IMG/VR virus record: IMGVR_UViG_3300023296_000219
Location: 1 to 57,915 of that record
Length of the DNA: 57,915 bases
From: a virus
Taxonomy: Duplodnaviria; Caudoviricetes
Direction: 5' to 3' (one strand)
Every line of letters begins with the position of its first letter. Within the stretch, counting starts at the first letter, position 1. The notes below the pieces were generated by a model, which was not told the DNA's origin, ran no database searches, and was given only the letters and a program-made list of their open reading frames with translations. A program made the position numbers and the translations under genes. Shown here piece by piece: positions 1-57,915 of the stretch.

Positions 1-45
1 GACCTTGGTCGTATTCTGTGCTATAATAACAAATCCCCTATCCAT
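1..45 (-). CDS. 5' part of a second glycosyltransferase-like protein (runs off the window)
   Basis: ATG at 45 overlaps the end of the 38..895 ORF. It reads MDRGFVIIAQNTTKV, resembling the N-terminus (GAVLFAFN) of the neighbouring ORF. Confidence 0.55.
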   Translation of the reverse strand, partial: MDRGFVIIAQNTTKV

Positions 46-895
46 TCATAATCCCCACAAACAAGTCTTTGTTCATGACATGAAAGTCCATGTCATTGAT
101 TGTCATCCATTCTTTTCTAACTTTGCTGTTCTTCCAGTTATCGAACAACACCGTAAATTCTGCATTATAAGCAATTACTTCCTGGTCGAGTATCTTGCAG
201 TCAGGATAGCCTGGGTAAATACTTGTGTTCTTTCCTACATGTACAAGATTCCATGGTATGTAATCACTCGCTACTTCTGAATGTCCATTCACGATCTTAA
301 CTGCTAGAGTTAATGCATAGTCGTTGCGATATACGCCACCGACAAAACTGTGTATGTTTGCATAGTGATCGTAGTTATTTTGTACCATCTCCAATGCTTC
401 AAATATTTGTTTAGCACGGTGTGATTTCTTAAACATCATCACAGTTGCCCATAATGTGTTATAACTATACGAACTTAATGTTTCTTGTGCGGCGCCGCTG
501 TACATTAAAAATTCTGTGCTGTTGTGACAACAAAACGAATCAGACATATCGAATGTCTTTAAGAGTCTGTCTGAATTGATTACATAATCAACATCAAGTA
601 CAAGCGTTTCCTCATAGGGACTACTTTCATATGCTTGGTATCTACCTTTGTTGATCCATACTTGATTATCTTTGATGTTATCTTTATCTGGTGTAACACA
701 AATAGTCTTGTCAAAGACAGATGCGTCTATTGTGTTTAATGATTCTTCGTCGGTAATCAAAGTCGTTGGTAATGATAAAAAGAAATTGATTCTTTTTGCC
801 GCATAGACGGCCATTTCAGCATAATTATATTTGCTAGAATTAAATGCAAATAAGACTGCACCTTGGCTTACCGTTTGTTTTCTAATTGTTTCCAT
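38..895 (-). CDS. GT-A fold (nucleotide-diphospho-sugar transferase-like) protein
   Basis: 285-aa ORF with an N-terminal hydrophobic beta strand and a K-x-x-x-Y..SPY..TLVLDVDY segment carrying a DxD motif, plus a later ND and H motif. The exact start is uncertain. Confidence 0.65.
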   Translation of the reverse strand: METIRKQTVSQGAVLFAFNSSKYNYAEMAVYAAKRINFFLSLPTTLITDEESLNTIDASVFDKTICVTPDKDNIKDNQVWINKGRYQAYESSPYEETLVLDVDYVINSDRLLKTFDMSDSFCCHNSTEFLMYSGAAQETLSSYSYNTLWATVMMFKKSHRAKQIFEALEMVQNNYDHYANIHSFVGGVYRNDYALTLAVKIVNGHSEVASDYIPWNLVHVGKNTSIYPGYPDCKILDQEVIAYNAEFTVLFDNWKNSKVRKEWMTINDMDFHVMNKDLFVGIMNG

Positions 896-1179
896 TCAGC
901 ATTCCATTCAGTCATAACATTATTATATAAGGTCGTTAAAGATTCTAAGAGAGAAGCAATTTCTACTTCCACTGGATTATCAAAAGTGTCAATTAGAACT
1001 GTCGTGTCCTGAAAGTGATTAAAGGCATGCAATAAGGCAATGGTGTGAGCATCTGCTTTCCACAATCCACCTTGTTCGGCAATGATGAGTTTGCTGTTAT
1101 ATTTTTCTTTTAAGTAAGCCTTAGCAGAGTTGTGACTAAACCGTGCTTTGGCATCCTTGATTAATGTTTTTGTATCCAT
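868..1179 (-). CDS. hypothetical phage protein
   Basis: 103-aa ORF with a GGGAG SD and an upstream TAAATA; overlaps the downstream gene. Confidence 0.75.
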   Translation of the reverse strand: MDTKTLIKDAKARFSHNSAKAYLKEKYNSKLIIAEQGGLWKADAHTIALLHAFNHFQDTTVLIDTFDNPVEVEIASLLESLTTLYNNVMTEWNAEWKQLENKR

Positions 1180-1201
1180 ATATAATCTATACTCCCACGA
1201 G

Positions 1202-1207
1202 TATTTA
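1202..1207 (-). promoter_or_regulatory. T4-type late promoter (CTAAATA)
   Basis: TAAATA core upstream of the 103-aa/glycosyltransferase operon; a gp55-like sigma is encoded in this window. Confidence 0.6.
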
Positions 1208-1254
1208 GACGATTATATAGGGGTAAAAATAAAAGATTGACTGGGTGTTCTTAA

Positions 1255-1494
1255 TTACCAGTCTTTTTTGCCGCCGGATAGTTCATTTCTTTTGTAACCG
1301 GCAAGATATGCCTTAATTTCAGCTTCTTTCATTTGAGGTGGTACAATTCTTGGGTCATTCCCAGTACCATTTGGATAGTAATGAGGTTGTTCACCTCTGT
1401 CATACCATGAATCTGCTCCTCCTCTGTCGAATGGAGAACCATGCCAATTTGGATAATGTATGCCTTCGAATTCTTCTGTCTCTTGTACTGCCAT
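1255..1494 (-). CDS. small hypothetical phage protein (HGSPFDRGGADSWY motif)
   Basis: 79-aa ORF with a strong AAGGAG SD immediately after the previous stop. Confidence 0.75.
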   Translation of the reverse strand: MAVQETEEFEGIHYPNWHGSPFDRGGADSWYDRGEQPHYYPNGTGNDPRIVPPQMKEAEIKAYLAGYKRNELSGGKKDW

Positions 1495-1505
1495 TTTCGT
1501 TCTCC

Positions 1506-2459
1506 TTAAGTACCTGTCACTGAACTAGCTAACGTTGGTGTGCCCCATGACGCAGACAAGTTGGATGTTTCTGGTTTTTGCAAAGTCAATGTTACCGCAC
1601 TGCCACTACTTGCTACTAAATCATTAGGAATTTCGTCCCATACTGAGTAGATAGTGATCACTGAACCAGCATCTCCATTAGATCCTTGAGTACCGTTTGA
1701 CTTGGCAATATATCTAATGAATGAACTTAAGTAGGAAGCAGGTCCAGTTGATGCAAGTTGGGTAAACACAGTAGCGTTCCCAGTTGCCATTCCAAAATAT
1801 CCTTCATCTGCGGCTACTGTTGGTGCGTTTCCGCCGCCACCGACTTTAGTAATGCCGTTGTACGCAGTACCAGCAATAGTGACTGTACCTGAATTAGGGG
1901 CTGACTGTACCACTGTCCCAGTATTTGATGCTAGGTCAGAGAATAATAAATTAATACCAGAACCACCTGGATGTGAAGCAGTCATTTTGATCTGTCCACC
2001 TGCATTAAAGAAATACCTTGCCGCGTCACCAGATGCGAATGTAACTGTATGAGTAAACGTCAAACTATTCTGCCATGAGGTACCACGTGTTGCAGTAGAT
2101 GTGCTAGTGCTTCCAACAGATGCCGCGTCGCGTCTATTGGAATAGATAGTTGCTAAGTTAGTTGGTATAGCACTTAAGTATGTAACAGTTCCACCTGCAG
2201 TGGGTGCTGTTACCGAAGTGATAGATGATCCACTATGAGCGGCCGCTGATGCTGTGCTAGTCACTAGTGAATTCCATTGTCCAGTTGCTACAACCGTGCT
2301 ACCAACTGAAGTTTGTGATACAGCAGTTTGTCCATAACCAGCAGTTGTGCCGCCAATTGCCCAAACAGTGTTTAATGTGTTCGACGTAGTTGTAGGATTA
2401 CCACCTACGAGAGTGTTAAAATCTGTTGCGGAGATTAGTCCAAATTGTGCGTAACTCAT
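1506..2459 (-). CDS. virion structural protein, Ser/Thr/Gly-rich
   Basis: 317 aa with beta-rich composition and an FxSxDAARYFFNAGGQI motif; lies in the tail/baseplate operon with an AGGA SD. Confidence 0.7.
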   Translation of the reverse strand: MSYAQFGLISATDFNTLVGGNPTTTSNTLNTVWAIGGTTAGYGQTAVSQTSVGSTVVATGQWNSLVTSTASAAAHSGSSITSVTAPTAGGTVTYLSAIPTNLATIYSNRRDAASVGSTSTSTATRGTSWQNSLTFTHTVTFASGDAARYFFNAGGQIKMTASHPGGSGINLLFSDLASNTGTVVQSAPNSGTVTIAGTAYNGITKVGGGGNAPTVAADEGYFGMATGNATVFTQLASTGPASYLSSFIRYIAKSNGTQGSNGDAGSVITIYSVWDEIPNDLVASSGSAVTLTLQKPETSNLSASWGTPTLASSVTGT

Positions 2460-2473
2460 GTCTTAAATTCCTG

Positions 2474-3691
2474 TTATTTAATTGTAACAATGGCTTCTAC
2501 GTCACCAATGCTTTCTGTTGTTTTGTCTGCTAAAGAGCGACCAATAACATTAAATGCTGTTGCTTCTCCTTCAGATGCGGCCCTTGCATAACCCGCCCCT
2601 GCACTGACTAATCGTTGTCCTTTTCTTATTACGCCGATAGCCTTAACACGTACCCGACCGGTCATCGCAACGGCTGGGTGAGTATTGTTATCGCCTGCTC
2701 CGTTGTTCATCAAGAACGCCATGTTATCAGAAATAACTCCAAATACATCGTCACTTAATTCATATTTTACCGCAGTAATTTCATACTCACCGCCTAATTC
2801 AACAACTGTTCCAGGAGTATAGACATCATCTGCTGAGAATCGTTCCGCCAAATCCGCATATGTTGCAGTGAGTCGTGATCCAGATGACAATGACCAATTA
2901 CCGGTCAATGTTCCTGCTGTTGTGTTAGCACCTGTTGTTACCGTAGTTGCTTGCGTTTGTACTGTTAATATGTTACCATTGTATGTTGGTAGATATGCCG
3001 CTACGTTAGAGTTGGCGTAAGTACCTGCGAACGAGATTGGATCTCCGTTTGCATACATGTATTTGTCTGTTCTGATACCATATAAGTTACCAGAGTTGTT
3101 AATATAAACACCACCTGTATTGAGTAGCAATGCTGAAGCGTTTGTGCCAGTATTTCCTGACATTGTCCATACGCCTGTCATTGTACCAGGTGTTGTTACG
3201 CTACCTGTTGTTAACGCAGTAGTAGTTAATGTGCCGATGGTGCTTTGTGTAATGTTTGCTGTCGCAATATTTGCATTAGCAGTTACAGTTAAGTATCCTG
3301 ATGTGAATGCATTGGCAACTACTTCATTAGTTGCTGTAAAATTGTTTGCTGATGCGTTTCCAGTAATAGTGACTGCACCGAATGTAGTGTTTCCACCAGA
3401 ACTGGTTGAAGTCAATGATAACCATGCTAATGCATTCGATTCACCGTCTGTCGGGCATACTTTTAGAGTAGATGCACCAGTATCATACCATATTTGACCT
3501 CTGAGAGGGTTTGTTGGTGGTGTACTAAATGCAAAATTTTCAATTACATGTACAAAGTTTGTATCTAATGATTGACCGTAGCCAGCATAGTTTCGACCCG
3601 GCAGGCCTAGCGAGGTACTTGTTGTGTTAATCGTACCGTCAGCAATGGTCGTTAGGACTGTTCCATCACTTTTTACAATTGTATATGCCAT
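2474..3691 (-). CDS. tail fibre/baseplate-attached protein with C-terminal intramolecular-chaperone (peptidase G2/IMC-like) domain
   Basis: N-terminal LxLxGRNYxGYG...NF..ENF...P.P..GQ.WYD anchor motif; C-terminal YADLAE...PGTVV...GVIS...VAMTGRV signature. Confidence 0.7.
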   Translation of the reverse strand: MAYTIVKSDGTVLTTIADGTINTTSTSLGLPGRNYAGYGQSLDTNFVHVIENFAFSTPPTNPLRGQIWYDTGASTLKVCPTDGESNALAWLSLTSTSSGGNTTFGAVTITGNASANNFTATNEVVANAFTSGYLTVTANANIATANITQSTIGTLTTTALTTGSVTTPGTMTGVWTMSGNTGTNASALLLNTGGVYINNSGNLYGIRTDKYMYANGDPISFAGTYANSNVAAYLPTYNGNILTVQTQATTVTTGANTTAGTLTGNWSLSSGSRLTATYADLAERFSADDVYTPGTVVELGGEYEITAVKYELSDDVFGVISDNMAFLMNNGAGDNNTHPAVAMTGRVRVKAIGVIRKGQRLVSAGAGYARAASEGEATAFNVIGRSLADKTTESIGDVEAIVTIK

Positions 3692-3714
3692 TTTCTAATT
3701 ATCTCCGTTATTAT

Positions 3715-3720
3715 TATTTA
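3715..3720 (-). promoter_or_regulatory. late promoter (GATAAATA)
   Basis: TAAATA upstream of the GGAG SD and the ATG at 3691. Confidence 0.6.
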
Positions 3721-3722
3721 TC

Positions 3723-4343
3723 TTAAATGGTAACTAAGTTAGTTAGAGCCTGTATTCTAACTGTATAATCTATTTGTATTTGTCTGTTCAAAGCTTTTTG
3801 TACTGGATGAAAAATAACATGGGTGAGCAATCTTGTAATCACGTTGCCATTTGCATCAGTACCATAGTTTGCCAGTAGACCCAACTCATCGAATATGTAG
3901 CTAGAATCTGTTTGAGTACTGTTATCAAATGCCGCCTGGCCGGCAGGCTCGCCGTAATCTAAAAGACATTGTACCAATATATCTGTGTACACTCTACCAG
4001 TCGTGTGAAAAACAGTCATTTTATTTCTTGTTGGGTCCAAGTTGAAAACACTAGTGTCATCAACGATTTTTGCGTATGTTTGATTATATAAGGCCGCGTT
4101 TTGACCTGTAGAGTTGGGTGGTAGATAGGTAATTACACCAGTTTCATCAACAGATGCTCCACCGTTACCGAAAGCCATTTGATATATCTCACCGTAACCT
4201 CTACTAGATAATGTATCAGCTATTGCTTCAGACATATTCTCATAGTTAATAGCATTATGTGTTTCTTGCAATACTTCGCCGGTGTTATAGTCTCTGATAG
4301 TCAGAAATCCTTCCATTTTTAATATTGTTTGGTCAGCCGACAT
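3723..4343 (-). CDS. virion/baseplate structural protein
   Basis: 206 aa with MAFGNGG and FDELGL...LLTHVIFHPVQK motifs; structural operon context. Confidence 0.7.
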   Translation of the reverse strand: MSADQTILKMEGFLTIRDYNTGEVLQETHNAINYENMSEAIADTLSSRGYGEIYQMAFGNGGASVDETGVITYLPPNSTGQNAALYNQTYAKIVDDTSVFNLDPTRNKMTVFHTTGRVYTDILVQCLLDYGEPAGQAAFDNSTQTDSSYIFDELGLLANYGTDANGNVITRLLTHVIFHPVQKALNRQIQIDYTVRIQALTNLVTI

Positions 4344-4492
4344 TAACTATCTCCTCTTACTTGCACTAATACTTCTTTGGTATTAGGATCAGTAATTTTA
4401 ATGCTGGACGAAAAATAAAAGCCACCTATTTCGTTAGGTTTACTGTTGTCTTCCGTAGGTTTCTTGTTGGTTTCTGATTTATTATCATTCAT
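4343..4492 (-). CDS. 49-aa small protein not in the ORF track (MNDNKSETNK...IKITDPNTKEVLVQVRGDS)
   Basis: Open frame fills the gap, preceded by TAAATA-N5-ATG; its TAA overlaps the next ATG (TAATG coupling). Confidence 0.7.
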   Translation of the reverse strand: MNDNKSETNKKPTEDNSKPNEIGGFYFSSSIKITDPNTKEVLVQVRGDS

Positions 4493-4507
4493 CTCTTTAT
4501 TTATCAT

Positions 4508-7500
4508 TTAAGTAATGTCAGTCTGTAGAAATTGTGCAGATACCGTATTGCTGATCTGCAATGGATCTCCTTGAATAGTATTAAATTCATAGGAGTTCCA
4601 TGTCTGATTATAATATACACTAGATAGCTTGTTTGCTGACAATAAACTAAACACCTCTGTGTATTTTGGTATTACCGTTTGCATTGCTGTTCCATTTGCA
4701 CCTCTTTGTAAGCCACCGACAGAGTTGTTATCAAAATCTACACTAGCAAAGTTAATTTGCTCTCCATTGATGTACATTGTGGCACCTTCTATCGATGTAA
4801 TAGTCAACGAATCATTTACAGAGATATACGCTCCATCCGTGATCTTAAGGATCGGAGCTAAATTCTCGATTTCAACGCTGTACGTAGAAGAACTCAGGGT
4901 TACTCCAGTAGTAGTATTTAGAACAACAACGCTACTCAAAATAGTTTTCTCGGACGTTAAACCGATAGAGTAAATGCTATCAACCGGTGTTGGAGCTAAT
5001 ACATTTTGTATTATGCTGTTTGTTACTCTGGTCACATCTCCTACGAAGACATTTTGTGCTAGTACCTCAATCGACGCTGATAACCAAGTGCGTGTTTGTA
5101 CATTCGCTCTGTAAATTGATGCTTCCTGTGATGCGTTTACCAAGTTTAAGTAGATTTCTTCATTTGGAGTTGAATATGGAATCATGTTTGTCATGATAAC
5201 AACATCTCCAGGTGCAATATCAGTTAACAGACTCACTTCGTTGTCTGAACTAATTTTTAGTTTATTATTTGGCAAACGATAACCATTTACAGTGACCCAA
5301 AGCCTATCAACATTTGTTTGTTCCCACTGCGTCACATTCATTGTGCCAGTTTCATTTGTCAATGTTATTGTGGTCGTTGCTGATCTGGTCGCTCCAACAG
5401 AAAAGTCCACGCCGTTAACATCAATTGATTTTACATAATACGTTGTGCCCTGAATTAATCCACCTAAAACAGTCGCTCCTGCTTGCTGTCCTTGCTGAGT
5501 GAAGATCACCGGAGTATTCACTACCAAGTCCGCAGTTGAAGCAACTGTAATCAAATCATTAGTAACAGATGTTTCACTTGCTACAGTGGTAGTTAAGAAG
5601 AATGTCCCTTGTCTCCAAACATAGCCACCGCTTACGTATGTACTAATGCCAGTAACTGGGTAATTTACAGCATCGAGTCCAGGATTGTAAACTTGTGTGT
5701 AGATATCAAATCTAGTTGCATCTATTATTTTAACATAATAACTGTTGCCGTTCAGTCCCACAGATCCCAATGTACCATCAATTGTGCATAAGATGTCGTT
5801 TGCTAATGCATGTGGTATGCCTGTTGTAATTCGTGTTGTTGGAGATCCACCAACTTCTACTAGCATATTGCCCGAGCCGGGTGCTAATACAACTTGTGTG
5901 CCACCTGAGTCTTTAATAGTCGCAGTGGTTCCATCTAAGCTCACTGTATCAACAAAGTATATTGTACCTTGTTCCAAGTTACCAAAGTTAGTTCCTGTGA
6001 AGAAGATAGTCTGATCCACAACAAAGCCTACCGTACTAGTGAATGTTATGACGTTAGTAGTTACCGCTGTAGCAGTAGCATTTGTATTAGCTAATGGCGC
6101 GCTGACAGCAGTGTCTATATTGCTAATGTTAGCGACTGTGATAGCGTTTGAAGTACCGACCATTGATCCCGAATCAGTAGTCACAGTGACTTGGATTCCA
6201 CCAATTGACAGCGATACAGTAAATGTAGTTGCATCAATAATTTCTAATATGTAATACGTGATGCCTGCGGTAATTCCGCCAATGGTTGGATTACTAAACA
6301 CAATCGGCTCATCTACTGTTAATACGGAAGTGTCTGTACATGTTAAGGTGTCAAGTAATTCATCGTATGTAACAGTTATAGTAGCTGTACCTGTTCCTGT
6401 TCCAATACCTATACCAGTTGCGACAAAGACTGTCCCTGGATTACTATCTGCGGCACCAATGAGTGTAAAGTCAGTTGTACCTGTACTTACAATTATATAA
6501 GTAACACCTATATTAAAATCTCCAGCTACTGTAGTAGACGTTGCCGTACCTGTACCAGCGCCAATGCCAGTTGCCTCAAAGACTGTCCCTGGTGTGCTAT
6601 TTGCGGCTCCAATTAATGTGAAGTCTGTTGTACCTGTACTTACAATTGTATAAGTTACGCCTGCAACAAAGTTTCCTGCAGTTGAGGATAGGTCACCTTG
6701 ATTGTATGCTTGCAAAGTGGCTCTTGCCGTGCCTGTACCTGTACCTGCGCCAGTTGCCTCAAAGACTGTCCCTGGTGTGCTATTTGCGGCTCCAATTAAT
6801 GTGAAGTCTGTTGTACCTGTACTTACAATTGTATACTCAGTGCCTATATTAAAATCTCCAGCGAGTGTGGCCACACCTTGATCAAATGTACCTTCTGTGT
6901 GCGTGGTAGCAGTAACAGTTATTGTTGTGAATGCACTGCCTGCGATGCCCGAGATGCCATACTGAGATGTTAGATACTGTCTCATAGTATCATTGTAGGT
7001 TAGTACCGAAATACTTGCTCCAATAGCTGGAGGGGAGTTAAACAATATTGTGTTTAGGCCCGAGCTGATCGTGTACTGGGATCTAGTTTGTCTTAAGCCA
7101 GCAACTTCAACAATTGCATTCGTAATGTTGTTATCTCCAACATAGTTAGTTAACGCAAATGATGCACTTGAACCATTACCTGTAAATTCTTGTATTTCAG
7201 GAACTGAGTATCCGTATTGTGTTGCCGTAGCTGACTCACCGAACAATGAATACACGATGTAGTCGGTCTCGTTTGTATACGAATTAGGAGGACCGAAGAC
7301 AAGTTTTGCTTGTATACCATTTGGTTGTTGTGCTATAGCATAATCATTTGATACGTAAGCTGATACACCTGATGCGTCTATAAGTGTTGCTTCAGGGCCG
7401 CCTATAGTTTCAGAAATTGTAAATTCATCACCGTCAATGATAGCTTTAACATAATATTCTGTGTTCGGTGTAACATCTCCAAACATTGTCGCGGCAAAGT

Positions 7501-10500
7501 AGATTCTGCTACCTACAACCAAGCCAACAGTTGTACCTGTCGTGATTGCATTGTTACTTGCCTTAGTTCTACTGACTGAGTTAGTTCTACCAAGTACAAG
7601 TTTGTTACCGTTATGATAAACGATTGGATCAGTCCAGACAGTACCAGTACCAGTGTCAATATTAACTATCATTGAACCTGTTGCATCGACTAATATAAAT
7701 GTTGGACCAGCCTGTCCACTAACGATTGATTCTGATATAGTAATAGAACTGGTCGCAGTTGAAATTGATTTAACATAATAAGTGGTATCACCAACAATAT
7801 TTCCAAATACAACTCCTTGGAATGATATATCATCATTTATCGTGAAGTCAGTAACACTATCACACACTATTATATCACCGTCTGCTACGGTCTGTGTCGC
7901 TAGTGTTTCGATTGCATGTGAGCCTGTTCTTATAAGACCTGAACCTTGAAAGAAAGTTGAACTGTAATTACAGTTTACATAGATGTCATCAAATCCAGTT
8001 TCATCAACTGTTCTGATAGCGTCAGTGTCAGTTGATCCCTTGACCAGTTGATTACCATTGCCTACTTCATAAACATCAATACGCAAGGTTTGCATCGGCA
8101 AGAATGTCAGCGCAGTGTCTAGTGTTATTACTTTAGTCAACCAGTTAATAGTGTAATTGCTTTTTGCCAGGGTTGTTCCTAGTCCAGTAGTAGCATCGAT
8201 TATTTGCAGACTAAGATTTATTGGATATTGAACCATTTGATCGAAACTATAATCAACTTGGAATTCAGTTGTTGGTCCCATTATATTAGATACTACATTG
8301 TATCCTACGTGAGAGTATTCTGTAACGTCCCAAACTGTTCCAGGACGTGAAGCAACTGTCATTGTGAGATTATCTTTGATTAATCCAGGAACTAATTCTT
8401 CTGGACCGTAGCCGTATGAGAAATCTGCGCCCTTGACATCATAGATAGGTTCTGCTACAGTAAAGACACTGGTTGATATCCAGGTTACACCAGCATCAGT
8501 TGATTGTATGATTGTGTTATCATCACCAACTACAATAAATGCGTCAGTATCTGAATTATAGTTAATTCCGTTTAAGTCACTAGTTGTACCTGATGTTTGA
8601 GTTGTCCAAATCAATCCATCAGCCGATGTTTGTATTCGGCCGTTGTCTCCAACTGTCATCCAAATGCTATCAGCATAGATAACATCTCTTAATGTTTGAG
8701 CAGTAGAATCATACAGAGACATTCTGCACTGTAAAGGTATCACATCATCTATCAATGTGATTTGAGTTGACAATCCTACATTTGAGTATATCTCAACTTG
8801 AGTACTGCTTATTACTTTTACATAATACACTACGCCAGCAGTCAAAGAACTGAATGAATCCGAAAATACTATTTGGTCACTGTTCAGAAAACCTGCTGTG
8901 CTTGTAGAGTTGATTTGATCTGTCACTGAGTTAACAGAGACAACGCTAACCTCATTGACGCCTGTCCAAGATCCACCGTTGTTGGTTTGATAGACTACGT
9001 TATTTTCACCAACGACTAAGGCAATCGTTCCATCACTATCAACAGCGTTGAATCCGTTTGGAGTTAATGATGGGCCATCCTGCCAGAATTCACCAGTTGC
9101 TTCGTAACTGTAAACAATAATATTTGTGTCTATAAGTTCAGTCAGGCCGGTTGAATAATCCTTTTTCTTTCCCTTACCTACTGCAATGAATCCAGCAAAG
9201 CCACTCGTGTCAACTGATTGTACTCCGTATAGAGTAACTGCTAATTCAGTGTCATATGTTTTGCGTGAAAGCCAAGCATAACTATCATCGCTTTGTACGA
9301 TTTCATCACCAACTGCAACAAAATAATTATTTCTATATGCTACACTGTTTAATTGTACAGCGGGTATAGTTAATGCTGATGAGTTAGTTGTCCATATTAT
9401 GCCGTCACTGCTTCTATATATTGGTGTCGCTGTGTTTGTAGAAGACATGACATAAATGCCGGCGCCCAGTACAATATCAGTTATACCAACAACAGAACTG
9501 GCGATTTGTTTAATTGTCCAATTAGTACCTGCACCTGATGTTAGCAGTCCTGAGTAAGTGCTTAAATTAGACGATGCGAGATAATTCGTGCCGTCCCAAA
9601 GTACAGATGTAATTGAAACACCTGTTGGATAGAAGTCTTGGCCTTTTAATTCTGTATCTATGCTGTATTGATCTTCAGGTGCAAATGCATTACCTAAGTA
9701 AACCGCATTTGGATACGTCACGCCACTAAACAATTGAGTAAGGTCAAGGCCAGGCATGTTAACAGTCGGTCGATAATATCCTTCTACTCTATCCAGTGCA
9801 TTTAGGACACGATCATCTGATCGCAGTTCTTCCCATTTACCAATAACGAATTCGGTGTCATTGTTTGAGATAGTGCATCTGTAAACTCTGTTTAGGTATT
9901 TTACAATTGACTGATTGAAGTAGAAAGGTTCTGGTAAGAACGCATAGCTACCTGCTTTGGCAATAGTTAACCCAGTCACTGGTGTCACTGATGAGACTGC
10001 GACATTAATAACACTTCCACCTGGGTCTAATGATATTTGAATAGTATCATCAGCCGTATCTATTGTTTTAATATAATATGAAGTCGATGTAGTCGAGGCA
10101 AAGTATGGGTTACCACCACCGTCCACTGGGATAGTTCCCATGAATACTATTTCATCATTGACTGTAAATCCAGAAATGTCTGTCAGTTCTATCTTGTTTG
10201 ATGGTTCAAATGTTTCTACTACATCTGTGGATGTAAATCCTACAAAGTCAAATCCAATACCACTAACTGGAACAGTCATTCTTGCATCTGAGTAAACTTC
10301 AAGTTGGTTCGCAGTAGTGATCTTTAAGAAATACTTAGTAACTTTGTCTGCTGGGTCTCCGGCAACAATTAGACTTGTAATTGCACCAGTTGAACTAACA
10401 GTGTTGACTTCTAAAGTAGCATCATTCGCAGGAGTTGTTCCGCCTATTTCTGCACCTGATATTGTGATCTTGTTAGTAATTGCATAGCCTACGCCAGCAT

Positions 10501-13500
10501 TGCTTAGTATTGCTCTGTACCCACCTAACTTGAAAGCCATATCAACTATAGCACTTGTAGTTGGTGTTTGTGTTAAACTAAACTCCGTATTTGTGTCTGC
10601 GCTAATCGGTATGATTGCATCAGAGATGTCGTTTAATCGTACCCAAGGACTACCAGTACCTGTCATCACACCATTGTCTGTTAGTAAGTCATAAGCACTG
10701 CCACCTGGTGTTGTTGCAATAGTAAAGTGTGTTGCGTCTACTATTGCTTTGATGTAATACTGATCGCCAATGATAATGTTTCCTAAGCCAATGCCAGAGA
10801 ATATGATCGGCATATTAACCCACAACGATGAAGTATCTAAACAAGTGATTTCATTTGTTGATGACGAGGTAGTTGAGCATGAGACTGAGATGTAGGTAGT
10901 TTTATCATCTGGGTCTGAAAAATCTCTAACATAGTAAGTTGTACCAGTTGCTAGTCCTGAACCAACTGGAACAGTATTGAATTCTAATGGCATACCAACG
11001 TAAAAATTAATTGTTCCGTTATCTAAATTGCTTAACGCAATTCTATCGTTTGTACCTTCCCCAACATCACCCTCGAGAGTAGCATAACACGCTCTATCGA
11101 TTGTGTTTGATAATACACCAGTCGTAATATCAGAATAGAACGAAGAGGTATTATAAAGTGTAAACTGCTGACCAGTAACTTGTCCAGGTGCTATTGGCAA
11201 TGACACATTCATTGTCATTGCGCCGGTTGCTGTTGTTAGGTCCAACGTATCTTTTTGATTTCCTAGTAAAGCAGTAGTAGAAGTTGCTACGCCAGTGCCT
11301 GCGCCCACTCCGGTTGCAATGAACACTGTACCTACAGTATTATTGATTGCGCCTATGTCTGTGAAGATCGTTGTTCCTACAGTGACAATTTGGTATGTGT
11401 TACCAATCGTGAATGATCCCGCGTCAATAAGAAATGCATCAGATAATGCTAATACGCCAGCATTTATCTGTGTTGCTATTTTTAATTCAGTATCTGACAC
11501 AACTTCATTGACGTAGTATAAAGTACCCGATACAATTCCGCCATACGATAATGCCACTAAATTCGTAGATAAATTACGCATGTTGTTAAAGATAACTGCA
11601 TCGTTAACTGCGAAGCCTGTTGTACTAGACACCGTGACTACATTCGTGGATGTAGTTGTTCCTAAAACAGTAGTACTAACTGATGTCGCTGATGCACCGA
11701 GAGTGATAGTTTCATTATCAACCACTGTAGTTACATAGTAAACATCATCTTCTAAAATGCCACCGAAAGTCGTTCCGGTAAAGAATAATGGAATGCCTGG
11801 ATAGAAGCCATCAGTACCACCTGTACCTATAATACTTTGTGGGATTGTGATTTTATTTGATGTCGATGCTGTAGCTGTGACTATTAACATACCTGGATAG
11901 TTTAATGTCAAAACGGCCGTGTCTGTTACTTCACCTGCAAATGCATCTATACCAGATAACGGTGCCGTTGCATCGGTTACTACAAATGTTGTTCCACCAT
12001 TAGTGGCGCTGATTGTAAACTCAGTTATGCTATCAACAGACTTGACATAGTAGACTGTACCTGCTATAATATTACCTATAGTAGCACCAGAGAACTTAAT
12101 CGGCATACCGACAGTGAAGCCAATTGTTGAACCAGATGAGTTTACTGCACCTGTACCCTCATCATATGGATTCAATGTAATCTTGTTTCCGGTTGCGGTG
12201 GTGTTTGTAACTCTACGGGCAAAGGTAGTGTACAATATGTCTTGGTTATTACTAATATCTGCTATTTCAAATATTGCGCCTTCAGCCGAGGCCGCAATCG
12301 AAGTAATTGGAGGTTGCGATGCTTGCAATGATATAGAAGAAGACGATACATTCTCGCTATTAAAGTAGCCTCCTGCGAAGAATGATCCGTAATATACATT
12401 TGTTTCCCAATCGGTGATTTGACTTTTGTAAGTAGTTCTATCGAATCGCATCGCGAGTTGATTTTGTCTCACCGGTGATGAACTGGTAATTGCTGATGCT
12501 TTCGCGCCTATATTCAATGCGAAGTCCCCATCGACTGTACCAGCGACAAGTTTAACTCTGCTTGTTTCTGTTACTGCATCATTGTAATTTGTGTACAATG
12601 CAACAATCGTAGTCGGGTTTGTTTCAAGTACATTGATATAATACCATTGGTCGTTTACTAGCTTGCCAACTGCCGCGCCAGCGATTGCATCTTTGTATTG
12701 TATTAAATCACCTGTCATTATATTAGGAGCAAACAGTTTAATCGTATGTAATGTAGAGTTGATATCTGCGTTTGCAAAAAACAACTGGTCTGCGGGAGCA
12801 ATTCTGATTTCTGGTAAAACAGCGTACCCTTCGCCAGGGTTTATAACGTTCACGCTGATCACTGAACCAACGCTCATCACTGCTTCGAGTTGTGCTAATA
12901 CCCTAGGTTCTGGGTAGTTTGTTGTATCTATGTATGCTGTAATTTCTGGAGGTTCGATATAATTCTTGCCACCATCTAAAACTATTACTGCAGGAAGATC
13001 CATGAAAACTTTTGCGCCTGGTATGTGTGCAACTGCTGTAGTTCCGTTAATGCCGCGTTGTAGTCCACTCAGTAAATTTAATGCACGATCAACAGACGAG
13101 TAACCGATAATTTCTGTACCAATTTGAATTATTCCGTTAATCGGGAAGCCCTGTGCGTTGTCAACAAACAAGAATGTTGAACCAAGTGTCATGTATTCTC
13201 CCAATACAGTTAGTTGGTAATCTGGAATACCCGTGATTGACACGCCGTAATTATTATACCAGCTAGTATATTGAGGACTAGACCAAATCGGATCAATTGG
13301 TAAAAACTGTGCGTTCGAATTTGCATTTTGATAAACTAATTGAGGAGAAACATACGACAATGAACTAGTCTGATATTCGGCAGGTAGATCAAAATCAGTA
13401 ACATTGCCTTGCCAGGTATCTAACCCTGTGTACTTAAACAAGAAGTCTTTAATAACTACGTGATAAGGTTTTGCTTCGTTAATATAACCTGCTAAGAAGT

Positions 13501-16500
13501 CTTGGTTATCACCTTGATAGTTTTGAATTGGTTCTAAGTCTCTGATCACATGTGATACATCAACCAGAGATGTTTTGGTCAACCAAGGTAAGTAATTCTG
13601 TGATTCATCTGTTTCACTTTGAATGTATTCAAACAAAATAATCAACGACTTGTTTCTAAATGATACAAGTTCATCAATATAAATTTGTTCGTTCAACGCA
13701 CGAATAATCCAACGTGTTTCTTCACTCGGATAATCATCATATGTGTCTGTATCAAAGAAATTCTCTCCGAAGCCTGTTTTGCCTGCGGCGTAATCCCATA
13801 AATATATTTTGAATTTAATCGTGCCATTTTCTAACCCGATGCGAGTCCACACACCATTACCATCAAACCGATATACTTCCCACTTGCCATTTCCGTTTGT
13901 TTCAACAGTCACAATAGTACCTGCATCAACCACAAGTGCGGCCAAGTCTGCATAGATTGCTACTGATGCTGTTGACTTAGTGTTATTATTGTACTGTCCA
14001 ACTGGGTTGGTAGTAGGCAGCCACCAGTTAACATATTCCCAGTAAGTTGTCGTGTCATAATATGTACCTGTCTTGGACAGGTATGTCGCGTCTTGTCGTG
14101 TTTCAGCTATTGGAAATTGTGCAAGTACTGTGTTTGCATAATTTAAGTAATTTTCTAAGCCTAGGAATCTACTAAAGAAGAAACTCTGTCTTGGTCGAGA
14201 CAATACACCTGACTGAACTGCTTTCGGTAAATATGGATTCGGTACTACTTCTCCAATTTCATCCACCCCTGACAGCGAATCTAATAAACGATCATATAGT
14301 CCACGTGGGCTGTTTGAAGGTGTTTGTACGCCAAACTTTGGTAGACCTGGTAAGAAGTCATCAGAGAAGTTTGCTCTAATTAAATTAAATTCTTGATGAG
14401 AAGGATCATCGTTGTTTCCTGTTGCAAAGCCTATATGGAAAACACTGTCAGTATTATTAACATATTCGCCTGTGTTATATAGAGCAAATGTGTTCTGCAA
14501 TAGTGGAACAAAGTATGCGATACCAGACAGTCTTGGATTTCTAATATAGTTTTCTAATGTAGTATCACTGAGCGTTTTGCCTTCGGCCGACATTACTGTG
14601 TCAGTATTGAGGACCCAGAAATAGTAAGTAGGGATAACGGTGTTTGATGCATTCAATGATGCTTCAACACTATATTGTGTTAGACTCCTAGGTGTTCCAG
14701 GACCTGTGTATCTGTCAGGAGAAACATTACTTCTAACCCACGTGCAAACAGAAACTCGCGAACCAGGGAAGACTCTTCCCCAATGTCTAGCATTGTACTC
14801 TACATCATTTTGGTGATAGTTTAACCATCTCACATTAGTTGTATCAAACCAAAGATTTCCTACTTGTCGAATCCCCCAAATAAGTCCTGCATTAACGCCA
14901 CCAAGTTCTGCATTGTAGTATGCTGGATCGACGTTGTTAACAAAGTCTAAGTTTTCTCTGACTGCTCCTAGCAATTTACCTTGCATAGGATCGATGTAAT
15001 CTAAATTGATTAACGTGTCATTTGTTTCTGCACTATAAATTTGTGCGTTTTGTATTTTATTAATATCAACCACCGCTGATGATTGTCTATGCAATGCCCA
15101 ATCCTTAAGGCCGCTTGCATTTTCATATACTGTGATTTGACCTTCTAAATCTCCGTAACTTAAGTTTGGTGTACCGATAACAACTTTGTTGTCAGAAAAA
15201 TCTAATGATGTGCCGTATAATGGTTGGAAGCCATAGTTTTGATCTGTGTTGTTTATGTTTTGTGCATAGACAAATTTACCAGAATTAGCGACTGAGCCAT
15301 TGTAGTTAGCAAGATAATCATACATGTATACTGCACCAGCGTTGTCCCACGTATCGACAAAGCGTGTTGCGTTGTTATCAAATAATGTATCATTGTCTAA
15401 ATTCGAGTCATCTATAAAGTCGAATGTCGTTCCTAAATAGCGAGTTGATGCTGGAGCTGAAATAACAACTGAGTCACTTTCATTAAACTCAATTGTATTA
15501 CCAAATAATGTTCTGCTCTCATTGTGAGGGGCAGTAATAACTTGAGTGTTTGTGTAAACAGGGATGCCTAATTCACCGAATGTATCCGTGTTTGGCGCCT
15601 GTAACAGAAGTTTTTCGTTAATCAATGCTAAATTAGTATTAGTAACCGAGATGACAAGTTTGTTATCTACCGTTGCAGATGCGACTACGTTTGTTATAGA
15701 GTACTCGTTAATAAGGCTTGCAATTTCTGTTGCAGTTGAACCACTCACTAGTTGGACAAGATAACCGTTGATTAATAATTTTCTGTCAGCGGTTAGAGTG
15801 CAATCACCAGTGCCGATTACTGTGCCATACTTGCCACCGCCATTTGTATATCTGTAGACTGATCCATCAGTCTGTACTTCACCTGCAATTCGAATTTCTC
15901 CAGGTGCTCCTACTAATATTTCGCTTCCGAACGATGTCATGGCATTATCATAGCCAAACTGTGTGCCTACTCTTTCGTCGAGTGAAGAGTTCATTGTTTG
16001 AACCCAAGTGAACACATTGCTACCAACAGTAACAATATCACCTGCTATAAGTGATCCGAAGTATCTAAAGATTGTTCCGATAGATGCATAATTGTTGTCA
16101 TCGACAAATGTGCCATTGACTGAAACGTGTAACGAATCTGCTTGATCATATAGTATAAAATCAGCGGTAGCGTCATCGACAAGTGTGATCACATCAATAG
16201 TTGATCTGGTTGTTTTAAGTGAGAACGATTGTGCTGAAATATATTGCATGTAGTATACTTGATTAGGGGATATACCCGAATCACCATAAGTTCCACCTAC
16301 ATTGAACACGACAGGTCTATTTGTAAAGTCTGCCGTTATCGCAGTGCCTACAAAGGTGATTACGTTGCTGGTTACATCGTTTGCTGTTCTAGCGACATGC
16401 AATGTGGTCCACGCCTGATTAAAATTATACGGTTGTGCTGGCTGAGCATTGTATTGTGTTTCAATGTTTTGAACCAAACGTGAATAGATATAGTTGCTAC

Positions 16501-19500
16501 CCCAATTTGATTTTGCAGTCGGTGATGCTTTGTTAGGAGCACTAACAGAAATTGTATCTCCGTTGTTGTCAGTTGATATGGCATAACCAAAGTTGTCGCC
16601 TGTAATAGCACTGACAGGTGCAGTTGAGCCTTCTATCGTAGTGGGTAAAGCCTGATATGTTATTTGATTTGCTGTTCCTGTACCGGAACCAACGCCAGTT
16701 GCAACAAAAACAATACCGACTTTGTTGTCTAATGCACCGATTGCTTTCCAATCTGTTGTGCCCACGCTTGTAATTTCATATGTTTCAGTTGTTTCAAAGA
16801 ATCCAGCAAGTAATGGTATGTGTTGTCTACGATATGCACGAATTCTACCACTGGTCGTTGTGTCACCAATATAGAGCCATTCTTTATCATCACTTAGGGC
16901 AATGCTATCAGCATAGTTACCAGCGAATGTAATTGTTTGTAGCAATGTAATGTCATCGCTTAAAACTGTATCATTTAATGTGTAGATTCTAACTTTTGAT
17001 TGCGCTAAGCCTGATGTACCGTTGTCTGGTTCAGTAATAACAAACAGATTACCTGAATATTCAATTTTACTACCGAATGACAGACTACCTGTTAGTGTGC
17101 TACCTACATCTAAATCAAATTCTTTAGTAGCAGTGTTGTATCCATAACGATAGACCTTGCCTGCTGTCGAATCACCTATTAAATAACCCATTCTAGCTGT
17201 ATATGCTACTGCACTACCAAATGTTTGTCCATCAGCACGATTTAAATTCTTTGTTAAATCATAATTAATAGACTTTCGATAAACGCCCCACTGACCATCT
17301 GTTGCTTCGTCTACCCAAACAGTGTTTTGCGTAAACTCTGCTTCGTTTAAATCCATTGTGTTGATATCAGCAGGTTTAGCTACTCTTTGATCAACAAATG
17401 TCAAGCCGATTCCGTTGCCAGCTAAGTTCTGTGGTTGCTCTGCTAGTGTTAGATTGATTGTTACTTCAGTTAGAGTATTAACACGTGTTATGATATGATA
17501 TCCATTGACCGTAGATGATACGTTAATGAATGACACTGGATCTAATTTTGACAAACCGTGAGGATTAGCAAATGTAATTGTAGTTGTATTATCTGTGTTG
17601 GGTGTCACTGCTGTTACTCTGCCCACTGGCTTCCATGCATAAACTCTCCAGTTTTCTTTGAAGTTTGCTAACCAAACAAAATCTCTTACATAAAAATCAT
17701 TGATTGGTACTGGAATAGCTTCTGCATTTCTTGCAGTTGGTAAATTTGCATAGTAGTATGATGCCATTTTAACATCATTGTAGTTGACAAACCCGGCTGT
17801 AGGATATAAACTAAGAGGAGATTCTACTCCAAGCGTCGATAAGATTTGCGGCGATGTAATAGGTCTTGAATAATTAAACAAGTTTCCAAGAGGCACTTCT
17901 TGTTGAGAGCCAATAGTCGGTGTACCAGTTGTCAGTGATACGATAGAAGGATTACCTGTTAGTTTTGTTTCATTCAATTTGAAATCAGCAAAGTTATTAT
18001 TTAATGTGCCACCGAATTCACCTGACAGGATTCCCCAGTTTTCGAAAACATCATAATCAATTCCGCCTGTTGCTAATTTAGCACCCTTAAAGGCAGAGAT
18101 TGAATTTGGCGTACCCTTTGTTTTAATTAAGTTTTTATAGACATTGACTTGTGTAATGTCAGTAAGATTAATTGTAGCCAGATAATCTCTTGGTCTAAAT
18201 CCAATTAGAGAGAAAGACAATTGGTCTGCATCTGATTCTAAATTTGCTTTAGTACTGTCATAGTACAACGTACTTTCGTAAGAACGAGTTGATGAGTTAG
18301 GTAATAAGCCTTTTTGTATCTGATCGTAATCTGTTTCAACCCAATCAAGTTCTGCAAATACTGCCGATGGTTCTATTGTTTTGATCGCTGTCCAATATTT
18401 GGCTTTGTAAGTTACGATTGTGCCCTTAGCATATTTCATAGCTGGTACCCATTCAACAACATTGTCTTGGTTGAGAATGAAGCCTGATGCGAACACTGTA
18501 CCGTTCCATTCAGCGGTCTTGCTTCCTCGAAGGTAAATGCGAGACTGTCGCAGACCAGTAATTAAGTTGTAAAGTACATCATTGAATACAGTTGTGTTGT
18601 CGAATACGATGCCGTGTTCCATGTTGCTTAGATTAAACTGTCCGTATGACATTGTATCACCAGAGTTCAAAGTTTTAACTTCGAATTTAGTATCTAATCT
18701 TTCAATCGCCAAGTCTTTGATTGCAATGGGATATGCATTTTGATTCAATAAGAAGTTGCTTTGTTCAATAGTTAATGGCTGAACAATCTCACTATCTTTT
18801 TCAATTTTTAAAGATTGTGCTGATGGGTTCACTGTGATCAACGATCCATTTTCCCAATTAAATTGCGTCCAGTAGAGATATTCTTTGATCATTATATCCC
18901 AGTTGATTTCTACTCCATTATCGATAGAGTCAAATACCATACCTTTGCGAGTTAACCAATTACCGTAACTTGCAAGAAATTGTGCGAGTTCTTGTATAGT
19001 ATAGAACTGTGTTCCATATGGAATAAGTTTTTCTTTTGTTTCGGTTTGTGTATATGCATTTGCCACTTTTACCGAAGCATTATCAACTGCAATCGTTCTA
19101 TTATTGCTGATTGTTATAGGTTGATCTATTGTAAAGTATGCTTGACTTTGCGAGTTACCGAATACTTTCCATCCATTGGATACTAATTGAATCACAACAC
19201 TTGAATATTTCAAGTCCCCACTAGGTTGGTTGTCATGCAATAGAACATTGTAACTTTCGTCGGGTAAAAGTAATGATGCATTGTCAGAATTTGGTGTTGC
19301 TTTCTCGACAAAGAATTTTAATAATGTTTTGTCACTGAAGCCTGCTAGTCTATAAATTAGACGAACATCTACGTTTCTTAACTGACTAGTGATCTCGGTG
19401 GTTGCATCAGTACCTTGTTGTTTTTCAAAATCCACAATCCAGTTGATGTAACTCGTTTTTGCTGTACCGTCGCCATAGATTGATATCGCACTAATATCTA

Positions 19501-22500
19501 AATGACTTCTATCATTTGCTAGATATTGATTGAATTCTGTGCTATACTTGTAATTATCTAGGTCTGCGCCCAAGTTAAAGAAGTCTGCTGGTTTGGTTAA
19601 TGCAAATATTCGCATCAAATCAAAAGGATAAGATGCACTTCTTCTGTATGAAAATTCTGCTGGTGCGTCATCGCCGACTTTCCAATTTTTCTGGAATGTG
19701 TTAGTATCGTAATTTCCCAACAGCGCATCAAACGGTGACAGCAATGTTCCATGCTCATCAACTGGTAAGATTTTAGATAAACCGGTGCGTTTCAATTCAG
19801 GTACGGTTACTGATAGTGCAGTACTACCGTTATAGATGAGACCAGCTTCGATGTCTGTCCACATAATACCGTTTTGATTGGTGTAAGGTGCGGGACCATA
19901 CTGTGCAGTCCACCATGATGGTATTTCGGAGAAGCCTAACATCTCCCAAGGGGCCGTATTTGGCTGTGATGTGCCGTAGAAGTATTCATAGACACCTCTC
20001 CAATAACCTTGAGTAATTGGGGTTTCTGTTAGTCTGTTCCCTTGTTCTGAATAGTTAAAACTAAACTGGTTTGTTTTTGTATAGCCTGTTTGAGTTTTGT
20101 AATCAATTCTATTTTGACCAGCCCAGTTTAAAAACTGCGAACTGTAAATTTTTAAATAGTCTTCGGTAGAGTATGTTGATGCTCTGAAAAAGCCCGGTAA
20201 CACTTCGTATGCTTGTATAGGAACGACAGTGCTTAATTTAATGTTGTTGTATATTCTAGTTTCAAATTCCAACAGTGCTTGATCTCTGAAGTCAGTCAGA
20301 CCTACTGCAGGTGTGTAGTCTAAAGAATACAATGAGGTATAAGAACCATCATGTCCTCTTAACATGTAAGTAGGTGTTTGATAGTTAGAATCTAATACAA
20401 CTTCAGGTTTCCATTTAGGATACATGCCTAACTTACTAGGCGTATTGGGTACAAACGATCCATATGTTTGTGTGTACTCATTGATCGTGATCTTGTCACC
20501 AGCAATTAAGTCTTCTGTAACTGTCAATGAAGGTGCAGATGTTGAAACTGTATAGTCTACATTTCGCACTAATTGAGTTGTCTTGGTTACGCCCGATACT
20601 GTTCTTATAAGATAAACTAAAACTCCGTTATAGTTTGCTTTAGTGAAGTCATATGTTTGCGACAATGGATAGATAGACTCTTGCAATGCATTGGCGAATG
20701 TATAGATGTTTGACTTATGTGGTGCTTGCGACGGAAGCATATCACTCCAGAAAAACGAACCAGTTTCAGATTTTGCTGAAGTAAGTTTTTCTAATGCCGT
20801 GTCTAATATATAACCTGGATCAAATCGTTGGTCCCAATCGATGTCATTGACTGTTTTAACCAATTGTTGTTTGTACTGAACATACTGATGTGCATTAAAT
20901 TGTAATGCATCGAACAAATTATGATTTGATCTGCGCAGGAACACACTTGGCAATACCACCGCCGCAGAGTTTTGAATAATTTTAGTGCCATATGGAGCTA
21001 GATTACCTAAATCTCTGTAATTGTTTGAGCCAAAGACTGCTCCTGCTGTGCCTGGAGCATTAACGAATATGTCTTGATATTGTGATCTAATGTCACCAAG
21101 GTCTGCTATCTCTAAATCAGCATTGAATGGGTTGTTGCTTAAATTTATAGGTATGCTATAATAAGCAGTTTCCGATGTTTGGTTGCTCAACAACAAGATT
21201 TGTATAGGGGTATCTGTTGTCGGAGCTGTGTTTAATGTCACTGTAGTTTCAGTTGCAGTTGATGTTATTGTGTATGCACTAGGTAACTGGTATACGTTAT
21301 TAATATATACTTGGGCAGATGGCCACTTCTCAGTAATAGTAACATCATCTGCTAATACTTGAACGTCACACGTGAAAGAGGCTGTGGACCCTGTATTATA
21401 TTCTAGTTCAAATATTTGATACTGAACTGAGGGGGCAATGGCAGTTTGCCAGCCCAATTCACGTGTTTTCGTTGTACGATCAGAGTAATTATATACATAA
21501 CCCGTATTGACTTTTGCCGTGACAGGTGTCGTTCCAGTCACATAAGAAAAGATGTCAACATTCAATGATATATCAAAGCTAATATCGCCTGCGTTACTAA
21601 TATCAGAATAACGAACTGGGAATCCTAATATTGGGTCATTAGTGCCAACACCAACACCATATGCAAACAATTTGTTACCCAAAAACGAAGTTCCTTGATA
21701 AATTGTTGCATCGCCAAACGAGATTCCATCCTTATCATAGATGTCGAAAAGAGGAGCCTGGTTAACAGTTGATTTTTGCTGTGCTTCTTGCCATGATAGA
21801 CCGTCAAACCAGAATGTAGAACCTTGATAGTTGAATCCTCTGAGGGCTACAGTTTGATTGTCTGCATTAATAGGAGAGTCTTCTGATTCTGTTAATGTAA
21901 TAACAGCTGGTGATCCAAACGAGATCACTGAAAAGCCCACGACCCATATTTTGTTTTTAACTTGTAAATTGGTGTCTGATGCGAAGACGATTCTCGCTCC
22001 ACTGAACAACGCATAGTTGTTAACTGTTGTGCCGCTACCAACAATAGATGCTACAGTAGTGCTTGCGAAAGTAGATGGTGAAGACCAACCGACAGTCAGA
22101 ATTGTATTATCTCCACTGACTACACTTGTCGTAATCGTAGTATTAATCGGCAACAAGTTTGTTGAATCAGTAATGTATTGCCCAACTTGTAACGGCGAAG
22201 TAATGTCCGTGGTTGCAATGGTAATAGTAGTGGAGGTTGCGCCGGAGCTTGCCGCAATGGTCGCAGTGTATAATGTATATGATTCTATGTCAGGATAATA
22301 TTGTGCTTGATTGGCTACTTTATCAAAGGCGTTGGTGGTTCTTGTGTCTACGAAGTCAACTGGTGCTTTTGCTTCCGACCCTGAATCGAATAGTTTTAAA
22401 TTTGGATAGAATTCAACAATCGGTCTTTTTGCTTTTGCGGCACCCGTAGCATATGTTGTAATAATTGTAGGGTCGTTATTATACGTAGCAGTAGCATTTA

Positions 22501-24397
22501 TAACATCAACATGGAACCATCTGTTAGAGCGTGACCATGCATTTCTATTAATTGCATCTCTGGCTATCGTGATATAATCTGGAGTTACTGGAATAAACAA
22601 CTCTGTGTCAAAGTTGCCGATTGAATAATTCAAACTATCATAAGGTATGTAGTTTGTTCCAGTAAAGTCTTCTGGTACTGTTAGGTCTGTGGTAGATACA
22701 AGTTCAATTGCTTCACCTACGCCGGCTACATAATATTCACCAGTGAGGTAACTTGTTGGGCTAACATCACCATCAAATTGTATTTTTAATCCATTGGTAA
22801 ATACTACACCATTGGTTGATGTAAATGTTTTTTGTCCTATTATATCAGTAGTAACATCTAATGTGTTCGTCAGGTTACTATCAATTAATTTTATCATACC
22901 AACTTTGTTTGCAAACGTGCCGTCTTGATAGTACAAAGTGTCTAGTAAAGCCGACAGATAAGGAACACGCAACAAAATACCAACAAGACTTCTGTAAAAA
23001 TCTAAACCGATGTATGCAGTTCCGAAGCTTACCGTAATCTTTTCGTCAGATGGGATTACTCCAGCTGGGATTAAACGAATTGTTGGATCAGATGAATCAC
23101 CAACATACGTAATTGTATAGTAGTTTTCACTAACGTTAGTATAGAAGCCTTCATCAAACAAGCCTTCATTAACGTTTCCAATCATCGTTCCTGTGTTAGC
23201 AGTAAGAGTTTGTGCGGGTCCATTAAGTGTTAACGAGACTGTAAATTCTGTTGCACTAACGATAGATTTTACATAGTAAATTGTGTCGAGGGATAGTCCA
23301 CCTAGCAACGGTGCGCCCGCTGATGATGAAAACGTAATTGTTTGATTGGGAACCAGATCAGTAGTAACACCTGATGTAATTAGTTTATTTGTTCCACCAG
23401 CGACTGTTTCTGTGATTTCCAATGTAACTGCAGGAACCAAATCAGGAGATGTTAAATTAACATCATAGTTTGCTCCGCTCTCATCAAAGAATGATGATAC
23501 GAAACCTACTTCATTTTCCTCTCCTGTATCATAGAACATCACAGATAGATTTTCAAGTGACGTTACGCCATCTATGCTTCCTAGTTCGCTAAGAGTCTTG
23601 CCGTTAACGTCAGCAAATAATGCAGTGCTTACTACGCCAACTAAGTTGTTGCCTGGAAACAAAAATTGATCTTGTGCATTTCTGGCGGGAACTGTAAATG
23701 AAACATAACCATCTGTAGCACCGTTGTTGTTAACACCTAGAACTTGTCTAGTATCCTGTGCACCTGATAACCCTGTAGTTCCAGGTACGCCCTGAATCCA
23801 AAATTGAGTTTCTTGATCAACTGCGAAACGATATGTACCGCCACGAAGTAAGGTAACAGTTGGATTAAGTGTCCCTGAAGATGCGCCTAACAATTTTACA
23901 TTGTAAGCACTTGCCGTATCAGTGACTTTATAGTCTGTTTCTGAGAAGACAATAGCAGACGCAACTGTGACCACTGGTGGTCCTGCAGGTATCCAGTAGT
24001 ACTGGTTAAAATTAATTAGTTTATCTAATGCCGTGAAAGAATCCCAAGAATAGAATTGGCTTTCGAACAATCGACTATTGTTAAGCGTGACTCCGCCCTT
24101 AAGTTTAATCGCATCAATCAACTCTGGGTAACTTAGAAAGTCTTTTGCAGATGCTTGATTGTTGTTTAAGAATGCGACACCGGGAGACAACTGGTAATCG
24201 GTTCTCGTTTTGTTTGGCTCAGTTACATAGTAATCTTTTGCGTTGACACCATAACCAAACTCGCTTCCCACATAACCTTGCAATCTTTCTGTCTTTGGAG
24301 GATTAACTAGTTGGTCAAGTGTTGCTCCCAAGAACTGTGTATTCGTGGAAGTTTTGAATATCTCTGGTAAAAAATCTACTGTTCTTATTCTTGACAT
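4508..24397 (-). CDS. giant 6629-aa virion structural protein (baseplate wedge/fibre scaffold, gp7-position)
   Basis: Uninterrupted 19.9-kb ORF directly downstream of the gp6-like gene. It has ~15 copies of a G..YYV..I....F beta-domain repeat, propeller-like segments and five copies of a 46-aa module. Confidence 0.8.
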   Translation of the reverse strand: MSRIRTVDFLPEIFKTSTNTQFLGATLDQLVNPPKTERLQGYVGSEFGYGVNAKDYYVTEPNKTRTDYQLSPGVAFLNNNQASAKDFLSYPELIDAIKLKGGVTLNNSRLFESQFYSWDSFTALDKLINFNQYYWIPAGPPVVTVASAIVFSETDYKVTDTASAYNVKLLGASSGTLNPTVTLLRGGTYRFAVDQETQFWIQGVPGTTGLSGAQDTRQVLGVNNNGATDGYVSFTVPARNAQDQFLFPGNNLVGVVSTALFADVNGKTLSELGSIDGVTSLENLSVMFYDTGEENEVGFVSSFFDESGANYDVNLTSPDLVPAVTLEITETVAGGTNKLITSGVTTDLVPNQTITFSSSAGAPLLGGLSLDTIYYVKSIVSATEFTVSLTLNGPAQTLTANTGTMIGNVNEGLFDEGFYTNVSENYYTITYVGDSSDPTIRLIPAGVIPSDEKITVSFGTAYIGLDFYRSLVGILLRVPYLSALLDTLYYQDGTFANKVGMIKLIDSNLTNTLDVTTDIIGQKTFTSTNGVVFTNGLKIQFDGDVSPTSYLTGEYYVAGVGEAIELVSTTDLTVPEDFTGTNYIPYDSLNYSIGNFDTELFIPVTPDYITIARDAINRNAWSRSNRWFHVDVINATATYNNDPTIITTYATGAAKAKRPIVEFYPNLKLFDSGSEAKAPVDFVDTRTTNAFDKVANQAQYYPDIESYTLYTATIAASSGATSTTITIATTDITSPLQVGQYITDSTNLLPINTTITTSVVSGDNTILTVGWSSPSTFASTTVASIVGSGTTVNNYALFSGARIVFASDTNLQVKNKIWVVGFSVISFGSPAVITLTESEDSPINADNQTVALRGFNYQGSTFWFDGLSWQEAQQKSTVNQAPLFDIYDKDGISFGDATIYQGTSFLGNKLFAYGVGVGTNDPILGFPVRYSDISNAGDISFDISLNVDIFSYVTGTTPVTAKVNTGYVYNYSDRTTKTRELGWQTAIAPSVQYQIFELEYNTGSTASFTCDVQVLADDVTITEKWPSAQVYINNVYQLPSAYTITSTATETTVTLNTAPTTDTPIQILLLSNQTSETAYYSIPINLSNNPFNADLEIADLGDIRSQYQDIFVNAPGTAGAVFGSNNYRDLGNLAPYGTKIIQNSAAVVLPSVFLRRSNHNLFDALQFNAHQYVQYKQQLVKTVNDIDWDQRFDPGYILDTALEKLTSAKSETGSFFWSDMLPSQAPHKSNIYTFANALQESIYPLSQTYDFTKANYNGVLVYLIRTVSGVTKTTQLVRNVDYTVSTSAPSLTVTEDLIAGDKITINEYTQTYGSFVPNTPSKLGMYPKWKPEVVLDSNYQTPTYMLRGHDGSYTSLYSLDYTPAVGLTDFRDQALLEFETRIYNNIKLSTVVPIQAYEVLPGFFRASTYSTEDYLKIYSSQFLNWAGQNRIDYKTQTGYTKTNQFSFNYSEQGNRLTETPITQGYWRGVYEYFYGTSQPNTAPWEMLGFSEIPSWWTAQYGPAPYTNQNGIMWTDIEAGLIYNGSTALSVTVPELKRTGLSKILPVDEHGTLLSPFDALLGNYDTNTFQKNWKVGDDAPAEFSYRRSASYPFDLMRIFALTKPADFFNLGADLDNYKYSTEFNQYLANDRSHLDISAISIYGDGTAKTSYINWIVDFEKQQGTDATTEITSQLRNVDVRLIYRLAGFSDKTLLKFFVEKATPNSDNASLLLPDESYNVLLHDNQPSGDLKYSSVVIQLVSNGWKVFGNSQSQAYFTIDQPITISNNRTIAVDNASVKVANAYTQTETKEKLIPYGTQFYTIQELAQFLASYGNWLTRKGMVFDSIDNGVEINWDIMIKEYLYWTQFNWENGSLITVNPSAQSLKIEKDSEIVQPLTIEQSNFLLNQNAYPIAIKDLAIERLDTKFEVKTLNSGDTMSYGQFNLSNMEHGIVFDNTTVFNDVLYNLITGLRQSRIYLRGSKTAEWNGTVFASGFILNQDNVVEWVPAMKYAKGTIVTYKAKYWTAIKTIEPSAVFAELDWVETDYDQIQKGLLPNSSTRSYESTLYYDSTKANLESDADQLSFSLIGFRPRDYLATINLTDITQVNVYKNLIKTKGTPNSISAFKGAKLATGGIDYDVFENWGILSGEFGGTLNNNFADFKLNETKLTGNPSIVSLTTGTPTIGSQQEVPLGNLFNYSRPITSPQILSTLGVESPLSLYPTAGFVNYNDVKMASYYYANLPTARNAEAIPVPINDFYVRDFVWLANFKENWRVYAWKPVGRVTAVTPNTDNTTTITFANPHGLSKLDPVSFINVSSTVNGYHIITRVNTLTEVTINLTLAEQPQNLAGNGIGLTFVDQRVAKPADINTMDLNEAEFTQNTVWVDEATDGQWGVYRKSINYDLTKNLNRADGQTFGSAVAYTARMGYLIGDSTAGKVYRYGYNTATKEFDLDVGSTLTGSLSFGSKIEYSGNLFVITEPDNGTSGLAQSKVRIYTLNDTVLSDDITLLQTITFAGNYADSIALSDDKEWLYIGDTTTSGRIRAYRRQHIPLLAGFFETTETYEITSVGTTDWKAIGALDNKVGIVFVATGVGSGTGTANQITYQALPTTIEGSTAPVSAITGDNFGYAISTDNNGDTISVSAPNKASPTAKSNWGSNYIYSRLVQNIETQYNAQPAQPYNFNQAWTTLHVARTANDVTSNVITFVGTAITADFTNRPVVFNVGGTYGDSGISPNQVYYMQYISAQSFSLKTTRSTIDVITLVDDATADFILYDQADSLHVSVNGTFVDDNNYASIGTIFRYFGSLIAGDIVTVGSNVFTWVQTMNSSLDERVGTQFGYDNAMTSFGSEILVGAPGEIRIAGEVQTDGSVYRYTNGGGKYGTVIGTGDCTLTADRKLLINGYLVQLVSGSTATEIASLINEYSITNVVASATVDNKLVISVTNTNLALINEKLLLQAPNTDTFGELGIPVYTNTQVITAPHNESRTLFGNTIEFNESDSVVISAPASTRYLGTTFDFIDDSNLDNDTLFDNNATRFVDTWDNAGAVYMYDYLANYNGSVANSGKFVYAQNINNTDQNYGFQPLYGTSLDFSDNKVVIGTPNLSYGDLEGQITVYENASGLKDWALHRQSSAVVDINKIQNAQIYSAETNDTLINLDYIDPMQGKLLGAVRENLDFVNNVDPAYYNAELGGVNAGLIWGIRQVGNLWFDTTNVRWLNYHQNDVEYNARHWGRVFPGSRVSVCTWVRSNVSPDRYTGPGTPRSLTQYSVEASLNASNTVIPTYYFWVLNTDTVMSAEGKTLSDTTLENYIRNPRLSGIAYFVPLLQNTFALYNTGEYVNNTDSVFHIGFATGNNDDPSHQEFNLIRANFSDDFLPGLPKFGVQTPSNSPRGLYDRLLDSLSGVDEIGEVVPNPYLPKAVQSGVLSRPRQSFFFSRFLGLENYLNYANTVLAQFPIAETRQDATYLSKTGTYYDTTTYWEYVNWWLPTTNPVGQYNNNTKSTASVAIYADLAALVVDAGTIVTVETNGNGKWEVYRFDGNGVWTRIGLENGTIKFKIYLWDYAAGKTGFGENFFDTDTYDDYPSEETRWIIRALNEQIYIDELVSFRNKSLIILFEYIQSETDESQNYLPWLTKTSLVDVSHVIRDLEPIQNYQGDNQDFLAGYINEAKPYHVVIKDFLFKYTGLDTWQGNVTDFDLPAEYQTSSLSYVSPQLVYQNANSNAQFLPIDPIWSSPQYTSWYNNYGVSITGIPDYQLTVLGEYMTLGSTFLFVDNAQGFPINGIIQIGTEIIGYSSVDRALNLLSGLQRGINGTTAVAHIPGAKVFMDLPAVIVLDGGKNYIEPPEITAYIDTTNYPEPRVLAQLEAVMSVGSVISVNVINPGEGYAVLPEIRIAPADQLFFANADINSTLHTIKLFAPNIMTGDLIQYKDAIAGAAVGKLVNDQWYYINVLETNPTTIVALYTNYNDAVTETSRVKLVAGTVDGDFALNIGAKASAITSSSPVRQNQLAMRFDRTTYKSQITDWETNVYYGSFFAGGYFNSENVSSSSISLQASQPPITSIAASAEGAIFEIADISNNQDILYTTFARRVTNTTATGNKITLNPYDEGTGAVNSSGSTIGFTVGMPIKFSGATIGNIIAGTVYYVKSVDSITEFTISATNGGTTFVVTDATAPLSGIDAFAGEVTDTAVLTLNYPGMLIVTATASTSNKITIPQSIIGTGGTDGFYPGIPLFFTGTTFGGILEDDVYYVTTVVDNETITLGASATSVSTTVLGTTTSTNVVTVSSTTGFAVNDAVIFNNMRNLSTNLVALSYGGIVSGTLYYVNEVVSDTELKIATQINAGVLALSDAFLIDAGSFTIGNTYQIVTVGTTIFTDIGAINNTVGTVFIATGVGAGTGVATSTTALLGNQKDTLDLTTATGAMTMNVSLPIAPGQVTGQQFTLYNTSSFYSDITTGVLSNTIDRACYATLEGDVGEGTNDRIALSNLDNGTINFYVGMPLEFNTVPVGSGLATGTTYYVRDFSDPDDKTTYISVSCSTTSSSTNEITCLDTSSLWVNMPIIFSGIGLGNIIIGDQYYIKAIVDATHFTIATTPGGSAYDLLTDNGVMTGTGSPWVRLNDISDAIIPISADTNTEFSLTQTPTTSAIVDMAFKLGGYRAILSNAGVGYAITNKITISGAEIGGTTPANDATLEVNTVSSTGAITSLIVAGDPADKVTKYFLKITTANQLEVYSDARMTVPVSGIGFDFVGFTSTDVVETFEPSNKIELTDISGFTVNDEIVFMGTIPVDGGGNPYFASTTSTSYYIKTIDTADDTIQISLDPGGSVINVAVSSVTPVTGLTIAKAGSYAFLPEPFYFNQSIVKYLNRVYRCTISNNDTEFVIGKWEELRSDDRVLNALDRVEGYYRPTVNMPGLDLTQLFSGVTYPNAVYLGNAFAPEDQYSIDTELKGQDFYPTGVSITSVLWDGTNYLASSNLSTYSGLLTSGAGTNWTIKQIASSVVGITDIVLGAGIYVMSSTNTATPIYRSSDGIIWTTNSSALTIPAVQLNSVAYRNNYFVAVGDEIVQSDDSYAWLSRKTYDTELAVTLYGVQSVDTSGFAGFIAVGKGKKKDYSTGLTELIDTNIIVYSYEATGEFWQDGPSLTPNGFNAVDSDGTIALVVGENNVVYQTNNGGSWTGVNEVSVVSVNSVTDQINSTSTAGFLNSDQIVFSDSFSSLTAGVVYYVKVISSTQVEIYSNVGLSTQITLIDDVIPLQCRMSLYDSTAQTLRDVIYADSIWMTVGDNGRIQTSADGLIWTTQTSGTTSDLNGINYNSDTDAFIVVGDDNTIIQSTDAGVTWISTSVFTVAEPIYDVKGADFSYGYGPEELVPGLIKDNLTMTVASRPGTVWDVTEYSHVGYNVVSNIMGPTTEFQVDYSFDQMVQYPINLSLQIIDATTGLGTTLAKSNYTINWLTKVITLDTALTFLPMQTLRIDVYEVGNGNQLVKGSTDTDAIRTVDETGFDDIYVNCNYSSTFFQGSGLIRTGSHAIETLATQTVADGDIIVCDSVTDFTINDDISFQGVVFGNIVGDTTYYVKSISTATSSITISESIVSGQAGPTFILVDATGSMIVNIDTGTGTVWTDPIVYHNGNKLVLGRTNSVSRTKASNNAITTGTTVGLVVGSRIYFAATMFGDVTPNTEYYVKAIIDGDEFTISETIGGPEATLIDASGVSAYVSNDYAIAQQPNGIQAKLVFGPPNSYTNETDYIVYSLFGESATATQYGYSVPEIQEFTGNGSSASFALTNYVGDNNITNAIVEVAGLRQTRSQYTISSGLNTILFNSPPAIGASISVLTYNDTMRQYLTSQYGISGIAGSAFTTITVTATTHTEGTFDQGVATLAGDFNIGTEYTIVSTGTTDFTLIGAANSTPGTVFEATGAGTGTGTARATLQAYNQGDLSSTAGNFVAGVTYTIVSTGTTDFTLIGAANSTPGTVFEATGIGAGTGTATSTTVAGDFNIGVTYIIVSTGTTDFTLIGAADSNPGTVFVATGIGIGTGTGTATITVTYDELLDTLTCTDTSVLTVDEPIVFSNPTIGGITAGITYYILEIIDATTFTVSLSIGGIQVTVTTDSGSMVGTSNAITVANISNIDTAVSAPLANTNATATAVTTNVITFTSTVGFVVDQTIFFTGTNFGNLEQGTIYFVDTVSLDGTTATIKDSGGTQVVLAPGSGNMLVEVGGSPTTRITTGIPHALANDILCTIDGTLGSVGLNGNSYYVKIIDATRFDIYTQVYNPGLDAVNYPVTGISTYVSGGYVWRQGTFFLTTTVASETSVTNDLITVASTADLVVNTPVIFTQQGQQAGATVLGGLIQGTTYYVKSIDVNGVDFSVGATRSATTTITLTNETGTMNVTQWEQTNVDRLWVTVNGYRLPNNKLKISSDNEVSLLTDIAPGDVVIMTNMIPYSTPNEEIYLNLVNASQEASIYRANVQTRTWLSASIEVLAQNVFVGDVTRVTNSIIQNVLAPTPVDSIYSIGLTSEKTILSSVVVLNTTTGVTLSSSTYSVEIENLAPILKITDGAYISVNDSLTITSIEGATMYINGEQINFASVDFDNNSVGGLQRGANGTAMQTVIPKYTEVFSLLSANKLSSVYYNQTWNSYEFNTIQGDPLQISNTVSAQFLQTDIT
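6381..6862 (-). repeat. three tandem copies of a ~46-aa coding module, including an 87-bp exact repeat (6566-6652 = 6749-6835)
   Basis: Direct sequence comparison; peptide AG(D/N)FxxGxxYxIVSTGTTDFTLIGAAxSxPGTVFxATGxGxGTGTA. Confidence 0.92.
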
Positions 24398-24415
24398 GTT
24401 ATATAATTAAAACCT

Positions 24416-27400
24416 TTAAGACTGCAATGTTGCAGGAGTTAATGCTGACACAATTACAATATTACTTGCACTGGCCGCGTTTACGAATATTTCATACGGT
24501 CTGGATTTAATTTCATATAAATCACCAAACAATTTTTCTGGGTCATTTGAAACAAGTACGACAGAACTTACCAGTCCTCCTATCATTTCGTGTACATACG
24601 CACTCAACTCAGAGAAAAAGAAAGTATCGCCGAAGGTCCAATTATTAATACTAAAGTACGTGTCCATTGTAGCTAACACCGAACTTCTAATTTCACTATC
24701 AGATGCATTTGTTGTCCTTGATTTGATCACTTTGATCGTCGCTTGCAATGCTGGGTCTGCATTAATACCAAATAATGGCTTGAATGTTACACTATTTAAT
24801 ATAACTGAATCCGACAACATTTTGTAATCTTGAATCAATGGATATGCTATCTGCAATTCATTCAAGGTTGGCATTTCTGGCTTTACTACAGTATCGGTTG
24901 TGTCTCTGATCCAATTTTGATATGCTGTGTAATATGCTTGCGTTACCAGATATAAATCAATAATGTTCGTTGTTGCTGGGTCAATGCGCGTAGTATTGTT
25001 GGCATTGTGTCTATATTGATAGTCTAGTCCCTGCCGCCCTGATTTGGTAGAGTAAGTAGTCTGTGCAGTTACAAGATAGAAGGGCGTTGTTACCGTTGCA
25101 TCTTGTACAGTCCTGAAGAATAATCCATCTGTGTATGCATAGAACAATTGCCCTACTGGGAATTCATATTTTACAATTTCAATTTGATTTTTAGTTCCGT
25201 ATGCATATACAACATCTGTATTAGGAACAATTAACTGACGAGTTAAGTTAACTGGATCAGTTACTGTATTAAAGAATACATAGACTCCAGTGTTTGCTCC
25301 GTTGTTGACATATCCAGTGATGTCACTAAAGAAATCTGGATTAAGAATCAGTTGTCCGTTATTAACATCAGTGGCCGCAACTTCGACTTGGAAATCGTTG
25401 ACGTATCCATCTGATTCCACTGTCTGACCTAGAATATTAACTTTAGTGTCTGCACCTAATGCGGTGCTTGCGCCAAACTTTGGGTTAATACCTAATATGT
25501 TAATGAAATCTTGTATGATTTTACCTGTGAACGGATCATACACTAATTCGTTCTGACTAAAGGTGAAACGAGTGTCTGCTACACTACCAAAGTAATATGT
25601 AAGCGATCTATAAGTTACCGTGTACCGATTATTACCTAAGCTTGTAAACTTAACAAAGTAGTTAGTTGCGCCCGCCGCGCCTATCGACCAACGTTCTTGA
25701 TTGATTAACAATGAATTATCAAAAACTAGTGTAAAATTTTGTTGCAATTCAATTTTGAGAATCGCTTCTTGTATAACAGTTGCTGATAATGAATTATCAA
25801 ACACCGGAATAACGTCTGATACTGTTACATTGTCAGGGATAAAGCCATTAACTGTCACTGGTCCAGTGCCATTTGCAAACGTGCCATTACCGTTGTTATT
25901 ACCATCACCAACCACATTTAATATTGTTGACCAGATGTAATTCTTTTGACCATTTAATGGGATGCCTGCAACTAGTCTATTGTTACTGTCAAAATAGTAG
26001 CCAGCCGAAGCATTAAGTTTTATAATGGCGCCACTTGTCATGTACTTTGCGTTAGTCGTAGTAAATGTACCAAGAGGGGTAGGATTTTCAATAGTTCCTG
26101 TTAACGTGTAGAAATAACCCGATTCACTTGAAGCATCTACTGAACTAGTTTTCCAAAACATTGTTGTTCCGCCACTAGTGCCTGGATATGCATAGCGTGT
26201 ATAATTTTGTATGTAATATTGATTTGATCTGTTTAATGCTAATACAGATGCAAGATCCTCAGTGAAGAAACGTATAATATCAGATGTATTGTCTACTTGC
26301 AATGTTAAAAAGCCGTCTGTGTCAGTCTGGTATAAAGCCCCATCGTCTCCGAAAGAGTTTGTGCTTGAGTACTTGCCAGTGGGGTCAAGTAAATCCAAGT
26401 TTTTAGAAACACCGATAGAACTTCTATTGACTGCTTTTGATTTAATGATGGAGTTATAAAGAGTATACGGGAAGTTAGTGTAGTCTTCTCCGTTAACCAT
26501 ACGATTTTGCGTATAGTACCTAGTAGGTGCTCGTTGTTTGATTGCAGTTAATGATTCTCTAGGTTGTGCATTGGTCACTGGCAGTGGTAACGTAAAGTTC
26601 ATTGATAATGTTTCGTTTCTGCCTGTTCTACCTACGTAGGTTATCGTTACTGCAATACCATTCATTTCAGAAGGATCAATTGTATATGCTAGTGCGTTAC
26701 TTGAGCGGACATACGCTCTGAAGTTGCCTACGGGCATCTCCGAGAACACTCCGTCACCAAAGACATATGTTACTTCATCATTCGCACGTGATCCAACTGA
26801 AAAGATTTTCTTATCACTTGACTCTGTTTGTAAATATGCATCAGAATATACATTTTCTACTTGTTTCCAAGTACCAAAAGTATTGTCTGCGTTAATTTGA
26901 TACAACCACGTGTCAGTTTGATTGACACCGTTAATATCAATGTTTATTGATTGGTTTGAAATTTGTTGCTGAAAAGTAAAGGCAGAGTTCTTCAAACTAC
27001 CTTGCTTAAAGTAGAACATGAAGCCAGTATTCGGTGATCCGAAGCCTAACTTATCATTTCTATACAACATGTTAATTTTACCAGTAGGAGCAGGCGGGAT
27101 TTCATACACATATGTTTTGTCTAGTGTAGTTCCGCTTACTAATTCAAAGTTCATTGCTTGGCCGTCAACCTGAGAGGTAAACGGGACAATAGGCAGTGTG
27201 TTGTTAGGAATGCGGATGCCATATTCGCTTGTGGTAACACCAAGAATCTCAGCCGTGTTGCCTGGTTTTCCGATGCGCTGGGTATCTACCATCGTAGCAT
27301 TAAAGATAGTGTTCATCTGCTCTAACCAATTAGCGTTAGATGGATCATTCCAATTAACTGGAACGTTGCTTAAATTAATGCCGTTGGCGTCAGTAATGTT

Positions 27401-27781
27401 TTCTGTTGTTCTGATAGTCGATATTTTTAAATATCCTGAGCCACATGAATTTCTTTTAGGAGTATAACTTACCAAGTCTGCGAGTTTAACAACTGAATCT
27501 CGGCGTTCAGCAGTATCAAGAAAGTTCTCTCTGGTGTTGAGATCGTTTCTGAATGCAAGACCTTGTCCCATAAACGCCATGACATCGAGTAGAGCGATAA
27601 ACTCTGAACTTTCGATATAATCATTGTATGTTTCAGGATAATAAAGTCGCAGGTAATCAATCATGCTCTTACGAAGAGTCTCGTAATCATAACTTCGGAA
27701 GTCAGCTTCTCGGAAGGTTTCGTAGATTGCTTTCCAATCATTTACCCCGAATAGACTCGATTGCCTTGAACTTGTTGCCAT
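24416..27781 (-). CDS. baseplate wedge subunit, T4 gp6-like
   Basis: 1121 aa with N-terminal DF..YD..LR..., LLD..A, ENFLDTAERRDSV..LA..SY.PKR and later IKQRAP..YYTQNRMV..EDY motifs; adjacent to gp25. Confidence 0.85.
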   Translation of the reverse strand: MATSSRQSSLFGVNDWKAIYETFREADFRSYDYETLRKSMIDYLRLYYPETYNDYIESSEFIALLDVMAFMGQGLAFRNDLNTRENFLDTAERRDSVVKLADLVSYTPKRNSCGSGYLKISTIRTTENITDANGINLSNVPVNWNDPSNANWLEQMNTIFNATMVDTQRIGKPGNTAEILGVTTSEYGIRIPNNTLPIVPFTSQVDGQAMNFELVSGTTLDKTYVYEIPPAPTGKINMLYRNDKLGFGSPNTGFMFYFKQGSLKNSAFTFQQQISNQSINIDINGVNQTDTWLYQINADNTFGTWKQVENVYSDAYLQTESSDKKIFSVGSRANDEVTYVFGDGVFSEMPVGNFRAYVRSSNALAYTIDPSEMNGIAVTITYVGRTGRNETLSMNFTLPLPVTNAQPRESLTAIKQRAPTRYYTQNRMVNGEDYTNFPYTLYNSIIKSKAVNRSSIGVSKNLDLLDPTGKYSSTNSFGDDGALYQTDTDGFLTLQVDNTSDIIRFFTEDLASVLALNRSNQYYIQNYTRYAYPGTSGGTTMFWKTSSVDASSESGYFYTLTGTIENPTPLGTFTTTNAKYMTSGAIIKLNASAGYYFDSNNRLVAGIPLNGQKNYIWSTILNVVGDGNNNGNGTFANGTGPVTVNGFIPDNVTVSDVIPVFDNSLSATVIQEAILKIELQQNFTLVFDNSLLINQERWSIGAAGATNYFVKFTSLGNNRYTVTYRSLTYYFGSVADTRFTFSQNELVYDPFTGKIIQDFINILGINPKFGASTALGADTKVNILGQTVESDGYVNDFQVEVAATDVNNGQLILNPDFFSDITGYVNNGANTGVYVFFNTVTDPVNLTRQLIVPNTDVVYAYGTKNQIEIVKYEFPVGQLFYAYTDGLFFRTVQDATVTTPFYLVTAQTTYSTKSGRQGLDYQYRHNANNTTRIDPATTNIIDLYLVTQAYYTAYQNWIRDTTDTVVKPEMPTLNELQIAYPLIQDYKMLSDSVILNSVTFKPLFGINADPALQATIKVIKSRTTNASDSEIRSSVLATMDTYFSINNWTFGDTFFFSELSAYVHEMIGGLVSSVVLVSNDPEKLFGDLYEIKSRPYEIFVNAASASNIVIVSALTPATLQS

Positions 27782-27800
27782 AGTAGTTTCCTGTTTATTA

Positions 27801-27821
27801 TATTTATCTTTCTGGAAAACC
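27801..27821 (-). promoter_or_regulatory. late promoter GGTTTTC-N8-TAAATA
   Basis: GATAAATA upstream of the AGGA SD of the gp6-like gene. Confidence 0.6.
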
Positions 27822-27829
27822 GACTATTT

Positions 27830-28279
27830 TTAAGCTAGAGCGGCAGTATTAGATTGTGAATCGAAGAATAATGCCAGATCGCCTGCGTTGTTAAAAGGAT
27901 TAATTGAGAGTTGAACTTCAACTAAAATGCCATTCTCTCGTGGAAATGCTCTGATCGTGTTGAGAGCTAATCTTGGGTCTAAATTTGCAACTCGTCTAAC
28001 TTCATTCTGTACCGCATTAACCACATCAGTTGTGTTAGGTTCAAAAATAAAGTCCCAAAGAGTAGTACCGTAATTAGGTTTGCCGACTTTTTCACCCTGT
28101 CTAATATTAAGTGCATTAACTAAATCTTGGATCACTAATTGTTCATCGACCAATCTAAACTTTTTACCGAATATGATAGGATTTGTGATGCCATTCGTCG
28201 GACCGTCAAGGCCTGGTACCTGATTGACAGTTCTGGCTTTGTTCGAGTTTATCGATGAGAATCCTACGTATTGTGGCAT
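27830..28279 (-). CDS. baseplate wedge subunit, gp25/GPW family
   Basis: DL.N.L....GE....P.YGT.L.D.IFEP....DPR signature. Confidence 0.9.
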   Translation of the reverse strand: MPQYVGFSSINSNKARTVNQVPGLDGPTNGITNPIIFGKKFRLVDEQLVIQDLVNALNIRQGEKVGKPNYGTTLWDFIFEPNTTDVVNAVQNEVRRVANLDPRLALNTIRAFPRENGILVEVQLSINPFNNAGDLALFFDSQSNTAALA

Positions 28280-28284
28280 AATAC

Positions 28285-28292
28285 TATTTATA
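28285..28292 (-). promoter_or_regulatory. consensus T4 late promoter TATAAATA, 5 nt from the gp25 ATG
   Basis: Minus strand reads TATAAATA GTATT ATG. Confidence 0.75.
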
Positions 28293-28297
28293 TCCTT

Positions 28298-29458
28298 TTA
28301 TTTTAAATTCAAATAAGACAAGGTAGTCCATTTTAGTCTAATTCCGGGGCCGGTAGTTATCGCATCGATAGTGTTTTCAGACACATCAGCTCCACCGTCT
28401 TGATCACTTATTGGCTCCACACCAATCTCTCCGTATGTTCTTAAGCCTGAATCTTCTATTGCATTCCAGGGTAAAGATAGATCGGTTTGAGTAGGAGTTA
28501 CTATGAGGTTACCTGTGACTGCGTTACCAGAATCTGCTAGTATTTGATTTCCTTCATTCGTGGCCACAGTTTCTATCAACGCTTCTATTTCAGCGAACGG
28601 ATTAACATTTTCTTGACGTGGTGATGGTGTAGGTATCGACGAGCCTATAGTCTCATTAAGTTCTTTTACAGATGCTATTAATGCTTTGTATTCTGGTGCT
28701 CTGGCTGCCGATTCGTATTCGTTTCTGGCTTTTTCTATTTCGAGCGATCCTGCAGGCAATGTTGATCGCAACTCATTGAATTTGCTTTGTTTCTCCGCTA
28801 TTTTTCTGTCTGCGTCATTAAGTTTTTTAATTTTTTGTGAGAGAGCTCCTCGTAAGGCTAGTAGCTGTCCGAATGCACTGACTGCGCCCTCTGGAATTTC
28901 TCCCAATAAGTTTGGTCTAGGTATCTTTGGATTACCAAGCACATTGCTAATGAGACTAGTCAGTCCTGCTCTATTAAATGTGTTTATAGCGACTGTCGGT
29001 AATACTATAGTTGATCCGCCACCAGAAGTCAAGGATGATAGCGCAGATGCAAGTGCGGCTGATGCACCTGGACTTAACGAAGCAGATAATGAGCTGGTGA
29101 GGCCGCCTATTACACTGCCAGCGGCTCCTAATAGACCATCTTTAATTGCTTTGCTTGGGTCACCTCCGCTAAACGCTGATGCCGCTAAGCCGCCAAGTGT
29201 GCTTGTTACTGATCCGATACCATCAGCAAGTGCATTGACTGCTCCTGTTGCATTATTGACTACGTTTTCAGCGATTTTTTGTCCGCCAGGTAAATTGCTA
29301 ATACCAGATGCTGATACAGCCGCCGTCGTTGCATTGGTGCCACTCTGTACCAGAGTCGCGGCATTTTGCAAGGTTCCTTGCTGTGTTAATGTTGTCACTG
29401 ATGATGACAAACTACTGACATTGTTTACCGCATTATTAATTGTGTCGTTGGAAGCCAT
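28298..29458 (-). CDS. Ala/Ser/Gly-rich virion-associated protein with coiled coil
   Basis: 386 aa; begins 2 nt after the gp5-like stop with a GGGA SD; composition continues that of the gp5-like C-terminus. Confidence 0.7.
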   Translation of the reverse strand: MASNDTINNAVNNVSSLSSSVTTLTQQGTLQNAATLVQSGTNATTAAVSASGISNLPGGQKIAENVVNNATGAVNALADGIGSVTSTLGGLAASAFSGGDPSKAIKDGLLGAAGSVIGGLTSSLSASLSPGASAALASALSSLTSGGGSTIVLPTVAINTFNRAGLTSLISNVLGNPKIPRPNLLGEIPEGAVSAFGQLLALRGALSQKIKKLNDADRKIAEKQSKFNELRSTLPAGSLEIEKARNEYESAARAPEYKALIASVKELNETIGSSIPTPSPRQENVNPFAEIEALIETVATNEGNQILADSGNAVTGNLIVTPTQTDLSLPWNAIEDSGLRTYGEIGVEPISDQDGGADVSENTIDAITTGPGIRLKWTTLSYLNLK

Positions 29459-29460
29459 TA

Positions 29461-31932
29461 TTATATTCCCAATTTAGTCGATGCTATATCTACAATGTCA
29501 GTAGATGATGGTAGCGATGGTAGCGATGGTAAATCTGCTGAAATCATTCCGCTTGATGCTTCTGCGACTGTGGTGGCCGCGGCAGAAGCCAATTCTGTTA
29601 AGTTCTGGGGGACATTTGCTAACATTGGTTTAAATGAAGCAGTAATAGCCTTGAAGGATGATGCTTGTGCGCCACGAGCGGCATCTAATACAGACCCAAT
29701 ACCTGGAATATTTGCACCGGATATCGTATCTAATGCTTTTGTGATTCCACCCAGACCGCCTGTCAGATTAGATGTCAACGCAGATACAGCACCTTGTCCC
29801 ATCGAATTTATGACAGCTTTTGTGCCGTCTCCAGCATTTAGTAATCCAGATGGATCACTTGTTGCTTTGGATAAAACACTCAGCGTACTTGATACTGTGG
29901 ATGTGAGAGCACCTGATTGTTGGCCGATTAACGAAGTAGCAGTACCAGCCACTGCACCAGAAATTGAACCAGATGATTCTTTGCCTGTTATTGCTCCTGC
30001 GGTCGTTAATAATGATTGACCTTTTTGTAAATTCGTAACCACTGACTTTGCTTGTGTTGCAGGGTTTGCTATTAGTTGATTTAATGAATTAGTTCCACTG
30101 TTTCCAGAGAATGCACTGTTTGGCATGGCGTTAGCGACAGATGCGCCACCTGCTACTAATGCATTCACCATAGTATCTGCTCCAGGTTTAAGAACTCCGC
30201 CCGCTGATAACTGTGACGGAGTCTGTGCAAATGACCCTACTGCCGCGGTTACTACGCCGGTGGCGTTCTTTATCAGTGCTGTTCCTGTCGATACTGCCCC
30301 ATTTGCAATTGAGGTAGCAGAAGTTGCTATTCCGCCTAGCATTGTGGTTGTTGTATTTTTGTCTAATGCTCCGCTAATAGCACCAACTTCTGGAATAGTT
30401 GCAGTGGTTGCCCCTGCTACACCGGCTACCGTTGCGGCACCTGCAACTAGAGCATTAGCACTTGACATTTCAGCCGAGGCTTCTTGTGGTAGTGCCGCAT
30501 CTGCGCTACTATCTACAGTAACATCAACTCCCTGATTAGCGTTCATCCACGGCATGTGAGCAGGTGCCCTGCTCGTAATACTATTCAGTTTTGCAAGAAC
30601 GGCCGCCCAGCCCTTAGTGTCATCAAATAATGTGTCTGGGTGGGCTACTATTTCTATTGGTTCAATTATGTCAGGTGTTAAACTTGCGGCACCATCGTTT
30701 AAGTGTATGATTGCTCCTTCAAGAAATGCATCTGCTTCTGTCTTCAATCCTAATTGTCCAGTAGACGCTACAGCTATTGCGGCATCTGCTTTTATTTTGA
30801 TATTTGCCAAAGAGTATAATGAATAGTCTTCACCAACACGCTGGGTAAATTGCTTATCTGCATTCATTGACATGTTTTCAGTAGCATTAATATTGACATT
30901 TCTTCCTGCATGTAAATTCAAATCATTGTCAGCATGAAAATTAAGATCACCTTGTGTACGAATATTGACAGAGTTTGTAGCAAAGACATCTACTGTTCCT
31001 TCTTTACCTAACTCTATATATGTTTGTCCGTTTGAATGTAAGATAGACAACATCTGCCCATCATCACTCATTAATATTTGATGACCCAATGCTGTCCGCA
31101 ATCTAATTAATTGGTCTCTACCAATGATGTCTCCATCATCCATGACAAGTGAGTGTCCACCACGTCTTGAGGTAACAGTATAATTTTGTGGATCTTTATC
31201 TAAGTTACTAGCAATATCTTCGTCAGTCAATCCACCATCGTAGATAGGACGTCCAGGAGTGCTTACGCCCCAACCTACTCTACTAGACGCTTCTCTTGAT
31301 GCACTTGAACTAATAGGGCCTCTATATGTGTCTCGAAGCACTCCTTGCTGTTGCATAATGGCGGCAGTATAACTATGTATAGGTTTTGGCTCAGTTAAAT
31401 AACTTGCCGTATCTGATATAGCTTTGTTGTTTGAGTTAATGCTAGTTGTAGGAAGTTTTAAGGCACCGCCATATGACTGTGCTTCACCTTCGTTTAAAAT
31501 AACGTTTTCAGAAGAACCAATTGCCGGCACCATAGATAACAGTTCTGGATCTGGGGCTGAGCCGATATAGAATCCGTAGTTAGGGTCGCCGTTAACAAAA
31601 ATACATATAACTTTTGTGCCTTTATCAGGTGGCGAGTTCCATTGTCCATATGCACTTGGGTTACCTACATATCCCCCGAAATCATCATCGGGTCCTTGAG
31701 GTTTAGTATTTCCGAAAAATCCTGAAAGTCTTCTTACAGTTATCCAATTAGTGTTGTCGAATGCACCTTTATCTAAGTTTTCTGAAGGGTAGACTTCTAA
31801 CTGTCCTTGACGAGTAGCATCGACTGAACTCATAACAGTACATATTATAGGTACATCAATGGTTGCGGCTACGCCAGCACCAGGCATACTTTTCTTTAAC
31901 TTGCCTCTTGGCTTATATACGTCTTTAGCCAT
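29461..31932 (-). CDS. baseplate hub/central spike, gp5/VgrG-like
   Basis: N-terminal OB-fold-like D..R.G.L.V...W...PP..GT.V.C.F..GD motif, GH...MDD...RT..GH....D..GQ..I...G repeats and a beta-helix-like stretch; no recognisable lysozyme domain. Confidence 0.8.
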   Translation of the reverse strand: MAKDVYKPRGKLKKSMPGAGVAATIDVPIICTVMSSVDATRQGQLEVYPSENLDKGAFDNTNWITVRRLSGFFGNTKPQGPDDDFGGYVGNPSAYGQWNSPPDKGTKVICIFVNGDPNYGFYIGSAPDPELLSMVPAIGSSENVILNEGEAQSYGGALKLPTTSINSNNKAISDTASYLTEPKPIHSYTAAIMQQQGVLRDTYRGPISSSASREASSRVGWGVSTPGRPIYDGGLTDEDIASNLDKDPQNYTVTSRRGGHSLVMDDGDIIGRDQLIRLRTALGHQILMSDDGQMLSILHSNGQTYIELGKEGTVDVFATNSVNIRTQGDLNFHADNDLNLHAGRNVNINATENMSMNADKQFTQRVGEDYSLYSLANIKIKADAAIAVASTGQLGLKTEADAFLEGAIIHLNDGAASLTPDIIEPIEIVAHPDTLFDDTKGWAAVLAKLNSITSRAPAHMPWMNANQGVDVTVDSSADAALPQEASAEMSSANALVAGAATVAGVAGATTATIPEVGAISGALDKNTTTTMLGGIATSATSIANGAVSTGTALIKNATGVVTAAVGSFAQTPSQLSAGGVLKPGADTMVNALVAGGASVANAMPNSAFSGNSGTNSLNQLIANPATQAKSVVTNLQKGQSLLTTAGAITGKESSGSISGAVAGTATSLIGQQSGALTSTVSSTLSVLSKATSDPSGLLNAGDGTKAVINSMGQGAVSALTSNLTGGLGGITKALDTISGANIPGIGSVLDAARGAQASSFKAITASFKPMLANVPQNLTELASAAATTVAEASSGMISADLPSLPSLPSSTDIVDIASTKLGI

Positions 31933-34100
31933 TAGGTGCCACCTTGATCATCGTTCGGAAAGGCGTATCCGCCTAGGCCGCTGTTGAAGGGACCAAACTG
32001 GCCTTCATTGATATTAGCAGGCAAGACTCCCATGTCTAAGTTATCTGTTCTTGCATCATTTCCGGATCCGGATCTTGGTAAGGCATCAATGTCTGCTCTT
32101 GGATCGCCATCTGGACTTGTGGCCGCATCTGTGAATGTATTAATTACGGCTTTTAATTCTTGTGTAAATTTGCCACCTTCAAATACACTTTTTACCTGAA
32201 TTACTGTGTAACTTACGCCTTTAATTTTTTCTGCGGCCCAGGCTGGGTATTTCCAAAACACAATCGAGTCATTAATATCCATAATTCCTGTTTCGCTATT
32301 ATAATCTACTGCTTCCTTAAAGTCGATTTCGATAAAGACTTGGCCACCGTTAGCATTGATACGAAAACCATCGTCACCGTAAAATCTTTGATATACAGCA
32401 TTGGGTCCGCCTCTTGAATTCGTAACTAGAAAATCTGGGTCGCCCATTAGTTTAATTTTTGCTTCTGCAAATGAATCAGGAGAATACAAACTAGTAATAT
32501 AATTGTTCTGTGCTTCCAAGCCACCTCCTAAACTGTTTAGTGTTGGCATCGCTGTTCTATTTGGCGTAGAAAGTGATGTTTGTGCGTCACCGCCTGTTCC
32601 CTGACCGTCTTTATCGATATCTGGTTTAGCAAGTACTTCATTGTAAAATAAATTATCTAGTAATTGTTCATATGACAAAATTTCTGAGTTCTGTCCAGTC
32701 CACCAGTATTCATATCTTTTGTGTGGACCGTAATAATCCATGCCTGGATTCGTTGTGGCAGAAATTACAACTGGAGTCTGATATGTTTCAAGTTTGTAAG
32801 TAGTTACATATGCCCAATCAGCTACTATTGGATCCCATTTAGCATTAGATATTTCTGGAGTAACATGATACCATGCCACACGTGTACCACCACCTGGGGA
32901 ACTTTCTTGTTTTCCTGTATCTAAATTAGGTGTAGGGTTGTTACTGTATACTACTAGCAATGCATCTCGCATGTAAGAACTATCTTTTAGGAGTTGATCA
33001 AAGACTTCTATCATGGGAGTATCTTCAGTAAACACTACCCGTCTTTGAGCATCATCAGGTACTGCTTTTGCGGCTTCAGCATCATTTGCTTGGTATGTAT
33101 TTTCTATTTCAGGTTGACACCATTTTGATTTGTCTGTGTCTAGTGGATTGATCAATCTTGCATTTTTTAAAGCATCTGCGTCATCACCTATAAATTCAAC
33201 TCTGAATTCATTTGCTATTGTGGCGGTGCCTTTCTCTACAAGAGCAGTTTGTATTTTGTTCAGTTGAGTGAGTAACCCCCTTTTACCAGTTAATGCGTCT
33301 TCGAGCGTTTTCCCACACACTGTCTTAGTTGATTTAAGCCTACCTCTTTTCGTACCGAACACCGAGCCAGGTGCGGCAGATACTCCGGATAACGTGTATC
33401 TAGTTGCAGGTCCATCAATTTTGAATTTTATGCTGTTGATAAGGATATCATAGAATGTTTCGAAGAGATTTGTACCAGACGCCGCAGGATCGATGGGACC
33501 ATCACCATCAGAAAACGTATCATCGCCATCGACGATATTGCCGGACTGATCATATCCCAAGAATTTAATCCCTAATACAAAAAATTGTCTACTTCCGTTC
33601 GATAATAAGCCAAGAGAATATCCGCTATCATTGAAGTATTGTTGTAACGCATCATTTGCTTGTTTTAATTTTGTGGTAAACGAGAAACCGTACGGCTCGA
33701 TAATCTCAAATTGTACTCTGTATGCATTAGATGATGATTGTGTTGCTTTAGCGTTGATTACTTGATCTATTTGCAATTTGTCAATGTAGTAATCCCACTC
33801 AAATCCTGGTATTCGTTGCGAAGTGTTATTGTTTATACCACCTGACTGTGCTACTAAATAGGCTCCGCCGCTTCCCTTTCCTTTTTCGCCACTAGCTTGA
33901 GCTAAGGCATCTATCGAAGTTCTGCCAGTTTGCACAAATGCATCGTATGCATCTGGTGTTATCATATACAATGACAGTTGATAGGTATATGATGCAAGAT
34001 TGGCTAGTGGATTGTGTAATCTTCTGCCCGGAGCATCGGTGCTTCCTGTATCAGCATTAGATTGCGCATTACTACCATTTACTGTTTGATCATCGGACAT
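31932..34100 (-). CDS. baseplate hub protein (gp27-like position)
   Basis: 722 aa with N-terminal NPL...ASYTY..SL, F.I.EPYG and C-terminal GDP.F...Y....V.S.F.GGKF.Q.L; lies between the gp53-like and gp5-like genes. Confidence 0.6.
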   Translation of the reverse strand: MSDDQTVNGSNAQSNADTGSTDAPGRRLHNPLANLASYTYQLSLYMITPDAYDAFVQTGRTSIDALAQASGEKGKGSGGAYLVAQSGGINNNTSQRIPGFEWDYYIDKLQIDQVINAKATQSSSNAYRVQFEIIEPYGFSFTTKLKQANDALQQYFNDSGYSLGLLSNGSRQFFVLGIKFLGYDQSGNIVDGDDTFSDGDGPIDPAASGTNLFETFYDILINSIKFKIDGPATRYTLSGVSAAPGSVFGTKRGRLKSTKTVCGKTLEDALTGKRGLLTQLNKIQTALVEKGTATIANEFRVEFIGDDADALKNARLINPLDTDKSKWCQPEIENTYQANDAEAAKAVPDDAQRRVVFTEDTPMIEVFDQLLKDSSYMRDALLVVYSNNPTPNLDTGKQESSPGGGTRVAWYHVTPEISNAKWDPIVADWAYVTTYKLETYQTPVVISATTNPGMDYYGPHKRYEYWWTGQNSEILSYEQLLDNLFYNEVLAKPDIDKDGQGTGGDAQTSLSTPNRTAMPTLNSLGGGLEAQNNYITSLYSPDSFAEAKIKLMGDPDFLVTNSRGGPNAVYQRFYGDDGFRINANGGQVFIEIDFKEAVDYNSETGIMDINDSIVFWKYPAWAAEKIKGVSYTVIQVKSVFEGGKFTQELKAVINTFTDAATSPDGDPRADIDALPRSGSGNDARTDNLDMGVLPANINEGQFGPFNSGLGGYAFPNDDQGGT

Positions 34101-34417
34101 TATATTCCTAATACTCTCTGGAGCGTGTCTAGTCTCGGTACATAGATTTGTAATCCAGCAACCATATTAAAGTAAGGGTCTGGACCTAGTGCGTTAGGAT
34201 TACGTGATGCAAATACCCACCAAAGTTTAGGATCATTATAAAGATGTTGTGCTAATAGATCAGGTCTAAACTCATATTGAGGCGTGATCGTAAACTCGGC
34301 ATCACTGGAGTCTCTTGGAATCGCAGTATACGGTTCCATTACGTCTAAGAATTTCTTATTAATAATCCCCGATCTATGATATGGACTCGTTTTTGGATAT
34401 ACGTTATTCACTGCCAT
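34100..34417 (-). CDS. baseplate wedge gp53-like/LysM-type protein
   Basis: RPDLLA..LY.D..LWWV...N motif; likely start is the ATG at 34417, coupled to the upstream TAA. Confidence 0.8.
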   Translation of the reverse strand: MAVNNVYPKTSPYHRSGIINKKFLDVMEPYTAIPRDSSDAEFTITPQYEFRPDLLAQHLYNDPKLWWVFASRNPNALGPDPYFNMVAGLQIYVPRLDTLQRVLGI

Positions 34418-35193
34418 TACCACATGCCTCCTGTGTTACGCTGAGATCCACGCAACAGTTTTCCTGAGGCATATTCTTTAAGACTAAAGTTATTACTAAT
34501 TTCATTTCTGCTAACAATGGGTACACATGAGAGAGTTAATGTAATTTTAGTTGGAACATATGTAATTGCGTCATTTTCAGTGTTGGCAAAATCTGCCGGT
34601 GGTTTTGCTCCGCCTGGCTCAATTTGTCCTCCGACTAACCGCAGTTTAGATTCTGAGGTCGCTGTGTTTGTATTGGTTGCTCTAATATAATCTACATCTT
34701 TTGGTAGAGCATATGTAAAGTTAGTGATTGCTATCGGATGATTGTCTAATTGAAATGCACCTAGACCGAAGAAGAATCCCATTGGCGGTGGAGTACCGCT
34801 CTTTGGATTTTCATCTTGACCATAAAACATCTTTGTCATTGACTTAAAGAAATGAATACATGCCAAAAGATAATTTGCTTCAAATGTATCTTGACACGTA
34901 AAGTCAGCAGTGACCGAAATAGAGTCAACTGAACTGTTTATGTATTGTTGAATTAAATAATTTGTGTGTGTAGGTGCTGTAGCATCATAGTTTGCATTAT
35001 ACGAGATATTGATTGTGGGTGTATAGGGAAACACAACACCGTCGGTCGCAATAAGAGGCGATAATATTCCAGGATTCTTTGGATCTTTGTATAGATAGTT
35101 AGCCCCTTGAGCTAACGCCAGTCGGACTCGCCAATCTGCGGCTATTGCTCGTGATTCGGCATTTTGTTGTCCTTCTTGTGCTTCTGCGTCCAT
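34417..35193 (-). CDS. tail tube initiator/baseplate protein (gp48/gp54-like)
   Basis: FPYTP.I...Y.A.Y......H.NY and PPP...F.G.G motifs typical of tube-fold initiators; GGAG SD. Confidence 0.65.
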   Translation of the reverse strand: MDAEAQEGQQNAESRAIAADWRVRLALAQGANYLYKDPKNPGILSPLIATDGVVFPYTPTINISYNANYDATAPTHTNYLIQQYINSSVDSISVTADFTCQDTFEANYLLACIHFFKSMTKMFYGQDENPKSGTPPPMGFFFGLGAFQLDNHPIAITNFTYALPKDVDYIRATNTNTATSESKLRLVGGQIEPGGAKPPADFANTENDAITYVPTKITLTLSCVPIVSRNEISNNFSLKEYASGKLLRGSQRNTGGMW

Positions 35194-35233
35194 TTACTGT
35201 TCTCCGGTTATTATATGAGACATATATATCTTG

Positions 35234-35275
35234 TATAAATAGTAGTCTTACATGTATTTAGCAAAAGCGAAAACC
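35234..35275. promoter_or_regulatory. face-to-face late promoters: TATAAATA (+, 35234-35241) and CTAAATA (-, 35255-35261)
   Basis: Both motifs lie in the divergent intergenic region between the baseplate operon and gp55. Confidence 0.6.
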
Positions 35276-35296
35276 ACCTAAATTTACCCGTACCCA

Positions 35297-35325
35297 TTGC
35301 AAATACGTATGCATTTATGTACAAT
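35297..35325 (+). promoter_or_regulatory. sigma70-type promoter TTGCAA-N17-TACAAT
   Basis: Near-consensus hexamers with a 17-bp spacer upstream of the gp55-like gene. Confidence 0.6.
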
Positions 35326-35370
35326 CAACTATTAGACCTTGACAGGTCTTTAACCAATAAAGGAATATTA

Positions 35371-36309
35371 ATGCCAGCACCAAGAAAAACAGTCAATTAT
35401 TTAAATAACAAGGACATTTTAAAAGAGATTCACAAAAGTAAAACATCATATTGCTATTTTACCAAGAAAGAGTACAATGCATATGATTCCATCATTGATC
35501 TCCCAGACGATACCCTCGAAAAAGCCCTGACTTGGTGCATCAAACCTACCCAACTTAAAGAAGCAAAATTAATGAAGAGCCTTAGGCTTTCGGCAGAGCA
35601 AGGATTGGCTGGAAAAAACAAAATTGACCCAAAAACTATCGAAACTGATGGATTGATGTTTCGGGTAATGACTTGGGAACACATTCCCGTTGCCAAGAAG
35701 CAACCTAGAAAAGTTGTTAAGAAAAAGAAAGCGATTGATATCATCGATTTTGAAAATGATTTAGAACCGAACACAGATTTGTTTGCAGAGAACGAAGATA
35801 AAAAGTCAGATGTAGTTGTTGATGATTTCGTTCATGTTAAGGTCAATTTCCCACCATTTCAACATTATATGTTAGATGCCGAGACAATGACGTTATCCTT
35901 GGTTGGTAAATCTCATTGGACTGGTGGCCTCAAGACAGGTAATTTTACCGCAACAAACGGTAGCCTAACCGATAAACTTGCACGTATGTATATCATGTTA
36001 TGTGAAAAATATGCTATGAAGTTCAATTGGCGTGGCTACACCTACAATGATGAGATGAGACAGAGTGCTATTTTACAATTAACTTATGTAGGCTTACGAT
36101 TTAATGAATCCAAGTCTGCAAACCCCTTTGCATACTATACTGCGGCTATCACCAACAGTTTTTGTAGAGTACTAAACTCAGAAAAACGCAACCAAAACAT
36201 CAGAGATGATATCCTAGAAATGAATGGGTTGAATCCGTCATTCACGCGCCAAATGAAAGATTATAATGGCATGGGACATGAGACCAAACAAGAAACCTAT
36301 TCTGAATAA
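35371..36309 (+). CDS. late-transcription sigma factor, T4 gp55-like
   Basis: N-terminal YLNNKD.L and C-terminal NWRGYTY.DEM...F...KS.NPFAYYT...NSF...EK motif; precedes gp47/gp46 as in T4. Start taken at the ATG after AAGGA. Confidence 0.88.
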   Translation: MPAPRKTVNYLNNKDILKEIHKSKTSYCYFTKKEYNAYDSIIDLPDDTLEKALTWCIKPTQLKEAKLMKSLRLSAEQGLAGKNKIDPKTIETDGLMFRVMTWEHIPVAKKQPRKVVKKKKAIDIIDFENDLEPNTDLFAENEDKKSDVVVDDFVHVKVNFPPFQHYMLDAETMTLSLVGKSHWTGGLKTGNFTATNGSLTDKLARMYIMLCEKYAMKFNWRGYTYNDEMRQSAILQLTYVGLRFNESKSANPFAYYTAAITNSFCRVLNSEKRNQNIRDDILEMNGLNPSFTRQMKDYNGMGHETKQETYSE

Positions 36310-36324
36310 TTCAATTTGGGGAAA

Positions 36325-36370
36325 TAAAGCAACCTAATTAGTTGCTTTACCTACCTGTAAACTGTATAAT
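36325..36370 (+). promoter_or_regulatory. sigma70 promoter TTGCTT-N17-TATAAT with an inverted repeat overlapping the -35
   Basis: -35 at 36342-36347, -10 at 36365-36370; inverted repeat TAAAGCAAC...GTTGCTTTA at 36325-36349. Confidence 0.65.
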
Positions 36371-36392
36371 AGAAGACTGGAAAAAACTAACT

Positions 36393-37409
36393 ATGGAAAA
36401 TCTTTTTAAGAAAGCGGCAGTATTTACGGACATACATTTCGGATTAAAGAGCAATAGCATTCAGCACAATCGAGACTGTGCTGATTTTGTGGATTGGTTC
36501 ATCGAACAAGCTAAAGCAGAAGGGTGTGAAACCTGTCTCTTTTTGGGAGATTGGAATCATCACCGAGCCAATATCAACATGCATACTTTACAATTCGGAT
36601 TAAATGCATTAGAAAAACTCAACGATGCATTTGACACAGTGTACTTCATTACGGGCAACCACGATCTCTATTATAGAGACAAACGAGACATTCATTCAGT
36701 CGAATGGGCAAAACATCTCAAAAATGTTGTCATAGTCGATGATTTTTTAGAAAAAGGCAACTGCGTTATAGCACCTTGGTTATGCGGCGAAGACTACAAG
36801 CTACTTAGAAAGAAAACAGGCAAGTATTTGTTTGCCCATTTAGAACTTCCTTACTTCTACATGAATGCAATGGTTCAAATGCCTGATCATGGTGAAACAC
36901 ATGCTGATCACTTATCGCATTTTGGTACAGTGTTTTCAGGACATTTTCATAAACGACAATATGAAAAGAATGTTTGGTATATGGGCAACGCTTTCCCTCA
37001 CAACTACGCAGATGCAGGCGATGATGCTCGTGGCATGATGATATTAGGGTGGGACGAAGAGCCAATCTTTCGTTCGTGGCCCGGCCAGCCTGTATACAGA
37101 GTTTACAAGCTAAGTGAAATCTTAGAAAACCCTGAAGGATTGCTTGTTAAGAACGCACACATCAAAGTTCACTTAGACATTGATATATCGTATGAAGAGT
37201 CTAATTATATCCGAGAACAACTCATTCCTGAATATGGATTAAGAGAAATGTCACTGATTCCTATAATGAACGAAGAATATACGCAGGATTTATCTCCTGG
37301 CGATATTTCATTCGAGAGTGTTGACTCTATTATCATCGATCAAATAGAAAAAATAGAAAGCGATTTTTACGACAAAGGTATATTACTGGAGATTTATCAG
37401 GCACTATGA
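36393..37409 (+). CDS. recombination endonuclease subunit, gp47/Mre11/SbcD family
   Basis: Metallophosphoesterase motifs DIHFG, FLGDW, GNHD, AHL, SGHFH. Confidence 0.93.
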   Translation: MENLFKKAAVFTDIHFGLKSNSIQHNRDCADFVDWFIEQAKAEGCETCLFLGDWNHHRANINMHTLQFGLNALEKLNDAFDTVYFITGNHDLYYRDKRDIHSVEWAKHLKNVVIVDDFLEKGNCVIAPWLCGEDYKLLRKKTGKYLFAHLELPYFYMNAMVQMPDHGETHADHLSHFGTVFSGHFHKRQYEKNVWYMGNAFPHNYADAGDDARGMMILGWDEEPIFRSWPGQPVYRVYKLSEILENPEGLLVKNAHIKVHLDIDISYEESNYIREQLIPEYGLREMSLIPIMNEEYTQDLSPGDISFESVDSIIIDQIEKIESDFYDKGILLEIYQAL

Positions 37410-39172
37410 TAAAATTAAAAAACATAACACTTAGAAACTTTTTAAGTGTTGGATCTGTGACACAGGGAGTTGATTTAGATAATAAAGAGTTGACCTTGAT
37501 CTTAGGTGATAATTTAGATTTAGGTGGTGATGGTGCTAGAAATGGTACTGGTAAGACTACGCTTATACAAGCGGTTAGTTATGCATTATATGGCACTGCT
37601 CTTAATAGCATCAAACAAAACAACCTCATTAACAGAACAAACGGCAAAGGCATGATGGTCACGTTAGAATTTGAATGTCATGGTATAGAGTATCGTATTG
37701 AACGTAGTCGGAAGCCAAATGATCTGAAATTCTATATTAATGGAACAGAAGAAACAGACAATGAAGCGCAAGGCGAAAACAGACAGACGCAAGAAACGAT
37801 AGATAGCATTCTTGGCATGTCTCCTACTATGTTTAGGAACATTATAGCACTTAATACATACACGTTGCCTTTCTTAAGCATGCCTGTTGGTCAACAAAGA
37901 GACATCATAGAGCAGTTATTAGGTATTACTCTGTTATCAGAGAAAGCCGAAAAAATAAAGATAGTTATAAAGAAAACTAAAGATGATATGCAACATGAAG
38001 AAGTAAGAATTCAAGCTGTTGAAGAGGCTAACAAAAGAATAGAAGAACAAATAAACAGTCTTAAGAGTAGAGAGCGACTATGGAATGCAAAACATTCAGA
38101 AGATATAACTAAACTAACAAACACTGTTGAAGAATTAAAGAAAATAGACATTGATGCAGAGTTACTTGGACACACCCAACTCAAAGTACACACTCAATTA
38201 ACAAAAGATCATGCAGACATTGATAGATCGTTGACCAGAACACAAAATGATCTCAATAAAGAAGGAAAAACTAGTGAAAAGCTAGGAAAAGAATTAGAGA
38301 TACTAGAAACAAACAAATGTCATACCTGTGGTCAAGACTTTCACGATGATGGACACGTTAAAGTCGTAGACAACAAGAAAGACTCATTAACAAGCATCAA
38401 TGCTCATTTAGAGGAGCTTGCCGAACTGTTTGTGGAACTAGAAAAAGAAAAAGAAAAATTGGGTGCTGTTGGTACGCGTCCAAACGTTCATTATAGTTCA
38501 GAAAGTGAGGCTATTGAACACCAAAGCCAAATTAAAAACATAGAATGGCAAGTAGAGCGCAAAACACAAGAAGAGAATCCGTATACAGACCAAATCGTCG
38601 ATATGGAAGCTAATGCATTACAAGAGTGTAATTTCGACAAAGTTAACGCATTATCACGTGTAGCTGATCATGAGAAGTTCTTGTTAGATTTACTAACAAA
38701 CAAAGATTCATTTGTGCGTAAGAAGATAATTGATCAAAACTTGTCATATTTAAACGCCAGACTGACTTCATACTTAGATAAGATGGGTTTACCACACCAA
38801 GTTGTGTTCCAAAATGATTTAACCGTTGAAATTACGGAATTGGGTAGAGAATTAGACTTTGATAATTTATCAAGGGGTGAGCGCAACAGATTGATCTTGG
38901 GCTTGTCTTTTGCGTTCAGAGATGTTTGGGAAAACTTATACTGTCCAATAAATGCGCTATTCATTGACGAGTTAATCGATTCGGGCCTAGATACAATCGG
39001 GGTTGAGAATGCAATGACTATACTTAAAGACATGACACGCAGACGCAACAAGTCTATCTGGCTAGTATCTCATAGAGAAGAGCTAGCTGGAAGAGTTCCT
39101 AGTGTGTTACAGGTCATCAAAGAGAACGGGTTCACTACATATAATACGACGAGAGAGATGGAAAATCTGTGA
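37406..39172 (+). CDS. recombination ATPase subunit, gp46/Rad50/SbcC family
   Basis: NFLS, Walker A NGTGKTT, coiled coil with CHTC zinc hook, LSRGE signature, FIDE Walker B, VSH. Confidence 0.95.
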   Translation: MIKLKNITLRNFLSVGSVTQGVDLDNKELTLILGDNLDLGGDGARNGTGKTTLIQAVSYALYGTALNSIKQNNLINRTNGKGMMVTLEFECHGIEYRIERSRKPNDLKFYINGTEETDNEAQGENRQTQETIDSILGMSPTMFRNIIALNTYTLPFLSMPVGQQRDIIEQLLGITLLSEKAEKIKIVIKKTKDDMQHEEVRIQAVEEANKRIEEQINSLKSRERLWNAKHSEDITKLTNTVEELKKIDIDAELLGHTQLKVHTQLTKDHADIDRSLTRTQNDLNKEGKTSEKLGKELEILETNKCHTCGQDFHDDGHVKVVDNKKDSLTSINAHLEELAELFVELEKEKEKLGAVGTRPNVHYSSESEAIEHQSQIKNIEWQVERKTQEENPYTDQIVDMEANALQECNFDKVNALSRVADHEKFLLDLLTNKDSFVRKKIIDQNLSYLNARLTSYLDKMGLPHQVVFQNDLTVEITELGRELDFDNLSRGERNRLILGLSFAFRDVWENLYCPINALFIDELIDSGLDTIGVENAMTILKDMTRRRNKSIWLVSHREELAGRVPSVLQVIKENGFTTYNTTREMENL

Positions 39173-39297
39173 AATTACCCAAAATTAATTTTAAGAGGCC
39201 TAGTTTATACACGGCTCTTACGAATACCAGACAAAATACAGTACTAAAATTGTGAATAAAAATTATACCACTCAATGGTAGGGAGATAATTAGTAAT

Positions 39298-39963
39298 ATG
39301 CCATCACCATCAAAAAACAAAGGTTCAGGATACGAACGAGACATCGCAAAATATCTAAGTGAACTATACAAAGAAAGTTTTATCAGAGCACCTGGCTCTG
39401 GTGCTTATGTTGGTGGCAAAAATCAATCTCGTACAGAGATACTACATGAAGGCCAGATTAGAAGTTTTAAAGGGGACATTGTTCCTGGACAAAGTTTTGT
39501 CATGCTTAATGTAGAATGTAAATTTTATGCAGACTTTCCGTTTCATCAGGTACTGGCAGGATCATGTAAACAACTTGATTCATGGTTAGACCAATTAATG
39601 GACGTAGCTGATGAAGGCGACTTAAATGTTCTTTTTATGAAATTTAATCGTAAAGGCAAATTTGTTTGCGTACCTAGCAGATATACATGGGTAAGTGATC
39701 AATTTATGTATTATACTTCCAAATATCATGCTGATTGGATTTTAGTAGAGCATGATCATTTTTTCAAACACAACAAAGATATATTTAAAGCATACTCAGG
39801 CAAACCAGAGACCAACTCAAACCCACCAGAGAACAACTCAAACCCACCAGAGAACAACTCAACCTCGTCAGAGAACAACTCAAACCCACCAGAGAACAAC
39901 TCAACCTCGTCAGAGAACAACTCAAGCCCAATAGAAACTAAAACTACAGCTATAAAGATTTAA
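39298..39963 (+). CDS. Holliday junction resolvase, Hjc-like PD-(D/E)xK nuclease, with repetitive C-terminal tail
   Basis: K.KG..YER.IA..L, SGA, GDI...ECK motifs. Confidence 0.8.
   Translation: MPSPSKNKGSGYERDIAKYLSELYKESFIRAPGSGAYVGGKNQSRTEILHEGQIRSFKGDIVPGQSFVMLNVECKFYADFPFHQVLAGSCKQLDSWLDQLMDVADEGDLNVLFMKFNRKGKFVCVPSRYTWVSDQFMYYTSKYHADWILVEHDHFFKHNKDIFKAYSGKPETNSNPPENNSNPPENNSTSSENNSNPPENNSTSSENNSSPIETKTTAIKI
39805..39930 (+). repeat. six tandem 21-bp units ((c/t)cagagaacaactcaa...) encoding (P/S)ENNSxx
   Basis: Direct reading of the sequence. Confidence 0.95.
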
Positions 39964-39964
39964 T

Positions 39965-40328
39965 ATAACATACATTTAGTATGGTCGTGATTTATACTCG
40001 ACCCTCCTTGAGGAACCTGTGTCATGCAGGCGACGGAACTGGAGTAGTGTCTATTTATAGACACATAAACCGACAAGGCAATCGTTATGGTAGCGAACCT
40101 TGAATGAGTTCATATATATTTTGATTTGATGATATGAAACATGCGTTGCCGAGAGGTTACATTTATTAGTGTAATCGACTCAACTACAACCCAGCAAACT
40201 TTACAGGGCAACCGGTAGCAATTGATTATAGTAACGTAATCGATTGGGGATAATCAACATGGGACGACGGGAACAATAGTCCGCCGATCATTGGTAGTGT
40301 TTAGAAGCACTACCATGGCTCTCAAAAA
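39965..40328 (+). ncRNA. candidate large structured non-coding RNA
   Basis: No ORF of 60 aa or more; at least eight consecutive stems, several with G-U pairs on the + strand, plus a long-range GTTGCC/GGCAAC pairing. Confidence 0.55.
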
Positions 40329-40420
40329 ATAATAATACAAAAACAAAATTATAATCATCCAGTATTTAAATTTATTACTTTGAAAGAAAAATTATGATTG
40401 AACGAAGTGAAAGAGTAATT

Positions 40421-40439
40421 AAGTTCTCGAAGAGAACTT
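40421..40439. other. perfect hairpin AAGTTCTC-GAA-GAGAACTT
   Basis: 8-bp inverted repeat with a C-GAA-G loop between convergent units. Confidence 0.7.
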
Positions 40440-40464
40440 CTAAACAAGACCAATATAAGGTTGT

Positions 40465-40662
40465 TTAGAAGAATGGTATTTGTGTTTTCTTTGTAGTTTC
40501 CAGGTGTTCTTCTACTAAGGCACTGATAGTTTTTCTTTCTGATACCGACATATTGAGAATGTCTTCATAGGACGCACCACCTCGCATGTACCAAGACATG
40601 GTCAATGCATTTGACTTGATTCCCTGGGTGTAATTTTCGTAATCGTTGATCAACTCCCTCAC
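40465..40662 (-). CDS. small gp51-like ORF; probably the -1 frame extension of the upstream gp26-like gene
   Basis: WYMRGG.SY.D..NM...ER motif. GTG start lacks an SD and is buried in a hairpin; the frame is open back to the slippery site. Confidence 0.65.
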   Translation of the reverse strand: MRELINDYENYTQGIKSNALTMSWYMRGGASYEDILNMSVSERKTISALVEEHLETTKKTQIPFF

Positions 40663-40701
40663 CCCATCAGGGTCGAGTGAAAGGAGTCTTAGACGAAAAA
40701 A
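40653..40701 (-). promoter_or_regulatory. putative -1 programmed ribosomal frameshift signal
   Basis: T TTT TTC in frame at 40701-40695, a 7-nt spacer, then a stem-loop at 40687-40653. Confidence 0.7.
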
Positions 40702-41531
40702 TCCGATGCGTTTAGTGTGAATGGTTGCGTATATACATGTTCACATTCAGTACAGGTAATTGTCAGTGGCTTGATAGTACTTTTTGATCTGAGTTCTACG
40801 TTATGATCACGAATTGCTTCGTATGTTGTAGTATCACAGTTCTGCAAGAAATCAAGTATGAATTCTGTTTCTGTCACCTCTGAATCGGGTGTTATTACCT
40901 TGGTGATTGTATCTGATAAAATTTCCATAGTTAATGATGTGATATCTATCAATGCATTTTTATTTGCTTCATTGCGTTCAGTAGTGTCTTCTATTTGGGG
41001 TGTATTTTTGTACTTGCCTTGAATGTCAAACTGTTTTAAAGCCGCTTTATTCATGGTTGAATACTGTATAGGACCAAAGCATATTTTTAAATCACCTATA
41101 GGTAAAGGAGTTTCATAATCACCCTTCGAAATAGATCGCAGTAATACTTGTAGGTTAATACCATAAGTACCTGGAATCGCGCACTCCTCATTTGTACACA
41201 CAGACTCGACATCAATTGTTTCTTGTCCACCTGCCGCTTTAATAGAGATGAGAACACTATCTAGGTCATTACTCAATAGATTCCATGGATTTTTGATTGC
41301 GGGAATACAACTCTTGATAAGTTCTACCATAGCAGAACCGTTAAACAATGCATCTGGTGTTTTTGTTGTTATCTCATCAATGGCTGTCATCGGATAAACA
41401 GGCAGTTCTCTTGTATCTGCCGGAAATTCAATATCGTCACTTGTGTATGCTTCACCACCAGAAGGTAGAGTTAAATGTACTGCGGGTCTACGAAAGAATT
41501 GACGTAGGGGATTACTGTTGTTGTTTTCCAT
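40689..41531 (-). CDS. baseplate hub assembly/tail assembly chaperone, T4 gp26-like
   Basis: LPS.G..Y, PMT..DE, two Cys pairs (CTNEEC, CTEC) and a C-terminal DFF; divergent from the tape measure gene. Confidence 0.75.
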   Translation of the reverse strand: MENNNSNPLRQFFRRPAVHLTLPSGGEAYTSDDIEFPADTRELPVYPMTAIDEITTKTPDALFNGSAMVELIKSCIPAIKNPWNLLSNDLDSVLISIKAAGGQETIDVESVCTNEECAIPGTYGINLQVLLRSISKGDYETPLPIGDLKICFGPIQYSTMNKAALKQFDIQGKYKNTPQIEDTTERNEANKNALIDITSLTMEILSDTITKVITPDSEVTETEFILDFLQNCDTTTYEAIRDHNVELRSKSTIKPLTITCTECEHVYTQPFTLNASDFFV

Positions 41532-41570
41532 ATATGTTCCTCACATAAAAAATTGGGTATTTTAAAATAC

Positions 41571-41606
41571 TAAATACTAATAGAGTATATTTAGTAGTAG
41601 GAAAAC
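41571..41606. promoter_or_regulatory. face-to-face late promoters TAAATA (+, 41571-41576) and TAAATA (-, 41588-41593)
   Basis: Motifs in the divergent intergenic region between the gp26-like and tape measure genes. Confidence 0.6.
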
Positions 41607-41637
41607 ACCCAAATTTAAATCTTAGGTAAAAGAGTGT

Positions 41638-44600
41638 ATGGAAGATTTTGACCCAGAAGTAATAAGAGAACTGCAAGAACATATTATAGCCTTGAATAGA
41701 GTTATGGGCCCACTGGCCGCATCATTGGGCGCTGTAGCTGATTCGGCTAACACCAGTAATACCGCACAAAAGAAAGCAAACGAGTCAGTAAATGAATTTG
41801 CTAGGACAAGTACGTTAGCCGCGCACGGCCAAACTAAACGTGAAGAAGCAGAGGCACGAGCAGATCGTGAAATTGATCAGAGTAACAGGCTGCTCGCCGC
41901 ATCAGGATCACTCGCAATACAATCATTGGGTAAATTTTCTGAAGCCTTGCTTGACAGCACTCCAGGATTTGGCAAATATGGGAAAGCGTTATCGACAAGT
42001 GGAGAAGCTGTTGCAAATTTCGGTGAATCATTCGGTCCGATAGGTGAAGCCTTAGGAAAAATGGGTAAAGGCATCTTTAAAATCGGTGAGATCATGCTTA
42101 ATCAAGCCGATGCTCAAAATCAGTTTGTCAAAGAACTGAACAGTATGGGTGCAATAGCAGGAATTACGTCTGATAATATCACGGATATGGCACGAGATGC
42201 TGGTTATGCCTCTCAGGATTTAGAAAAACTTACTAAGATTATTACAAGCGCAGGTGCAAGCTTAAACACATTAGGCTCAGGTACCGCCGAAGGTGTCGAG
42301 AATTTAATAAGCATATTCAGTCTGAGTGACTCTCAAGAAATGGAAATGCGTAGATATGGTCGCACCCTAGAAGAAGCGAATGAATATCAGTTATATTACT
42401 TAGAATTACAAAAACGTTCAGGTATAAATTTACGAAATGAAGCGAGAGAGGGAGCGAGAGAGACGGTCAAGGATAGAAAGGCCCAAACAAAACTTCGAGA
42501 ACGCACACTTGAATATGTAAGAAGTCTAGCCCTACTTAGTGAAATAACCGGCAAAAATATTGACGGTGTTAAAAGAGATCAAGAGATAGCATTAACTGCA
42601 TATCAAAATCAAATTGCAAACGTAGCGATGACTTTAGAAATAGATGCGCTGAAGGCAAAAAGTTTGGCCGTAACGGCACAACTTGACAAAGACATTACTC
42701 AGGTGAAGAGGGATGAGTTAGAGGCGAGTAGGGAATCCCTCAATGACCGCATTAAAGAGATGACAGATCATAAAACGGCAATGGAAGATAGCATTGCAAA
42801 ACTCGCACCAACCTTAGGCGGAGAATTTACCGCAATACTCGCTGAAGTAATGCGAACAGGATCCTTTGCTACAAACAATACATCTGTCGCACAATTGGGT
42901 ATTAATGCCGCAGAGATGGAAAGACGATTTGCTAATGTTGATCCAAATGCGAACGAAGGCCAAGACTTGCTAGACTTGCAAACTTGGGTAGAGGAACAGT
43001 TCATGGGCGGCATCGCCCGCAATGTAGCCCGTCTCCAGCCTGCTATAGAGAGGATGTCGAGCGAAGGACAGGCATTGGGTGAAAGTATGGGTGTCGGTGC
43101 TGAAAATCTTCATCACTACATGACCATGTACAACACAGAAAACGACCGAGCAACAGTTAAAAAAGATGCCAAAGGAAATATAATAGAATCTACCGGGAAA
43201 GAGTATGACGCTCAAAAACAACTTGCGGCATTATTCCAATCTTTAGAACGAAACTTAAGAACAGACGTTGATAGATTGACAGATTCTATCAATCCATTAA
43301 CCACTGGGTTTAATGCAGGAACATGGGCAGTTGGTCTATTAACCGTAGCAGCCACTGCCGCATCAATATCACTTGGTAAAATGGCAGCTTTGGGCTTCCT
43401 GGGTGGTGGCATAGGTGGCAAAGCCGCAAACGCCGCAAAAGCCTTCGTCGGGCCAATACAGTCCACCGCGAGCAAGTTTGCTACCAAAATGGCTGGGCCA
43501 GCTGGTAAGGTTGTAAAAGGCAATGCCCTATTAGGAGTCGCGGCCGCAATTTGGGGTGGATGGGAACATGCCTCTGAGAAAAGAGAAAAAGCAGAAAAAG
43601 CATTTGCCGATAAAAAAATTACAGAGGACGAGCGGATAAGACGAGAGACAGTAGGAAAGGGTGAAGGCTATGGTACCGCTGTCGGCGGTGCTGGTGGCGT
43701 GGTGGCTATGGGATTGGCTGGCGCGGCCATTGGGTCAGTAGTACCTGTCGTAGGTACTGCTATTGGAGGAATAATTGGTTCAGCACTTGGTTTATGGATG
43801 GGTATGAAAGGCGGAGAATTAATTGGCGGGGAGATAGCCGAAGGAATAACCCTATCGATGGAAGACAAAAAATTGGACGCAACCAATCTGGAGATGGCTA
43901 AAAAGATAGACATATATGACAAAGATCACGTGGGTGATAGTCATATTGATTACGAAAAAATGGGAGAATTGGTAAGGTCCGCTGAGATTGATGTTAGTCA
44001 AGCGATCGGTATGATGACAGCTATGATCAGAGATAATGATTTAAATGACGATGCAAGTGAAGGGACACACACGGCAAATAATGGTAAAAGAATATCTGAC
44101 TTGCAATACGCAACAGATCAATTAAATTTATATTCAAATATACAAACGAAAACCGATCTATTAGGCAACGAGGCCATGATTACTAGAATACGGTTGAGAT
44201 TGGTCGAATTAAATTCGATGAAAGCCTGGGATGCGGCAGAGACCGAGTATACCGCCAAGGAGAAAGAAACTATTGGGGAAATGACAAAGAAAATATTTCA
44301 AGAGTTTAAAAAGAGCGGACTAACACTTGAACAGTTCGACACAGTAAAAGAAGCAAACGAATATGCTACCGAGGCTACCGAGGCAGGTCCAAGAACACAG
44401 AAACTAAAAAAGGAAATGGATGCTAACTGGGCAGAGATGATAGTAGAAGATACCACAACAGCAAATGATGTATCCTCGGGTAACACTCCTAAAGTTGATC
44501 TAGTTAACGAAATTAATGACGACAGTACGGCAATTACCGAAAAAAGGCAGATTGCCCAAACAACAATTGAATCTAATAATAATGATATGATGAAAAAACA

Positions 44601-44706
44601 ACTAGACTTTGCTGAGATCAATAATAAGCTACTAAAAACACTGATATCTAAGGTAGATGACAGTAATAATCAATTAGAGAAAATCGGCAACTACGCCGCA
44701 GTTTAA
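41638..44706 (+). CDS. tape measure protein (gp29-like)
   Basis: 1022 aa, helical Ala/Glu/Lys-rich, with Gly-rich hydrophobic segments (GAAIGSVVPVVGTAIGGIIG); adjacent to the gp26-like gene. Confidence 0.75.
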   Translation: MEDFDPEVIRELQEHIIALNRVMGPLAASLGAVADSANTSNTAQKKANESVNEFARTSTLAAHGQTKREEAEARADREIDQSNRLLAASGSLAIQSLGKFSEALLDSTPGFGKYGKALSTSGEAVANFGESFGPIGEALGKMGKGIFKIGEIMLNQADAQNQFVKELNSMGAIAGITSDNITDMARDAGYASQDLEKLTKIITSAGASLNTLGSGTAEGVENLISIFSLSDSQEMEMRRYGRTLEEANEYQLYYLELQKRSGINLRNEAREGARETVKDRKAQTKLRERTLEYVRSLALLSEITGKNIDGVKRDQEIALTAYQNQIANVAMTLEIDALKAKSLAVTAQLDKDITQVKRDELEASRESLNDRIKEMTDHKTAMEDSIAKLAPTLGGEFTAILAEVMRTGSFATNNTSVAQLGINAAEMERRFANVDPNANEGQDLLDLQTWVEEQFMGGIARNVARLQPAIERMSSEGQALGESMGVGAENLHHYMTMYNTENDRATVKKDAKGNIIESTGKEYDAQKQLAALFQSLERNLRTDVDRLTDSINPLTTGFNAGTWAVGLLTVAATAASISLGKMAALGFLGGGIGGKAANAAKAFVGPIQSTASKFATKMAGPAGKVVKGNALLGVAAAIWGGWEHASEKREKAEKAFADKKITEDERIRRETVGKGEGYGTAVGGAGGVVAMGLAGAAIGSVVPVVGTAIGGIIGSALGLWMGMKGGELIGGEIAEGITLSMEDKKLDATNLEMAKKIDIYDKDHVGDSHIDYEKMGELVRSAEIDVSQAIGMMTAMIRDNDLNDDASEGTHTANNGKRISDLQYATDQLNLYSNIQTKTDLLGNEAMITRIRLRLVELNSMKAWDAAETEYTAKEKETIGEMTKKIFQEFKKSGLTLEQFDTVKEANEYATEATEAGPRTQKLKKEMDANWAEMIVEDTTTANDVSSGNTPKVDLVNEINDDSTAITEKRQIAQTTIESNNNDMMKKQLDFAEINNKLLKTLISKVDDSNNQLEKIGNYAAV

Positions 44707-44718
44707 CTAAATACTAAT

Positions 44719-46506
44719 ATGGCATACACAAAGAATTTTTTAAATAAAAGCGGAGTATCTAGCCCGATATCAGGTAATAATAGCAACTCTGGTAATTGGA
44801 ATGGTGGTGCGTCCGAAGCAGGCTACTCTAGTACAGATTTCGGCTACAAAAACTACATGAGTAGACTCCCAGAAGTATATACGGGTCATCCAAACAGAAT
44901 AGAACGATACAATCAATATGAGATGATGGACGTTGATGCAGAGATCAACGCATGTTTGGATATCATTGCAGAATTTAGCACTCAGCGAAATGATCACAAC
45001 AAAACACCTTTTTCATTCGAATATAAAGATGAACCTACACCACATGAAGTTAGTCTATTATCTAAACAATTACAACAATGGTGCAAACTTAACGAGTTTG
45101 ATACACGTATGTTTAAAATCTTTCGAAACGTGGTCAAGTATGGAGACCAAGTATTCGTAAGGGATCCAGAGAACTTTAAACTCTACTGGGTTGACATGGT
45201 TAAAGTTATTAAAGTTATTGTTAATGAGAGCGAAGGTAAACTTCCTGAGCAATATGTCATCAAAGACCTAAACATTAACTTACAGAACTTAACGGTTGCA
45301 CAAAAAACAAACACAGACTTTGCCGCAAATCCAACGACAGGATTAGGTGGTACAGGCGGTGGCGGAGGAGGCGGAGGAGGCGGATACACAGCACCATCTA
45401 TGCCTTATAACACATCGGGCAGTAGATTTACATTAGGTCAATCAGAATCCTCAATCGACTCTAATCATGTTGTTCACTTGTCATTAACAGAAGGATTAGA
45501 TCGCTTCTGGCCTTTCGGACAGTCTATCTTAGAGAATATCTTCAAAGTATACAAGCAGAAAGAACTGTTAGAAGACGCGGTTCTGATCTATCGTGTACAA
45601 CGTGCACCAGAACGCAGAATGTTTAAGATTGACGTTGGTAACATGCCATCGCATTTAGCTATGGCGTTCGTGGACAGAATAAAAAATGAAATACATCAAA
45701 GACGTATACCTAGTATACATGGTGGCAACTCAGTAGTAGATGCTACATATAATCCCCTAAGTATGAATGAGGATTACTTCTTCCCTGTAACAGCAGAAGG
45801 CAGAGGCTCATCAGTTGAAGTTCTACCAGGTGGACAGAACTTAGGCGAGATTGACGATCTTAAGTACTTTAATAACAGATTAGCACGTGGTTTACGTGTA
45901 CCAAGTTCATACTTGCCTACAGGCCCAGATGATAATACCACGCCTTTGAATGATGGTCGTGTCGGTACAGCAATGATACAAGAGTTTAGATTCAATCAAT
46001 ATTGCGAACGATTACAGAATTATATATGTAGCAAACTTGACGAAGAATTTAAACTATTCTTGCGTTGGAGAGGATTTAACCTCGATGTAGGAATGTTCGA
46101 TCTACAATTCAATCCACCGCAAAACTTTGCCGCTTATCGTCAAAGTGAGTTAGATACTGCTAGAGTATCAACTTTCTCTGGTATGGAAGCATTCCCTTAT
46201 ATTTCAAAGCGTTTTGCACTAGAAAGATTCTTAGGATTGACTGAAGAAGAGATTCAGAAGAATGAAAAACTATGGGCAGAAGAGAATACAGAAGAAGCCA
46301 CTGATGATCCAGCTGGTTCTGATCTCAGAAACATTGGAGTATCTACCAGTGATTTTGATACAGACATAGAAACTGGTGAAGAAATCGACGATATGGAAGA
46401 ACTAGATGACTTGGGCGACTTAGACGTTGCTGGTCCAGTTGGCGGACAACCATCAACAGCTACAGGTTCAGTTCCAGGCGCAGGCGAAGTAGGACCGGTG
46501 TCGTAA
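44719..46506 (+). CDS. portal vertex protein, T4 gp20-like
   Basis: LLEDA.LIYR..RAPERR.F.IDVGNMP, EDYF.P, LPGGQNLGEI.D..YF...L..L.VP.S motifs. Confidence 0.95.
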   Translation: MAYTKNFLNKSGVSSPISGNNSNSGNWNGGASEAGYSSTDFGYKNYMSRLPEVYTGHPNRIERYNQYEMMDVDAEINACLDIIAEFSTQRNDHNKTPFSFEYKDEPTPHEVSLLSKQLQQWCKLNEFDTRMFKIFRNVVKYGDQVFVRDPENFKLYWVDMVKVIKVIVNESEGKLPEQYVIKDLNINLQNLTVAQKTNTDFAANPTTGLGGTGGGGGGGGGGYTAPSMPYNTSGSRFTLGQSESSIDSNHVVHLSLTEGLDRFWPFGQSILENIFKVYKQKELLEDAVLIYRVQRAPERRMFKIDVGNMPSHLAMAFVDRIKNEIHQRRIPSIHGGNSVVDATYNPLSMNEDYFFPVTAEGRGSSVEVLPGGQNLGEIDDLKYFNNRLARGLRVPSSYLPTGPDDNTTPLNDGRVGTAMIQEFRFNQYCERLQNYICSKLDEEFKLFLRWRGFNLDVGMFDLQFNPPQNFAAYRQSELDTARVSTFSGMEAFPYISKRFALERFLGLTEEEIQKNEKLWAEENTEEATDDPAGSDLRNIGVSTSDFDTDIETGEEIDDMEELDDLGDLDVAGPVGGQPSTATGSVPGAGEVGPVS

Positions 46507-46524
46507 CAAAAGATAAATACTCTT

Positions 46525-46755
46525 ATGAAATTATTTGAAATGTTTGACGTTGCAATTCCCGGAATCCAAGATGTTGGAGATGACAACTCCAAGCCTATAT
46601 GGAGAACTTCTCGTAAAACTAAATTAACACTAAGTCAAATTAGAAAACTCCGCAAAATGCTAGATGTAAGAAATTACGAAAAGACTAAGCATTTGTCTAA
46701 AGTAAGAAAACAATACGGTGCAAAACCTGAAGAAGGGGCGGCACCCAGTTTTTAA
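46525..46755 (+). CDS. small basic head-module protein
   Basis: 76 aa between portal and protease; TAAATA-N5-ATG start; MKLFE N-terminus. Confidence 0.75.
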   Translation: MKLFEMFDVAIPGIQDVGDDNSKPIWRTSRKTKLTLSQIRKLRKMLDVRNYEKTKHLSKVRKQYGAKPEEGAAPSF

Positions 46756-46844
46756 TTATTCAATTAAATCCTCTCTATCTAATCGATAATACATCAAAAA
46801 CGCAAAAAAGTAGTACTTAAACAGTGCTTTTCCGTACCACTCAC

Positions 46845-46850
46845 TAAATA
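46845..46850 (+). promoter_or_regulatory. late promoter (CTAAATA)
   Basis: Upstream of the AAGGAG SD of the 264-aa gene. Confidence 0.6.
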
Positions 46851-46890
46851 ACTTTACTAAGCCATTCTTATATCTAAGGAGAACAAAATA

Positions 46891-47685
46891 ATGGAAAACA
46901 AGAAATTTGAAAAATTAATTGACCTCATTATCAATGAGGACGAAGAACAAGCAAAAGACCTCTTTCACGACATCGTGGTAGAAAAATCCAGAGAAATTTA
47001 TGAATCCATTATGGAAGACGAACAAGCTGATGACCTTGAAGAAGGAATGGGCGGACAAGTCGGTGATCTAGCAGACGAAATTTCTGCTGAACACTCAGGA
47101 ATTGCAGAAGATGAAGAAGAAATCAATCTTGATTCTGAAGAAGTCTTTGATATAGAAGGCGACGAAGAAATGGATATGAGTGCTGAATTAGACATCGACT
47201 CAGGCGAACCTGTCGAAGTAGAAGATGCAGTAATTCGTATCGAAGATAAACTAGACCAACTAATGGCTGAGTTTGAAGAAATTATGGGCACAGAAGATGA
47301 CTTAGAAGGACGCGACGACGAAATAGACGCTGACTTACAAGACATTGAAGGTGCTGAAGGCGAAGTTAACATTGATATCGACGATGAAGAACTAGTTGCA
47401 GAAGCAATTACTCTAAACAAAGTAGCTACACCATCAGGTGGAGACAACGGAGACCAATCGAAAAGTCCAGTAGACGCTAATTCAGGTCAAAAGGGAATAG
47501 ATTCTAAGCCCGTAAACTTTGATAAAGGTGATGAGAAAGGTCGCCCAGCTCCAAAAGCAAAAGACGTTGATGGTGCATCTTCTTGGCAGAATCAGCCAGG
47601 CAAGAATGCAAAAGCACAAAGCGCCGCTCCTAAGCCAGTGACTGCACAGGCAAGTGGAACGAACACTAAATCTGTAATAGATTAA
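46891..47685 (+). CDS. highly acidic prohead core/scaffold-type protein
   Basis: Asp/Glu-rich; position equals T4 gp67/gp68; multiple (I/L/V)xE candidate protease sites. Confidence 0.7.
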   Translation: MENKKFEKLIDLIINEDEEQAKDLFHDIVVEKSREIYESIMEDEQADDLEEGMGGQVGDLADEISAEHSGIAEDEEEINLDSEEVFDIEGDEEMDMSAELDIDSGEPVEVEDAVIRIEDKLDQLMAEFEEIMGTEDDLEGRDDEIDADLQDIEGAEGEVNIDIDDEELVAEAITLNKVATPSGGDNGDQSKSPVDANSGQKGIDSKPVNFDKGDEKGRPAPKAKDVDGASSWQNQPGKNAKAQSAAPKPVTAQASGTNTKSVID

Positions 47686-47697
47686 GGAACGATATAA

Positions 47698-48336
47698 ATG
47701 GCTTTATATCTTAAAGAACACCTTTCATTTGACCGTGCTGAAATCATGGTTGAATCCGTTAAGGAAGGAGAGACTGATTTAAAGACTCTTTTTATGAAAG
47801 GGATCTTTATTCAGGGAGGGGTTAAAAATGCAAATGAACGTGTTTACCCCGTTTCTGAAATAGAAGCCGCAGTCGAGACGCTGAATATCCAAATACAAGA
47901 AGGTAATTCTGTACTAGGAGAAGTTGATCATCCAGATGATTTAAAAATCAACTTAGATCGTGTGTCACATATGATTACTAAGATGTGGATGGACGGGCCA
48001 AACGGCTACGGCAAATTAAAGATTTTACCAACTCCAATGGGTCATTTAGTTCAGACTATGTTAGAGTCGGGGGTAAAACTCGGAGTATCTAGTAGAGGAA
48101 GCGGAAACGTTAACGATATAGATGGCCGAGTAAGTGATTTTGAAATAATCACTGTGGACATTGTTGCACAACCTAGTGCCCCGAATGCATATCCTAAAGC
48201 AATATACGAGGGTCTTATGAACATGAGACACGGATATAAAGTTTTAGAACTCGCCAAGGAAGCTAGAGGCAACAAGAAAGTAGAAAAGTATTTGAAGGAC
48301 GAGATTGTTCGTCTGATCAAAGACTTAAAAATCTAA
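47698..48336 (+). CDS. prohead core protease, T4 gp21-like
   Basis: GIFIQ...N.N.RVYP, GE.DHP, VSH, GVSSRG.G, D.VA.PSAP.A motifs. Confidence 0.95.
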   Translation: MALYLKEHLSFDRAEIMVESVKEGETDLKTLFMKGIFIQGGVKNANERVYPVSEIEAAVETLNIQIQEGNSVLGEVDHPDDLKINLDRVSHMITKMWMDGPNGYGKLKILPTPMGHLVQTMLESGVKLGVSSRGSGNVNDIDGRVSDFEIITVDIVAQPSAPNAYPKAIYEGLMNMRHGYKVLELAKEARGNKKVEKYLKDEIVRLIKDLKI

Positions 48337-48358
48337 ATAATATAGAGGGGAAAACAGC

Positions 48359-49462
48359 ATGTTAGATGCTATACAACCATTAATTGATTCGGGTCTGATC
48401 ACAGAAGATGTAGCTGGTGAGTTAAACACCACCTGGGTACAGAAGCTGGATGAAGCAAAGGATCAAGTTCGTGGGGAACTCAGAAACGAGTTTGCTAATA
48501 GATACGAACATGATAGAAGCGTGATGGTTGAAGCCCTTGATAAGATGGTAACTAATTCTCTATCAGAGGAAATTAAAGAATTCCATGATGAGAAGAAAGC
48601 AATCAGCGAAGATCGCGTTAAAGCAAAATTGAAACTTTCAGAAAGTGCAAAGAAATTTAATAACTTTATGGTAACTAAGTTAGCAGAAGAAATTAAAGAA
48701 CTACGCTCTGATCGTAAGATTCAGTTAGAAAACCAAGATAAACTTCAAAAATTTATCATACATGCATTGTCTAAAGAGATCAAAGAATTTGCTCAGGATA
48801 GACAAGCAGTGGTTGAACAACGTGTCAAGTTAGTTGCAGAAGGTCGTAACCAACTCGAAAGACTTAAGGCGAAATTTATTGTCGAAAGTTCTCGAAGAAT
48901 TGGAACTTCTGTTGCCTCACATCTCAAAGGTGAATTGTCACAACTTAAAGAAGATATTAAAACAGCTAGGGAGAATACCTTCGGCCGCAAGATATTTGAA
49001 ACATTCGCAGGTGAATTCAGCACTACTTATCTAAATGATAAGGCTGAAACACGTAACATCGTTTCTGTATTAAGTGGTAAAGAAAAAGAACTAGCAGAGT
49101 CAAAGGTCAAACTTGCGAATGCAAATAGGATCATTGAGTCAAAGGAACGTGAAGCAAACATTATTAAAGAATCTACTCAGCGTGAGAAGGCATTGGACCA
49201 ACTGGTCTCGTCTTTGAACAAAGAGAAGGCTGAAGTAATGCGATCTTTATTAGAAAGTGTTCAGACGCTAAAGCTGAAGAACACATTTGATAAGTATTTA
49301 CCAGCAGTATTGAACGAAGGAAGTGGAAAAGCGAAAAAGGCTTCTCTTACTGAATCTGTTTCAACTGTTCAAACCGGTAATAAATCTGCCAAGGAAAAAG
49401 AAATTGAAGTAGATGACAATAGAGATAATGTCATTGACCTAAAACGCCTGGCAGGGCTTTAA
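48359..49462 (+). CDS. prohead core scaffolding protein, gp22-like
   Basis: Coiled-coil 367-aa protein between the protease and the major capsid protein. Confidence 0.85.
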   Translation: MLDAIQPLIDSGLITEDVAGELNTTWVQKLDEAKDQVRGELRNEFANRYEHDRSVMVEALDKMVTNSLSEEIKEFHDEKKAISEDRVKAKLKLSESAKKFNNFMVTKLAEEIKELRSDRKIQLENQDKLQKFIIHALSKEIKEFAQDRQAVVEQRVKLVAEGRNQLERLKAKFIVESSRRIGTSVASHLKGELSQLKEDIKTARENTFGRKIFETFAGEFSTTYLNDKAETRNIVSVLSGKEKELAESKVKLANANRIIESKEREANIIKESTQREKALDQLVSSLNKEKAEVMRSLLESVQTLKLKNTFDKYLPAVLNEGSGKAKKASLTESVSTVQTGNKSAKEKEIEVDDNRDNVIDLKRLAGL

Positions 49463-49495
49463 TTTAAACTCGACATTGATTAGGAGAAATAAACC

Positions 49496-50695
49496 ATGTC
49501 AAAAGTACTCTTAGAAAGCCGTTGGGGTGAGACCAAAGACGCCCTGTTAGAAGGCTTAAAAGGAACTCGCCGTTCAACAATGGGTGTGATCCTCGAAAAC
49601 ACTCGCAAAGGTCTCTTAAATGAGAATGCTACCGCAGGTAGTACCGGAGCAGGAAATATAGCAACACTTAATCGTGTAATCTTACCAGTAATCAGACGGG
49701 TTATGCCGACTGTTATTGCTAACGAACTAGTCGGCGTTCAGCCAATGACTGGTCCTGTTGGACAGATTCACACCTTGCGTGTTCGTTACGCTCAGTCATT
49801 GACTGACAACTCAGCAGCCGCTACTTCGGTAACAGCTGGTGAAGAAGCACTATCACCGTTCAAAATTGCCCAGGCGTATTCGCGTACTGCTCAGGCGGCT
49901 GGAACTTCAGCATCTTACACAGGTGCAGATACAGCAATTTTAGAAGGTAACGGCGGTAAGCAAATCAGTGTGCAAATCTTAAGACAAGCTGTTGAAGCGA
50001 AGTCACGTAAGTTGCAAGCACGTTGGACATTCGAAGCCGCTCAGGACGCACAGTCTCAGCACGGCATCGACGTTGAAGCAGAAATTATGGCTGCTTTAGC
50101 ACAAGAAATCACTGCTGAAATCGATCAGGAGATTTTGTTATCTCTTAGAACGTTAGCGGCAACTGAATTCACTTTTAACCAGGCAGCTGTATCAGGTACT
50201 GCTACTTACGTTGGTGACGAACATGCCGCTTTGGCCGTTCTTATTAACAGAGTTGCAAACTTGATTGCTCAAAGAACACGTAGAGGCGCAGGTAACTGGG
50301 CTGTTGTGAGTTCTGCGGCCTTAACTGTGTTACAATCTGCTACTACATCAGCATTTGCTCGTACAACTGAAGGAACTTTTGAAGCTCCTACTAACACTAA
50401 GTTTGTTGGTACGTTGAACGGCGCTATGCGTGTTTTCGTTGACTCTTATGCACCTGATACTCAAGCAGTATTGGTTGGATACAAAGGTTCATCTGAGACA
50501 GATGCGGCGGCTTTCTATTGCCCATATATTCCATTAATGAGCAGTGGAGTTGTACTCGATCCACAAACATTCGAACCAGTCGTGTCGTTCATGACTCGTT
50601 ACGGATACGTGGAACTAACTAACACTGCATCATCTTTCGGTAATGCGGCTGACTATTTAGGCGAGATCGCAGTTCAAAACTTAACATTCTCGTAA
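49496..50695 (+). CDS. major capsid protein, T4 gp23-like
   Basis: GVQPMTGP.G.I..LR, AKSRKL.A.WT.E.AQD....HG.D.E.E, YKG....DA..FYCPY.PL, F.TRYG motifs. Confidence 0.97.
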   Translation: MSKVLLESRWGETKDALLEGLKGTRRSTMGVILENTRKGLLNENATAGSTGAGNIATLNRVILPVIRRVMPTVIANELVGVQPMTGPVGQIHTLRVRYAQSLTDNSAAATSVTAGEEALSPFKIAQAYSRTAQAAGTSASYTGADTAILEGNGGKQISVQILRQAVEAKSRKLQARWTFEAAQDAQSQHGIDVEAEIMAALAQEITAEIDQEILLSLRTLAATEFTFNQAAVSGTATYVGDEHAALAVLINRVANLIAQRTRRGAGNWAVVSSAALTVLQSATTSAFARTTEGTFEAPTNTKFVGTLNGAMRVFVDSYAPDTQAVLVGYKGSSETDAAAFYCPYIPLMSSGVVLDPQTFEPVVSFMTRYGYVELTNTASSFGNAADYLGEIAVQNLTFS

Positions 50696-50733
50696 GTCGA
50701 TTATCTGATAATCAACTTATAAGTTACAAGTTT

Positions 50734-50766
50734 AAGGAAGAGTCTTTTAGGCTCTTCCTTTTTTTG
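50734..50766 (+). terminator. rho-independent terminator after the capsid gene
   Basis: AAGGAAGAGTCT-TTT-AGGCTCTTCCTT followed by a T run. Confidence 0.9.
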
Positions 50767-50783
50767 TGGTTGTCCAAAATAAC

Positions 50784-50812
50784 TTGACATATTATTCTTT
50801 TGTGTGTATAAT
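50784..50812 (+). promoter_or_regulatory. perfect sigma70 promoter TTGACA-N17-TATAAT
   Basis: Exact consensus with a 17-bp spacer; AGGAG SD and ATG at 50847. Confidence 0.88.
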
Positions 50813-50846
50813 CACGTAAATACTACACATTTAGGAGAGAATTGTT

Positions 50847-51818
50847 ATGGCAAAAAGAAAATTTAGAATTGAAGGTGGTCACCGCGGAGGTGAATTAACT
50901 ATTGGCACAGTCACTAAAGAGTTTGTAGAATTCTTTCTTAATAATGACCAGACGGAAAACGATCTTATAACACATTTGCAAAGTTACGAGTTTGAAGACC
51001 CATCTATGCGGATTGAAGGCGCTCCTCATCCGACTGCTAATAAAGATTACCAACCAGCCTGGAATGATATTGATGACATCGAGCATCTTAATAACGCATG
51101 GATAGATGGTGGATTTACGGTAACTGAAGTAAAATACTCTAGTGATGATGACTCATTCGAAGAGAGTATTGGCGAAACCGTTGTGTTCGAACCTCATCAA
51201 TTGTATAGCAGAGAAGCATATCACCGCAGTGAGATGTATGAGGTAACCGACCATTTATCACAAGCAGACATTGATGAGCATGTAAAACCAGTATTAGTAT
51301 ACCACAGCGATGAGAAAGGTGGCTTTGCCGCATATTATGTTGAAACAGACGGCGAAGACTTTGACCCTGTTAAATTTTGTTATAGTGCAACTGAAACAAA
51401 TATCGGTGATATGTTAGAATGTGGATATTACGATAGAGTGCAAATCGAACCAGATTATAGTTGTAACGAGACCGATAACAAAGGCTTTTATGTCTCTGTT
51501 GGTTATCTCAATCTGAAATGGCATGACTTTCGTGAACTATATGTTGAAGGTGGACCTAGGATGGTGGAGAGCTGGGACAATTATGACGAGATGCTAGAAT
51601 ATGAAGAAGACCAGAGAAAGATAGAGAATGCGACTACCGTTCAACTCAATATATCCGCAAATGAAATCGTAGGAGAAGTTGGTACGATTGATAATCCAGG
51701 TGAGGTTGATTCTAATATAGAACCAATCAGTGAACCTCCTGTCGTTAACGATGAAGAAGCAGAACCGTACAAGGATTTCAATCAAAGCACAGGTGAGGAC
51801 GGAGAAGAAATAGTATAA
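50847..51818 (+). CDS. acidic hypothetical protein
   Basis: 323-aa ORF with promoter and SD; no family recognised. Confidence 0.8.
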   Translation: MAKRKFRIEGGHRGGELTIGTVTKEFVEFFLNNDQTENDLITHLQSYEFEDPSMRIEGAPHPTANKDYQPAWNDIDDIEHLNNAWIDGGFTVTEVKYSSDDDSFEESIGETVVFEPHQLYSREAYHRSEMYEVTDHLSQADIDEHVKPVLVYHSDEKGGFAAYYVETDGEDFDPVKFCYSATETNIGDMLECGYYDRVQIEPDYSCNETDNKGFYVSVGYLNLKWHDFRELYVEGGPRMVESWDNYDEMLEYEEDQRKIENATTVQLNISANEIVGEVGTIDNPGEVDSNIEPISEPPVVNDEEAEPYKDFNQSTGEDGEEIV

Positions 51819-51822
51819 CATT

Positions 51823-52536
51823 ATGCGTGTGCGAGTCAAACCCGAAGAATGCAATTTAGAAACAACTAACCTAACTATTATCTGGTTTCACAATTATTCA
51901 GGTGGCAAATTTATGGCTAACTGTTTAGGTCTATCTGACCATGGCTTTTTCGGTCACAAAGAATTGACAGAAGCACAACTCAGGGGCGAGTTTTCTCCAG
52001 ACGATAAACTAAATTATCTTTTAGAGCAATTATCTGACATAAAGAAAGGCGTCTTCTGGAATGATCTTGATATTACAGATAACAAATTTTTTGGGGTGGA
52101 TAAGAAAGAATACACTGATCCATGGCGCGGTATTTCATATAATTCATTTGTCAAAGACATATCATATGGAGATCATAAATTTTTTATAGCAACACATTTT
52201 AATCCAGAAGTTATCGAGATTAAAAAGATTTGGAAGAATGCAAATATTATATTGTTTATCAATCCACATGAATATGTAAAAAAACGAGCAAAGAATGACC
52301 CACAAATCAGAATCTTCTATGATCGATTAGCTGATCATGATGCAAATTTAGAAGAAATGAGATCACTTTCTAATGTTGTCTATGAATTCGATGTAAGAAA
52401 ATACGAATCAGAAGAAGAAACACTCGACGCTATTAAAGAAATGTATACTATACTAGGTATCGAAGGGTATGATAGAGAAAGACTTTCGACATATTATAAT
52501 CATTGGTATAATAAAATCGAAGAAATTAAATTCTAA
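51823..52536 (+). CDS. hypothetical protein, possibly sulfotransferase/P-loop-like
   Basis: Hydrophobic strand followed by YSGGKF..N.L and later F....H and IILF, reminiscent of a PAPS-binding loop fold. The function call is weak. Confidence 0.5.
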   Translation: MRVRVKPEECNLETTNLTIIWFHNYSGGKFMANCLGLSDHGFFGHKELTEAQLRGEFSPDDKLNYLLEQLSDIKKGVFWNDLDITDNKFFGVDKKEYTDPWRGISYNSFVKDISYGDHKFFIATHFNPEVIEIKKIWKNANIILFINPHEYVKKRAKNDPQIRIFYDRLADHDANLEEMRSLSNVVYEFDVRKYESEEETLDAIKEMYTILGIEGYDRERLSTYYNHWYNKIEEIKF

Positions 52537-52888
52537 TCTCCGAGTCAACCGATATATCTAATAGCTTTAGCGCCTCTCTTAATCTCTTCCTTCTTACTCT
52601 ATTACAGTTGGAACATATTGATAGTATGTTTCCGAGTTGTTTATTGGATGGATTTCCGTCTTTGAAAATAACATCTAATTGAATTAGGTCTTCTGGTATA
52701 AAACCACACTCGAAGCACATGTGAGTCTTGTGTTGCAAGTGTACAAATTTCTTGTTATACATAGCCTTAGCACATGCTACGCAATATTTGTGCCATTTCT
52801 GAAACCCACGTTTACTTATTCCGTTTGATTTAGCATATGAAAGAGTGCATTTACTGCATTTGGGCCGTATTGGCTGTTTTGTAAGCAT
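52526..52888 (-). CDS. Cys-rich zinc-binding protein with degenerate HNH-like domain
   Basis: Four CxxC pairs; LDVIFKDGN..N....N....C.NC. Start reassigned to the ATG at 52888 (TAAATA-N5-ATG). Confidence 0.7.
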   Translation of the reverse strand: MLTKQPIRPKCSKCTLSYAKSNGISKRGFQKWHKYCVACAKAMYNKKFVHLQHKTHMCFECGFIPEDLIQLDVIFKDGNPSNKQLGNILSICSNCNRVRRKRLREALKLLDISVDSEIRI

Positions 52889-52986
52889 ACTATTATTTAT
52901 TAAAAAGTTCTGCCGGGTTCTTTTTTTGGTCAAACTTTTTTTAGATAATAGCATAAATACAAGATAAAACTAATGGAAATTCTTAC

Positions 52987-54516
52987 ATGGCCGCTGATAA
53001 ATTTAACTCGTTAACAGGATACTCAACCGGACTACCACCAGTTGATCTAACAAACGCATCTGGAGACGTAGTTACTAATGTTAACTACCCTGCAGGAAAC
53101 GTCACATCTAACAGTGTATACGCAAACAACTTTTTCTATGCGAATGGAGTACCATTCAGCAGTGATCCTGGTGGAGCAAACACACAAATACAATACAACG
53201 ACGGTGGTGATTTTGAAGGAGACTCTGCTCTCACATTCAATGATATTACAAAAACACTAACTGCGACTAACTTAGTTATTTCGAACAACACAGATTTAGG
53301 TCCAGTCACTGGTATCACTATAACAGGTGGAACAAATGGCTATGTTTTGCAAACAGACGGTGCAGGTGACTTGTCTTGGACAGCCCAATCAGGTGGTGGT
53401 GGCGGATCTGGTAATCCAGGTGGTGCAAACACTCAAGTACAGTTCAATAACGCAGGTGATTTTGGCGGAGATGCAGGCTTCACTTACGACAACACGACTG
53501 ATTTACTATCTGCTATTCATATTGCTGGAGAAGGCGGTAATATCTCTAATGTTACCTATGCTAACATTGTAGGCATCGGTAACATATCTGCTATTAATTT
53601 AAACGGTAGCACAACACAAATATTATACGGCAATGGAGTTTTTGCTCCCATTACAGCCGAATTAACAGCAAATTATGCTAACTTTGCAGGTAATGTAGTC
53701 ACTGCCGCACAACCTAACATTACATCAGTGGGTACGTTGACAACACTGCAAATAGGGGCTGGTGGACTGTCAGTAACAGGCAACATTGGCGCAAGCAATA
53801 TTGCAGTAACCGAAACTTCTACATTTACTGGACCAGTAATAATTAGTACTCTTGGCAATCTTACAATGTCAGGTAATGCAAACTTACAAAACTCTCCTAA
53901 CGTTCAATTGCCAATTGCTAATTTACACATTGACGGTGGATTAAACGGATATGTATTAGCAACAAACGGCTCGGGTAATCTTTCGTGGACTATACAAGGT
54001 GGCGGAGGTGGAGGTGGTACTCCTGGTGGAGCTAACACACAAATGCAGTTTAATGATGCTGGTTTGTTTGGTGGCACTGCAAACTTTGTTTATAATTCTG
54101 TAACGAATCAAGCAACAATGGCAGGAACATTCTCTGCTAACACGTTCGTAGTTGGCTCTGGTGCGTATGCATTTAGAACAACAAAAATAAAATCAGGCAC
54201 TACGGCAACGATAAGTGCGGTAGAAATAGGCGCGACTGAGGCATCAAGTGTTTCTGGGGTGGATTATACTATTATTGCGACAGACACTGGAACATCTAGT
54301 AGACAGACCTCTAAAATAACTTCTGCGATATTCGGAACGACGGTTCACTACACAGAATATGCTTCCATATCAGTAGGAAGTCTACTGGCTGACTTTGCGA
54401 TTACATATGTACCTGGAGATTCCTTTAGAAATGCACAAATTGTTGTGTATGCCACACCAGCTACAACAAACATTATTAATTACAAAATAGTGGTAGAAGA
54501 ATACGCAAGTTTTTAA
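52987..54516 (+). CDS. fibre-like virion protein with repeated PGGANTQxQ(F/Y)N modules
   Basis: Three PGGANTQ.Q.N..G.F.G units and two GG.NGYVL.T.G.G.LSW units; CATAAATA upstream. Confidence 0.75.
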   Translation: MAADKFNSLTGYSTGLPPVDLTNASGDVVTNVNYPAGNVTSNSVYANNFFYANGVPFSSDPGGANTQIQYNDGGDFEGDSALTFNDITKTLTATNLVISNNTDLGPVTGITITGGTNGYVLQTDGAGDLSWTAQSGGGGGSGNPGGANTQVQFNNAGDFGGDAGFTYDNTTDLLSAIHIAGEGGNISNVTYANIVGIGNISAINLNGSTTQILYGNGVFAPITAELTANYANFAGNVVTAAQPNITSVGTLTTLQIGAGGLSVTGNIGASNIAVTETSTFTGPVIISTLGNLTMSGNANLQNSPNVQLPIANLHIDGGLNGYVLATNGSGNLSWTIQGGGGGGGTPGGANTQMQFNDAGLFGGTANFVYNSVTNQATMAGTFSANTFVVGSGAYAFRTTKIKSGTTATISAVEIGATEASSVSGVDYTIIATDTGTSSRQTSKITSAIFGTTVHYTEYASISVGSLLADFAITYVPGDSFRNAQIVVYATPATTNIINYKIVVEEYASF

Positions 54517-54618
54517 ACCTCTTCACATAACAATAAAAAATTGCAAGATTGGGTACTTTTAGGTCCATTTTTTTTGCCTATGTCATAAATACAGATATAG
54601 TTTATTCGGAGACCTAAC

Positions 54619-56790
54619 ATGGCAATCAAAGCATTTAATTCAGTAGCAGGCTTCTCGGTCGGAGAAACGCCCGCAAATATTATACTTAGTAATGGATACA
54701 TTACTACAAATGGCGCGACATTTATAGCAAATATCGCGGCACTGGGTGTCCTAACAGACAACCTCTATTACGCAAACGGTGTTATTTGGGATTTATCAGA
54801 TCCAGGTGGTGCAAATACAAACATACAGTTTAATGATGCTGAGTCATTTGGCGGTGTTTCTACATTCACCATTAACAAAACTAATAGCAATGTAGATTTA
54901 ACTGGTAATCTGACTGCGACCGCATTCTTTGGAGACGGTGCTAACTTAACAGGCATCGATGCAACAGGCATACAAAACGGAACATCTAATGTTCGTATAG
55001 CAACATCAGGTGGCAACATTGAACTAAACTCTGGTGGTGTAGCTGTTGGTAATATTACATCTACTGGCGCAAATATTGTAGGAACACTTAATGTATCAGG
55101 AATCATTACAGTTCCTAGTTCTTCTGGGGCAATTGCGGTTTCCCTAGGTACTCCGACTCAGGGTTCCTTGACTTCAAATGCATTGACATTAACTACGTCA
55201 TCTTCGGTCTCTAATTCGATTGCGCAATTGAACCAAGTATTAGGAAAACTTGTTCCATCAAGTCCACCTGACTTCCCAGCTTCACAAACTTTATCAGTGC
55301 AAAGTCTGTCTACATATCGCATGACAGACTTCACTCAAACTGACAATACAGATACCGGTGGTAAATCTGTTGCAGGTGGATCATCAGTAAGCAAAGTACG
55401 AAGAACATCAACTTATACAACAAATGCAATTTCTAACTCGGGGCCTGGCGACTCAGGGCTTATCACGTTGTTATTGAACGGTGTATCAGCAGGATCAAGA
55501 ACACTAACAGGATCACTCGACGGTGATGGCACATATAGTAACTTAATTATTACAAACAACGTAGACTATAACGAAGTAGATTCAAATGTAGCGGTAGGTT
55601 TCTGGTCAGTCTTTACAGCAGATTCTGCTGGTTCAGGCATATCAGCTGGTTGGAACGAAGTACAAATCACAGACTCAGTAACAAGTGACACAAATACTCC
55701 TGATTGGTACTATGATTCAAGTAGTCCAGGAACGCCACAGTTTAGTTCTGTAGTATTCACCGCAGATGCATCACCAAGTTACACATATAGTTCAACTGTG
55801 CCTCACTACAACAACACTAACGTATTCCCAATATCTTTTGCTGTCAACAGACTGTCTGGTGACATGTACCCAACAAGTGATACATTCATTCAGGGTTCAA
55901 GTGGCGGTGCGTTTGGAAGCCCGACTAGCGTAACATATGCAACGGCAGGAGTTACAACTCCGTTAGCGCGGAACTTACTAGTAGCATCAGGAACTCAAGC
56001 AGTATCAACAACTGCTTCAGTTATTTCGGGATTCGGCTCAAGCGGTGCAGGACCATCAGTGCAGTGCTACAACTCTTATGCTTCAGGCTCACAGGCATTC
56101 ACGCCTAGCGACACTATTCTTTATAAAACAGGAACTGCTTCCTCTTCATCACGAATTGAAGAAGCAAACGTCTATATCGGATCGACTGTTGGTTCAGGAT
56201 CAGGATTAGCTTACCGAATTGTTAACCCTGGATCAGCCGATACTCCTTCTTACTCTGCTAGTGCATCAGCATTTGATAGTGAATCAGGAACATTACAAGT
56301 TTATGATTCTACGGTTGTCGCAGACGTATTAGCACACAATCAAGTAGACTACTCAGCTGGGTTCTTACCAGTAGGACCTGATCTATCAGCAGGAAGATCA
56401 GGAACACAGTACTTTACTTTTAAAGTAATCAGAACATCAGTTTCTAAATTTGATGTTAAATTTTCAGGAACATTGGCAGGTCTTTGGGTAGCAGTACCTG
56501 GATCATCAATTGACTCAGCATCTAATCTAAATGGCTGGGTAGATATGTCAATAGCATATGGAGGCTCAGGAATTCCAGGAGCAAATACGGGTGCAGGGGG
56601 CAACGGTTCAGACGGTTGTGCTTTAGGTGGTACAGTTACTACAGATAGTTCTGTCAGTAACGAATCAACAACTGCAACTTTCGGTACAGTATCTTCATCT
56701 AGTACAGCTACTAATGAAATATACATACGTGTCGCATTAACATCAGGCCAATCGATTTCTGCCTTATCACTAGAATCAGCGAGTAATTAA
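54619..56790 (+). CDS. Ser/Thr/Gly-rich virion structural protein
   Basis: N-terminus paralogous to the 509-aa protein (FNS..G.S.G; YANGV...DPGGANT.IQ.ND); CATAAATA and GGAG upstream. Confidence 0.75.
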   Translation: MAIKAFNSVAGFSVGETPANIILSNGYITTNGATFIANIAALGVLTDNLYYANGVIWDLSDPGGANTNIQFNDAESFGGVSTFTINKTNSNVDLTGNLTATAFFGDGANLTGIDATGIQNGTSNVRIATSGGNIELNSGGVAVGNITSTGANIVGTLNVSGIITVPSSSGAIAVSLGTPTQGSLTSNALTLTTSSSVSNSIAQLNQVLGKLVPSSPPDFPASQTLSVQSLSTYRMTDFTQTDNTDTGGKSVAGGSSVSKVRRTSTYTTNAISNSGPGDSGLITLLLNGVSAGSRTLTGSLDGDGTYSNLIITNNVDYNEVDSNVAVGFWSVFTADSAGSGISAGWNEVQITDSVTSDTNTPDWYYDSSSPGTPQFSSVVFTADASPSYTYSSTVPHYNNTNVFPISFAVNRLSGDMYPTSDTFIQGSSGGAFGSPTSVTYATAGVTTPLARNLLVASGTQAVSTTASVISGFGSSGAGPSVQCYNSYASGSQAFTPSDTILYKTGTASSSSRIEEANVYIGSTVGSGSGLAYRIVNPGSADTPSYSASASAFDSESGTLQVYDSTVVADVLAHNQVDYSAGFLPVGPDLSAGRSGTQYFTFKVIRTSVSKFDVKFSGTLAGLWVAVPGSSIDSASNLNGWVDMSIAYGGSGIPGANTGAGGNGSDGCALGGTVTTDSSVSNESTTATFGTVSSSSTATNEIYIRVALTSGQSISALSLESASN
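54955..54993 (+). repeat. 39-bp exact repeat, second copy at 57498-57536
   Basis: atcgatgcaacaggcatacaaaacggaacatctaatgtt occurs in both genes. Confidence 0.9.
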
Positions 56791-56792
56791 AA

Positions 56793-57915
56793 ATGAGCAT
56801 ACCAATTTCACAAAAAGTAGATTTACTATATAAACAAGCATTCGGTGTTACTAAAACTGACACAGAATCTAATAAAAGTCCATCAAACGAAGCAATAGCA
56901 AGTCCGTTGCTGATACGTGGTGACACTTTATGGTCTGAAGCAGGTCAAATACCTGGTGTAGCAGCCGCGACTGCTGGTTTGGTTACAGCATATACCGGCA
57001 CAGGAGCACAAGAATGTACAGCAGATAATACAACTGTCCCTGTTGGCGGAGTTTATCCAACTTGGAAAACTGGGCTAACATATTGGATTCCAGCTGAATT
57101 CGGATCAACGTATTCAGTCGGCGTCTGGGTAGATGATACCGGCGCAGCCGATCCAACATCAACAGGTACTCAGATATTTGGTGCAGGATCAGGCGGAACT
57201 GGTGAATTCTTTTATAACTATCAATCAGGTGTTTTAAACTTTATTGGTGAGACTATCCCAACAGCACTGACAAGCTCTAAAGTTCTTTACATTGTTGGTT
57301 ACAGATACATCGGTTTAACTGGTGTTTCTGTTCTACCTGATACTCAAATTGGTAACATAGACATAACTAACCAAACACTTACCGGTCAAGTTACTGATGC
57401 TAACATTATTTTTGCTCCAGATGGTACTGGTCAAGTTGTTACTTCAGGTAACATAACAGCATCATACTTTTATGGTAATGGTGCTTACTTATCAGGTATC
57501 GATGCAACAGGCATACAAAACGGAACATCTAATGTTTCTATTCCAGCAGAAGACGGTAACATTCAATTAAATGTTGATGGAGATTTAACAGCAAATATAA
57601 CCAGTACTGGTATTAACGTAGCAGGATATGTGAACGCAACAGGCAATGGTACATTCGGTAACGTAGCTGGCGGTAACCTAGTCTCTGCAACATATTTTAC
57701 AGGTACATTAATTAACGGTACTTCAAATATTACGACAGTGAATAACGGTAATATTGATATTGTATCAGCGGGCAATACATCAGTTGTCGTTACTGGCACA
57801 GGCGCAAATGTAGCAGGGCATGTCACTGCAACAAGCAATGTGACAGGTGGTAATTTACTTACTGGCGGTCTTGTACTAGCAACAGGTAATGTTACTGGTG
57901 GCAATGTAACTACAG
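56793..57915 (+). CDS. 5' part of a long tail-fibre-like protein (runs off the window)
   Basis: ATG 2 nt after the previous stop. It reads MSIPISQKVDLLYKQAFGVTKTD..., followed by GN(I/V)T.G and I.NGTSN repeats, and stays open to the window end. Confidence 0.8.
   Translation, partial: MSIPISQKVDLLYKQAFGVTKTDTESNKSPSNEAIASPLLIRGDTLWSEAGQIPGVAAATAGLVTAYTGTGAQECTADNTTVPVGGVYPTWKTGLTYWIPAEFGSTYSVGVWVDDTGAADPTSTGTQIFGAGSGGTGEFFYNYQSGVLNFIGETIPTALTSSKVLYIVGYRYIGLTGVSVLPDTQIGNIDITNQTLTGQVTDANIIFAPDGTGQVVTSGNITASYFYGNGAYLSGIDATGIQNGTSNVSIPAEDGNIQLNVDGDLTANITSTGINVAGYVNATGNGTFGNVAGGNLVSATYFTGTLINGTSNITTVNNGNIDIVSAGNTSVVVTGTGANVAGHVTATSNVTGGNLLTGGLVLATGNVTGGNVTT

Follow-up and report, generated by a model that had tools for sequence, protein, structure and literature searches.

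The locus examined here raises the question of what fills a long stretch with no substantial gene in an otherwise crowded phage genome. The window, by which the whole 57,915-nucleotide stretch of IMG/VR record IMGVR_UViG_3300023296_000219 is meant, contains a rightward gene block (35317..39963, + strand) whose members were assigned with Pfam and PHROGs: a gp55-like late sigma factor (35317-36309), an SbcD/gp47-like gene (36342-37409), an SbcC/gp46-like gene (37406-39172) and a PDDEXK_15 "resolvase" (39298-39963), in which the domain is mostly present (profile positions 2-127 of 164). Converging on this block from the minus strand are late genes, namely a small ORF (40465-40662) and a gp26-like baseplate hub gene (40689-41531; T4_baseplate in Pfam, baseplate hub in PHROGs). 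Between the resolvase stop at 39963 and the next ORF of at least 60 amino acids (40465-40662, minus strand), the ORFs present measure just 32-40 amino acids. Among ORFs of at least 100 amino acids, the gap at 39963-40689 is the widest in the window, as had been claimed in an original prediction that placed here a structured phage RNA of some 360 nt, possibly of an undescribed class. The claim that the region is more GC-rich than its AT-rich 3' flank likewise holds, with a GC content of 0.40-0.41 over the element and 0.26 over positions 40300-40499. The sole repeat listed near the element is a coding repeat at 39804-39930.

The gap almost certainly houses a real structured RNA gene of ~350 nt (39982..40336, + strand), as conservation and covariation show. 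A single-sequence nhmmer search matched 79 of 80 loci fetched via the resolvase protein, the one miss being a contig that ends at the gene (L031). A profile matched 199 of 200 loci, including all 120 viral stretches that were found by the 3' hairpin pattern alone, and the whole element is present in every one of these 120 that is not cut by a contig end. The resulting family set, drawn from IMG/VR contigs, comprises 187 full-length copies and 118 distinct sequences in 74 clusters at 90% identity. Pairwise identity among the 118 distinct copies falls as low as 43%, and about 57 positions of the element are invariant in all of them. Six matches to the 3' hairpin pattern in GTDB cellular genomes were judged to be chance occurrences in GC-rich sequence; the profile matched just the ~30-nt hairpin in two of these stretches and nothing in the other four, and Rfam identified only tRNAs, elsewhere in the loci.

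A curated alignment (A2) of the family contains 66 pairs in 13 helices, with 97.7% of 7733 cells paired and changes on both sides in 46 pairs (1097 cells). None of 500 shuffles reached any of five pairing measures, and a control in which the partner was shifted by 1-3 columns gave 29-44% pairing with 76-160 double-change cells. In an unsupervised G-test/APC scan of 70,500 column pairs, the helix pairs and both pseudoknots described below rank at the top. The + strand of the window's own copy has a minimum free energy of -103 kcal/mol, against -85.2 +/- 4.75 for shuffled sequences (z -3.75, with 0/100 as good); for the minus strand the comparison with shuffles gives z -2.67, with 3/100 as good. 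The original prediction had staked its case on conservation and covariation among syntenic relatives and on folding better than shuffled controls, and both are seen here. It had also described the mismatches as chiefly G-U on the + strand, which is true family-wide: G-U cells number 229 and A-C cells 17, and the + strand is therefore the RNA.

These figures also bear on the reading in which the region is not an RNA at all, but a protein-coding gene in an odd frame or a set of palindromes acting at the DNA level. Stop-free runs of at least 80 codons do occur in some frame in 29 of 118 copies, and the 3'-most hairpin (hairpin H) is an invariant inverted repeat. However, the runs are inconsistent in frame and strand, and across loci the ORFs overlapping the element, where there are any, agree neither in frame nor in strand nor in extent. 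Element lengths fall into all three modulo-3 classes (41/31/46 of the 118 copies), no reading frame across the element is conserved among the family copies, and neither codon periodicity nor three-base periodicity of variability is detected in the family alignment. Given as well the compensatory changes in 1097 cells and the ratio of G-U to A-C cells, a non-RNA explanation retains a vanishingly small probability; the element is a non-coding RNA. Tiny ORFs in the area (of the MASKR type after hairpin H, and one of 24 codons at 40395) were rejected, as they are not conserved.

All nine stems of the original prediction lie where they were placed, and each has its counterpart among the consensus helices of the family. 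Helix A, the CTCC/GGAG helix, the two pseudoknots, hairpin G and the conserved tail to ~40336 are absent from its list. The 5' domain consists of P1, P2a/P2 and P3. P1 (GGTCG/CGACC, 39982..40003) is highly variable in stem sequence, with 84 distinct sequences in 118 copies, and a hairpin of at least four stacked pairs is predicted in all 118; in most relatives it is preceded by a conserved ATAAAAATT. The P2a helix (CTCC 40004-07 with GGAG 40041-44) has four pairs with 100% of cells paired and encloses P2 (40004..40044 in all). P2 itself (CCTGT/GCAGG, 40016-40030) lies beside the conserved joining strands TTGAG and GACGGA.CT, contains covarying pairs at A2 columns 63-90 and 67-86, and takes the stem forms GCC/GGC, GCU/AGC, GCG/CGC and GUACAG/CUGUGC across the family. 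P3 (GTGTCTA/TAGACAC around TTTA, 40047..40064) forms a hairpin in 118/118 copies, with 77 distinct sequences and long insertions in six copies. It is capped by a GNRA tetraloop in 72/118 copies, the window's own copy being without one.

The centre of the molecule is a four-way junction (40068..40217), supported by RNAalifold, the G-test/APC covariation scan and pair counts, in which helices A, B, C and D meet, with hairpin E as an inner element. Outer helix A (40068-72/40213-17) closes the junction and has double changes in three of five pairs. Hairpin B (CAAGG/CCTTG with TCG/CGA, 40074-40102) has them in six of eight, hairpin C (TTCATAT/ATATGAA, 40104-40142) in 11 of 11, and the long-range helix D (GTTGCC 40145-50 with GGCAAC 40207-12) in four of six. 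Helix D encloses hairpin E (GGTTACA/TGTAATC, ~40152-40182), which forms a hairpin in 116/118 copies with 88 distinct sequences, and two conserved UACAG-type strands (40183-89 and 40198-40206). Hairpin E was left out of R1, a covariance model built solely from the window's family, because no single register applies across subgroups. R1 scores 131.7 bits at 40063-40220 and has no other match in the window.

The 3' domain comprises hairpins F, G and H, tied onto the core by two pseudoknots, both recognised by covariation. PK1 joins the CCC inside helix D (40190-92) to the GGG after hairpin F (40247-49); all three pairs have changed on both sides and 98.8% of cells are paired, with pair types such as UA in 71, CG in 26 and AU in 8. 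PK2 joins the loop of hairpin C (TTGATT, 40121-26) to the strand beside PK1 (AATCAA, 40252-57), with both sides changed in five of six pairs and 97.7% of cells paired. Hairpin F (CAATTGATTAT/..ATCGATTG, 40219..40245) has both sides changed in nine of 11 pairs. Hairpin G (40259..40291), a short GGK/MCC stem with a purine-rich loop and stem forms GGG/CCC and GGU/ACC in the alignment, is the weakest helix, with at least four stacked pairs in 61/118 copies when the region is folded alone. The pseudoknots may serve to gather the many invariant unpaired nucleotides, which are located in the CAA/A internal loop of hairpin B, in the GC joint linking hairpin C to helix D, in both UACAG strands and in a GGAA-type strand 5' of helix A.

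The 3' end is different in character. Hairpin H (TGGTAGTGT/GCACTACCA) and the conserved tail TGGCT.. (40292..40336) are near-invariant in sequence: six of the nine stem pairs never vary, the sole changes are to G-U (in 8 and 10 sequences), and GCACTACCATGGC in the hairpin H region is the same in 118/118 sequences. No compensatory changes were found in hairpin H among the 118 distinct copies. The indications of its pairing are thus complementarity and the G-U variants alone, so that this sequence may have a role at the DNA level or in protein recognition, and the invariant hairpin together with the CCAUGGC tail could be the recognition site for a partner. The covariation scan gives no support to pairing of the 5' flank with the 3' tail.

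The gene is single-copy and fixed in place. R1 has exactly one match in each of five IMG/VR genomes of 303-525 kb, as it has in the window. In every locus, the element shares its strand with the gene upstream and begins 3-26 nt past that gene's stop codon. Of the loci found by pattern that extend far enough, 98/99 have the resolvase immediately 5' of the element on its own strand, and 102/102 have a gp26-like gene downstream on the opposite strand. That each genome examined in this 300-525 kb clade has one copy, always at the same place, argues for a function that is hard to lose. Outside the clade, R1 has no match in five cultured jumbo phages (SCTP-2, Phosso, PA5oct, Atu_ph07 and RsoM2USA), all of which carry PDDEXK_15 relatives; in SCTP-2, the next gene begins 12 nt past the resolvase homologue. 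Neither the region nor the sister clade's RF01718 RNA (vide infra) and "type B" block had a blastn match among GenBank phages, and there is therefore no experimental system at hand.

The proximity of the element to the upstream stop codon is one reason to consider a cis-acting 3' element of the gp55-gp47-gp46-resolvase transcript, that is, a structured 3' UTR. The roles to be considered for such an element are blocking 3' exonucleases, directing processing and helping termination. Co-transcription with the gp47/gp46/resolvase unit, which the original prediction had inferred, is plausible from strand and spacing, and no promoter belonging to the RNA itself was recognised: a scan for sigma-70-type sites gave two where 3.9 are expected from shuffles, none of them convincing, and the late-type CTAAATAC-like motif that precedes structural genes does not occur on the + strand 5' of the RNA. 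The junction is convergent, and a terminator-like hairpin called for the minus strand in the AT-rich spacer (40421..40439), ~100 nt further on, is common to both converging transcription units. No intrinsic terminator lies directly 3' of hairpin H; within 400 nt, 19/113 relatives have a + strand hairpin plus T-rich tail that passes strict criteria, in 15 of those 19 at 50-149 nt after hairpin H. Known stabilisers need far less than the four-way junction, the two pseudoknots and the ~57 invariant positions seen here, which argues against a 3' UTR element, as does the retention of the RNA where the upstream gene has been exchanged, for radical SAM/SPASM/GIY-YIG in L148 and for GIY-YIG in the RF01718 clade. 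This explanation is considered unlikely.

The exchange of the upstream gene also bears on a second proposal, in which the RNA would partner the small nuclease encoded upstream, as its cofactor, guide or regulator, and perhaps the gp46/gp47 complex as well. A small nuclease gene lies directly 5' of the RNA in all clades examined: PDDEXK_15 in the 98/99 loci given above and SegE-like GIY-YIG both in L148 and in the RF01718 clade, where a GIY-YIG gene occurs in 83/98 loci found with an RF01718-derived pattern. PDDEXK_15 also precedes other non-coding stretches (L263, L265 and L267), and the sequence 3' of the conserved tail is variable across the family in a guide-like manner. However, the finding of two unrelated nuclease folds in the same slot argues against a specific RNA-protein fit, the PDDEXK_15 relatives of the five cultured jumbo phages occur without the RNA, and a common gene order is in any case expected among related phages. 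A dedicated nuclease partner is accordingly judged rather improbable.

The same junction can be read as a replication origin or a primer RNA, which was the alternative offered by the original prediction. The structured transcripts of ColE1 RNA II and the T4 origins form persistent RNA-DNA hybrids, T4 oriF lies near genes 25/26, and by analogy a hybrid might persist here in the AT-rich stretch right after the element (GC 0.26 at 40300-40499), with recombination and replication genes adjoining. However, the junction is convergent rather than divergent, the spacer 3' of the element shows neither iterons nor repeats, and the covariation, which tolerates G-U, together with the pseudoknots and the unchanging unpaired bases suggests a folded RNA rather than a primer that forms a hybrid. 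Nothing in the analysis favours an origin or primer, and its probability is put very low.

Whether the RNA belongs to a known family has a less simple answer. At the gathering threshold, Rfam gives no match in the whole window; at E values up to 10, it gives one chance snoRNA match in the region and two unrelated weak matches in 12 diverse family members. The model of Polynucleobacter-1 (RF01718) in particular has no match in the window at its gathering threshold (37 bits), and none at E up to 10 in 39700-40750 or in the 12 diverse members. The positive control was clear: an RF01718-derived pattern recovered 98 viral stretches, and 20/20 of those tested with the RF01718 model, all from a sister clade, were identified as RF01718 at 44.9-92.4 bits. 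These loci have the same junction as the window, with a gp46-like gene (84/98), a small nuclease (GIY-YIG in 83/98), the RNA and a converging gp26-like gene (78/98). Judging from the name of the motif, phages of the RF01718 clade may infect freshwater Betaproteobacteria.

Kinship between the two is seen in the core. R1 matches three loci, L273 (24.2 bits), L274 and L276, at the syntenic place, and the stretch directly 5' of this match is identified as RF01718 (46.9 bits, the gathering score being 37). Within the RF01718-pattern stretches, R1 matches at E up to 1 are on the same strand and 52-58 nt past the pattern in 17/17 cases. In the other direction, R2, a model built solely from the RF01718 clade, matches the window at 40063-40178 (19.3 bits, E 0.009); in all, it finds the core position in six of nine members of the window's family tested, the window included, missing three. 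These cross-family covariance matches are weak in absolute terms, at 15-26 bits. In the RF01718 clade, the conserved core follows 7-8 nt after the Rfam motif. Common to both clades are two hairpins, B, which has a CAA-type internal loop, and C, whose loop makes the downstream PK2 pairing, as well as the GC joint, helix D and a UACAG before an AACCG strand, and in the distant relative L273, a PK2-equivalent pairing is recognisable by eye.

The two lineages differ towards both ends. Their 5' domains have no detectable relation at E up to 10, that of the window's family being ~85 nt with P1, P2a, P2 and P3 and that of RF01718 141 nt. Helix A and PK1 are confined to the window's family, whereas the RF01718 clade has GGG/CCC bracketing UACAG..AACCG, and hairpin H with its invariant tail is likewise absent from the RF01718 clade. 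The Rfam entry covers the 5' third of a ~385-nt conserved stretch in its own clade. Given reciprocal core matches at the same junction, the window RNA is therefore taken as a divergent variant of a larger RNA family that the Rfam entry truncates, and its relationship to the RNA of the RF01718 clade is held to be very probable. The suggestion of an undescribed class consequently stands insofar as no Rfam family matches, and is modified insofar as the core is related to the sequence that follows RF01718.

This relationship also brings in a regulatory interpretation. In the table of the 2010 survey in which Polynucleobacter-1 was reported (Weinberg et al.; PMC2864571), the motif is marked "y" under cis-regulatory, and that row, in the portion of the article available, is the only mention in the literature searched. 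A 5' leader or riboswitch of the downstream gene would fit that likely cis-regulatory rating, and a ligand pocket could be accommodated by a four-way junction with pseudoknots, but there is no + strand ORF of at least 30 amino acids between 40330 and 40690, and the next genes converge on the RNA in 102/102 loci of the window's family and in 78/98 RF01718-pattern loci. A leader function is thus highly improbable. No description of the window RNA was found in the full-text literature. A catalogue of 10,006 viral candidate RNAs (PMC10690425) mentions, in its available text, candidates upstream of resolvase/RusA and none downstream, and its supplementary tables may list the element; the available part of a recent preprint (10.64898/2026.10.21.760802) does not mention it.

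The best explanation overall, with a probability of roughly 0.7, is that the element is a compactly folded non-coding RNA of ~350 nt, present in single copy and representing a divergent variant of a wider RF01718-linked family. It is a gene of an uncultured clade of T4-like jumbo phages, placed at the end of the gp55/gp47/gp46/small-nuclease block. Few large RNAs combine a four-way junction with two pseudoknots and dozens of invariant unpaired bases, and most of those that do have historically proved to be ribozymes or the cores of ribonucleoproteins. The RNA may act in trans as a ribozyme or as the RNA core of a protein complex, a narrower proposal to which somewhat less than even odds are given. 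A bolder version, advanced as speculation and thought doubtful, is that this is an old and near-universal RNA gene of freshwater T4-like phages, that RF01718 is a fragment of another of its lineages, and that the whole represents a new ribozyme or ribonucleoprotein core. Its scope would include jumbo phages, and unmatched non-coding blocks at the same junction in sister clades may be further lineages; the role envisaged is in phage DNA recombination, replication or packaging, possibly with the adjacent structure-specific nuclease.

The analysis also reveals the orphan Rfam motif Polynucleobacter-1 of 2010 as just the 5' third of a larger phage RNA, and places it in T4-like phages beside recombination genes. 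The window RNA provides a testable family for probing, cryo-EM, self-cleavage and binding assays, and can serve as a marker gene for uncultured phages of an abundant group.

Among known large RNAs, the original prediction had found no fit to tRNA, tmRNA, RNase P or an intron, and further searches agree. ARAGORN detects no tRNA or tmRNA gene in the window. A tmRNA was rejected on this result, on the lack of an Rfam match and on the ends of the molecule, both of which are local hairpins: in tmRNA, the 5' and 3' ends form an acceptor-like stem, whereas those of the window RNA do not pair. Bacterial RNase P RNA was rejected because its model has no match at E up to 10 in 13 members; the GGAA-type strand before a long-range helix and the ACAG before its 3' partner may nonetheless resemble the CR-I and CR-V regions of RNase P. 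A group I intron was rejected in the absence of an Intron_gpI match and of flanking exons, as the ORF on its 5' side is complete and its 3' side has none on the + strand; the order of helices also does not fit P3-P7 topology. Taken together with conservation, covariation and the asymmetry between G-U and A-C cells, the ARAGORN and Rfam results support the predicted multi-domain + strand RNA.

ROOL, GOLLD, OLE and raiA, which have no Rfam match in the window or in 12 diverse members, suggest a further way in which the element might work, namely by analogy as an "ornate" RNA that assembles with itself into homo-oligomeric particles. Copies might touch through conserved loops or through the CCAUGG palindrome at the base of hairpin H. 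The element is a large and complex phage RNA with many conserved unpaired nucleotides, an invariant self-complementary CCAUGG and a GNRA-capped P3 in 72/118 copies. However, the CCA of CCAUGG already has its pairing partners inside hairpin H, ARAGORN finds no tRNA genes nearby, and ROOL and GOLLD are larger than ~350 nt. These points, with the missing Rfam match, make self-assembly of this kind rather improbable. The analogy itself draws on the available part of PMC12286853, according to which ROOL, GOLLD and OLE form RNA-only homo-oligomers.

In overall character, the window RNA nonetheless resembles RNase P RNA, tmRNA and group I introns in size, in long-range helices and pseudoknots, and in the GNRA-capped peripheral hairpins that recur in the window's family. 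With ROOL and GOLLD, as described in the available text of PMC12286853, it shares its large size, its pseudoknots, its many conserved unpaired bases and its association with phages.

The element lies on the plus strand at 39982-40336, directly 3' of a plus-strand PDDEXK_15 'resolvase' ORF with its stop at 39963. The interval from the resolvase to 40465 contains ORFs of 32-40 amino acids only; the next sizeable ORF is a small one on the minus strand (40465-40662), and it is followed by the gp26-like baseplate hub gene (40689-41531, minus strand). The block 5' of the element comprises, in order, a gp55-like late sigma factor, SbcD/gp47-like and SbcC/gp46-like genes and the resolvase. At its 3' end, the resolvase ORF contains a 21-nt tandem repeat (39804-39930, plus strand; six copies, 84% matches) that gives the protein a PENNSN-like tail, which is peculiar to this genome, since relatives align to residues 1-181 of 221 only. 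The window is a 57.9-kb piece of the virus record, with a completeness estimate of 17%. It also includes a single ORF of 6629 amino acids (4508-24397, minus strand) and then more large ORFs on the same strand (1121, 823 and 722 amino acids), and giant proteins of this kind would fit a jumbo phage.

The resolvase protein was used as a query to fetch 80 related IMG/VR loci. A 364-nt stretch directly 3' of the resolvase gene, on the same strand, is present in 79 of these, and the remaining contig is cut at the end of that gene. A 20-letter pattern from the invariant 3' hairpin detected at least 120 further viral stretches, and in all of those listed the whole element is present wherever the contig extends far enough. 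Among the matches listed, the set comprises 187 full-length copies (118 distinct), which form 74 clusters at 90% identity, with a lowest pairwise identity of 43%. The same pattern matched six stretches in GTDB genomes, in two of which the profile matched the short hairpin only; all six were judged chance matches in GC-rich sequence. GenBank phages gave no match to the element region. R1, a covariance model covering the core of the element, detects exactly one copy per genome in five IMG/VR genomes of 303-525 kb and one in the window, and none in the five cultured jumbo phages that carry the nearest cultured resolvase relatives.

In the alignment of the 118 distinct copies (A2), G-U outnumbers A-C in paired cells by 229 to 17. 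The RNA is thus read from the plus strand, and the G-U excess first noticed in a single sequence extends to the family. The element does not look coding-like: overlapping ORFs are absent or inconsistent in strand, frame and extent, element lengths are spread over the three classes modulo 3 (41/31/46), and the variability of the family has no three-base periodicity. On these grounds, the stop-free runs of at least 80 codons found in some frame of 29 of the 118 copies are read as chance.

Every stem named in the original prediction was found in the sequence, and the tests of folding and covariation bore the prediction out. The plus strand folds at -103 kcal/mol, compared with -85.2 +/- 4.75 kcal/mol for dinucleotide-shuffled controls (z -3.75, none of 100 as good), and the minus strand gives a z of -2.67. 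RNAalifold, applied to 55 sequences, predicts 52 pairs, 26 with compensatory changes. Covariation was assessed by pair counts and by an unsupervised G-test/APC scan of 70,500 A2 column pairs, in which helix pairs rank top. Over 66 well-aligned pairs, 97.7% of 7733 cells are paired, with both-sided changes at 46 pairs (1097 cells); pairing falls to 29-44% when partners are slid by 1-3 columns, and none of 500 shuffles equals A2 by any measure.

The model begins at its 5' end with P1, followed by P2, enclosed by P2a (CUCC/GGAG), and P3. A four-way junction is formed by helix A, which closes it, hairpins B and C, and helix D; inside helix D lie hairpin E and two strands of UACAG type, and the 3' part of the model consists of hairpins F, G and H. 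The scan also revealed two pseudoknots, PK1, in which CCC within helix D pairs with GGG past hairpin F, and PK2, between the loop of hairpin C and a strand adjoining PK1. Hairpins that MAFFT left out of register were examined one sequence at a time. P1 and P3 form in 118/118 copies and E in 116/118, with 84, 77 and 88 distinct sequences respectively; P2 forms in 105 of 118, and the weak hairpin G in 61. A GNRA tetraloop caps P3 in 72 of the 118 copies, the window's own not among them, and six have long insertions in P3. The stem of hairpin H and the AUGGC after it are invariant in A2, with G-U variants only. Three columns (232, 398 and 415, corresponding to 40068, 40200 and 40217) covary together, with states UUA (67 of 118), CCG (14), AAU (13), CUG (7) and UUG (6), such that two of the columns are each complementary to the third. 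This suggests a base triple (of the U.A-U / C.G-C type) or alternative pairings where helix A ends.

The architecture, the many invariant unpaired bases and the strict single-copy retention argue for the fold as a putative functional unit. The element may therefore be a ribozyme or ribonucleoprotein core that would work in trans, a reading to which we give, on sequence evidence, a probability of about 0.4-0.5. An ornate RNA that assembles with itself is an improbable account of the same architecture, and a primer or origin RNA, also raised in the original prediction, is more doubtful still.

Surveyed by the RNA pattern alone, among the matches listed, the resolvase lies upstream in 98/99 loci and the gp26-like gene converges on the element in 102/102. 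The sole exception for the resolvase, locus L148, carries genes for radical SAM, SPASM and SegE-like GIY-YIG proteins in its place (5786-7161). That the element belongs to the upstream operon as a 3' feature acting in cis was considered and is regarded as unlikely, if the strongest of the alternatives. A terminator-like hairpin is located ~105 nt past hairpin H in the window, and a comparable plus-strand hairpin with a T-rich tail occurs in 19 of 113 relatives under strict criteria. A 5' leader is the least likely alternative, and a very improbable one, because no plus-strand gene follows the element in the window and the next genes converge on it.

No promoter could be assigned to the element by looking for sigma-70-type sites and for a late-type motif. 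A CTAAATAC-like motif recurs ahead of many structural/late genes, for example back-to-back between 41531 and 41638, and is also seen in three related loci (L037, L060 and L112); it probably serves as a late promoter for the gp55-like sigma factor (gene at 35317-36309). This motif is absent 5' of the element on the plus strand. Immediately ahead of P1, ATAAAAATT.GT is conserved in most relatives (A2 columns 1-27), and a subgroup has CAGAACCCU..ACAUUG in its place (example loci for these sequences are L112, L132, L093, L136, L157 and L090). Neither resembles the late-promoter motif, and they may represent a promoter or a processing site, or else belong to the RNA itself.

The window contains no tRNA or tmRNA detectable by ARAGORN and no Rfam match at the gathering threshold. 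With E values up to 10, the element region gave one snoRNA match, taken as chance. Full-text literature searches found no description of the element, which may already sit in the supplementary tables of PMC10690425, where 10,006 candidate viral RNAs are catalogued.

When the search was extended outwards from a divergent member, with its gp26-like protein as query, most of the loci reached again hold the element, and in three, with gp26 only 32% identical, weak R1 matches occur at the syntenic place. Immediately 5' of the match in one of these (L273) is the Polynucleobacter-1 motif (RF01718; 46.9 bits, with the gathering score at 37). In the literature searched, PMC2864571 alone mentions this motif, in a table row that reads 'Burkholderiales, fresh water/estuary'. 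A pattern derived from RF01718 detected 98 viral stretches, and the family was confirmed in 20/20 tested (44.9-92.4 bits). R1 matches in this set are on the same strand in 17/17, 52-58 nt past the pattern, and begin 7-8 nt beyond the point where the Rfam match stops. In this clade (L284-L381, e.g. L292 3463-3757 and L293 1508-1803), the conserved stretch is ~385 nt, so the 141 positions of the Rfam family cover its 5' third only; in the remainder, hairpins B and C are accompanied by a GGG/CCC pairing that flanks UACAG..AACCG and by additional hairpins towards the 3' end. The gene order (gp46-like, a small nuclease that here is a SegE-like GIY-YIG, RNA, converging gp26-like) matches that of the window. 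As judged from sequence, this shows the catalogued motif to be truncated and to belong to T4-like phages.

A GIY-YIG gene is present in 83 of the 98 loci, and in L273 (4086-4720, minus strand) the SegE-like GIY-YIG ahead of the RNA is itself preceded by an Hc1-like histone-like protein; as in L148, the slot can hold genes other than the resolvase. That the RNA is a putative partner of the adjacent small nuclease appears improbable, to the same degree as self-assembly.

At the same resolvase/gp26 junction, sister clades have other ORF-free blocks of 490-670 nt on the minus strand of the locus, each conserved within its own type: type B (L261 3553-4170, L263 3553-4129, L266 3500-4169, L267 3836-4354) and type C (L265 3550-4042, L268 3550-4052). 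Neither type is matched by nhmmer, R1, Rfam or R2, a covariance model of the RF01718 clade core alone. Type C and the window's RNA have short similarities, e.g. GUGGAGUAAG and CAACAAGUCU, and both types may represent additional lineages of the gene for that RNA.

The RF01718 model itself gives no match on the window's RNA. R2, however, matches 40063-40178 of the window with 19.3 bits (E 0.009) and, in all, the core position in 6/9 members of the window's family. These scores are weak, and the case for kinship of the two cores is built on the unvarying register, on reciprocal matching and on common synteny. Hairpins B and C, PK2, the GC joint, helix D and the UACAG..AACCG strands are common to both RNAs, whereas helix A, PK1 and hairpin H are found in the element and not in the RF01718 clade, and the 5' domains are not common. 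We regard the element as probably a divergent form of an already catalogued, so far uncharacterised type of RNA.
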